From the NCBI GenBank assembly GCA_032718475.1, contig JAUCBJ010000290.1, positions 1 through 51,425 of the forward strand: a DNA stretch of 51,425 nucleotides, in the 5' to 3' direction. The notes beneath the pieces were generated by a model that did no database searches, was not told the DNA's origin, and worked only from the letters and a program-made list of their open reading frames with translations. Both the position numbers and the translations under genes were made by a program. Of the stretch, positions 1 through 51,425 are shown piece by piece. The stretch's first letter is position 1. Each line of letters starts with the position of its first letter. The DNA comes from Nemertoderma westbladi. Lineage: Eukaryota > Animalia > Xenacoelomorpha.

Positions 1-3000
1 GGAACGGCAAGAACAAAATGGTACAGAGTGTCAGGGAACGGCACCAACAAAATGGTACAGGGAACGACACCAACAAAATGGTACAGAGAGTCAGGGAACG
101 GCACCAACAAAATGGTAAAGGGAGCGACACCAACAAAATGGTACAGGGAACGGCAAGAACAAAATGGTACAGAGAGTCAGGGAACGGCACCAACAAAATG
201 TTAAAGGGAACGGCACCAACAAAATGGTACAGAGAACGGCAAGAACAAAATGGTACAGAGAGTCAGGGAACGGCACCAACAAAATGTTAAAGGGAACGGC
301 ACCAACAAAATGGTACAGAGTGTCAGGGAACGGCACCAACAAAATGGTAAAGGGAACGACACCAACAAAATGGTACAGATAACGGCACCAACAAAATGTT
401 AAAGGGAACGCACCAACAAAATGGTACAGAGAGTCAGGGAACGGCACCAACAAAATGGTAAAGGGAGCGACACCAACAAAATGGTACAGGGAACGGCAAG
501 AACAAAATGGTACAGAGTGTCAGGGAACGGCACCAACAAAATGGTAAAGGGAGCGACACCAACAAAATGGTACAGGGAACGGCAAGAACAAAATGGTACA
601 GAGAGTCAGGGAACGGCACCAACAAAATGTTAAAGGGAACGGCACCAACAAAATGGTACAGAACGGCACAACAGGGAACGGCACCAACAAAATGGTACAG
701 AGTGTCAGGGAACGGCACCAACAAAATGTTAAAGGGAACGGCACCAACAAAATGGTACAGGGAACGGCAAGAACAAAATGGTACAGAGAGTCAGGGAACG
801 GCACCAACAAAATGGTAAAGGGAGCGACACCAACAAAATGGTACAGGGAACGGCAAGAACAAAATGGTACAGAGTGTCAGGGAACGGCACCAACAAAATG
901 GTAAAGGGAGCGACACCAACAAAATGGTACAGGGAACGGCAAGAACAAAATGGTACAGAGAGTCAGGGAACGGCACCAACAAAATGTTAAAGGGAACGGC
1001 ACCAACAAAATGGTACAGAGAACGGCAAGAACAAAATGGTACAGAGAGTCAGGGAACGGCACCAACAAAATGTTAAAGGGAACGGCACCAACAAAATGGT
1101 ACAGGGAACGGCAAGAACAAAATGGTACAGAGTGTCAGGGAACGGCACCAACAAAATGGTAAAGGGAACGACACCAACAAAATGGTACAGATAACGGCAC
1201 CAACAAAATGTTAAAGGGAACGGCACCAACAAAATGGTACAGAGTGTCAGGGAACGGCACCAACAAAATGGTAAAGGGAACGACACCAACAAAATGGTAC
1301 AGAGTGTCAGGGAACGACACCAACAAAATGTTAAAGGGAACGGCACCAACAAAATGGTACAGAGTGTCAGGGAACGGCACCAACAAAATGTTAAAGGGAA
1401 CGGCACCAACAAAATGGTACAGAGTGTCAGGGAACGACACCAACAAAATGGTACAGGGAACGGCAAGAACAAAATGGTACAGGGAACGGCACCAACAAAA
1501 TGGTACAGAGTGTCAGGGAACGGCACCAACAAAATGGTAGAGGGAGCGACACCAACAAAATGGTACAGAGTGTCAGGGAACGGCACCAACAAAATGGTAA
1601 AGGGAACGGCACCAACAAAATGGTACAGAGTGTCAGGGAACGGCACCAACAAAATGGTACAGAGAGTCAGGGAACGGCACCAACAAAATGGTAAAGGGAA
1701 CGGCACCAACAAAATGGTACAGAGTGTCAGGGAACGGCACCAACAAAATGGTACAGAGAGTCAGGGAACGGCACCAACAAAATGGTAGAGGGAGCGACAC
1801 CAACAAAATGGTACAGAGTGTCAGGGAACGGCACCAACAAAATGGTAAAGGGAACGGCACCAACAAAATGGTACAGAGTGTCAGGGAACGGCACCAACAA
1901 AATGGTAAAGGGAACGACAAGAACAAAATGGTACAGAGAGTCAGGGAACGGCACCAACAAAATGGTAAAGGGAACGGCACCAACAAAATGGTAAAGGGAG
2001 CGACACCAACAAAATGGTAAAGGGAGCGACACCAACAAAATGGTACAGGGAACGGCAAGAACAAAATGGTACAGAGAGTCAGGGAACGGCACCAACAAAA
2101 TGGTACAGAGAGTCAGGGAACGGCACCAACAAAATGGTAAAGGGTACGGCAAGAACAAAATGGTACAGAGTGTCAGGGAACGGCACCAACAAAATGTTAA
2201 AGGGAACGGCACCAACAAAATGGTACAGAGTGTCAGGGAACGGCACCAACAAAATGGTAAAGGGAACGGCACCAACAAAATGGTACAGAGTGTCAGGGAA
2301 CGGCACCAACAAAATGGTACAGAGAGTCAGGGAACGGCACCAACAAAATGGTAAAGGGAACGGCACCAACAAAATGGTACAGAGTGTCAGGGAACGGCAC
2401 CAACAAAATGGTAAAGGGAGCGGCACCAACAAAATGGTACAGAGAACGGCAAGAACAAAATGGTACAGAGAGTCAGGGAACGGCACCAACAAAATGGTAA
2501 AGGGAACGGCACCAACAAAATGGTAAAGGGAACGGCACCAACAAAATGTTAAAGGGAACGGCACAAACAAAATGGTACAGAGTGTCAGGGAACGACACCA
2601 ACAAAATGGTAAAGGGAACGGCACCAACAAAATGGTACAGAGTGTCAGGGAACGACACCAACAAAATGGTAAAGGGAGCGACACCAACAAAATGGTAAAG
2701 GGAGCGACACCAACAAAATGGTACAGAGTGTCAGGGAACGACACCAACAAAATGGTAAAGGGAGCGACACCAACAAAATGGTAAAGGGAGCGACACCAAC
2801 AAAATGGTACAGGGAACGGCAAGAACAAAATGGTACAGAGAGTCAGGGAACGGCACCAACAAAATGGTAAAGGGAGCGACACCAACAAAATGGTACAGAG
2901 TGTCAGGGAACGGCACCAACAAAATGGTAAAGGGAGCGACACCAACAAAATGGTAAAGGGAGCGACACCAACAAAATGGTACAGAGTGTCAGGGAACGGC

Positions 3001-6000
3001 ACCAACAAAATGGTAAAGGGAGCGACACCAACAAAATGGTACAGGGAACGGCAAGAACAAAATGGTACAGAGTGTCAGGGAACGGCACCAACAAAATGGT
3101 AAAGGGAGCGACACCAACAAAATGGTACAGGGAACGGCAAGAACAAAATGGTACAGAGAGTCAGGGAACGGCACCAACAAAATGGTAAAGGGAGCGACAC
3201 CAACAAAATGGTACAGAGTGTCAGGGAACGGCACCAACAAAATGGTAAAGGGAGCGACACCAACAAAATGGTAAAGGGAGCGACACCAACAAAATGGTAC
3301 AGAGTGTCAGGGAACGGCACCAACAAAATGGTAAAGGGAGCGACACCAACAAAATGGTACAGGGAACGGCAAGAACAAAATGGTACAGAGTGTCAGGGAA
3401 CGGCACCAACAAAATGGTAAAGGGAGCGACACCAACAAAATGGTACAGGGAACGGCAAGAACAAAATGGTACAGAGTGTCAGGGAACGGCACCAACAAAA
3501 TGTTAAAGGGAACGGCACCAACAAAATGGTACAGAGTGTCAGGGAACGGCACCAACAAAATGGTACAGAGAGTCAGGGAACGGCACCAACAAAATGGTAA
3601 AGGGAGCGACACCAACAAAATGGTACAGGGAACGGCAAGAACAAAATGGTACAGAGTGTCAGGGAACGGCACCAACAAAATGTTAAAGGGAACGGCACCA
3701 ACAAAATGGTACAGGGAACGGCAAGAACAAAATGGTACAGAGAGTCAGGGAACGGCACCAACAAAATGTTAAAGGGAACGGCACCAACAAAATGGTACAG
3801 AGAACGGCAAGAACAAAATGGTACAGAGAGTCAGGGAACGGCACCAACAAAATGTTAAAGGGAACGGCACCAACAAAATGGTACAGGGAACGGCAAGAAC
3901 AAAATGGTACAGAGTGTCAGGGAACGGCACCAACAAAATGGTAAAGGGAGCGACACCAACAAAATGGTACAGGGAACGGCAAGAACAAAATGGTACAGAG
4001 TGTCAGGGAACGGCACCAACAAAATGGTAAAGGGAGCGACACCAACAAAATGGTACAGAGTGTCAGGGAACGACACCAACAAAATGGTAAAGGGAGCGAC
4101 ACCAACAAAATGGTACAGGGAACGGCAAGAACAAAATGGTACAGAGTGTCAGGGAACGGCACCAACAAAATGTTAAAGGGAACGGCACCAACAAAATGGT
4201 ACAGAGAACGGCAAGAACAAAATGGTACAGAGAGTCAGGGAACGGCACCAACAAAATGGTAAAGGGAACGACACCAACAAAATGGTACAGATAACGGCAC
4301 CAACAAAATGGTAAAGGGAGCGACACCAACAAAATGGTACAGAGTGTCAGGGAACGGCACCAACAAAATGGTAAAGGGAACGGCACCAACAAAATGGTAC
4401 AGGGAACGGCAAGAACAAAATGGTACAGAGTGTCAGGGAACGGCACCAACAAAATGGTAAAGGGAGCGACACCAACAAAATGGTACAGGGAACGGCAAGA
4501 ACAAAATGGTACAGAGTGTCAGGGAACGGCACCAACAAAATGTTAAAGGGAACGGCACCAACAAAATGGTACAGAGAACGGCAAGAACAAAATGGTACAG
4601 AGAGTCAGGGAACGGCACCAACAAAATGTTAAAGGGAACGGCACCAACAAAATGGTACAGGGAACGGCAAGAACAAAATGGTACAGAGTGTCAGGGAACG
4701 GCACCAACAAAATGGTAAAGGGAGCGACACCAACAAAATGGTACAGGGAACGGCAAGAACAAAATGGTACAGAGTGTCAGGGAACGGCACCAACAAAATG
4801 GTAAAGGGAGCGACACCAACAAAATGGTACAGAGTGTCAGGGAACGACACCAACAAAATGGTAAAGGGAACGGCACCAACAAAATGGTACAGAGAACGGC
4901 AAGAACAAAATGGTACAGGGAACGGCAAACAAAATGGTACAGAGAACGGCACCAACAAAATGTTAAAGGGAACGGCACCAACAAAATGGTACAGAGTGTC
5001 AGGGAACGGCACCAACAAAATGGTAAAGGGAGCGACACCAACAAAATGGTAAAGGGAGCGACACCAACAAAATGGTACAGGGAACGGCAAGAACAAAATG
5101 GTACAGAGTGTCAGGGAACGGCACCAACAAAATGGTAAAGGGAGCGACACCAACAAAATGGTACAGGGAACGGCACCAACAAAATGTTAAAGGGAACGGC
5201 ACAAACAAAATGGTACAGAGTGTCAGGGAACGGCACCAACAAAATGGTAAAGGGAGCGACACCAACAAAATGGTACAGGGAACGGCAAGAACAAAATGTT
5301 AAAGGGAACGGCACAAACAAAATGGTACAGAGTGTCAGGGAACGGCACCAACAAAATGGTAAAGGGAGCGACACCAACAAAATGGTACAGGGAACGGCAA
5401 GAACAAAATGTTAAAGGGAACGGCACAAACAAAATGGTACAGAGTGTCAGGGAACGGCACCAACAAAATGGTACAGGGAACGGCACCAACAAAATGGTAA
5501 AGGGAACGGCACAAACAAAATGGTACAGAGTGTCAGGGAACGGCACCAACAAAATGGTAAAGGGAGCGACACCAACAAAATGGTACAGGGAACGGCAAGA
5601 ACAAAATGTAAAGGGAACGGCACAAACAAAATGGTACAGAGTGTCAGGGAACGGCACCAACAAAATGGTAAAGGGAGCGACACCAACAAAATGGTACAGG
5701 GAACGGCAAGAACAAAATGTTAAAGGGAACGGCACAAACAAAATGGTACAGAGTGTCAGGGAACGGCACCAACAAAATGTTAAAGGGAACGGCACCAACA
5801 AAATGGTACAGGGAACGGCAAGAACAAAATGGTACAGAGTGTCAGGGAACGGCACCAACAAAATGGTAAAGGGAGCGACACCAACAAAATGGTACAGAGT
5901 GTCAGGGAACGACACCAACAAAATGGTACAGGGAACGGCAAGAACAAAATGTAAAGGGAACGGCACAAACAAAATGGTACAGAGTGTCAGGGAACGGCAC

Positions 6001-9000
6001 CAACAAAATGGTAAAGGGAGCGACACCAACAAAATGGTACAGGGAACGGCAAGAACAAAATGGTACAGAGTGTCAGGGAACGGCACCAACAAAATGGTAA
6101 AGGGAGCGACACCAACAAAATGGTACAGGGAACGGCAAGAACAAAATGGTACAGAGAGTCAGGGAACGGCACCAACAAAATGGTAAAGGGAGCGACACCA
6201 ACAAAATGGTACAGAGAACGGCAAGAACAAAATGGTACAGAGAACGGCACCAACAAAATGTTAAAGGGAACGGCACCAACAAAATGGTACAGGGAACGGC
6301 AAGAACAAAATGTTAAAGGGAACGGCACAAACAAAATGGTACAGAGTGTCAGGGAACGGCACCAACAAAATGGTAAAGGGAGCGACACCAACAAAATGGT
6401 ACAGGGAACGGCAAGAACAAAATGGTACAGAGGTAACGGCACCAACAAAATGTTAAAGGGAACGGCACAAACAAAATGGTACAGAGTGTCAGGGAACGGC
6501 ACCAACAAAATGGTAAAGGGAGCGACACCAACAAAATGGTACAGGGAACGGCAAGAACAAAATGGTACAGAGGTCAGGGAACGGCACCAACAAAATGTTA
6601 AAGGGAACGGCACAAACAAAATGGTACAGAGTGTCAGGGAACGGCACCAACAAAATGGTAAAGGGAGCGACACCAACAAAATGGTACAGAGTGTCAGGGA
6701 ACGGCACCAACAAAATGGTACAGAGAACGGCAAGAACAAAATGGTACAGAGAACGGCACCAACAAAATGTTAAAGGGAACGGCACCAACAAAATGGTACA
6801 GGGAACGGCAAGAACAAAATGTTAAAGGGAACGGCACAAACAAAATGGTACAGAGTGTCAGGGAACGGCACCAACAAAATGGTACAGGGAACGGCAAGAA
6901 CAAAATGGTACAGAGTGTCAGGGAACGGCACCAACAAAATGGTAAAGGGAGCGACACCAACAAAATGGTACAGGGAACGGCAAGAACAAAATGTTAAAGG
7001 GAACGGCACAAACAAAATGGTACAGAGTGTCAGGGAACGGCACCAACAAAATGGTACAGGGAACGGCACCAACAAAATGGTACAGGGAACGGCACCAACA
7101 AAATGGTACAGAGTGTCAGGGAACGGCACCAACAAAATGGTAAAGGGAGCGACACCAACAAAATGGTACAGGGAACGGCAAGAACAAAATGTTAAAGGGA
7201 ACGGCACAAACAAAATGGTACAGAGTGTCAGGGAACGGCACCAACAAAATGGTACAGGGAACGACACCAACAAAATGGTACAGAGTGTCAGGGAACGGCA
7301 CCAACAAAATGGTACAGAGAGTCAGGGAACGGCACCAACAAAATGGTAAAGGGAGCGACACCAACAAAATGGTACAGGGAACGGCAAGAACAAAATGGTA
7401 CAGAGTGTCAGGGAACGGCACCAACAAAATGGTAAAGGGAGCGACACCAACAAAATGGTACAGGGAACGGCAAGAACAAAATGGTACAGAGTGTCAGGGA
7501 ACGGCACCAACAAAATGGTAAAGGGAGCGACACCAACAAAATGGTACAGGGAACGGCAAGAACAAAATGGTACAGAGTGTCAGGGAACGGCACCAACAAA
7601 ATGGTAAAGGGAGCGACACCAACAAAATGGTACAGGGAACGGCAAGAACAAAATGGTACAGAGTGTCAGGGAACGGCACCAACAAAATGGTAAAGGGAGC
7701 GACACCAACAAAATGGTACAGGGAACGGCAAGAACAAAATGGTACAGAGTGTCAGGGAACGGCACCAACAAAATGGTAAAGGGAGCGACACCAACAAAAT
7801 GGTACAGGGAACGGCAAGAACAAAATGGTACAGAGTGTCAGGGAACGGCACCAACAAAATGGTAAAGGGAGCGGCACAAACAAAATGGTACAGAGTGTCA
7901 GGGAACGGCACCAACAAAATGGTAAAGGGAGCGACACCAACAAAATGGTACAGGGAACGGCAAGAACAAAATGGTACAGAGTGTCAGGGAACGGCACCAA
8001 CAAAATGGTAAAGGGAGCGACACCAACAAAATGGTACAGGGAACGGCAAGAACAAAATGGTACAGAGTGTCAGGGAACGGCACCAACAAAATGTTAAAGG
8101 GAACGGCACAAACAAAATGGTACAGAGTGTCAGGGAACGGCACCAACAAAATGGTAAAGGGAGCGACACCAACAAAATGGTACAGGGAACGGCAAGAACA
8201 AAATGGTACAGAGTGTCAGGGAACGGCACCAACAAAATGGTAAAGGGAGCGACACCAACAAAATGGTACAGGGAACGGCAAGAACAAAATGGTACAGAGT
8301 GTCAGGGAACGGCACCAACAAAATGGTAAAGGGAACGGCACAAACAAAATGGTACAGAGTGTCAGGGAACGACACCAACAAAATGGTAAAGGGAACGGCA
8401 CCAACAAAATGGTACAGAGTGTCAGGGAACGACACCAACAAAATGGTAAAGGGAGCGACACCAACAAAATGGTAAAGGGAGCGACACCAACAAAATGGTA
8501 CAGAGTGTCAGGGAACGACACCAACAAAATGGTAAAGGGAGCGACACCAACAAAATGGTAAAGGGAGCGACACCAACAAAATGGTACAGGGAACGGCAAG
8601 AACAAAATGGTACAGAGAGTCAGGGAACGGCACCAACAAAATGTTAAAGGGAACGGCACCAACAAAATGGTACAGAGTGTCAGGGAACGGCACCAACAAA
8701 ATGGTACAGGGAACGGCAAGAACAAAATGGTACAGAGAGTCAGGGAACGGCACCAACAAAATGGTAAAGGGAGCGACACCAACAAAATGGTACAGAGAGT
8801 CAGGGAACGGCACCAACAAAATGTTAAAGGGAACGGCACAAACAAAATGGTACAGAGTGTCAGGGAACGGCACCAACAAAATGGTACAGGGAACGGCAAG
8901 AACAAAATGGTACAGAGAGTCAGGGAACGGCACCAACAAAATGTTAAAGGGAACGGCACCAACAAAATGGTACAGAGTGTCAGGGAACGACACCAACAAA

Positions 9001-9176
9001 ATGGTACAGGGAACGGCAAGAACAAAATGGTACAGAGTGTCAGGGAACGGCACCAACAAAATGGTAAAGGGAACGGCACCAACAAAATGGTACAGAGTGT
9101 CAGGGAACGGCACCAACAAAATGGTACAGGGAACGACACCAACAAAATGGTACAGAGAACTGCACCAACAAAATGG
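1..9176. repeat. Satellite array of 26-bp units and 34-bp units (26 bp plus an 8-bp insert), with 60/86/112-bp higher-order combinations
   Basis: Units such as ggtacagggaacggcaagaacaaaat (26 bp) and ggtacagagtgtcagggaacggcaccaacaaaat (34 bp) repeat continuously from base 1 and end abruptly at ...caaaatgg (9176). The 86-bp period shows in ORF starts at 7395, 7481, 7567, 7653 and 7739. Confidence 0.98.
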
Positions 9177-9989
9177 CAATCCCAGTAACTTTTCACTTAA
9201 CCTAAAAGCAGGTTAACGTGAGTACGGATCCGCACAATAGCTACTCCACAGGGTGCTAGTCGCCGGTACAATGAACCGGATTAAATCGCCGAGGATTTAA
9301 CTCACGACAAAGGAATCCAGTTTCAATCGGCCCCAGTTACTCCCACAATAATAGCTCGCGGTTGGCTTAATTAACAAATTGCACGAGATTTCATAGTAGC
9401 AGTACCCCAGGGAGCAGCCTGACTGTCGATAAGTCAGACAGGAAGGAATTATTAGAAGCGTTTCGATTCTAAAATCCAACCCATTTAGAGATAATCATAA
9501 TAAAATGGATCAGGAAGCCGTAAACGATTTCTAGTCTGGATGTCAACAATACCCAGTTACAACAATAAAATATTTATATCTCTATATATCAAAAGAAGCC
9601 GATGGACAATTGCAATAAATTAATAGTTATTACAATGTAATAAAATCTACAGACACAGGTTAATAGAGCTGATTAGATAATAATAGTTCCTAGACAGGAA
9701 AGAGAGGAATAATGAAACATCTTATCATGTATTACACGTGTTGCGTAATCTAAACGCAATCAAATTGCGGACAATGCATTGACGACATTCGACGACCAAT
9801 ATTTCATTTCATTTTACAAGTAATTGCAAGCCTTTTTTTTGCAAGAAAAAACGAAAAGGAAAATTTTATCTCAATACAACGGGTTATAAGACTACTCAAT
9901 GAAATTGCAATATAAATTTATTCAAAAACAAAATATATAATTCTGCTGCGCACGCACATAGTCGTGTGGTATGCGGTGCGGATTACCGT

Positions 9990-10235
9990 AAAGTTAACGG
10001 TGAGCGTGGAAAACTGAACACCGGAAGCAACCTTATATTCACCAGAGGCTACACACTAACTCCCATGGTTGAATACTCTCATACATTCCCATTACAACTG
10101 GGTGGGCTGAAACTGTATATATACTTTCTTAGAGTTAACAACCTAACGAAAAATGTGTAGTTTCCTTACTAGGATTCGATGTCACGACCTACCGGTTGTA
10201 AGACCGGCGCTCTAACCACCAGGACTACTTTAACC
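9990..10235 (-). mobile_element. Probable tRNA-derived SINE (or tRNA pseudogene head)
   Basis: The reverse strand reads gtagtcctggtggttagagcgccggtcttacaaccggtaggtcgtgacatcgaatcctag. This has an A-box-like segment, a ccgg..ccgg anticodon-like stem and a degenerate B-box (catcgaatcc). It is followed by cagcccacccagttgtaatggg, which resembles central domains of invertebrate SINEs. Boundaries are approximate. Confidence 0.55.
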
Positions 10236-10311
10236 TACGGGACGGTGTGGAAATTAATCCGAAATTAAGTAGATTGTAAATTTAAAAACGGTCAGTAAAA
10301 AAACAACTAAC

Positions 10312-10786
10312 CCGGCATTCATCCAAGTTTTATCGTAGTAGGAACGTGGTTTGGTGAGGGAAGCAACGAGCGATGGAGGCGGAGATGGACTGTTTTCGAG
10401 AGAAATTAAACCCTGACTTCCGTAGACACTATCGCTACCGTTAGTGGAGTTCATTGAGTATATACCGGAGCTGGTGGACACGTCTACGGCGGTCCGGAGC
10501 TGCTGATGGCTGGACGGAAGAACGACGACCGAATAGGGGTGGGTGAACCGGGACGGAGTGCTGTGGTTGCTCCGCGTGCTCATGGGACCCCCGCTGTCTA
10601 CCGAGACGTTCTCCCGGGAGCCTTGGGAGCTGCTCGAGGATTGGAGCGAGTTGCGGTTCCTACGACGACGGGCGCCGCCGTTAATGGCGGAGGAGGAGCG
10701 AGTTCGGGCCGATAATCGGGAGTCATCGCGACGTGAGGAGAGTTCGGATTTACGGAGGAAAGACAACTCCTCCGGGTGGCGGATAC
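10312..10786 (-). CDS. FERMT: Kindlin/fermitin coding exon 3 (F1 subdomain and F1 loop)
   Basis: Acceptor ttccctag|, then (G)IRHPEELSFLRK...GIYS...SLTKPRSYYDKTWMNAG, then donor |gttagt. This matches kindlin IRHPEELSLL and KP..LLDKAKINQG. The 475-nt exon is in phase with the previous exon. Confidence 0.9.
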
Positions 10787-13700
10787 CTAGGGAATTAAAG
10801 TAAAATGTGACTCTTCAGTAAATATAGTAAAGTGCGGGAAATATACAAAAGTTTAACTTCACCGGGTAATAAAGAAAAAGATCCCGGAAAATAAAGAAAA
10901 AACGATATATCTCGGGAAATAAACAAAAGGTTATTAACCTTGATTCACCTTCGGGTGACATATACTACATAGGAAAATAAAGTAAAGGTACCCCCCCCCC
11001 CAGCCCCCCCCCCCCCCCCCCCCCCGGGAAATAAAGTAAGTAATGTTCAAGAAATGAATTAAGTTGCCCCATTCTTTCCTTAAAATCAAGCTATATATAT
11101 TATATGCGCTACAAAACATTATAATAATTCTATTTATTTACCGCTTTTCTACGCACCGGCGCGGCATCCTCAAAGCGCTTTTATTATTATTTCTCCGGCA
11201 AACTAAAAGCCAGGTAAAAAAAAAGAAACATAAATAAGCTTGAAAACTACTTGAAGCGGTTTGACGACGTCCCGTAAGTTATATGTTTTGGAGTGGTGAA
11301 ACCAATAAAGCGAAACGATACATCAAAGGGCCATCCAAGGATTGGGCGGAAGCTGTTGGGAGTAAAGATTGATTACACTGCGAAAGAAACCCTGCGGTAA
11401 TCTACAGGATATCGTTTAGAATTCAAGTACCCTGAAACACAATATATATTAGAGCTATAACATGATAACGTTGAAGTTAAATAAAACGTTTATGTGATAT
11501 GGGTGGGATTGGGTTAGCTGCGTATGGGAGGGGTGTTACATAGCCCAGGCTTAACCACCCCCTGAATCCGCCGATGGTGCGTGGTAACAATGACTACGGT
11601 GCAGGCGAATTATGTGGTGAGGTGACATTGGCGGCAGTGGCGTGTGGCGATACCTGCCAGTAGAGGCAAATAAAAAAATAAGAAATATTATAAGAGGGAG
11701 TATAAATTGCTTAAGATGTTTGTGAGTGTGGACCAATTATATATAATTATGGTTATTTGATCATCCATAGTGCCATTTTGGTTCTTATACGTGTACACTG
11801 TTTTCCAAAAGTGAAAGAACTGACCAAATGTGGCTTGTGAATCGAACCGAAACAAAGTAGGTTGGTTAGCGTGTCAAAATAACAAAGCCGCTCAACAATG
11901 TAACACAATGGCTGATTGGATTGTGGAAAATGGCAAGATGCACGTTGAATTTCTGATTAGCAAAGTAAAGTGCCGCCAGCAGTCAGCTAGGCCATGTAGT
12001 CAGTTGGCCTTATACTGGCAATCAATAGGCGAGTTGCTTAAGCATAAAATAATAATCGATATTCATTCAACTAAACGACCAAAACATATATATTGATCGC
12101 ATATAATAGCCAATCCCATGTAAGGCACCAATTCACCAAAACGTTAAACACCTTGTGTTTGTAGCGTGTTATTGATACACCGAGCGCGCATCGCATATTG
12201 TAATGCACCTGTTAACGTCCACAATCCCCCCACACCAACATACACTGACCGAAAAGTGAATTCAATTAAAACAGGCAGAATTATTTACCGACAATATCAG
12301 GTTCGCGTTAGTTAAAGCTCCATTCAGAGCAGAGAACTCCTTGGGAGCTGTCACTCAAGCCGTTTCATTAAGGAGCCAGTGAGTAGGCGGCTTATAGGCG
12401 CAGCGCACCTATCTAGCTAGCTAGGGAGATAGGGACTTGTCTGGGTTACAGTGGGACCACCAGATAGGCGAATTATAGCTGCTGGCATGCAAGTCATTGA
12501 GCAAATACAATCAGCACCAAATGATAAAGATGGTCGCGAAATTACAATGTTTCTTTTTATCTTTAAGGCTCACATAACCGATATTGAAATAACCAATATC
12601 GTAAATTACTTTGTAGGTAAATCCGGTTTATGGTTCAATGTGAACTGTATTGCACTTAGAATTTCAAGCTAAATAGCTATTCTAAATTGCTCGATGCTCG
12701 ACCTAGTAGTAGTATTCTTCTAACTACAGAGTAGAAAAGGGATTATGGTACAGGATTGTTATAGGGTATAAGATATCATTTACATAAATAATTGTAAAAA
12801 TTCAATAAACATGATGTATTCATTCATTTATTTCCATAGACGGTAATGATGTCTCAAAGAATTAATTCAGGATACATTGGAGCAAAAAGCAAAACACACC
12901 ATTATACTGATATTATCAAATACAATATGATTCCATTACCATGCAATGCTATTGACTGCCCATTCCATTAAAATTTAATGTGACATTTAATGTCCCACCA
13001 TGTTAATTATCACTTTTCACAAAAAGTAATAGATAATTCAAATTAATGCGATGGCTTAGCAATGCGGGGAAAGGATCCCCGAATACTTTACGAACAGCAC
13101 ACTTGATGCGGGAGCCCCGATTCATTGAAACTACAGTGTGACCGCATTAGCTCTATAAACGAGAAGAAAATCCCCATTAATGGAGACGGAATTAAATTAG
13201 TTCTCTGGAGGCCGAGGTTACTAGCGTAATCAACGCAGCAAGCGAGAAGGGACGCGCAAAAACGGGGGGCAGGTTAGGAGGAATAGCGCAGAGGGATAGG
13301 GGGAGAGAATGAATGGCGTCATCTGGAATCAAAGTTGGTGCACAACTCGGTAGTACCACTGTGTCCTCCAATTATTCGAGCATCCAGATAATTAGATAGG
13401 CATACAACTAATAAAGAGGGGCGGGTTTATTAGCCGCTGCAAATAAATCGGCTCGAATACAATGCTAATCAAATCAATAGCTGCGTTAGCATGCTGGAGC
13501 AAAGAGTAATAAGTTTGAGTCAAATAGCAAATAATAGAGGACAAAAGGGCGTCCGAAAGGGGGTTGAAATGGGAAGACAATGATTAATAAAAAACGCGCC
13601 AAAATCTACCAGGGTCGATAACAATACACGAGTTATGCAATTGACGAACAACTTCGCGAATTGCATTTAATGAATACAGAAACGGCTTAACGGAAGCAGC

Positions 13701-14129
13701 AGGTCAGATAAATGAGATCGTATCTGCACTCGAATATTTTAAGTGATACTTCCTATACAAACACAAGTTTGGAAACACATATATTAGCAATGGGTGATAA
13801 GTGAAGTGCGAGCTCAAGTGGATTCTATAGGCCCTTATGCCGCAAGCTTGAGCACTTCGTTACTAAAATGGCTCCTTGTCAAGGTTGAGCACGCGTCGGG
13901 GGTTGTGGGGCGAGCCACGCAGTCAGGGCGAACCTTAGCGCACAATTATAATTAATTAGTAAGTAAATAGGGCAAAATTCCATGTCCGTCTGTAATGTAA
14001 TGAAAAATTCATTAATAAATAACTTTTGAAGATTTTAACCATTTTCAACGAAATTTTGTATGGGCAGGGCATTCCAGAGAAAAAGTTCCAATATCTTTGA
14101 AAGTTACGGGCAAATACCTCTCGAACTAT

Positions 14130-14365
14130 TTTACCACAGTTGAGCATGAGCACAAAGTTGATATTTACCGATCTATTTGCCAAAGGTTGAGCACCCAGTT
14201 GATACTTAACCCGATCATTTTACCAAGGTTGAGCATATTGTTGATAGTAACCGAGCTCTTTAACAAAGGTTGAGCACACAGTTGATACTTACCGAGCTCT
14301 TTAACAAAGGTTGAGCACACAGTTGATACTTACCGAGTTCTTTGCCAAGGTTGAGCACACAGTTA
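14130..14365. repeat. ~41-bp tandem repeat built from the kindlin exon 2 end and its splice donor
   Basis: The unit aggttgagcacacagttgatacttaccgagctctttaacaa occurs 5-6 times and becomes more degenerate toward lower coordinates. Confidence 0.85.
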
Positions 14366-14567
14366 AAGACGTTTGTGGAGAAATCAACTACGACTTCTAT
14401 AACTTGTAGGTCCGGTAGTTGTACATGGAGGGGTTTGTGCATCGGCGTGAACTGGAGACGGGCTTCTGCGTTAACACCAGTGGCGTCTAGGGTGTCGCGA
14501 GTCCGAAGTAACCACATGTTACGATTCTGCCACCAAAGAGCGTGATCCGACCAATCCATCGTTATGT
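14334..14567 (-). CDS. FERMT: Kindlin/fermitin coding exon 2 (F0 to F1)
   Basis: Acceptor ttttattttcag|, then (D)ITMDWSDHALWWQNRNMWLLRTRDTLDATGVNAEARLQFTPMHKPLHVQLPD...NLGKEL, then donor |gtaagt. DWSDHALWW and LQFTP.HK are kindlin hallmarks. 234 nt, phase 1 at both ends. Confidence 0.95.
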
Positions 14568-15978
14568 CTGAAAATAAAAACAATATTGATATTCCAGCAT
14601 TGGCATTGATAGCCTCTAATCGTGTAGTGCATATATAATATATTGTGACAACATGATGATGGATATGTAAAAAAAAATGAAAAGTAATAAATATAAAAAA
14701 AACTATAGGACTATACAGTTGTCAATTGTTGCATATTAATCATCGAATAAGTCAAGTCATGACAATGTGAATATAGAAAGAGTCATATCAGATATAGATC
14801 AGATAGGGGATAGGGTAGCTATTGCGTAGACCACAGTTAGTTAGTGTGTTTACGGGCTCATTTTGCATTTAAGCTCTCACCTCTCTCTGGTAATATTATT
14901 AACTATACTGTAATCTGATAACGTTTACTATTAACTAATAATGCAAAGTCCCCATTTCGGTCACTGAATGAAAAACAATGATGGGTTCAGCAGATTAACA
15001 AACACAGGGGTTAATAGCCCGCCAAGTTATTATTGTTAATCTAATAACGTCGTCAGTCTATCCTCCTTATTGGAACCGGTATTGGCAATTGTGCAAAATC
15101 GTAACAATACGATTTACAGGGACTCAGAATATGATATTATCCGCCCTCGGGTTTGCTATTATTGAGTATAAGTCGGAAGTACTTTGAACAAACATCACGG
15201 TTGGAGAAACAAATTGGACATCTGTGACCGATAGACAATCGAAAGACAAAATTGTCCTTGCCTAAACTAAACAGCACACTCCATTTAGGGTATGTAATGC
15301 GGAAATGCCTATAGGGATAATTAATTACATAAGGAAATATTATTACTTAACAAAATGTAATGAGAAGGAATTTCCAAGTTAAAATTACCGGTACACGTGT
15401 CGTATTATATAAATGTACAGACAGACGAATATTGCAATCGTGATAAGAATAAAACATACATTAATTGAGTTAAACTGACAACTTTTCGTCAGTATTTGGT
15501 GATTTTTATAGAATAAATAGAACAAGAGGCGCACCTTCTGTATTTGCTAAACTGTAGTGTCAGTGTCGGTGTCGGTGTCGGTACGCTGTCTGGCTGTGCA
15601 TCTGCCTAGCTAAGGTACGGGACTAATAAATAAGTTTAGGTAAGATGGCGTGGTGTCACTTTTGTTATTATATTATTTTCATAAAGAGGAAATTTAGAAC
15701 AAACCTGAATCACAATGACGTTATGTTTACAAATAGAATAAATATGGTTAAAAACCAGATATGGGTTGTTTATCGAAAATAATATTATATGACACTAATC
15801 CCGCCTTGAACTGGCCACTGATGGACGATCAATATTTTGCACCAGATGGCCGGCCCACAATGATCTAAATATTGTAATGTAGGGTAAATAATGGAAATAT
15901 GTTAAAATATGCGCGATTAACTCAACTAGCAAGTTGGTCAATCGATATCTCGGATGTCTCTTTATAGGAATGACATAC

Positions 15979-16135
15979 CTAGTTCCTCCGTAAGTTTGTA
16001 AATAACACCACCAATTCCGAGGTCACCAGTTACACGGAGCACACGTTCAATATTCAGGTCGGTCACGTATATCGACAACTCCCAAGAGTTGTCTATGAAA
16101 CTCCCATCCGCTGTTCGGATGCCCAGACCAGACAT
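15979..16135 (-). CDS. FERMT: Kindlin/fermitin first coding exon (F0 N-terminus); not in the ORF track
   Basis: Manual translation from the ATG at 16135 gives MSGLGIRTADGSFIDNSWELSIYVTDLNIERVLRVTGDLGIGGVIYKLTEEL, then donor |gtatgt. This aligns by eye to the kindlin-2 N-terminus MALDGIRMPDG...WELSVHVTDLN...LRVTGEVHIGGV. 157 nt. Confidence 0.95.
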
Positions 16136-16447
16136 GACCAATATTCAGTATGAGTGGCCTGAATGTTGGCCAATAAATCAATGCAATATCCAAACTTATT
16201 CCAGTTCCAACAACAACGTTTCGTCAAAAATGGAGTAAATAATTGCAATACATATACGTTCTACTTCCAACCTAATCAGCAAATAGGCCTAACCTAACAT
16301 TTACACAACTGTATGTAGTTATGTAGGCCTACAACATTACATAAATGTAGATTGTAATTGTAGATAAATACCGTACCAGAGTACCGGTAATCTGATAATG
16401 GTATGCTTTGTCTATTCATTATAAAAATTCATACAGCATTCCCTGGC

Positions 16448-16514
16448 ATTGGCCTATTAATTTGTCTTGCTAGACTAGAGCCTCTAGTCTAGCAAGACAA
16501 ATTAATAGGCCAAT
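16448..16514. repeat. Perfect inverted repeat with 33-bp arms and a 1-nt centre
   Basis: attggcctattaatttgtcttgctagactagag-c-ctctagtctagcaagacaaattaataggccaat. Confidence 0.95.
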
Positions 16515-18324
16515 TAATAGGTACACCTCACTAGCAGCTAAAGCCTACTAAGTACCGGTAATAGTACAATATAGTACATTTTAGTCATCGGCAAGCTTCA
16601 CTTCAGCCTTAAGCAATTCTGGGATGTAAAGTGTGAAATATCATTTATATATTGTGGACTAATTAATAATTGATCACCACCTACCCTACACCTACACCAT
16701 GTCCTGAAATATAGTGTTGTTATTCAGGGACCCCCCCCCCCCCCCCCCCTCCAAATCATTATTAGATTGCATGAAATTTGAAACAGAGATAGTTTCACCT
16801 CCCTCCTCATCCTCCGTGGGTGAGCCAAACTTTTTATTTTCGCTTTTATTCTTTAGCTACAAGCGTTTAAAAAAGGGTCTCCGTCGATATTGCACCAGTT
16901 ACACCGCAGTTATTCTTCAACATTACTGCATTATAGTGATTTGTTGGTACTGTTAGAAAGCTGGCTATGAAAGGATTCAAAATATGTAACACAATCCAGC
17001 AATCTGAGTTTCGTCGTAAAATAGCTGAGATATGAGCGCTCAAAATTTGAATGGTTTTGCACAATACAGATTGGAATGCAGCAGTGCTGCTGGAGATACT
17101 GCTGGAAACAGTATTTTATCAATGTTCATCATCATGAATTCAATTAATTGTAGTGTCAAAAGACGCGCAAGACTCCCCGCTTTCAATTATTGATATAAGC
17201 CACGTGTGAAATGATTTGACCGGTGATTTGTTGCGATTAGGTGTGATTTGGGTGTTTCTGTTTAGACTGCAATTTGGGTGTTTAGACGAGACGGACCGCT
17301 ATAAATAGTCAGACACGTGCTCTCGCTAATCACAGAATCAGCTAATGTGGGGTTCATTTCCAATTCTCCAAGTATAGATTGATAGGATATGACTAGACAG
17401 ATAGAGATAAAAGAGACCCCTGGCCCTGCAGCCCTGGTTGAATCGCATTTCATATCGGAGCTCTACATTTCACAGCATCTTCCATTCTTCCTTGATGAGG
17501 TCCGTTCGATCTTGTAACGATCCGATACTTGTATAAAGTTTATCAACTCTTGCGGCCATTATTTTTGTCTACGCCTCCCTGCACATTAGAGTAAGACCCT
17601 CATCGGCACTTACCGGGCTGCTGGGACATTGTCTGATTGTACCGGTACGTGTATATGTTGAGGTACCGAGTACCTCCGTATCCAGTATCGGTAAGTGCAA
17701 CAAACTTAATGTTGAAATAATAGGCCTTTTGATATTGCCAGACAGCCAGAGCACCAGATTGTGACAAATGAGATAGTGTCGAAGTGACTCTAACTGTCTA
17801 ACGCAAAGCAATTTCGCTACAGATTTTCAGACACTTCGTCACAACTTTATAATTGACCGTATTTCTCTCTACCGTAGGTCTATTTTATTATTTGTTTATT
17901 TATAGGTTATATTATATTTATCATACCGTGCATTGAACAGCATCGAACAGTCGAAAGAGGATGAAGACATAAGATAAAAAGAAAAAAACAATGTAAATTG
18001 GTAATAAATACCATACCGCCATATCATATTAAGGAATCTTAGATTACATTCAGTCTGTCAGTATACTGGTATATTAATATTACAATACAACTAGGGCTAT
18101 ACCCTATACATACAGTAGGCCTATACAAACAACAATTAAACAATTAGGCCTATTTAACAGTTTAAAGGCCTACAAATAGACTAGGCAGGCATGCAGGCCA
18201 AGCTTACAGCAGTACAGTGCTGCAGTGACAGCTTTACAGGTAGGCCTAGGCTAGGCCTATCTGCCTATATAGGGGCTTATAATTTCTAATTAGGCCTATT
18301 ATTACGATCACCACCTAGTACAGT

Positions 18325-19398
18325 CAGGGCTGGCAAAGTAGGTTTTTGTAAACCTAGGTTTTTGTAGGTTTTTGTCAAAAACCTAAAATTTGAAAAAAGC
18401 CTAAAACTAGGTTTTTAGGTTTTTGATTTTTCATCTTTAATTTGCCTTTTAATTTCATTTGTACACTCAAAACAACTGAACAAGTCAACTTGCATTGTCA
18501 GCTGATGAGTTCCAGTCCAGTCCAGTTGTCTTGTCACTACTGACAAGCTACTGATGCAAGTTAGCTGATGCAAGTTAGCAGTCAGATGGTCCGGTACCGG
18601 CTGACCGGTAACTCAACTACCTGACTTGACTACAGACCTACATCCTGACGTATGTAGTATGTACTGATGTACGTCTGTACGTTGCTGCTGATAACTGTAC
18701 ACTAGTACAGTGCAGCAGTGGTCCAGGCTCCAGGCTGCCAGTGGCTGCCGGTCAGCGTCAGTGGGTGGTCTCTGCAGCTCTGGCTCTGGTCAGCCTGGTG
18801 GTCACAGGCAGTCAGGTGGTTATCGGGTTAGTTGGTTTGCGTTATGCTTTTATGGCAGTATGGGACTGTGGGATGGGGTGGCATTCTGCATTCGCTGAAT
18901 CGCGTGCCTGCATTCTGCATGCATTGATTGATGCTAATGATACTAATAGCTAATAGACTACTGAACTAATACACTAATAGCTGTAATAGTGTAATAAATA
19001 GTTGCACCTACTGTCTGAATTTAAGACTGTACTGCTGTAAGCCTACTTTCAGACTTTGTACAGGTTTATATAATTGTAACTAATATGACAATGAAACCTG
19101 ACGGACTCATTCTTTCAAACAATTTTGTATCATAGTGCAGTAGTGTATCTATAAAATATAATCTTGACCAGTTGACCAAATGTGGCCCCATATAATTTAT
19201 CTAATCATTTACCAACCAGGTCAATCTAATCAATCAATATACAAATACAGAAATACTACAAAAACCTAGCGAAATACTACAAAAACCTAGCGAAAACCTT
19301 CAAAAACCGGCAAAAACCTTCCAAAAACCTACAAAAACCTTGCAAAAACCTAAAACCTAAAAATTTTTCTGAAAAACCTATGGTTTTTGCCAGCCTTG
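18325..19398. mobile_element. Non-autonomous hAT-like DNA transposon
   Basis: Termini cagggctggcaaa / tttgccagccttg are 12/13 complementary. Subterminal arrays are taggttttt (left) and aaaaacct (right). The 8-bp flanks agtacagt / gttacagt match at 6/8. No transposase ORF. Confidence 0.75.
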
Positions 19399-21679
19399 GT
19401 TACAGTAGTACGAGTGAGTAGGGTAGACTGGGGTTGTATGGCCATTTTTTCAACTTTTTTTAATCCCACGGGAGCACAGTTACATGAAACCATCATGGCC
19501 ACCCCTAGGAAGAAACCTACACATCTCAGCTATATATTAAACTTTTGAAACCCATGGTCAAATGATGGTAATTTTCGATTTCAGGTCCCCAGAGGGGATT
19601 TTTTTTAAGAGAAACTGGGGTGGCCATACCACCCCAGGGCGGGGTTGTATGGCTGTATGGCCACCAATATTGTATAAATTTCAAATGCCTTAGCACCCCT
19701 CTCCTCTCATGGGGTTGTATGAATGAAATGAAATTCTGTCCTAGAAAGCTACAAGCGTATAAAAAAAAGTGTCTCCTAGGCCTACTGCTGTACTGTCCCG
19801 GCAGCCCGGCGTTGGCATACCTACGCTACAGTCACAGTCAGTCAGTGCAAAACAACAAGATAAAACAGCAAGATAAAGTACGGCTGTACGGCAGTACGGT
19901 AAAACAGCAAGTAAGGCTGTATGCTGGTAAGGTCAATAGCAAGATAAAGTACTGGCACCTAACTGCCTAAGCACTAACGCATACACAACCTTGCAACCGG
20001 CTGTCCGGTACTGGTACCTACGCAAACTAGGAACCATGTAATGGCATAACCGGAAGATAAAACCATTCTGCCATTGACAGATAGGGTAACACAATAATAC
20101 AGAAATAATAGTAAATTATTTTATAATTCCTGGGACAATCTCTGAATCTCTACCGGTATCTACAAATTAACTTAATTATAATATAGTACAATTTTATACA
20201 TTTATAACGGATTCCGTACGGTACCAGTAAAATTTAACTACCGTTAAAATGGAAAATTAAAATAACACAAGGCAGCAAGGATAAATCTGACTAGCGGCAG
20301 AACGGTGGTTTTAAAATAACCAGCCATACGGTATGGTCCTCCAAATAACGGCCTGACTAAACTGCGGACATCAGCCCAAGAGCAATTGGCAGATTGGGCT
20401 GAGAAATACATCACTGTGTTGGGTGGGAGTCAGGCAGTCAGGGAGTAGAGTTGATTATGTGAATGAACTCTCTCATTCCCAAGGTTTTACTTCTGCCAAC
20501 TTTGTTGCATTCTGATTGGCTGTGAACATGAAGCATGGAACACCCTCTTGTGGTTGGTTACTCTACGAATCATGATGAATAAATACAAATGTAAGTAAAT
20601 AGGAATGATCTGGGGGGTGGGGGGGGGGGGGGGGGGGGGGGGGGGCTGAATATAATACTAAATACTAAATAATACTAAATATTTTAAAGGCCTAGCAAAC
20701 ATGTCAGTAATGCAAACGCAAATATTTTTTCCAACCTATTTTTTTAAATTATTTCACCTATTTTTTTACCTATTTTTTTGATTATATTTTTTTACCTATT
20801 TTTTTAATCATTTTACCTATTTTTCATACAGTTACCGTGCTGCCGTGCACAAGGCCTACTGCAATTATTAAGTACCAGTACCGGTACTGTAATTCTAATC
20901 TGTACTATTCTAATCGTTTATTGTTTTGGTTCATTCTGGCTACCACTGTAACCTGCTCCTTTATGTTAATCACGGGTTTTCTCGACCAATCTGCTAGTTC
21001 CGACAGTCTTGATGTCGAAATATTATTAGGTAAAAAGAACAATAAAATAGATCGGCAAAGAGCGGAAATAATTATATTCTAGAACAATTATTTTTTGTTC
21101 TAGAACATTTTAAAGAAAAAAATCAGGATTCTATTTAAAACGCATGGGATCGTTATAAAACGTGTTTAAAATCAACAAAAAAAAATTTTCAACTTACCTT
21201 AAATCTCTAGCTAACATAAATTTTAGAATCTTGCTTAACGAGGAGGCTTCAATTATGTCCATTGAGCAAATTGTAGCAAATTAAAATTTAGAGAACTCTC
21301 CCCATATCAAAATATAAAATATTGTCATTCCGAAAGTCGGCCTTCAGTTATTTGCAGTACTGACATGTCTAGGCCTTTAGTGGGGCGTTTACCTCAAAAA
21401 AAGTTAACCTTGAAATCAACTTAAGGTCAAATTGAAAATCAACTTTTACATTAACTAAGATTTTCTTGAGTTTAAGTCAAGCGGGTAAATCAACGCAATA
21501 CTTATAGTATTGCTATTCTAGTCTTCCTACATTCCCATCTTCCTGCATTCCCACCTTCCGACACACCCAGCCACCGACCGACTTAACATTCGACCGACCA
21601 ACCACCAACCGAGCCACCCACCCCTTTAAACAAACGTTGACTCATTTTGGCTTTCCTGGGCACTCTGAATGTGGGGCAA

Positions 21680-22422
21680 GCCACGAAGTGAGCGAAGCCT
21701 TAGCATATGGGTGCCATTGGCGAGTTGTCTGCCGTCGTCGTCGTCTGTCGTCGTAAATTTTTGATCGCTATTAACTCGGTTATTTCTTGATTAAATTAAA
21801 CGAAACTTGGTATGTATGTAATCCGTCAAAAGTTTAGAAAGAATCTGAAGTTTCGTCAAAAATGAACAAGGCAACGAGACACAAGAGTAGGACGAGTATT
21901 GTGTTGAAGACTTCTGACTAACGGCAAATAACGCGTTAATTGTACCCATATGCTAAAGGCTTTGCTCACTTCGTGCTGAGCGAAGACCCCACGAACGTGA
22001 TCACATGGGCCGTGAAAGATAATTAAAGATGGATTACAGAAATTTCATTTCTGCATTTGCCTTGGCTTGGTTATATGCATTTAATTAAGCCCATTGCCAA
22101 TTCCCATCTGCAATACTTACACGTTCGTGGGGCTTCGCGTACCACGAAGTGAGCAAAGCCTTTAGCATATGGGCACCATTAACGAGTTGTCTGCCGTTAG
22201 TCAGAAGTCTTCAACACAATACTCGTCCTCCTCTTGTACCTCGTTGCGTTCGTTCGTTTTTGACCAAGCTTCATATTCTTTCTAAACTTTTGACGGACTA
22301 CATAATACCAAGTTTCGTTTAATTTCTTCAAGGAATAACCGAGTTATTAGCGATCAAAGATTTACGACGACAGACAACTCGCCAGTGGCACCCATGTGCT
22401 AAGGCTTCGCTCACTTCGTGGC
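21680..22422. mobile_element. Two ~300-bp non-autonomous elements in inverted orientation (MITE or DINE-1/Helentron-like)
   Basis: 21680-21998 and 22121-22422 are diverged reverse complements separated by ~120 bp. Each copy also has its own terminal inverted repeat (cacgaagtgagc.aagcct..agcatatggg). One copy has a (cgt)n microsatellite. Confidence 0.75.
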
Positions 22423-22489
22423 ATTCCCACCTTCCGACACACCCAGTCACCGACCAACTTACTACTAGGATCGGCATGCTGCATTGCAG

Positions 22490-22843
22490 CTGCATTTTTA
22501 CGAATGCTGTGCCGGATTGTCAACAAAATTGCACCGCCACAACTCCCTATCACCCATGACATTTGCTAGATCATCCGCATCTTCAAGGCCAGTGTCCTTT
22601 AAGATGCGTCTCAAGAAAGTCATGGGCTGTCCACCATGCTTATTCACTCCATGAGGATGCCAAAGTACAAGATTATGCACTGGCTGGTCCTCACGGCGAA
22701 AGCAATGTCCTGCAAAGCGGAGTCGGCTTTGTTCTAGTGTCAAGCTTGGGAGAACCAATGAGACACACCCAATGTTATATAGTGTCTGGTTGGAGATGTG
22801 TGCATTGTACTTGACACAATGAACCCGGCATAGCATTCTTGTG
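22490..22843 (-). mobile_element. 3'-terminal fragment of an RTE-like non-LTR retrotransposon ORF
   Basis: TRML...HISNQTLY...RLRFAGHCFRREDQPVHNLVLWHP...KDTGL...VMGDRELWR matches the post-RT C-terminus typical of RTE/RTEX clade LINEs. Confidence 0.8.
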
Positions 22844-25800
22844 CATTCTTGTGAATCTTGTGAAGAGACGCAATGGAACTTCCCCGGACCCGGACTCCCG
22901 TTTAACTTATCAGAAGCTGCCTGGAAGGACTTATACAGAATGGGAATAGTAAGGGACACTCGAGATCCAACTGTATGGAAGAGGTCAGCAGCAGGATATG
23001 TCCAGGGATTCTTCAGCTCTTTGGAGCGATTAGAAGAACACCTATTTCAACAACGTCAAGGACCTCAAGAGCAGGGAGAGCTGCTTTATCAAGTGCGAGA
23101 ACGAATCTTACGGATCAGACTAATCCTTTCAGCCTTTGAGGAAGCCTCGAAGAGAAGCCAAGACACGTCGTTGCAAGTGGCTGTAAAGACTTGGTTCCAA
23201 TGGGTGAGTCTTAAGGTCCAGGGAACGACACAATGGAAAGTTCAGCTAACTGAGCGCATGACCCACGGAGAATCAACAGATGCCACTTTTTCTCATATGG
23301 AAGGCGAAGCGATATTCGAAAAACCTCAGAAGAAGAAGGATGCGATTGACATCTATCTGTCGGATTATCAACGATTTATAGGTGACAAAGAACTCAGAAG
23401 ACGACCTGAAGAGCTGGACTTCATCCCAATAGTGAGGGAGCCAAATTCGTGTTGGAGTCGTTAGATGCGGAAATATTAGCTGCGGAGCAGGCTAAATTGG
23501 ATGAAAGCATCTTCATCGCTATGGACCAAGAAGAGCAAATCAAGAAAAGGAAAATAGAAGACCGAAAGTTAGCAACAACGGCAGCGGCAGCGGCAGCGGC
23601 AGCTGCAGCGGCAGCGGCAGCGGCAGAATCTGAAAGGAAAGCGGCAGCGGCAACGGCAGCGGCAGTGGCAGCGGCAGAATCCGAAAGAAAGGCAGTGGTG
23701 GCAGTGGCAGAAGCAGAACGGAAGGCATCTGAAGCGACAACCCAACTAGAGTTGGAGAACCTTCAGGCGAAACAAGAATACTTGAATAAACAAAGGGCAG
23801 CTACTCAGATGCAACTACTGAGTCGATCTACTCCCAGAAGACAGGGATTTACCTCCTCTGATGAAGGCGATACAACAGATCCCGAGGGGAAAGGTAATAA
23901 ATCTCATTCTAGCGGACGTAGAAGAGCGCCACACCGGCAGAAGTTGCCTAATTTGCCTCCTGCGGTGAGAAGGCAACTAGCTAATGTAGACTTAAGTAAT
24001 CAAGAACCTACAGACCAAATTATTAGAGTAGAAAGACTCCCTACTATAGTAGATGAGCCCGAAATAATTAGGCCTGTTGTTGAAGCCACTCACTTGGTGG
24101 AGACCCCCATACTTCCAGAACCTAACTCTAAATTCCCTTTGCACAGTACTAAACTACCTGTGCCCAGTAGACAAGCCCCGGAATCACATCCAGTCCTGGA
24201 TGCCGAGCAAGACATAAATGAATTGTCTCCCGTTGTCCCTACGCGTCACCCAGCTACCATGTTGGCGGCTCCCGCTAACCAGTGGGTGGACGAGGGACGA
24301 CGGGGGATGAATCAGCTGCTCGGGCAGCTGGAGGACAACCAAAAACAGTCTTCCCAGCAGGTCCGAGAGTTGGAAGGGACTGTTCAGCTGTTAAAGGGAA
24401 CAGTGAGAGAGAGTAGGTTAGAGTTGCAAGAAGTACAACAGAGTATCGCTTTAGAGCGCGATAAATTAGTAAATATACAAATGGGTATACCACCACTCCC
24501 TGTAACAATGTGTCAACCCGTTAGGTCTGAAGTATTTCATGCGCAAGGTGTGGAGCCTAACGCATCTATACTGCTAGTGAAGTAGAAACTCCTATAGTAA
24601 ACCCTATTAAGGATAATTATAAACCCGTTGATAATGACTACACAACAAATGGTTAGAACTGAAGCCCGTCAAGCGGTAAAGGTGGGAGAGGTTGTCAAGT
24701 TCAATGGAGATGCGATGAAATGATTACCTTTAGTTACAGTTAGATTGGTTAGGTAAGTCTCAGGAATACCAGAGTTCTATGGTTGTTGGAGCCGTAGCAT
24801 CTACTTTGCCAAAGGGTGGAGTAGGTACTCGTTGGGACAAAAAGGTTCTCTATATGATGGACCAGCAACAAAGAGACCCTACCATGGCTGATCTCATGTC
24901 ATTCTTAAATGGAGAAGTAAGATTACAGCTCCTAAAGCAGTCCAGAGAGAAGACACTGGAAAGTAAGGTAAGTGAAAAACCCAATACTAGGAGAAAGGTA
25001 ACACCAGTGTGTTATACGGACGAGGGCGAAAGCCAAACCTCCTACGAGGAAAACAGCGGTAAGGACACTGAAAGATCTTATTATGTCAATAAAACAAGGA
25101 AAGACGTAAGTAAATCTAAGTCTCGAACCAGTGACAGGAGAGAACAGGTAACAACTCCTCCTACGTCTCCTAAGAGAATTCATGGAAGAAAGCCCGAGGA
25201 AAGAACAAGTGTGCACAACACAACACAGGTTAAAGTAAGTAACATCAAACCCAAATGTGTATTGCGCGACGGGCCACATCGCTTGAGTGGGTGTGATGAA
25301 TTGTTGAAGAAATCCCTGAAGGATAGACGTGATGTCATGTGGGATAAGCGGTTGTGTTATAATTGCCTCAGACGAGGACATCAACGACGGACCTGTTACT
25401 CAGACGCGAAGTGTGCTAAGTGCGGCGCGAAACATCACATCTTGCTGCACACCGAATTTGACAGAACCCGCACGAGTCAGGTAAGTGAGCCCAAACTACA
25501 TGTCCAATTCATTGATGTGAACGACACTGACCACAGTTCGGAGATGGAAAGATTCTACACGGACGAATTCTCCGACGAAAATGAATCCTGTTACATGATC
25601 AACACCGCTGTGTATCGAGGACTTACGTACAAGACTGAAACAGACTATGAAGATCCTCGGCTGACTATTCCGGATCGACAGCCATCTTGGAAAGTGCCAA
25701 CTTCCTCTGTTGGTATCCGAGAATTCCCTGTGGTGCAACTGAGAGTCCATGGGCTAGGGAAGAGCCTGATAGTAAACGCCCTCCTTTATTCCGGCAGCAC

Positions 25801-26035
25801 AGGCACCTTCATTGACAAAGAACTAGCCGAAGACATCTTTGCTGGACAACCCAAGTTCTGAACTAAGTTGAACCTTTCCGGAATTATGCAGGTTTGGAAA
25901 TCCACAGTAGCCACAGATTACTACGTGGGTGCGTTGTCCACTCCCCAGGATGAACTAGGAGAACATAGTGTAAGGTCGGTCAAAATGGTGGCTATAAAGA
26001 ACTTTGCTACTAGCCAAGTGGAGGCTTACAACTGG
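22844..26035 (+). pseudogene. gag: Outer BEL/Pao element: decayed gag and start of the protease (5' LTR not found)
   Basis: ORF pieces at 22841-23464, 23449-24585 and 24779-25861. BEL/Pao triple Cys-His array C(VLR)DGPHRLSGC, CYNCLRRGHQRRTC, CAKCGAKHHILLH. The protease motif reads ALLYSGS (Tyr in place of the catalytic Asp). Stops, frameshifts and an apparent deletion after VVKFNGD (~24720). Confidence 0.85.
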
Positions 26036-26547
26036 TGTTAGCTTATTCAATCCCGCTAACACCCCATAAAGTTATAAGCCGATAAGCAATATTGGGAGCC
26101 ACGAGATTGGATAATTAACCAACTCGTGCCATCCCAATAGGAGTGGGAAGGAAGCACACAATAGAGGGTCAGGGGCCAAACCCCTAACCCAGAGAGAATA
26201 GGTGGAGTGAATGGGAGCACTCCAAGGGGCGCCAACAAGGGTATCAACCAATCAGAGGGGGGAAAGGCATCGATTAGGTAGAGTAACAAGCAGTAATAAT
26301 ACCAATTCAGTTATCTCAGTGCAATACCGGTGCTAGTTTAGGTTATTACATAGTTTTAGATAGGGAAGGACCGGGACTTTAGTTACCGTATCCCGCCTTC
26401 CATATACGACAATACTATATCTATATCTATATCCACATATCATATTATATACGACAAACAACATCAGAACTCATTCACTCTTTATACACGGCGGGGACGC
26501 GTGAACTAAAACCGGATAAACCGGGATCCCTCTTGGATCCCGTCACA
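26036..26547 (+). repeat. 5' LTR of the inner element (512 bp)
   Basis: tgttagcttattc...cccgtcaca; near-identical to 39750-40287. Confidence 0.97.
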
Positions 26548-26615
26548 GTAACTAAATCAGCTGCCGCCCTAGATAAACTCAATAACCACTAGCCACCGAA
26601 ATCTGCAGAAGAGAG

Positions 26616-29600
26616 ATGAGTCGGTCAGGTGACACGACACCGACGCGGACCCCGGACGAAGAGCTAACGATCCGCGAGGCCGCAACCAGGCGATACAGGC
26701 CCACAACGCCGGACCCATCGGTAACGGGTCATCCGGCAGTTCAGGACGAGGGGGGCCTGGAACCCGAGGTCGAACCGAGAGAAAGAGAGAGCGAGACGGA
26801 GGGAGACGGAGACGAGTCGACACGGGACGGGGGTCGACGCACCGGTGTCGCCGGCCAGCCACAGGCCGAGGGCGACGAGCGGCCCGCCGAAACGGCGACG
26901 GTGGGGCCGACGGTGCGGCCCCGGACGCAGAGAGACGAAGGAGATATCGGTACCGATGTCGCCGGCCAGCCACAGGCCGAGGGCGACGGACGGCCCGCCG
27001 GAACGGCGACGGTGGGGCCGCCGGTACGACGTCGGACCCGGAGAGACGGAAGAAAGATCGGCGACGAGGACGTCGGGGTTTCTGATCGACTCCGACGGGC
27101 CTACAACGCGACCCAAAGACTACTAAAGGACGCTAAGAAGGAAGGGGCGAAGATAGACGAGGTGAGACTGAGGAAACGACTAGGTGAGTCGGATATACAC
27201 TTTAATTACCTAATGCGTTTTGGGCAGAGAGAACTAGCCGAGGAGAGAGCAAAAGGGGTTGCCAGCGAACTGTTTGAACTATGGGAATGTGGGAGTATGG
27301 AACCTAGCGTAGCGTCAGTGTACATAGGGCCATACTTGGTCGATGCCCGGGGAGTAAAATTAGTGGGTTAGAACAGACCTGAGGAGGGCGAATCCGAGGC
27401 TGACCCCGCGGATTCGGTCTCGTCGGTCGGAGGGAGTTCCGGGAGGAGGGGGAAAGCTAGTAGATCGGGAAGGCGGAGGGAATCCTCCACAACCGATAAG
27501 TCTGCTACATCCTCCGCGAAAGAAAGACGGGTGAGAGAGATAGACGCTAGGTACCGTCTCAATCCAGCAGTGCAAGGTAATAGAGAAGTAGGTAGACGGT
27601 TAGAGGAAGGGAGAGTGCTGCTGGAGAGGGAAATGGCATCGATTGGAGAGATAAGAGAGAGGGCCGAAAGGGCCGTGAGGAGCCTTAGGGAGTATGATGA
27701 AATAGAGTTGAAGGAACAAGAAGAGCGTGTGGCGAGAGAGAAAAGCGATCGCGAGAAGCGTGAAGCGAAGGAGGAAAGTGAACGCGAGAAGCGTGAAGCG
27801 AAGGAGGAAAGTGAACGCAGAGAGCGTGAAGCGAGGGAGGAGAGTGAGCGTAGAGCGCGTGAGGCGAGGCGAAGGGAGGGGATTAGGAGAGAGATGGAAT
27901 TGGCCAAGCAGACCGAACGGGAGGCTATGGATAAAATAGCAAAAGTGGAGCGTGAGCGAAGAGAATTGGAGAAACAGCGAGACAAACTCGTAGAGTATGA
28001 AGCTGTACACGCGCGTGAGGTGGAACTGGCGCAGTTGGGGGAGTCTGAGAGTGAGGCTGGCTCGAGTATTTTTGAGGAGCCGGGGGCCGTGGATACATTT
28101 ATTAATACCCCACTTACAGGGACCGCACGACAGACCCAAAACTGGTGTGACCGTACGGGCGGGGGGGGGGGGGGGGGGGGTAATAATGATAATGGTACAG
28201 TAGACGTGGTTAATATTAATAGTACCGTATGGGACAATTCTAATCAAACCTTTATTGCAGGAAATACTTTACCTAGTGGTAGTAATTTAAATTTAAATCA
28301 GAACATTCCTAATATTAATGTAGAAAATAATTCTAATATTAATGTAGCTACGCAAAATAATCCAATTAATCAAAGTAATAACCCAAATTCGAACTTACAA
28401 AATAATTTAAGTAATGCAATAACACAAAATAATCCAAATAACTTAAATAATTCAGCGAGCCCGAATTTACAAAATAATTCAGATAGTGTAGTCGCGCAAG
28501 ATAATTCAAATGATTTTATTTCGAACGAACAAATTAATTCCGTTTCCAATACGGGTGCTATTAATGTAAACACGTCGGGCGTGTATGGCCAGACAGACGA
28601 GGGCCTGGTAGGCCACGTAGTTGGTAGGCAGGAAATAGCTGGGTTAGGTAGACCCGGCGAGGGCCTGGTAGGCCACGTAGTTGGTAGGCAGGAAATAGCT
28701 GGGTTAGGTAGACCCGGCGAGGGCCTGGTAGGCCACGTAGTTGGTAGGCAGGAAATAGCTGGGTTAGGTAGACCCGGCGAGGGCCTGGTAGGCCACGTAG
28801 TTGGTAGGCAGGGAGTAGCTGGGTTAGGTAGACCCAGCGAGGGCCTGGTAGGCCACATAGTTGGTAGGCAGGGAGTAGAGGGCCTGGTAGGCCACGCAAT
28901 AGCAGAGGGAGAGGCGGGGGTAAATAGACCCGACCGCGGTAGGGTTGATGTGTCGATTGGAGAGGGATATAGTAGCGGGGTGAGGAGTAGCGAGGTTAGA
29001 TGTGGCGAGTGGGGGGGGGGGGGGGGGGGCTACGAGAACCCCACAACAGCGAGTTAGCGGCGAAAGGGGGGGGGGCAGAGAGTGTCCCACAGCCGTCAGC
29101 GGATAATGCGCGGGCCGAAATAGGTAAACCGCAACAACCGGCGACGGAAAGCAATAGGGGGATTGCGAGTATCCCCAGCGGCGTGCGACCGAGCAGAGAG
29201 AGACAGGTTGACGTCGTAAGAGGGCGGACGAAGCGTCGAGCCCGATCAGAAGAGGGAAGAAGAACAGTGGGGTTTAACCGGGAGGTCGACGAGAGATCTC
29301 ACGAGCGGGAACACTCCACTGAAAGGAGAAGAAGAGAAGACAGTAGTAGAGGTATCGCCGCGAATGATAGAAGAGCGAGGACGGATAGCGAGCCGTCGGT
29401 AGTTGAGATGAGAACGGAGAGTCAGTGGGGTCGGACTCCGGGAGATTGCCGTCGCCCCGGAGAGATGCGACCTGGCGAGGCGCACTACGCGCCGATGGAG
29501 GGGTACGCGATGTACCGGTACGAAGACGAGAACAGTAGAGGGGGGGGTCGAAGAGAAACTTTCCGACGGAATACACCTATCGATCGAGAATACGGTAGCC

Positions 29601-32600
29601 GCGGGGAGGATTATTCGAGAAGAATAAACTTCGATCCCGAGCGACACATGCAGACTGTAGGACGTACTGTAGGCCTTACTGCACATACCATAGGCCATAC
29701 TGAGAGAGGCAATGTAGGCGATAGGATAGCGTGGACAACGGGATTAAACCCGGAAGTCGCGGAATACATACCGGCGAGTAGGCCAGAAGCTGATAGGCCT
29801 ATACCGGTACCAGTACAGCAGTATGACTACAGCATGCAGGGACATAACATATACCCAGGGGAGGGGGGAATTATTGCGGATAGGTGTATGGGCCCCAACA
29901 TATTAACATCAACCCCAGTACCAAACATACCGGTGGGGGGGGGGGACAGGGTGACATTCCCCCATCACAATATCAACAATATACCCCGATAGGGGCAAGA
30001 ACAACGAGACCCTTGGATGAGAATAGGTCGTGTGATACAGACATATGGAGGGGGCCGCTACCCCCGATGACATACCCAAGTCAGAGAAAGTCAAGAAATA
30101 GGATGGACGGAACGCACCAGACAGGAGAAACTATGCACCACCCATCGAATCCATTGGAAGCGCAGGCGATGGGGATGGCCACGTTGATCGATGCGTTGAA
30201 AACGAGGATCGAGTTACCACCCGTGGAACCATTCAAATTCGATGGGAGCAGGCCGGAAGAATATCTACAGTTTCAGCGCATGTATAGTAACGAAATACTA
30301 ACAAAGAACTTGACGCAGGCGGAGTGCCTAAAGTATCTGCAAGTGTACACGGGAGGCCCAGCATACGACATCGTGAGGCAATATCAAGGAATAGAGGGCG
30401 GCTTCACGACAGCATGGCGGGCACTGGATAGGGAATACGGGCACCCGGCCAAGATCATCAGGCAGACGCTGAGAGGCATAACATCGGGTGGCCTACAGGA
30501 TAATCCCGTTAGCATTAAGACGTTCGCTAACAAAGTCGAAAAGGCGCTAATCGTGCTGAAGACGCTAGACGCGCCGTACGAGCTCAATGCGTCCAACAAC
30601 ATCACCACGATAGCGCAGGCACTACCAAACTGGCTGCGCAACAAGTGGAGGAAAATCGCCTTCTCCACTCGAGATAAGAAGGGTGCGGAACCGGGTTTAG
30701 AAGAAATGTCAAATTTCTTAAACTACGAGGCTGAACTAATAACTGACCCAGTCTATAGCGAAGACAGCCTGGGAAAGGGACCGAAGACAGATTACCATAG
30801 ACCGAAGCCAGAGCACAATACATCAAACGCATTACCGAGGCTCAGGCAATCATTGCCATATGCAGCGATGCAGGGGACTGCAAGTCCACAGCTAGCCGAA
30901 GATGAGACAACACCATGGAACGGACAGGGGAACAATAACAGCACGAATAAACATAACCCCAGTACGTCCAGTAGGCTGAATCCAAACAATAAGAATAGTA
31001 GGGACTTTAGTACGAACGCAACTGCGATACGCAATGCGCTGTATAAAGAGGGCTACGACCCAAAGAGCAAATGCCAGCTACACGCAAATGCGCTTCATCA
31101 AACCATGAACTGCAGGTACTGGCAGGCGCTACCTAGGCAAGATCAGATAGATTATGCGTTGAGCAATAATATCTGCTCGCGATGTGTAATGAGTGGACAT
31201 AGAGCAAGGGAGTGCAAGGAGAAGCCGATAAAATTTGGTCAGAGAAGAGGCCAAACGATGGCGACGAGCACAGTAGGAGCGAAGAAGAGAGGAACGGTGC
31301 TACTTGGAGTAGTACCGTTGAGAGTGATTGGGGAAGGCAATCGATCAGTAACAACGCTAATGCTGGTTGATAGTGGAGCTGCCTTCACATTAGTCGAGGA
31401 ATGGGTGGCCGAAGAGATAGGATTGAGAACGAGGCCAAGCAGAATGGCGGTAACAACCATCTCTAGCAAAGATGAGATCCTGGAGATGAGAACAGGACGG
31501 TGCGCAATTGCAGCAGTGGCACCAGGATGCGACTATGGGGCAACCATCGACCCCATCCAAGTGATAGAGTCAATTAATATCAATGCCAGGCGGCCAACCA
31601 ACATCGAGGTCGAGCAGTATAAGTTCCTGGACGACATTGACTTCTCAATCCCAGACGTGGACGTTAGGAAGGTATCCATCATAGTAGGTATGGACTGCCC
31701 AACGGCCCACGAAAGAATGCAAACGGTCTTCGGCGAAGACAAGCAGAGTGACCCGGTGGCCATATTAACACCATTCGGGTGGACGCTGAGTGGTCCAATC
31801 AAGAGCAAGATACCATTTAGGATGTCGGAGACATCAGGATGCATGTTCGCGGGAACAATGCAGGAAATGGGTGACGAGGGAGCAGAGGAGCAGCTCAAAA
31901 GACTGCTCAGACAAGATTTCGAGGGACTAAAAGAAACCGGGGTCGGGACCTCGGTAGAAGACAAGCAGGCTTTACAAAGCGTGGAGGAATCGATGACATG
32001 CAATGAGGGGCGGTATACTATAGGAATGGTATGGAAACTACCGAAGATACCGTTGCCCGACAATAGGGGGATGGTACTCACGAGACTCCGCAAGCTGAAA
32101 CAAACACTAAAACGGAGCCCCGAGAAGAATGAGTACATCCACAGGATGATTAAGAAGTACGTCGAGAAAGGATGGGCCGTGGAGTTACCGGTCGACGAGC
32201 CGAACACGGATAGAACATATTACCTGCCACTGCACGTGGCTTTAGATCCAAAGAAAGGTAAACTAAGGATGGTAGTCGACGCATCGGCAAAGACCGATGG
32301 AAAGTGCTTAAACGACTACCTGTTAGAAGGCCCAAACATATACAATTCGGGCATAGAGGTGTTACTTAGATTTAGAAATGGGAAACACGCCTTCACGTGT
32401 GACATAGAAGGCATGTTCAACCAAGTCCGTGTAACGGAAGAAGATAGCGACAGTCAACGCTTCTTATGGTATAACGGCGAGGAAGAACCGTCGATAATAC
32501 CGGCATATAAGATGGTGGTACAGAACATGGGGGCCAAGTTGTCTTCATTTACGACGACTATGGCAGTGAGAGACACAGTAAAGGGGAAGGAAGATAGATA

Positions 32601-35282
32601 CAGCAGTAGGGCCGTCGATATGATTCGACGCGGCTTCTACGTAGACGACGGAATGGAGTCTGGAAATACGGTTAAGGAGATACTGGATACAGGGCGCGAG
32701 GTTCGCGACTTCCTAAAGGGATCCGGCTTTAACCTGACCAAATTCCAATCCAGTTCGGAAGAATTTATCAAAGCCATAGAGGACAGGAAACCAGAATCGA
32801 CCATGGATAATCCCACAACAGCCAAAGGGCAGGACATGGCGATAAAGAGAACAGAATCTCAACAGAAGGCATTGGGAATCGTGTGGAACAGGGAGACAGA
32901 CGAACTGAAGTATCAGCTGAGCCAGGAGGGCGCAGACATCCACACGAAAAGGGGCTATGTATCGTATATAGCAAGGATATACGATCCCCTAGGCCTAGCA
33001 TCCCCATTATTAGTCACGGGGAAACAGATACTCAAGAGAGTATACAAACTGAAGGATGAGTGGGACGTAGAGGTACCAGAGGAAATCAAGAAACAGTGGA
33101 GCAAGTGGACAGGAAACTTGGAGAAGATGGGAACATACAACATGCCACGGGTGTATTTCCCGGATGGAAACATGACGAATCTGGACCTGCACATGTTCTC
33201 CGACGCATCGTTGGAAGCGTACAGAGCGGCACTCTACTTAGTACAACGAGAGGGGGCTCATAAGCCAAGACTAGCCTTTAGTAAAGCAAAGTCAACGCCA
33301 CCAGATTCAGCATCAGTTCCCAAGTTAGAATTGACAGCTGCGAGACTAGGAGTAAGAGCCACAGCCTACCTAGTGGATACTATTCCCAACATAGTGGAGA
33401 CACACTACTGGACGGACTCCATGGTAGTGCTTGGTTGGCTACATAACGAAAGGACGAGATACCCGATATTCGTCGCGAATAGAGTGGACGAAATAAGGGC
33501 GAGCACAGAACTGGAAAGGTGGCACTACTGCCCAACAGACGAGAACCCAGCGGACTTGCTGTCGAGGGGCGTGGAACGCCACACTTTCCTGAAGAAGGAA
33601 GTATTGTGGCAACATGGGCCACAATTTCTGAGCGATAGGGAGGCCTGGCCGCCGATGAGGAAGGTGGACCCGGGCTCGGAAGTAGTATCAGAAGGAGAAG
33701 AGGGAGATTCAGAGGGAGAAGAGATATACTCCCAGATGGTGAGGGAGATTAGGGACGTGCAACCAGGACGGGAACTGTGCGATAACCCGACGGATAAACT
33801 CCTCAGCTACAGTTCTAGTTGGTATAAGACCAAGAAACTAGTGGCGTACTGGAGAGCCTTCGGGAATTTCCTTGCGGGAGTCGGCAAGGACAAGAAGATC
33901 AGGACAACCATAGATCTGGAAGGAGCGGCCAAGGCAGTGATCCGCTATGAACAACGGAAGAACTACGGTAACCAACAGCACCTCCGACGGGACAGCGAGC
34001 TGATTACGCTGTCGCCACAACTCAATGACGACGGGATTCTAGTAATGAATTCTAGGGTGGGATACAACAACAGCATAGTCGTACCACCGAAACCCATCAT
34101 CATTCCTACAGGATCGCCAATAGTCCACCAGATCATATGGGACTCCCACAAATCGATATTACATGGGGGCACCAACCGAACCCTCACAGAGATAAGGAGG
34201 ACCTATTGGGTCAAACAACTGAGGAAGAAGGTAAAAGCGGTAGTGGGGCAGTGCCAGACCTGCCGACGAGCGAAGAAGGAGCGAGCCGTACAGGAGATGG
34301 CGCCACTACCGGCGAATAGGGTAAGACAGCACGACCCGCCATTTACGCATTGCGGTGTGGACATGTTCGGGCCGATAAAGATCAAAGTGATGCGACGCAC
34401 GGAGAAACGCTACGGCATTATCTTCGTATGCAACAATACGCGGGCGGTAGGGATAGAACTCGCCCAAGATGCAACCGCATCAGCGTTCATTAACGCCTTA
34501 GAAAGGTTTAGGGACCGCAAAGGTGGGACGATCGCAGTGATATAGCGACAACGGCACCAACTTTGTGGGCGCAGAGAGTGAGATGGCAGAGGCCTTGGAC
34601 ATCTTAGAGGGAGAAGAAGTCAGGGCAGCCATGAGGAGACGACAAGTAAAGTGGGAGAGAAGGACGCCGTATGCACCACATACACTAGGATGCGTCGAGA
34701 GACTGGTGGGCAGTTCAAAGCGTCTAATGACGAAGCTAATGAACACCCACATGGTCACTGAGGACGTCTTACGTACAGTACTTGCGAAGTGCGAGGGGAT
34801 CATTAATAGCAGACCGCTATATCCGGAGAATGATGACCCTGAGTCACTAGACGTGCTAACGCCTAGCCATTTCCTAATGGAAAGGCCAGCGACCATCGAT
34901 ATGCGGGGTGTAGACCCAGATGACATACACTCCCGCCAAAGTTGGAAAGTCGCTAAAGCAATAAGCGCTTAAGTTGCAATAAGCTGCAATAAGCAATAAG
35001 TATTGGAGGAGGTGGGTCGAGGAATACCTACCCACTCTCCATAAACGAAGCAAGTGGAGGAAGTCAAACAGGGAGTTAAGAGAGGGAGATCTCGTAATCG
35101 TTACGGATGATACTATCATCAACAACCAATGGCGGTTGGCGAGAGTTGTAGGCACCTACTCCGACGAGGACGGAAGAGTCCGATCGGTAGAAGTGCGGAT
35201 AGGTGGAAAGATAGGTGCGAAGGACAGAAAAACCTACAGGAGAGCTGTAGGCAAATGCTGTCTATTAGAAGGGGCACCTTAG
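26616..35282 (+). CDS. gag-pol: Inner gag-pol polyprotein, interrupted (about 2880 codons if repaired)
   Basis: 26616-27371 and 27531-29057 are in one frame split by a single TAG. Frame changes fall at G runs (~29011-29029, ~29935-29945). 29884-34545 has Gag (LPPVEPFKFDG; CSRCVMSGHRAREC), protease LVDSGA, RT YVDD, RNase H FSDAS/PKLEL/WTDS/NPAD and integrase HHCC plus GVDMFGP. There is a frameshift at (Y)SDNGTNF (~34545) and a 28-bp insertion at 34967-34994. The tail YWRRWVEEYLPTL...DEDGRVRSV ends at TAG 35282. Confidence 0.93.
28598..28900 (+). repeat. 60-bp in-frame tandem repeat in the gag N-terminal extension
   Basis: EGLVGHVVGRQEIAGLGRPG x4 plus partial copies; the first three copies are identical in DNA. 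Confidence 0.95.
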
Positions 35283-35399
35283 CAGAGTTAGAGAAAAGTT
35301 TAGTCGTCCAAGTTTTGGACTGAGGGGGGTGGGATTGAGGGCGAGACGCCCTTCCCACAAACTAAATAATAATAAAAAAAAAAAAAAAAAATAGTACAT

Positions 35400-36005
35400 G
35401 GTAGGTACGCAGTTAGTAGGCAGAGAGTTAGTAAGAAGGTACGTAGTACCTAGTTAGTTAGTTAGTTAGGAGGTACGTAGTACCGCCAGTTAGAGAATTA
35501 GTTAGAGGGTACGTAAGTACCGTTAGTTAGTTAGTTAGTTAGGAGGTACGTAGTACCGCCAGCTAGAGAGTTAGTTAGAGGGTACGTAAGTACCGTTAGT
35601 TAGTCAGTTAGTTAGGAGATACGTAGTACCGCCAGTTAGAGAGTTAGTTAGAGGGTACGTAAGTACCGTTAGTTAGTCAGAGAGTTAGAGGGTACGTAGT
35701 ACCGCTAGTTAGTTAGAGTTAGAGGGTACGTAGTACCGATAGTTAGTTAGAGAGTTAGAGGGTACGTAGTACCGCTAGTTAGTTAGAGTTAGAGGGTACG
35801 TAGTACCGATAGTTAGTTAGAGAGTTAGAGGGTACGTAGTACCAATAGTTAGTTAGAGAGTTAGAGGGTATGTAGTACCGATAGTTAGTTAGAGAGTTAG
35901 AGGGTACGTAGTACCGATAGTCAGTTAGAGAGTTAAACGGTACGTAAGTACCGTTAGTTAGAAGAGTTAGAGTTAGAGGGTACATAGTACCGTTAGTTAG
36001 AAGAG
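35400..36005. repeat. Minisatellite between pol and the extra ORF
   Basis: Units of ~30-40 bp built from (gtta)n and gagggtacgtagtaccg, about 15 copies. Confidence 0.9.
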
Positions 36006-36487
36006 AGAGAGTAAGAGGTAAAAGGGGATATAGATATAGGTATTAGTTAGCAGTTAGTAGAGAGATGGGGGCATATGAGTACAGCTGGATAAATCGTGTG
36101 GCCACACGACGCATACTGCTGTACTGCATGGACCCACAGAGTAGGCCAGAATGTGGATTAGAGAATAGAATAATCCATAGGCAGTAGTAAGTAGTAGGAC
36201 AGTAGAATCAAAGTAAATGGATAAATAAATAGAATAGGGCTGAAAGTTGTAAAATAGTGGCAACACAAGGGAAGTTATTCTAGAACATAATAAAAGTAAC
36301 GGACAGAAATTGTAAATTACGTTCATTTACTAGCTTCAAAATTAATTAGGAATAATTTAGGTTAAAGGGCGCAGTTAAGTAGGAAATAGGCCATTATCGA
36401 ACTGTACAGAACATCCTAGATACATCACTCATCTGTATTGCGCCTTGGTAAGGCACCACCTTGCAGGTGAGCGAGTGAACGTTCGGA

Positions 36488-39037
36488 ATGGCGAGTAAGT
36501 TGATCAGAAAGAGAAAGGCGGAGTCAGGAGGAAAGGAGATACTGGTGGATTTCACCGAGAGGCATCCAGAAGAGAAGACGAGAGGATACTACGAGAGGTT
36601 GGAAAGGGGTCACGCGGCACGAGCGCTGCAGGATCACTTCCGGGAGGCGCACGAACAGCGGCTGGTCGGGACCTACGGGACCCCGTCGCTGGACAATGCG
36701 ATCTTCCAACACTTCCACTACGTGGTGAAAGGGGACGAGGCGAAGTTCGGGATTCCGAAATACCCGAGGGAATCACCGAGGAAGGACTGGAAGAGATTCA
36801 TAGAGTCCGTCAACAGAGGAGGATATATGATCCTAGATGACGAGGGAACCGTGGAAGACGAGGCGGGTTCGAGACGAGGAACGGCAGGGTCGGCCAGGAC
36901 CATACTCCTACATTTGGCCGCGCCAAATGGGGACATCTTCTTATTCGACCTAGGGACGTATGGGAAGAAGGACGGGCCGAAATTAGACCGATTACCGAAA
37001 GCGGTACAAGTCTTAGTAAGAGAGAAGTCGACGACGAAAGTGGGATCGGCGATTCGCGAGGACGTGGAGAGGATCATCGGTCCGGACGCCACCAACCTCC
37101 TGGATATGCAGAAAGTCTTTATGGCTATGACGGCACCGGATGGATTGGGGGTAGTCGAAAACACAGGCCAATGCGGGGCGGTGGCGATGGGCCAATTATT
37201 GGGGCTCGTATGCCACAAACCGATGGACTGGGGGAAGTTTAGGGAAGAATACGGAGCAGAACTAGCGAACTCGCTAAAGTGGGGAGCGAGACCGGGAAAG
37301 CAGGAGGTATATCAGTTCCGCAGGGGAGCGATAAAGGTATATCAGAAGCGATATATCCTGCAGGAGGACTGGATGATGATAAGTTTGCTTAACTTATTCA
37401 TTACCGTGATTATCGAGAGGGAACCAGGGGCATTTCTGTTATCGGGATCACCCCTAAGCTACAGGAGAGCCTTTAAAGTGGCCTTTGACGGTCTGGTAGA
37501 CCACCCGGGGCTGAAGGGCGAGTCGGTGTACTACAACACCCGACATCTGGTAGACGGGGAGACAGATACACCGTATCAGAGATGGGAGCAGCTAGAGACG
37601 GATAGACGAGAAGCAAAGCGACTGGAAGAAGTCGCTAGACGGGAGAGGATAGAAGCAGAGGAGAGGGAAGAGGAGGCCAGGACACAGAGTTACGGCTTCG
37701 AGGAACAGGCGGGCCTAGACGAACTTCATTGGACTTCGTCAGGGAGTTCGGGGAAGTCTCTAGGGCGGGAATTGGGATGGACGGTGGGATCGCCGAAACA
37801 GTCGACATCGGGGTTGCAAACGATGCCCATACCAGCGGGCGCCGAGGGCGACCAACCGCCAAGGAAGTTAAGGGAGCTAGAGGGATGGAGAGCTACGGGC
37901 GAGAGCCAAGGCGGGAAGGGACATAGTGGATCCATTGGGATACCGGGATTGGAGACACTACCAGAAGAGGAGGACGACGACGACGAGTTCGGAGAGATGC
38001 CGTCCATCGAGAGGATAGGCCACTCGGACACGGACTGGGTTGGCGGAAGGGTGGTGACGGCCAGTGGGGCGAGGGCCTTCTGGAACAGATCCGGCAAGCG
38101 GACCTGGGTGCACGAGGAGCCGGCGATGGATTTCGCGGGGAGCACCATCAGGTTGGGCGAACAACCGGGGACGGCACCACGGGTAGTATTCGGGGAGACG
38201 ATGCCCGAGAGGGGCGGAGAGATCGACGTAGATAGAGAGACCAACGTAGAGAAGTTCGCCTACCAGCGACTCCACAGACCGCGGAGATCGCTTGGGACGA
38301 AAGACGAGGTGGGACGGGAGACATTGGTACTCGGCTGCGACTACTGTGGGAGACAGACCCATTGGGAAAGCAGCTGCCTATACCGGTTCCAAAAGGGAAC
38401 CTTTTGTCTCTACTGCAGAGAACCAAGTCACAGGATGGGGGCGTGTCCACGGTTGCATAACCGATGTCCAAAGTGCCACTTTCGGGGACACTACGGACGC
38501 GAGTGCGACTGGATGAACGACGAGGAGAAGTTCACAAGATTCGAGGAGTGGGCCGACGTCGGGGCCATGACGCGCCAGCGCATGAAGGCCCAGGAGTTCA
38601 AGTGGGGTTTCTTCCTTATCAATCAGGAGACTCACATGGAAATCATAAAGCGGAGGCTACCGTTTACCTACCAAGAGGTAGCAACGGCGGCGTCGTACGC
38701 TGGAGTGATGAACACGCAAAGGTATCTGGACAGGTGGATGCCAGAGAACCGAAGGGAGTTTAGGGATTTCTTGGCGGAGCACGTACCAAAGGCAATGAAA
38801 ATGATCCTATGGGACGCCACCAGAGGGAGACAACCGGGTCACTCTGAGGGGCCACCGGCGAAGCGATATCGGGCACTAATAACACCAGCGCCCAAGGAGC
38901 CAACGACCGGGATCAGCAAGGAAGTGGCGGCGAAGGTCCGAAAGCAGAAAGCGGATGATGCCAGAGGAACGGTGATAACCAAGAAACGACCCAGGGAAGA
39001 GGACGCCAGGGGGAACTACCCCCGGAGGAACAGATAG
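36488..39037 (+). CDS. Intact 849-aa accessory ORF: DEDDy-like 3'-5' exonuclease domain plus three CCHC zinc knuckles
   Basis: ExoI-like ILDDEG; LLHLAAPNGDIFLFDL; LPKAVQVLVREKSTTKVGSAIRED (ExoII-like); LLDMQ; ExoIII-like QKRYILQE. Knuckles CDYCGRQTHWESSC, CLYCREPSHRMGAC and CPKCHFRGHYGREC. Basic termini. The ORF is certain; the exonuclease call is from motif recognition. Confidence 0.8.
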   Translation: MASKLIRKRKAESGGKEILVDFTERHPEEKTRGYYERLERGHAARALQDHFREAHEQRLVGTYGTPSLDNAIFQHFHYVVKGDEAKFGIPKYPRESPRKDWKRFIESVNRGGYMILDDEGTVEDEAGSRRGTAGSARTILLHLAAPNGDIFLFDLGTYGKKDGPKLDRLPKAVQVLVREKSTTKVGSAIREDVERIIGPDATNLLDMQKVFMAMTAPDGLGVVENTGQCGAVAMGQLLGLVCHKPMDWGKFREEYGAELANSLKWGARPGKQEVYQFRRGAIKVYQKRYILQEDWMMISLLNLFITVIIEREPGAFLLSGSPLSYRRAFKVAFDGLVDHPGLKGESVYYNTRHLVDGETDTPYQRWEQLETDRREAKRLEEVARRERIEAEEREEEARTQSYGFEEQAGLDELHWTSSGSSGKSLGRELGWTVGSPKQSTSGLQTMPIPAGAEGDQPPRKLRELEGWRATGESQGGKGHSGSIGIPGLETLPEEEDDDDEFGEMPSIERIGHSDTDWVGGRVVTASGARAFWNRSGKRTWVHEEPAMDFAGSTIRLGEQPGTAPRVVFGETMPERGGEIDVDRETNVEKFAYQRLHRPRRSLGTKDEVGRETLVLGCDYCGRQTHWESSCLYRFQKGTFCLYCREPSHRMGACPRLHNRCPKCHFRGHYGRECDWMNDEEKFTRFEEWADVGAMTRQRMKAQEFKWGFFLINQETHMEIIKRRLPFTYQEVATAASYAGVMNTQRYLDRWMPENRREFRDFLAEHVPKAMKMILWDATRGRQPGHSEGPPAKRYRALITPAPKEPTTGISKEVAAKVRKQKADDARGTVITKKRPREEDARGNYPRRNR

Positions 39038-39749
39038 GTTCCCAGAGTCGAGGGAGAGAGACTGGGACTTGGACGTGGTACGCCTGGAAGGCGCCGCGTG
39101 GGATGTACGAACTATTAAGCACAAATTTAATTAATGCAAAATAATCATATAAGTGCAATTTGTATGTACGTACGTAGTAATTAGTAATCTAGAAATATAT
39201 ACGTTCGGAGTAAGTACTATAGTCATACAACCTTTCTCAATTAGCTACTGGGACTGGGGGATAACTGACTATGGCACTATGGACGAGACACCAGACAATT
39301 TCACACTTCTTGAGTGCGACGGCATGAGAGGGGGGGGGGGGGAGATTCGTCAGAAGGGAAGAGACAGTCGAAGTGAGGTTGAGGGACGGAATAATAGTGC
39401 AGAGTGCGGAGAGAGTGCGGACGCAATTCTAGTGTGGGGGGGAGAATAAGAGGCTGAGTGAGGGACGAGGAGGTCCGAGTGTGAGAGAGTTAGGGTGAGA
39501 GTGAAGAAGAGATAGGGCGGAAGTGTTGGGAAAACAAAAGTTGCGTGAGAGGTGAGCGCGATCGGCCCGACATGAGACGCAAGGCACACAGGGTAGCGTT
39601 ATCATACCCATAGGGGGCGGCCTGGAAAGCCGACTCCGAGAGAAAAGAATTCCACCCCACACCCGATACTAGATCGGGATCCAGCGGGATTGTAGCGCAC
39701 TTTTTTGGTTGATGCTATCTTCTTACCGGGAAGATAGCATGGGGGGGAG

Positions 39750-40287
39750 TGTTAGCTTATTCAATCCCGCTAACACCCCATAAAGTTATAAGCCGATAAG
39801 CAATATTGGGAGCCACGAGATTGGATAATTAACCAACTCGTGCCATCCCAATAAGAGTGGGAAGGAAGCACACAATAGAGGGTCAGGGGCCAAACCCCTA
39901 ACCCAGAGAGAATAGGTGGAGTGAACGGGAGCACTCCAAGGGGCGCCAACAAGGGTATCAACCAATCAGAGGGGGGAAAGGCATCGATTAGGTAGAGTAA
40001 CAAGGCCAACCGTGCAATATAGCCACTTGGCAGTAATAATACCAATTCAGTTATCTCAGTGCAATACCGGTGCTAGTTTAGGTTATTACATAGTTTTAGA
40101 TAGGGAAGGACCGGGACTTTAGTTACCGTATCCCGCCTTCCATATACGACAATACTATATCTATATCTATATCCACATATCATATTATATACGACAAACA
40201 ACATCAGAACTCATTCACTCTTTATACACGGCGGGGACGCGTGAACTAAAACCGGATAAACCGGGATCCCTCTTGGATCCCGTCACA
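39750..40287 (+). repeat. 3' LTR of the inner element (538 bp)
   Basis: Follows the PPT. Differs from the 5' LTR by two substitutions that I could see and a 26-bp indel (40005-40030). Confidence 0.97.
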
Positions 40288-43277
40288 ACTGGGATGAAGG
40301 CCATTTTACCCAGCAACATAATATACCTAGATTCAACACTGATTATCCAGGGGTGCAGATCTTACTTGGCCAAAATGCGCACGAAGCGCTTGAGACATTA
40401 GAAAAACGGCCTGCTCGACCGCAACCATTGCAGACGTATGCGGGAAGAACGAGAGTAGGTTGGTACTTCACTGGACCTTCCCGTAGAACCCTAATGGAAA
40501 GACTCCCTAATGAAAGAATACATCAGGTGAGTGAATGGGAAGAAGAAATCAGTGAGGGAGAAACCACAACTGAGGAAGTTCCATACTCCATCTCATCAAT
40601 CAACATGGCGGACAATTTACTTATAACGATGAATTAAACGAAGTGATAGATCGATAGATCGAAGTGATAGAACTAAACGGATTTGTCTAAGTATCCTAAG
40701 CACTTATTTCGATCCATTGGGATTCATTAGCCCAGTTATATTAGTTGCTCGGAGCTTAGTGCAACAAATGTGGCTCGAAAACCACTCGTGGGATGATCCA
40801 CTTAAGGGAGAACTGCTAAAGAAGTGGATGAAATGGGAAGATTCTCTACCATCCATCGAGAACTTTAAGATTTCCGTTCATATTTTGGTCACGTTCTCCC
40901 CACGTATTCCTATCAACTCCATGTGTTTGGAGACGCCAGCGATATGGGAATAGGTATAGTAGCCTACCTGAGAGTTGAAACTCCGGATGGAATTAAAGTT
41001 GCCTTGGTCGCCTCTAAGGCCCTAATAAACAACAAACTACGAGTTCCTAGAGCGGAGTTAAAGGCGGCTCTATACGCTACAGCCATCGGCCGGAATGTAA
41101 CAGAACAGATCGACTATCCACTGGAGAAAACTGTTTATTGGACTTATGCTTTACTCGTTCTGGAGTATATAACAAATGAAGTCTGTCAGTTCATCGTCTT
41201 CATTACCAACAGAGTAGCCATTATACTTAGTCGCTCTAATGTAGATCAATGAAGACATTGCCCTGGGACGATCAATCCAGCCGACATCGCCTCCAGAGGA
41301 GCAACTCCTCAAGAACTGATAGATACTCCAGACTGGTTAGGTGGACCCGACTTCTTAAGTAAAGAAGAGGATGAATGGCCTCCTCATCTTACCATGGCGG
41401 AGATTAGACAAGCCAAGGGAGCGGAGAAAGTCAAACCTAAAACCCGGATGAGTAAATCAAAGTTATTTAAACCCATGATAGATCTGTCTGTACTACACAT
41501 CTCCGGGGACGACGCTGTGGATCTAAACTCCACCACTACGAACAAATCTGTTATAGAAATCAGGGAAAGAGACTGGAAATCTGGAACACCAGATGTCTCG
41601 CAAGGACTCTCCCCTCTCCTACAGAGAGCAATAAATCATTATAGCTCCTGGAATCGGCTTTGCAAGGCCGTTGTGTATCTTAAGAGATGTTTCCATAATC
41701 ACTATTCCAGGACGAAGATCGCTAGTGATACCGCTCCAATAATATCCGAAAAGGTCCATGTTGTTAAAGACCTTCCCACTTATAAAGTGTCTGATAGGTT
41801 TCTGACTGAGAAGATCAGTTACCATGAACATGAGGATACCAATAAGCAGATACTGAGACTCCTGCAATGCTACGAAGATTCCGATAAGTATTTCCAGTTG
41901 TTGAGAAATCCACAGATGCGTTTAAGGGATCGTTTCTCTAGCACAATGATAGATGGGTTAATACGTGTCGGAGGGAGATTAACTAGTGCTCCATTGTCCT
42001 TTGACACTAAATTTCCCATACTCATTAGAAATCTTGAAATACAATTAAAGATGATTGTAGATGTTCACAGTAGGCTTTACCATGCTGGTAGAGAACGAGT
42101 TCTTAGCGAAATTCGAACTCGCTATTATTTCCATAAGCCCCATAGAGCTCTGAACCAAGTTCTTAGGAACTGTATACCCTGTAGGAAAGCATTTGGTAGG
42201 CCTTTAACACAGAGAGAGGCAGAATTACCTAGGGAACGAGTAAGCTTCTATGAACCACCCTTAATTAATACTGGTGTGGACTTATTTGGCCCTATTGAAG
42301 TATATCGTGCTAGGACTATAGTCAAGCGATGGTGTGTCATTTTTGTCTGTATGACTTGTAGAGCGATCCATCTAGGTATGGTGAATTATCTATCTACCAA
42401 CAGCTTCATACTGAGTTTACGCCGACAGATCGCTCGTTTTGGGACTAGCAATACTATGAGATCCGACAAAGGAACGAACTTCATTGGCGCCAATAATGAG
42501 ATCAAAGCTTACGTGAAAGATTGGAACCAAAGACAGGTGGATGATCAGCTAAGGGTAACGGCATCTAGCTGGACCTTCAACGCCGCCGACGCCCCTTGGT
42601 GGGGAGGAAGTTGGGAGAGATTAATACGGAGCATGAAGACCGCATTTCACTTTGTAGTGCCGTGCCGCGCGTATCTCACCGATGAACTTTTGCGGACATT
42701 AATGGAAGAAATCGCCGCCTATCTTAACGAGAGACTGCTTATGCCAGTCTCATCGAGTCCCGACTCCCTAGAAGCACTAACACCCGCGCATTTCCTACTA
42801 AAGAAACCTGTAGCCATGCTCCCGCAATCGGAAATCATGGACGGAGATGAATACTGCCGACAAACTTGGCAACTTATGCAGTTATTATCCCGTCGTTTCG
42901 CTGACCATTTCGAAAAACATTATCTTCCTATGCTACAACTTCGAACAAAGTGGTTTGCGCAGCAAGAAAACGTAAGCGCCAGAGACATGGTCCTTATCGT
43001 GGAATCAGATCTTCCACGTAAGCGGTGGCAGACAGGTCGTATCATCGAGACTCATATATCCGATGATGGTTTAGTGCGATCGGTAGAACTCGTCGTCATG
43101 CGACGTAACTTTAAGAAACCTGGAATTGTATTCGAAACACAACAACTTAATCGCCCAGTTGGTCGTTTATGTTTACTGGAAAGAGATCGAGAATTGTCCG
43201 GAAACTATGGAAGGCAAGATACTCTTCCCACGACCACCTCCCTAATCCAGCAAACATCTAGGGACTCCCCAACGTAA
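40288..43277 (+). pseudogene. pol: Outer BEL/Pao pol remainder: protease end, RT deleted, RNase H region and integrase
   Basis: Removing the inner element rejoins EAYNW|DEGHF...QILLGQ...VGWYFTGP in frame. Next come TKRICLS...FDPLG, FGDAS, PRAEL and NPADIASRG. Integrase (41394-43277) has H..YHAG, CIPC, GVDLFGP, SDKGTNF and WERLIRSMK. No RT motifs are present. Confidence 0.92.
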
Positions 43278-43859
43278 CACCATTTGGAGTGGGTGTGTGA
43301 CAACATTATTTTATTTTATTTTTTATTTTTTTTATATTTATGTATGTATTATTACATAATTTTATTATTATAATCGTTTTCTTTAATTTTATTTAGTAGT
43401 ATAATATTTTAACGATTATTCAGTAAATTAGTGCAATATATATTCGTGTTTATTACTTAATTACTTAGCATAATATATTTCGTTTAACGGCGAGAAATAA
43501 TTCATTTTCTCTTTCCTTACTGTCCGTATCATACTATAAATATGTGACTACAGTAAGATGAAATGTCCGTACTTATTAAAGTACAAAATACCGCCCCTAC
43601 TATACTTAAGTATTATTGGTAAGTAGAGTATTAGGAATGCAAAGTTCAGATCCTCGTGTCTCGGCTAAACCAAGCTCTAGGTAGACCTTGGAAACGACTT
43701 GCCTCTTCTCACTGACATTGCTTCTTGCAATATTGCTCTCATACCGTATATTAAATAATACATATAGTAGAATGATGTCCATTTAACAGTAGCGTTGAAG
43801 TTCAAAATATTAACAAACATTATTAATATCATTAATGTTATCAAACAAATCTGTTAATA

Positions 43860-44270
43860 ACCTTCAAATAAATCTGTTAAACCCTTTGACCATCTGAAAT
43901 TCTAGTCGATTAAGATATCGCGGCACCCACCGATATACTTGAAAGACAAAATTCTAGAATCAGTGGTTAACGTCCCCAGACATGTTCTGGAATAAATCGG
44001 TGCCATCTTAAATATTAAATATTTAATAAATATTTATAAAATCTGTTAAAACAAATGTTATAATAGAGTAAATGCTGACAAATTAACTCTAGAGAGTTTG
44101 TAAATCAAAATCTATTAAAATTTAGATCCTTTAAAATTCTAGTCGATTAAGATATCGTAGCACTTACTGATACTCTTAAAAGGACAAAATTTCTAGAATT
44201 AAGGATCCTAGTTCCCAGACATGTTCTGGAATAAAATTGTGTCTATTTTAATATCAAATAATAAAATTTA
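43860..44270. repeat. Imperfect direct repeat (period ~237 bp) in the outer element's pol-to-accessory-ORF spacer
   Basis: aaattctagtcgattaagatatcg occurs at 43897 and 44134; cccagacatgttctggaataaa occurs in both copies. Confidence 0.85.
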
Positions 44271-45057
44271 CGGGAATAAATTTTAAATTCATATCCTCTC
44301 ATGAATTTGATAAATTGTCATTTTATACAATTTATAACATTCCCAAAATTCCATTAATTAATAGATCATGGGAGCGGAGATTCACCCTATTAAGTATATT
44401 AGTGTGCGAGAATCTCCAGTGTACAGTCAATAGCCGATAAAATTCACAAATTCATGTATAAGGGGAATATTGACAATTAAAGAATCACTATTAAATAGCA
44501 TCCCAGATCTGTATGCATGAGAATTACCCTAATTCTACCGCTAGCTTTCCATAATGTCACCATAGCAACAACCACGCTAGAATTAGAAGCGAGTTAAAAG
44601 AACAATAGAAAGCTTGCCCCATTGAATAGCATACGTAATAAATAGCACCCTGCTAGTATCCAGGGATACATAATAATAACGTGGCATTCTGGAAGGTACT
44701 TGACTAACGGACAAATGGCCCGAATGCGTACAATTTGTGACAGGAATGTGGAATTTGTGTATTTATAGGTGAATGTTACTACTAAAGTGTGTTTACAGTA
44801 GCGAGTCGCAGTTGTGAAAGTTACCCTGCCTCTGTAGCAAGAACCTCCAGTAAATCTAAGCCCTTGGGACGGACAGTGGAGTGACTCGCGCTGATTATTG
44901 TTGTCGTTGTGTAGCTACTACGTTGGCGAGAGGCACAGCTACGATAGTACATCAGTGCTGAGGATCTTGCGCTGTCCGGGGGCACTGAGGGGGAGGCAGC
45001 GACGACCGCTAGCCTAATTATAATTAATTATAATATCGATAAACTCATATAGCAGCT

Positions 45058-48000
45058 ATGACTGAGTTGGTAGAAGATGATCTTGGTATCAGGGAGCGAT
45101 ATACCCTACCATTGCAGGCGTTTGTTGATAGTTTAATAAGCAGCGACGCTAGTCAACATACTACAGAGGACGATGGCCGTTATATCGAACCGCCAATGTC
45201 AAAGGAACAGCTCACACGTGAATTGGACTATAGAAAATTCACCGCTCGCTATACGCATCGTAATGGTACGTATATGGACTTCTTAACGACTGGTCATCCT
45301 ATCGATTTACACGACACGGACGATGTAGACACCGAAAGGGAAATGATTCTATTTAAATATCATACCCAGCGGAGTCGGAATGATAAACTGAGAATTGAAC
45401 ATGAAAATTCTATTCGAAACCGACTCGAAAGAGAAGATATTGAAGAGCCAGATAAACGCAGTGACTTCAACGAATATTTGGAATTCTTGAGAGAAACATA
45501 TCTCAATGTAGCCAGTCAACAAAATCTAGAAACTCGATATCCTCAAGGTATACATCATAACCCTATGATAGAACTCAAACGACTCTATTTCACTATGATG
45601 TATCTTACCGCCGATCGACCACTACCTGTTGTACCGGATAGCTTCAAACTGGAACTGGAACTGGAACTTGTAAAACTGGAGAAAGATCACCAGCGTTTCC
45701 CCTACAAGACGTGCGTCTTAGGTATTATTGCGATGAATGCCCTAGACCCAACCAACAAACGGAAAGACATAAACATCCGCGGAGACGTTGCGCTAAACAC
45801 AGTTTTACTCGCTATACTTACGGGAGTTTCGAGCAAAACTTGTTCGACGAATCACCCACGCTCGCTCGACTCAAACGATCCTTAAATAAACCGATGATCA
45901 GAGTTCCGGAATACTCGGTCAGACCTCCTTATTCCCTGGTGAGACCTCAGACTCTTGATCCTAATAGTATGACGGATCCTCCTGAACTGTACTCATTGTT
46001 CAAAGATCTAGTGTTACCCGAACAATTAGTCGGTGGCACTCTGGTAGTGGGCTCCCTAGATATTCGCCCATCCTACCTAGCTGGATTGGGACGCGGACAT
46101 CTAATATCGCCGTTCAACCCGTATAATCGTCCTGGTTTAACTCCGATACAACCTGTCACCGAGGTGGAGGAGAGCGTTGTACGAAACGCATTAGACGCTA
46201 TTCGACAAAAGATCGGAAAAGGAACCTATGATTGTTTAGACAAACGTAAATTGCAGCAACAAGTCCAAGCGGTAAAAGAATTAGCTTTACCCCAGTTCGA
46301 TCTGGAAATCCAGAATCTCGAAGAAGATATCGAACTTGGATGAACCTACTTGCTGCAAGAGTTTTTGGACGAACGCTTCCAATGACAAGCGGAGGAAAAT
46401 CAGCTCGAGGAGAAGCATGTCGAAATGGACGAGAGAGAAGAAGCAGCTTTAGCCCAGCCAGAAGCTCAAATCCGTATGACTGATCTCTATTCCAAAACCA
46501 CCATTCATCCTTCGATGGTTCCCCAGTTCGGAGACAAACTCTTCGCCACGGTACAACCCCAACCGGTTGATATCAACTTAAGATCTAGAGATCTTATCGC
46601 TGACGCTCCTATGTTACAACGTCTGCCAATCGAGGCCGCTCGTGCCGACAGTGTACTCGTTGAACCTCCGGACAATCGAGCGGATCTTGTCCGTCGTATG
46701 GTACACGAGGTCAACCTACGTGCTAGACCTTTACCGAACTCATTTTATGGGATCAAAGACCACCCCTATTATGTCAATTTAACTCAATATATTATATGGT
46801 AAAACCGGAAGATCCTACACATAGTTTAAGGTTTCTACCACTGATAAACCCCCTAGATCTTGTTGAACTAGAACAACTACAGAAACATCTAGATCAATTG
46901 GTCAAAGTAAACTCATTTAGAAAACCTTATAACGTTTCAAGAATAGAAAAGGATATAATGCCTCTGTATAATCTCGATGGATTTATTAAAACTCGATTAG
47001 TCCATTGGAATCTCGATGTATTATTCGAGGAAGAGAGAATACAGCGATATGGAGATGCAGAGACTTATACTACACATTATCTGAAGTATAGCGATCTACC
47101 TAACGCAAGCGAACGCGCTACCTTATGGCATCCGGTGGGTATGACTATAGAAAACGCCACCAAGGAGTGGAACGAGACTCTTAACGTTATCGAAATGTAT
47201 GGAGTTGTCACTTATGATAACGAAGGTAGCATTCCGGTTGGAGAACTGGGAACTACGCGAATGATACACATACGTGGACTAGCTGGTTCTACCCATTTGT
47301 TTACTCGAGCGTGTTCCGACATGATTTATTATTCTTTTGAGACTCTCACCGAGATACAAAAGAAACTCCGACATGGACAATTCGAACTCGCTCAGCGTTA
47401 TGTTACCGATACCGAGCGCAAACCGGCCATGGGTTTAGATGGATTGATGCTACCCCAGCCAGTGCTCGAGATGCTGTTCGATGAGAGAATCCTTAAAATC
47501 GGCTCAGCTGTTTATGGAGATCTCCAAAATATCTTCAGAAACATGGAGAATATCCCATATCCTTTCATAGACACCCAGCTGATTGCTCCCTGGGCAGAAG
47601 GCCGAGGTTTCTTCCAAACTATGTATGCCAATACATCCAGCGGCATCAATAAAGTACAACGAACCTCTATCGGACATCTTGCCTTCCAAGAATGCGGATG
47701 GAATTTCAAAGTCGGAAACCCTGTCAGCTACCAACAAGTATATGGAGATCATTATTCTCGCTTATACTTCGAAGGACCATTAACTGCACCTGGCGTCGTT
47801 TATAGCTTTATGAGTGTTCCACTCCGTCCCTCATTAGCTATATACACTATCTTCGAGAACGCCGCACTTGCCGGTTGGCTAGCTGATGTGTGCAGTCGCA
47901 CTATACGCGCCCATCCCTTGTTACTTGGAACCAAGCTCGCCAAGCTAGATGAACACAATAAATTCATCCGACTCGAATGCTTTAGGCACTTTCTGACTCC

Positions 48001-49318
48001 GTTCCGTAACGTTGATAGTCTGTTCAAGGACTGCACTCTGACCAAGCTCAGCTTAAGAGACTCAGCTGCTGAGAAGTTGGACAGCACTGGATTCGCCATT
48101 TTTAAGGACGTGTGTATACAGAACTTACATTCATCTGTTATACAAAGACCCCGAATCCCCACAGGTTATTCTATCGTGGAAGTTCAAACAGTGGGTTCGC
48201 TTGAGGAGACAGCTACACCTACCTCAGCTATGCAATTGGAAGATGAACCAATTTGCTTAGAGTCCGAGGAGATTCAACCCACAGCTCCCAGGAGCAGTGA
48301 CAACAACTACATTCTGGAATGGTATCAAGGTTCACAATGTCTCACCGCATACGACTATCGGCATGCCAATTATGTTTCTAGGAAACATTGCTGATTATGC
48401 TCCTCACAAGATCACTTCACCCCGGTGGACTCCAGCGTACCCTGCTCCTACTTTAAAGATCAACCTTCCATGGAGATCTATTGCGCGTATTGTAGACTCA
48501 ATAACCTACACATATTCGCAGTCTGTCCTCAATTTATGACTCAATGTCATCATTGCCAGTTTAAAGGAAACGCAAGTTTCGATTGCCCTTTCAACCGAGA
48601 TCTAGAAAGCGTAGACGAAATGGTTGCCCTGCGTTATATTCGAGCCTGGGAAACTAACGCGGATCTCCATTGCGAATCACGTCATCGATACTACCCTGGA
48701 CATGCCTATGAAGGAGTCTATGCATTTCACCCATATCTCTTTGCTTCCGTTGAGCAAAAATCTCGCACCCCTAGCTACGAGCTAATGAAGCGTGTTGGCG
48801 AGAATATTTCAACTAAATTTGTTCGCAAGTACCTTAGGAATATTAATCCTAACGACCTTAATTCCTATAACTTGATCAACTTCATCCGTTAAGATCCGGA
48901 ATATGGTGACTTGTTCGTAAACTCGCATCCAGAGCTACAAGAAGTTCATAGACGACCCTATGAATATAGAGCCCGAGAACGCGAGTTGGAAAGAACCATC
49001 AAACCGAGGAAATTTCTCACTACTCACGGTCCACCTACCGCTCTCGTGCAAATGACTCGTCAGGGACCAGTAAGAGCTGCTGTCCTGAAACGCGCTCTAA
49101 AGGTCGTTCGACCTCGTTCTACTGAGGTTGATATCGATCAACCGGGTACCTCGACCGGCGGATACACCGACCGTAATCCGAAACCTTCTGATGCAATTGT
49201 ATTGCACCCCTCACCCAGGAGTTATAGCCCTCCTAGTAAAGTGGCTCGCCCCAAAGAGAAAAAGACTCTTACTAGCCTCAAAAAACTTCGTAAACGCCGT
49301 TCACGAAAGAAGGACTAA
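45058..49318 (+). pseudogene. Disrupted accessory ORF of the outer element: DEDDy-like exonuclease plus three zinc knuckles (about 1400 codons)
   Basis: 46796-48394, 48425-48892 and 48911-49318 are one frame broken by TGA and TAA. 45711-46343 and 46425-46802 are one frame broken by two TGA. Motifs: TYDNEG; LPQPVLEMLFDERILKIGSAVYGD; FIDTQ; PL...AIYTIFE; C*LCSSQDH..C, CAYCRLNNLH...C and CHHCQFKGN...C. Homologous by eye to 36488-39037. Confidence 0.8.
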
Positions 49319-49396
49319 TAGTTTAGAGTATTTTTGTATTTTAGAAACTGTGATTTTTTATATTTTATAGACTTAAATCCCATTTTCTGGGAGCGG

Positions 49397-50548
49397 TGTA
49401 AAAGCTTTTGCGGACATAACAAGTCATTTTTACGCAATGCGCAGAATACTCTAAAATAGCCCTAAATTTGTCCAACTACGCGACGGAAGGAATTAGAGCC
49501 AGGATGACGAAATCTGTCAGCTGATTCTTTGTGGACGTGGAGTTTCTTTGTTCTGCCTTATTCAGCCAATCAGAGCAATTTTCACTTTATGTCTAACAGA
49601 AACCTATGGAAACTCGCGCAATGCATTACGGTCTTTGTTTACTATTTTCTGAGCATCAGAGCCAGCTCGGAATTTTCTGTGCTTCTGTGTGGAAGTTTCA
49701 GACTTTGGCCTAGGAACATCAGATGGCCTTGATTATAAGAACGTAAATCTATTAACTTGAATCACTTGTCATTACTTATCATACTCATCACTGAACATTT
49801 ACTTTACTATAGTAACACATACTGACTGTTCACCGCATTATTTTACTTCTGTTTTATGTATTAATTGTTGTTATATTAATGGATATTGCTGTTATATTTG
49901 GAGAATACCGATAAATAATCATAAACCCCTCAATCTTATTGATTACTGAGGTAAGAGGAACAGAGTTTACCGGTAGCAACTGCGACTTAAATTATAGTGG
50001 TTTTGTGTGAATTAAATGCTATTTCATAATCCCTACGTGTGTCAGTTGCGATCCTCCTTATATATGATCAAATTCAGTGACGGTCGGCAGATTAGTGCGA
50101 ACTAGTGTAAAGTAGTGTGAAGTAGTGTGAAGTCGTGTGAAGTAGTGTGAAGGTTAATAAAGCATCTCCTAAAGAATGCGCTATTTACGAAACTCTGTGG
50201 CCATCTAGTTGTGATTAGTATAAGTCATAACTCTGTTTTTATACTTAAAGCGCCACGTCCTAAAGGAACTGTTAATATTTCCCCGAAAGTAAATATATTT
50301 GTCAGAGATTATATAGTAGCGATCAATCGAATAATACAGTAGGTCTACACTGCAATAACTCTCAAGGAATCCGAATCCAGTCTCCCACACCGTGGGTCAT
50401 ACGCCGCGCACGGACTGGCTTCGGCTGATGTAACTTCAGTACACCAGGTAATTGGTAAAGGCTAGAGTCGATTTATAAACAAGAGGACAACTAAAATTGG
50501 CAGGTTAAACTGCTAAAGGTCTGAAAGCGCGAACATTTAGTTTACACA
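49397..50548 (+). repeat. Putative 3' LTR of the outer element (end uncertain)
   Basis: Purine-rich gggagcgg followed by TGT at 49397, ~80 bp after the accessory ORF stop. CCAAT box (~49564), tataaga (~49734) and aataaa (~50156). There is no partner LTR in the window, so the right boundary is a guess. Confidence 0.4.
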
Positions 50549-51425
50549 ATTGTACCCTACCCCCCCCCCCCCCCCCCCCCCACCCCACCCCCGTCAGTGC
50601 TTTACTGCGTGGGTGGTTCTCTCCAGGTGCTTTCGTAATGTTGCCTAGCAATAATTTGATAAAGGTACCGTAAATAGTCTGACAGGGCGGGAAATTTAAA
50701 AACAGTTAATGCTACCTTGATTTGGATGTTTATTTATTGGCTGACCTACAGACATTATACATTTAGCTCAAGAGTGCTGCTGCCTGCAGTAGGGCGTACC
50801 GGTAGCCATCTGACACAGTTTACTCTGGTCTCTCGCTGTTTCACGAACTTGGAAGAGATGAGCATCATAAAGAGCTGAGCTGCGTTGGTACAGGGGGAAT
50901 ACCCCCCACGTTGTAAAGATAAGAGGCGTGGACATACCGAGTTCGACATCCCGGAGACCAATGCGGTGTGGGTGGTTGAAGATGAATACCTCTATGTTCT
51001 ATAAAACAGATAAACGCCTTTTGAACAGTAGCGATTCCCTAAAGAACGGAAACCGAGTCGTCCGACTGGATTGTTATTCGACGGGTGTGGACACACGGAT
51101 GAAAAACTCGACTTTGATCGGTTGTAGACGCGGATCGATGGCAACGTTATTGGCGACTTCCGTGGGTTGTGGCACTGGTGGAGACGAAATCACGGAGCTC
51201 GTTGGGGCGTATCGACGAATAACTGCCGGCAGGCGTGGGCCACTCCGACAAATACAGAAATATAATGGGAAATCTTTTCGCACAGGCGTAACGGTAGAAC
51301 GGTAGGGGAAGCGACTCTTAATGTCACCAATAAACGGATACATAGCGCGTCACGAAATTCACAATGAATTGCTGCAACTGGGCAACAAACTCGTCAGACC
51401 CCCCCCCCCCCCCCCCCACCCCACA

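Follow-up and report, generated by a model that had tools for sequence, protein, structure and literature searches.

The locus examined here raises the question of what kind of protein a BEL/Pao retrotransposon encodes in the position of a third gene, where an env gene might be looked for, and of what such a protein might do for the element that carries it. Within the window--that is, the whole 51,425-nucleotide stretch of Nemertoderma westbladi DNA that was analysed--this position is occupied by a long intact reading frame (ORF3), the product of which a first-pass annotation, made from the letters alone, had described as a DEDDy-like 3'-5' exonuclease or pseudo-nuclease followed by three zinc knuckles. 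The analysis presented here indicates that ORF3 is, very probably, a cargo gene under selection that couples a DEDDy-type domain to zinc knuckles, and that this domain is probably catalytically active, as predicted from the residues that it retains. More tentatively, ORF3 is interpreted as an intact third gene whose product, a predicted active DEDDy exoribonuclease with three RNA-binding knuckles, would serve as an accessory directed against small-RNA silencing.

With this element, BEL/Pao joins the Ty3/gypsy and Penelope-like elements as a carrier of nuclease genes in place of env, which shows that DEDDy enzymes have been recruited repeatedly by retroelements unrelated to one another. More generally, it bears on the question of whether small-RNA silencing is countered by products that animal retrotransposons themselves encode; and an intact, apparently selected and soluble ORF3 with a full predicted active site provides a practical handle on the function of transposon-borne exonucleases.

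The nested BEL/Pao elements

The inner, LTR-bounded element is 14.25 kb long, is nested within an older BEL/Pao element, and is flanked on both sides by a 5-bp target duplication, ACTGG (Table 1). Because its two LTRs differ only by 2 substitutions and one 26-nt indel, its insertion is recent. Its gag-pol region contains the Pfam domains DUF1759, Asp protease, RVT_1, Peptidase_A17, Integrase_H2C2 and DUF5641, and the presence of Peptidase_A17 (E 3.5e-39), DUF1759 and DUF5641 (E 2.5e-25) identifies it as BEL/Pao, in agreement with the first-pass annotation; the PR-RT-RH-IN order of pol with Pao-specific domains, the TG...CA LTRs and the target duplication are all present. The lesions in gag-pol that had been noted beside an intact ORF3 consist of one stop codon (27369-27371) and four frame changes (near 29000-29057, 29884-29992, 34541-34545 and 34972-34983), the first two of which, both being located at G runs, may be sequencing errors. 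ORF3 itself contains no internal stop.

Table 1. Coordinates within the window of the two nested elements, their third genes and the features discussed in the text
Feature	Position	Strand	Remarks
Outer, older BEL/Pao element, left part	22940..26030	+	Broken gag, start of protease
5' LTR, inner element	26036..26547	+	TG...CA ends; target duplication ACTGG at 26031-26035
Primer-binding position	26548..26561	+	Usual TGG start absent; complementary to own LTR
Long N-terminal gag region	26616..29992	+	Three open pieces; no Pfam match
Gag core, protease, RT, RNase H, integrase	30067..35282	+	Pfam domains; integrase broken at two places
Tandem array, 36/73-bp units	35422..36009	.	In the spacer between pol and ORF3
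ORF3, 849 aa, intact	36488..39037	+	
DEDDy-type 3'-5' exonuclease domain (putative fold), ~aa 95-315	36770..37432	+	ExoI D117/E119, ExoII D192, D206, ExoIII Y289/E293
Three Cx2Cx4Hx4C zinc knuckles, aa 617-673	38336..38506	+	Exact; starts at 38336, 38405, 38465
Basic low-complexity tail, 28% K/R	38822..39034	+	Two NLS-like motifs, aa 790-796 and 833-837
Polypurine tract	39741..39749	+	Adjoins 3' LTR
3' LTR, inner element	39750..40287	+	Followed by ACTGG at 40288-40292
Outer element, right part	40293..43277	+	Peptidase_A17 pieces and integrase
Broken ORF3 homologue, six open pieces	45058..49318	+	Downstream of outer pol
Open piece with homologous exonuclease domain	46796..48394	+	YDNEG, VYGDL, FIDTQ, Y-x3-E
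Open piece with knuckle-like Cys motifs	48395..48892	+	Aligned to inner knuckles; histidines partly lost

The ICTV profile of the Belpaoviridae describes an 18-nt primer site that pairs with the tRNA-Arg or tRNA-Gly of the host (PMC8742986). No TGG-type primer site occurs immediately after the 5' LTR of the inner element; the bases at this position pair instead with the LTR itself (9 nt exactly, at 26378-26386), and removal of a candidate 41-nt intron within the LTR, at 26342-26382, yields the best primer duplex of 247 junctions, at -17.2 kcal/mol versus -11.5 kcal/mol for the unspliced sequence. Judged by the absent TGG and by this self-complementarity, the inner element lacks a primer site of the tRNA-Arg or tRNA-Gly type; it is nevertheless a BEL/Pao element by its pol domains, and the ICTV description of the primer site rests on few elements.

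The outer element is a distant relative of the inner one, their pol proteins being 27-34% identical. An RT core was not detected in its right part, nor was its 5' LTR found within the window, and there are two candidate right ends. Downstream of its pol lies a broken homologue of ORF3, which, by position, would belong to the outer element. The divergence between the inner and outer ORF3 is similar to that between the inner and outer pol and fits a long co-descent. Since a distant second BEL/Pao element carries a broken relative, the exonuclease-knuckle gene is likely to be an old BEL/Pao cargo.

The ORF3 protein and its distant relative

The motifs by which ORF3 had been assigned to the DEDDy group are all present and occur in DEDDy order (D117, E119, D192, Y289-x3-E293), starting at 36836 (D-x-E, comprising D117 and E119), 36935 (IFLFDL), 36992 (LPKAV), 37037 (KVGSAIRED), 37097 (LLDMQ) and 37352 (Y289). 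What requires correction is the last catalytic residue: the fourth position, in an ExoIII motif located by eye from a pairwise alignment, is E (Y-x3-E) rather than D, so that the tetrad reads D-E-D-E. An aspartate directly after Y-x3-E (+1) occurs in the inner protein only and not in the outer homologue. The three knuckles match their consensus exactly, as first described, and a long acidic disordered linker is likewise present; the two motifs in the basic tail resemble nuclear localisation signals.

An envelope protein was considered and ruled out, as the first-pass annotation had anticipated, on the basis of hydropathy and motif counts: no signal peptide, C-terminal anchor, glycosylation pattern or disulfide-cysteine pattern was found. 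The basic N-terminus does not resemble a signal peptide; hydrophobicity over 19 residues peaks at aa 290-309 (mean 1.45), a segment predicted to form the final helix of the nuclease domain; there is a single N-glycosylation sequon; and the knuckles hold 9 of the 11 cysteines. An origin of the knuckles by duplication of gag was also rejected, the element's own gag knuckle matching them only at E 0.96, as was the reading of ORF3 as a host gene.

By itself the inner domain matches nothing in scans of Pfam, NCBIfam, PHROG or the PDB, and its assignment to the exonucleases comes from several weaker comparisons that converge. In an ESM Atlas feature search, PF01612 clusters account for 24 of its 30 matches; the three top matches are unnamed eukaryotic clusters, and the first named cluster scores 0.93 with 170 shared features. 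A profile built from 31 RNase D domains, a set selected by a profile that included the query, gives the inner domain 4.6 bits, more than any of 1000 shuffles (the best of which reached 3.2); for the full-length protein, 4 of 1000 shuffles scored at least as high. When the domain is aligned jointly with the same 31 sequences, D117/E119, D192 and D206 are placed on the RNase D catalytic motifs and Y289 is not placed on the RNase D tyrosine. With a two-sequence profile of the inner and outer domains, the best PDB match is RNase D (E 0.32), which is also all that this profile matches in one complete E. coli genome. AlphaFold models of the domain have pLDDT values of 31.9 and 29.4.

The outer domain, which is ~26% identical to the inner one, provides further points of comparison. 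It keeps the D-x-E, the ExoII aspartate, the D-x-Q motif and Y-x3-E--that is, the same D-E-D-E tetrad--and it matches the RNase D model TIGR01388 (E 9.1e-5); in the ESM Atlas, PF01612 clusters again constitute 24 of 30 matches (0.92). The Pfam cut-off for PF01612, 23.6 bits, is reached by neither domain (no match for the inner one; 11.8 bits, E 0.21, for the outer one). In a semi-global alignment, whose boundaries were chosen after seeing the alignment, the two domains are related with a z of 6.9 (0 of 2000 shuffles); a local BLOSUM45 comparison is marginal (16 of 2000), and the C-terminal halves of the domain are weakly alike (73 of 2000). The outer knuckle piece aligns to the inner knuckles with E 1e-7, chiefly through its cysteine spacing, and both proteins end in basic tails; the regions following the knuckles are not significantly alike between the two families (854 of 2000 shuffles).

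Taken with the order and spacing of the motifs, which ORF3 shares with the RNase D/WRN-exo/EXD/Mut-7 group (PF01612), and with the profile and feature matches, which are best for this group, these results suggest a putative DnaQ/RNase H-like fold. ORF3 differs from the group in lying far below the Pfam cut-off, in lacking a detectable HRDC domain, and in its three CCHC knuckles, acidic linker and Y-x3-E ending. The domain is best described as DEDDy-like by inference rather than as a member of the curated PF01612 family. The first-pass annotation, which had called it a DnaQ-type domain in place of env, thus receives support from the Atlas, from TIGR01388 (for the outer domain) and from the RNase D profile.

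Copies, homologues and known systems

The first-pass annotation had called for a comparison of substitutions among copies. Four public sequencing runs, from one of which the window itself may derive, were compared with positions 36100-39760. Two DNA runs yielded 8785 and 5125 matching contigs which, although they give no copy number, span four identity bands, so that the family bearing ORF3 is large and diversified. Divergence among the copies is of an ordinary, transition-rich kind. Among the 40 substitutions listed, out of 531, 36 fall within ORF3, and 27 of these are synonymous, as against the 33% expected for transitions (p 3.5e-7), which corresponds to a rough pN/pS of 0.10-0.17 based on those 36. 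Within aa 236-296, 13 of the 14 listed substitutions are synonymous, and none of those listed falls within aa 92-235, the region of ExoI and ExoII. Moreover, all 12 indels listed, out of 25, lie outside ORF3, even though ORF3 constitutes 70% of the stretch compared. ORF3 is thus apparently kept by selection among copies. Defective copies exist as well: among the 15 joints listed, out of 33, several remove parts of ORF3. One run (X6), which is RNA by guess and carries another organism's label, contains low-depth pieces that are ~89-97% alike and that do not constitute evidence of transcription.

No homologue was found by searching 5.8 billion proteins with aa 40-400 of the inner protein or with the outer piece, nor by searching the longer of those proteins with the knuckle alignment; the profile of the two domains, run with HMMER against 1.84 billion representatives, gave 0 matches at E 0.001. 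Metagenome and viral contig scans, both with ORF3 and with an integrase alignment, and a phage tblastn search likewise produced no ORF3 homologue, all these searches being made in protein and contig collections that contain few animal repeat proteins. A plasmid match (E 0.07) was dropped, as there is no exonuclease-like ORF at that site.

The closest published systems are the DEDDy-exonuclease ORF3s found in bdelloid rotifers, both in the LTR retrotransposons Juno and Vesta and in Athena/Terminon elements, described in the available text of PMC5408684, where roles in RNA 3'-end processing and in silencing are proposed and where the families carrying them show no clear copy-number advantage. 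As in the element described here, the rotifer ORF3 is a separate gene after pol, replacing env, with its catalytic residues kept and with one D-to-E change in the tetrad. The differences are that the rotifer carriers are Ty3/gypsy-like or Penelope-like rather than BEL/Pao; that, as far as that text goes, knuckles are mentioned in the rotifer gag and pol and none in ORF3, which here has three; and that the rotifer motif is DEED rather than DEDE, a distinction drawn from the published description, none of the protein searches having retrieved a rotifer ORF. A second case is that of the Dada DNA transposons of Laccaria and Ectocarpus, which likewise carry a DEDDy domain with all catalytic residues and for which a role on DNA ends has been proposed, but in which this domain is part of a DDE transposase rather than a separate gene (PMC3706591, in part). 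The sections at hand of PMC6431247, PMC5718144 and PMC6338049 restate the rotifer and Dada cases.

The Belpaoviridae are defined as having gag, pol and sometimes env as a third gene, with a length of 4.2-10 kb (PMC8742986). Relative to members with an env-like ORF3, the inner element has the same LTRs, PR-RT-RH-IN order, Pao-specific Pfam domains, polypurine tract and third-ORF position, but encodes a soluble nuclease-knuckle protein rather than env, exceeds the size range, and has no tRNA-type primer site. The word 'exonuclease' has 0 occurrences in the accessible part of PMC3118150, whose supplementary element sequences could hold unannotated ORFs of this type, and the corresponding part of PMC11599104 contains nothing relevant. 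In the literature covered, which did not extend to subscription papers, Repbase or the primary Terminon paper and in which the slash of 'BEL/Pao' could not be searched, no report was found of an exonuclease borne by BEL/Pao or of its fusion to three knuckles, nor of a demonstrated activity for any transposon-borne DEDDy ORF. The supposition that this architecture was undescribed therefore needs to be divided: rotifer LTR retrotransposons that encode a DEDDy exonuclease as ORF3 are already published (PMC5408684, as far as available), and what appears to be new relative to the literature covered is the BEL/Pao carrier, the triple-knuckle fusion, the DEDE site and the existence of two deep families.

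Possible functions of the predicted exonuclease-knuckle protein

ORF3 would be an accessory rather than a core gene, because gag and pol suffice to define the family and because some copies have internal ORF3 deletions. Its substrate is presumably RNA, to judge from the knuckles and from the RNase D/PF01612-type identity of its closest matches. An accessory RNA-binding exonuclease would most plausibly act at the interface with the host, which favours the trimming of guide RNAs or their precursors. An anti-silencing role is accordingly the one put forward here, as a possibility that remains somewhat doubtful. Zinc knuckles favour single-stranded RNA, and Air proteins, which serve Rrp6 as RNA-feeding adaptors, offer an analogy for the coupling of knuckles to a nuclease. 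ORF3, lying 1.2 kb downstream of pol, would be expressed separately from a subgenomic message; the basic tail might mediate nuclear import of its product; the knuckles would then grip single-stranded RNA and pass its 3' end to the nuclease, and guide RNAs or precursors matching the element would be over-trimmed or destroyed. The more elaborate proposition that an old BEL/Pao lineage encodes an active small-RNA-destroying exonuclease-knuckle chain with a DEDE site, acting as a suppressor of piRNA/siRNA silencing in carriers that are self-primed independently of tRNA, is rather unlikely to hold in all its parts. Host DEDD proteins involved in silencing include mut-7, Maelstrom and EXD1 (PMC5408684, part of its discussion). 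Two points stand against an anti-silencing role: in the host, enzymes of this group act in favour of silencing and not in opposition to it, and the rotifer families bearing DEDDy ORFs show no clear copy-number advantage (PMC5408684).

A nuclease that processes the element's own RNA, either by trimming the 3' end of a self-primer down to its paired part or by clearing RNA fragments during reverse transcription, is a somewhat unlikely alternative. RNase D-type enzymes trim the 3' ends of structured RNA, and both the self-complementary primer position and the favourable duplex formed upon removal of the candidate intron would suit such an activity, which has also been proposed for the rotifer proteins in the available portion of PMC5408684. 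Because ORF3 is separate from Gag-Pol, however, packaging of its product would not be automatic. The corresponding primer site of the outer element is missing.

It is unlikely that the domain works instead as a pseudo-nuclease and binds RNA or partners in the host, whether to engage silencing factors as a decoy or to serve in transport as an adaptor resembling EXD1 or Egalitarian. The glutamate at the fourth catalytic position, the very weak similarity that the inner domain shows to families of active enzymes, and the long acidic disordered linker with its knuckles, which would suit an adaptor, are consistent with this; and inactive DEDD derivatives occur in piRNA biology, according to the same source (PMC5408684, in part). 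Against a pseudo-nuclease, that source, as far as its text was at hand, records a D-to-E change in rotifer elements whose residues were judged intact. Of the two readings offered by the first-pass annotation, 'nuclease' is favoured and 'pseudo-nuclease' is less likely, since every catalytic position, the four acidic ones as well as the tyrosine, is conserved between two families with only ~26% identity.

A predicted active nuclease might also act as a 3'-5' exonuclease on DNA, in the proofreading of cDNA or in the processing of DNA ends upon integration. This is quite improbable: the domain is fused neither to RT nor to integrase, the preference of knuckles for single-stranded RNA argues against it, and so does the ordinary pattern of divergence among copies. 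It draws some plausibility from the basic, nuclear-type tail, from a length of 14 kb that exceeds the family range (PMC8742986), from the inclusion of WRN and polymerase proofreading domains in the DEDDy group (PMC5408684, in its accessible part), and from the DNA-end role proposed for Dada in the section of PMC3706591 at hand. That ORF3 stems from a fragment of a host gene captured by the element, or is a passenger of no benefit to it, is hardly credible: copies with internal ORF3 deletions exist, and the outer homologue is broken and tied to the outer pol by position only, but no host-like homologue turned up in the protein searches and scans, and opposed to it are the synonymous excess, the placement of all listed indels outside ORF3, and the similar divergence of the two ORF3s and the two pols.

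Pairing beside the 5' LTR of the inner element

The inner element, a recent BEL/Pao retrotransposon, has no tRNA-type primer site just after its 5' LTR (26548-26561), and the first 9 bases 3' of that LTR pair exactly with the LTR itself (at 26378-26386). Among 247 junctions tested, the one created by excising a candidate intron within the LTR would give the strongest duplex--that is, -17.2 kcal/mol, as compared with -13.7 kcal/mol for the next-ranked junction and -11.5 kcal/mol for the unspliced element.

Candidate and repeat features of the window
Feature	Positions	Strand	Location	Description
Satellite array	1-9176			26- and 34-bp units; periods 26, 60, 86
Palindrome	16448-16514			perfect, 33 bp, 1-nt spacer
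Inverted repeat	21674-22428			long, imperfect; arms 89-92% complementary
ORF	22498-22836	minus	where outer element is cut off	
Candidate intron	26342-26382		inner-element LTR	41 nt, GT-AG
36/73-bp array	35422-36009		inner element, pol-ORF3 spacer	
Duplication	43870-44260		outer element, pol-ORF3 spacer	240-bp spacing, 76% identity
Broken ORF3 homologue	45058-49318		behind outer BEL/Pao pol	

Internal loss and right end of the outer element

Within the outer element, an older BEL/Pao copy, the end of the protease and the Peptidase_A17 region lie less than 400 bases apart (40293-40672) and no RT core was detected, which together mean that this copy carries a large internal deletion. Its right end is uncertain, inasmuch as a purine run followed by TG occurs both after pol (43286-43299) and after the broken homologue of ORF3, the predicted exonuclease gene (49389-49398). 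This homologue carries a basic tail and roughly 580 additional N-terminal codons that match no known family.

Repeats and neighboring features

The spacer between pol and ORF3 is repetitive in both elements. The inner gag region (26616-29992) places about 1100 low-complexity codons upstream of the capsid core and contains repeats of 111, 33 and 60 bp. A direct repeat of 41 bp, with copies at 21545 and 22421, borders the MITE-like inverted repeat on either side. By a motif that it carries, the minus-strand ORF, which has no Pfam match, looks like the C-terminal end of a LINE protein of the RTE type. The satellite array shows a strong strand bias.

Follow-up and report, generated by a model that had tools for sequence, protein, structure and literature searches.

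Juno and Vesta are LTR retrotransposons of the Gypsy type, and nidovirus ExoN and the arenavirus NP exonucleases are DEDDh-type enzymes of RNA viruses. The Cer13 element of C. elegans was reportedly described by Malik et al. in 2000 with a 3'-5' exonuclease domain; if so, an exonuclease in BEL/Pao is already known.

The closest described counterpart of the gene analysed here is ORF3 of Juno and Vesta from bdelloid rotifers, a DEDDy exonuclease ORF shared with Terminons (Rodriguez, Kenefick and Arkhipova 2017, PMC5408684). As far as the ORF3 passages of that report extend, each gene is an ORF of its own that follows pol, at the place of env, and encodes an RNase D-like DEDDy domain whose catalytic residues are apparently kept and whose function is predicted from sequence. 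The host here, in contrast, is a BEL/Pao element. The rotifer catalytic set is given as DEED, whereas it is D-E-D-E here, with YxxxE marking the change at the final acidic position. The protein here carries three CCHC knuckles in its C-terminal part, whereas the same passages describe none for ORF3 (PMC5408684). Within BEL/Pao, the elements Tas, Cer7, Cer13 and Atlas possess a third gene (PMC8742986, PMC9094657), and in them, as in the locus described here, gag and pol are followed by a third gene that lies ahead of the polypurine tract (PPT). The published third genes are env-like fusion proteins in the sections of those two sources that cover them, unlike the present gene, which has no membrane segment. 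The nidovirus and arenavirus exonucleases are likewise captured DEDD-family enzymes in mobile genomes, associated with proofreading or immune evasion in the parts of PMC7968707 that deal with them; the gene here is of the DEDDy type and sits in a retrotransposon. In the literature searched, no DEDDy third gene was found for BEL/Pao, nor one with triple knuckles.

Nested elements and the coding path

The window, the whole 51,425-nt stretch of Nemertoderma westbladi DNA that was analysed, contains two BEL/Pao LTR retrotransposons, one nested inside the other (Table 1) and typed by the Pfam domains PF05380, PF18701 and PF03564. The inner LTRs differ by 2 substitutions in 512 columns and one 26-nt indel, the inner element is flanked by a 5-nt target duplication, and its order is pol, a G-rich tract, a 1.2-kb repeat-bearing spacer, the third gene, the PPT and the LTR. 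The outer element consists of gag followed by PR-RT-RH-IN with Pao-type domains; the RT core is lost from this copy, and the protease frame picks up again at 40293, past the inner insertion. The region as a whole is a nest of insertions. Searches for tRNAs and Rfam families returned no match.

Table 1 Features of the two elements and of the exonuclease-knuckle gene
Feature	Position	Strand	Remarks
Outer gag and beginning of the protease	22940..26035	+	broken
Inner BEL/Pao element	26036..40287	+	14,252 nt
Inner-element LTRs	26036-26547 and 39750-40287	+	
Inner third gene	36488..39037	+	intact, 849 aa, inside the inner LTR pair; homologue of the gene at 45058-49318
Outer BEL/Pao RT thumb/RNase H and integrase	40633..43277	+	broken; Pfam PF05380, PF17921, PF18701
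Non-coding spacer, integrase to gene	43278..45057	+	opens with a G-rich tract and TGT (43286-43298)
Upstream coding region, about 580 codons	45058..46802	+	acidic; frame change about 45670-45830, stops at 46341 and 46383
RNase D-like (DEDDy) 3'-5' exonuclease domain	47027..47920	+	TIGR01388 E 9.6e-5; ESM Atlas PF01612; E. coli RNase D alignment
Three CCHC-type zinc knuckles, decayed	48389..48586	+	
Low-complexity basic C-terminal tail	48893..49318	+	after the stop at 48890; 15 of the final 40 residues are K or R
Purine tract and TGT	49389..49399	+	candidate polypurine tract and outer 3' LTR start; boundary inferred

On the forward strand, 3' of the outer integrase, lies a decayed coding region (45058-49318) with two frame changes and four internal stops, the latter pair of which (48392 and 48890) fall in its 3' part. 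Under a codon model trained on the outer gag and pol only, a three-frame coding path is recovered, running in frame 0 from about 45050 to 45700-45830, in frame 2 to about 46730-46800 and in frame 1 thereafter, with no coding frame in 43300-44950 or past 49300. Each of the six pieces of 45058-49315 is outer-like in synonymous codon use, at +0.16 to +0.23 bits per codon, against +0.15 for the outer integrase when left out of training and -0.25, inner-like, for the inner third gene; the scale compares the two elements with each other only, and 'outer-like' may equal genome-like. Decay has gone about as far in the gene (6 breaks in 4.3 kb) as in the outer gag-pol (at least 6 in 5.9 kb).

Exonuclease domain, knuckles and relatives

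In trimmed alignments, the DxE (47216/47222), D (47519) and YxxxE (47843/47855) positions of the outer gene fall on the three Exo motifs of RNase D. The ExoI DxE pairs with the DTE of RNase D in both trimmed alignments, the untrimmed alignment having misplaced it, and the ExoII Asp of the family is present. ExoIII differs from the family YxxxD, the last catalytic position being Glu and not Asp in three of three proteins: outer, inner and P0002, the last encoded on a 9.4-kb contig of a public assembly. Of the named matches, RNase D comes out best in NCBIfam, in the PDB (E 0.04) and on the E. coli chromosome (one candidate, rnd); hhalign gives it a probability of 90.8 over 46 columns, and PF01612 appears in 25 of 30 ESM Atlas matches, with PF01612 clusters at 0.92-0.93. 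The family scores lie far under the curated cut-offs (Pfam, 11.9 versus 23.6 bits; TIGR01388, 21.8 versus 298.95), and on the family's RNase H-like fold the AlphaFold models say little, being of low confidence (mean pLDDT 30 and 36); a fold search on one of them gave no match. The best match of a plasmid tblastn search (E 0.06) fell on an unrelated ORF and was dropped. Compared with RNase D, EXD2 and WRN-type proteins (PF01612), the three Exo motifs follow in the same order, but here insertions separate them, no HRDC domain is detected and knuckles are found instead. The replacement of YxxxD by YxxxE and the very low scores against known families would suit an RNA-binding module with little or no catalytic activity, comparable to EXD1 or Maelstrom; this is improbable, as all three proteins, mutually only 23-27% alike, retain the Tyr and the four acidic positions, which points to selection on catalysis.

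Knuckle 1 of the outer copy contains an internal stop codon and a longer spacing, and knuckle 3 is without its His ligand. The third knuckle terminates in Cys in all three proteins; the third finger of the BEL/Pao Gag triple Cys-His box ends in His (PMC554778). An origin of the knuckles by copying from the element's own gag was rejected (for the outer knuckles, z 0.3 against outer gag; inner gag, z 2.6).

The sequence-only reading had taken the region for a divergent second copy of the inner third gene, and the motif order of exonuclease, three knuckles and basic C-terminus is indeed the same. Between the outer and inner proteins, BLASTP detects the knuckles at E 3e-7 and the exonuclease only at E 0.016; with tblastn on the window, E values are about 0.4-0.6. 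By shuffling, the pairwise alignment with the 849-aa protein is significant for both the exonuclease (z 5.6) and the knuckles (z 10.8), with none of 1000 shuffles as high in either case. When 862 ORFs are ranked by a profile made without the outer sequence, the two outer pieces come first (E 3e-6 and 4e-6), ahead of the next ORF at 1.1. P0002 is the only match among 1.84 billion representatives (E 4e-6); it shares both domains, and each of the two proteins of the window matches it (exonuclease z 23.6 and 14.5). In word-indexed protein searches at near lengths, neither ORF, outer or inner, nor the three-sequence alignment retrieved anything at E 0.01. On these comparisons, P0002 is an independent third protein that bridges the outer and inner genes, and the 3' part of 45058-49318 is genuinely, if distantly, homologous to the intact inner third gene. 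Over RH-integrase, identity between the outer and inner elements is only 26%, so the gene pair is not a recent duplicate. The further similarity claimed past the knuckles fails: alignments of this part score z -0.5 and -1.0, and for the 90 residues after the last Cys compared with the inner protein (z -0.5), 706 of 1000 shuffles are as high. The basic tail common to the two proteins is a matter of composition only.

The module had also been put forward as a conserved part of a BEL/Pao lineage. The homology, the exonuclease-knuckle identity and P0002 speak for this, while the place of the gene inside the outer element is no more than likely; with two elements only, vertical conservation in a lineage and exchange of the module between lineages both fit. 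The gene has probably long been an accessory of one BEL/Pao branch.

Upstream region and outer boundary

A long region does precede the DxE motif, with 719 codon-lengths to the Asp at 47216 compared with residue 117 in the inner protein, and it has no recognisable domain: Pfam, PDB, PHROGs and NCBIfam give no significant match, nothing in gag or elsewhere in the window matches it, and no membrane segment is predicted. The region is coding-like, but its fusion to the exonuclease is uncertain, since an ATG at 46796 overlaps with the codon that ends the upstream frame. The 580 codons are somewhat likelier to be a lineage-specific N-terminal extension than a separate ORF. Two genes, the upstream ORF and an exonuclease-knuckle ORF linked by overlapping stop/start coupling, form a credible second choice: the overlap is 7 nt, a start at 46796 would place DxE at residue 141, near 117 (inner) and 62 (P0002), and the best frame switch is at 46790, with 46727-46799 within 3 bits. 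The decay rate, however, predicts one further frameshift anyway, and by eye an acceptor-like AG stands before 45058 and 36488 but not before 46796. The AG just upstream of the ATG at 45058 is preceded by an AT-rich stretch.

The claim that the gene precedes a PPT-like/TGT boundary stands in part: the tract and TGT are there, but a similar pair opens the spacer on the other side of the gene. The downstream pair is followed in order by a TATA-like sequence (50059), TCAGT (50074) and AATAAA (50156), and the outer 3' LTR quite likely begins at 49397, downstream of the gene. The spacer also holds a duplicated 150-nt unit (43870-44021 and 44108-44260). Its G-rich tract and TGT lie directly 3' of the integrase stop, the normal BEL/Pao PPT position, and the outer LTR could accordingly start at about 43295, leaving 45058-49318 as the 3' remnant of a third, 5'-truncated tandem element of the same kind in an already nested region. 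This arrangement is rather unlikely. In the inner element, too, a G-rich tract occupies this position, yet the element runs on through its third gene; such a tract directly behind pol is therefore no sure sign of an LTR. The gene agrees with the outer element in strand, codon use and decay, and the tracts at 43280-43298 and 49380-49399 are alike by eye, as expected of an internal PPT copy.

No outer 5' LTR matching 43295 onward or 49397 onward is found in the window, and enclosure of the gene by its own LTR pair was rejected, as these two sequences do not match each other. A self-priming search for the outer LTR gave chance-level matches only, with no complementary primer-site link, and scans of metagenomes, viral contigs and prokaryote genomes yielded no other copies. 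A host gene or retrocopy adjoining the element by chance would explain why this copy is not enclosed by an LTR pair, but is very improbable: the homologue sits between near-identical LTRs, and the gene is intronless over 4.3 kb, decayed like the element, and without a close cellular relative among the 1.84 billion representatives. The gene likely lies inside the outer element, as its third gene.

Proposed role and significance

The reading we favour, with reasonable confidence, is that of a decayed gene for an RNase D-like exonuclease with three knuckles, likely the outer third gene, whose product would trim RNA 3' ends and probably blunt host small-RNA silencing. The gene may well be expressed from a spliced subgenomic RNA, as is usual for the third genes of LTR elements. 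Functional copies are likely to be active Mg-dependent exoribonucleases, in which the knuckles would grip single-stranded RNA and the basic tail would direct location. By analogy, host silencing RNA or its precursors, and not the element's own nucleic acid, would be the target; this is the likeliest single role, proposed tentatively. An env-like role was rejected, no membrane segment being present (maximum 19-residue hydropathy 1.34).

Action on the element's own nucleic acid, by cDNA proofreading or end trimming or by RNA primer trimming, would aid long genomes in the manner of nidovirus ExoN, and is an unlikely alternative. The inner element measures 14.3 kb, and the outer one, RT core and LTRs not counted, spans at least 12.2 kb, gag to PPT, compared with 4.2-10 kb for the BEL/Pao family (PMC8742986); there is no tRNA-type primer site in the inner element, in which a 9-nt site can pair with the element's own LTR (null 0.0055); and DNA-active members exist among the DEDDy enzymes, as noted in passages of PMC5408684. 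The gene is nevertheless separate from pol with no sign of RT fusion, and itself makes up much of the extra length. Returning to the silencing role, a bolder form of it is doubtful: an ancient giant (14-15 kb) BEL/Pao branch whose active exoribonuclease, with a triple-knuckle RNA grip and a YxxxE site, would serve as a dedicated piRNA/siRNA suppressor, the outer family adding a 580-residue module.

We know of few counter-defence or fidelity enzymes from animal LTR retrotransposons. A single odd cargo gene could be an accident, but the same two-domain gene occurs beside two elements only 26% alike in pol, and again in P0002, each time with its catalytic positions intact, and this suggests that a function has been maintained. 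The outer copy is dead, and contributes corroboration and an unexplained N-terminal region, with no new mechanism. In conclusion, the intact inner gene is a natural, predicted soluble candidate for assay, and bears on the role of retrotransposon exonucleases, the question raised by the rotifer genes.

Nested elements in the window

The window holds two BEL/Pao LTR retrotransposons, one nested in the other. The inner element sits in the protease region of the older, outer element, whose frame picks up again at 40293. The inner element carries gag, pol (Pfam PF03564, PF05380, PF17921) and a third gene; its LTR copies, compared over 512 columns, show 2 substitutions, plus one 26-nt indel. The outer element has lost its RT core, and its pol shares 26% identity with inner pol across 405 columns.

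Features of the two BEL/Pao elements and of the decayed exonuclease-knuckle region
Feature	Position	Strand	Remarks
Outer gag, broken	from 22940	+	outer element
Inner BEL/Pao element	26036-40287	+	LTR pair, 5-nt target duplication
Inner third gene, intact, 849 aa	36488-39037	+	enclosed by inner LTR pair
Outer RNase H and integrase	to 43277	+	PF05380, PF17921, PF18701
Exonuclease-knuckle region, decayed	45058-49318	+	downstream of outer integrase

At 40635 the protease-RT linker of outer pol runs straight into the RT thumb, and a short direct repeat lies where the two meet. The third gene of the inner element is wholly open, whereas inner gag and pol contain stops and frame changes (27371, ~34541, 34972). 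Between inner pol and the third gene, 36-nt units form an array of ~16 copies (35422-36009); the outer spacer contains one 150-nt unit in duplicate. A TGG-type tRNA primer site is absent from the inner element. The 9 nt directly after its 5' LTR (26548-26556) are complementary to 26378-26386 inside the LTR (null 0.0055), and splicing out a 41-nt GT..AG stretch (26342-26382) would lengthen this pairing, by eye, to 12 Watson-Crick pairs and one G-U in 14. Positions 1-9200 form a satellite array, with 26- and 34-nt subunits building 60- and 86-nt units. Just 5' of outer gag, at the expected place of the outer 5' LTR, lies an imperfect MITE-like palindrome (21664-22437; 774 nt, 79%), accompanied by a 41-nt direct repeat at 21545 and 22421.

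Coding path and N-terminal region

A codon model trained on outer gag and pol only, scored in 300-nt windows, chooses a single frame in every window from 45100 to ~49000, weakly at ~48100-48700, and no coding frame in 43300-44950 or past 49300. The path starts in frame 0 at ATG 45058, switches at ~45670-45830 and again at ~46730-46800, and then keeps to a single frame until the 49318 stop, broken by four stops (46341, 46383, 48392 and 48890). The sequence-only reading placed about 700 codons before the DxE motif of the exonuclease. This count is right, the Asp lying 719 codon-lengths past 45058 versus residue 117 in the inner protein, though the distance spans two frame changes and two stops.

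The N-terminal region is coding-like and acidic (13-19% D/E) and lacks a membrane segment; searches of Pfam, PDB, PHROGs, NCBIfam and the window gave it no significant match. Translation from an ATG at 46796, overlapping the upstream stop, would make DxE residue 141, so an upstream ORF followed by a separate exonuclease ORF is a reasonable possibility. The decay rate, and an acceptor-like AG that precedes 45058 only, tip the balance slightly towards a single, frameshifted ORF.

Exonuclease domain, knuckles and homology

Direct evidence for homology between the outer and inner proteins is uneven. BLASTP aligns the knuckles at E 3e-7 and the exonucleases at E 0.016; tblastn against the whole window reaches only E 0.4-0.6, yet the match falls at the predicted place. 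None of 1000 shuffles scores as high as the real knuckle pair (z 10.8) or exonuclease pair (z 5.6). Queried with the downstream frame of the outer protein, HMMER returns a sole match among 1.84 billion representatives (E 4e-6), the singleton P0002, a 648-aa public-assembly protein encoded on a 9,449-nt contig. P0002 matches the outer exonuclease at E 1e-12 and both domains of the inner protein at E 2e-9 and 3e-15. When the inner protein and P0002 are combined into a profile, the outer pieces are the top two of 862 window ORFs (E 3e-6 and 4e-6; next 1.1), a test not fully independent because P0002 was retrieved using the outer protein. The earlier claim of a second gene copy stands for the knuckles and exonuclease; the likeness claimed past the knuckles is not supported (z -0.5 against the inner protein, -1.0 against P0002), in a region where the inner protein and P0002 align at z 10.4.

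Of the named matches, RNase D ranks first in NCBIfam (TIGR01388, E 9.6e-5), on the E. coli chromosome and, with a three-sequence profile, in the PDB (E 0.04), where two cytochrome P450 rows stand between it and EXD2 (E 0.19). The hhalign probability is 90.8 over 46 columns. In the ESM Atlas, PF01612 occurs in 25 of 30 matches (top score 0.93), led by fungal and giant-virus clusters, and the shared-feature count of 163 lies below the 170 typical of true members. In trimmed alignments, all three proteins have DxE, D and YxxxE lined up with RNase D's three Exo motifs, and in each of them the last acidic residue is Glu; the untrimmed alignment misplaces the first motif. Family profile scores fall under curated cut-offs, and the assignment comes from sequence matching, predicted structure models being unusable. 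The inner protein has three CX2CX4HX4C-type knuckles, and the outer ones are decayed. The knuckles score poorly against both gags, and they depart from the BEL/Pao Gag box, in which His closes the third finger (PMC554778).

Probable membership in the outer element and proposed role

The region probably belongs to the outer element, whose strand it shares. Synonymous codon use is outer-like in all six pieces (+0.16 to +0.23 bits per codon) and inner-like in the inner gene (-0.25), a contrast between the two elements without a host-gene control. Decay is alike: the gene region has 6 breaks in 4.3 kb, and gag-pol has 6 or more in 5.9 kb. The inner element has a matching layout, in which a G-rich tract likewise follows pol directly (35322-35334) without marking the beginning of an LTR. 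The outer 3' LTR has two candidate starts, 43295 and 49397; 3' of the latter lie, in order, a TATA-like motif, TCAGT and AATAAA. Against membership, no sequence upstream of gag in the window matches either candidate, and the metagenomes, viral contigs and prokaryote genomes scanned yield no other copy of the region. The earlier interpretation of the module as a conserved part of a BEL/Pao lineage is thus supported in part.

Between TCAGT and AATAAA, a 10-nt unit is repeated six times (50093-50152). By eye, the G-rich tract after pol resembles the element's own 3' purine tract in both the outer (43280-43298 and 49380-49399) and the inner element (35322-35334 and 39741-39749), and may serve in each as a second, internal site of plus-strand priming.

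In the rotifer elements Juno and Vesta the third gene is a DEDDy exonuclease, a gene shared with Terminons, according to PMC5408684; its authors also show exchange between retroelement types, and caution is therefore needed in taking two examples as one lineage. The term 'exonuclease' occurs 0 times in the main texts of PMC2774666, PMC3118150, PMC8556966, PMC554778, PMC9094657, PMC7084138, PMC13524379 and PMC12440569. The literature searched holds no report of a BEL/Pao or triple-knuckle exonuclease, though the element lists of PMC3118150 and the entries in Repbase or GyDB could contain such ORFs. A retrotransposon DEDDy third gene is thus already known; it is the BEL/Pao host and the triple knuckles that are without report in that literature. 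For Cer13, a BEL/Pao element, Malik et al. in 2000 reportedly remarked on such a domain, an exonuclease.

Domain content, conserved acidic residues and the env-slot position in the inner element are established. A spliced subgenomic message would give a soluble exonuclease, with knuckles that would hold single-stranded RNA. That the enzyme works on cDNA or primer of the element itself is rather unlikely, though favoured by element sizes (14.3 kb inner, at least 12.2 kb outer) that exceed the 4.2-10 kb stated for the family in PMC8742986; binding without catalysis is more doubtful still. In conclusion, the enzyme may tentatively be proposed to trim or degrade silencing RNAs of the host, the most likely of the roles weighed.
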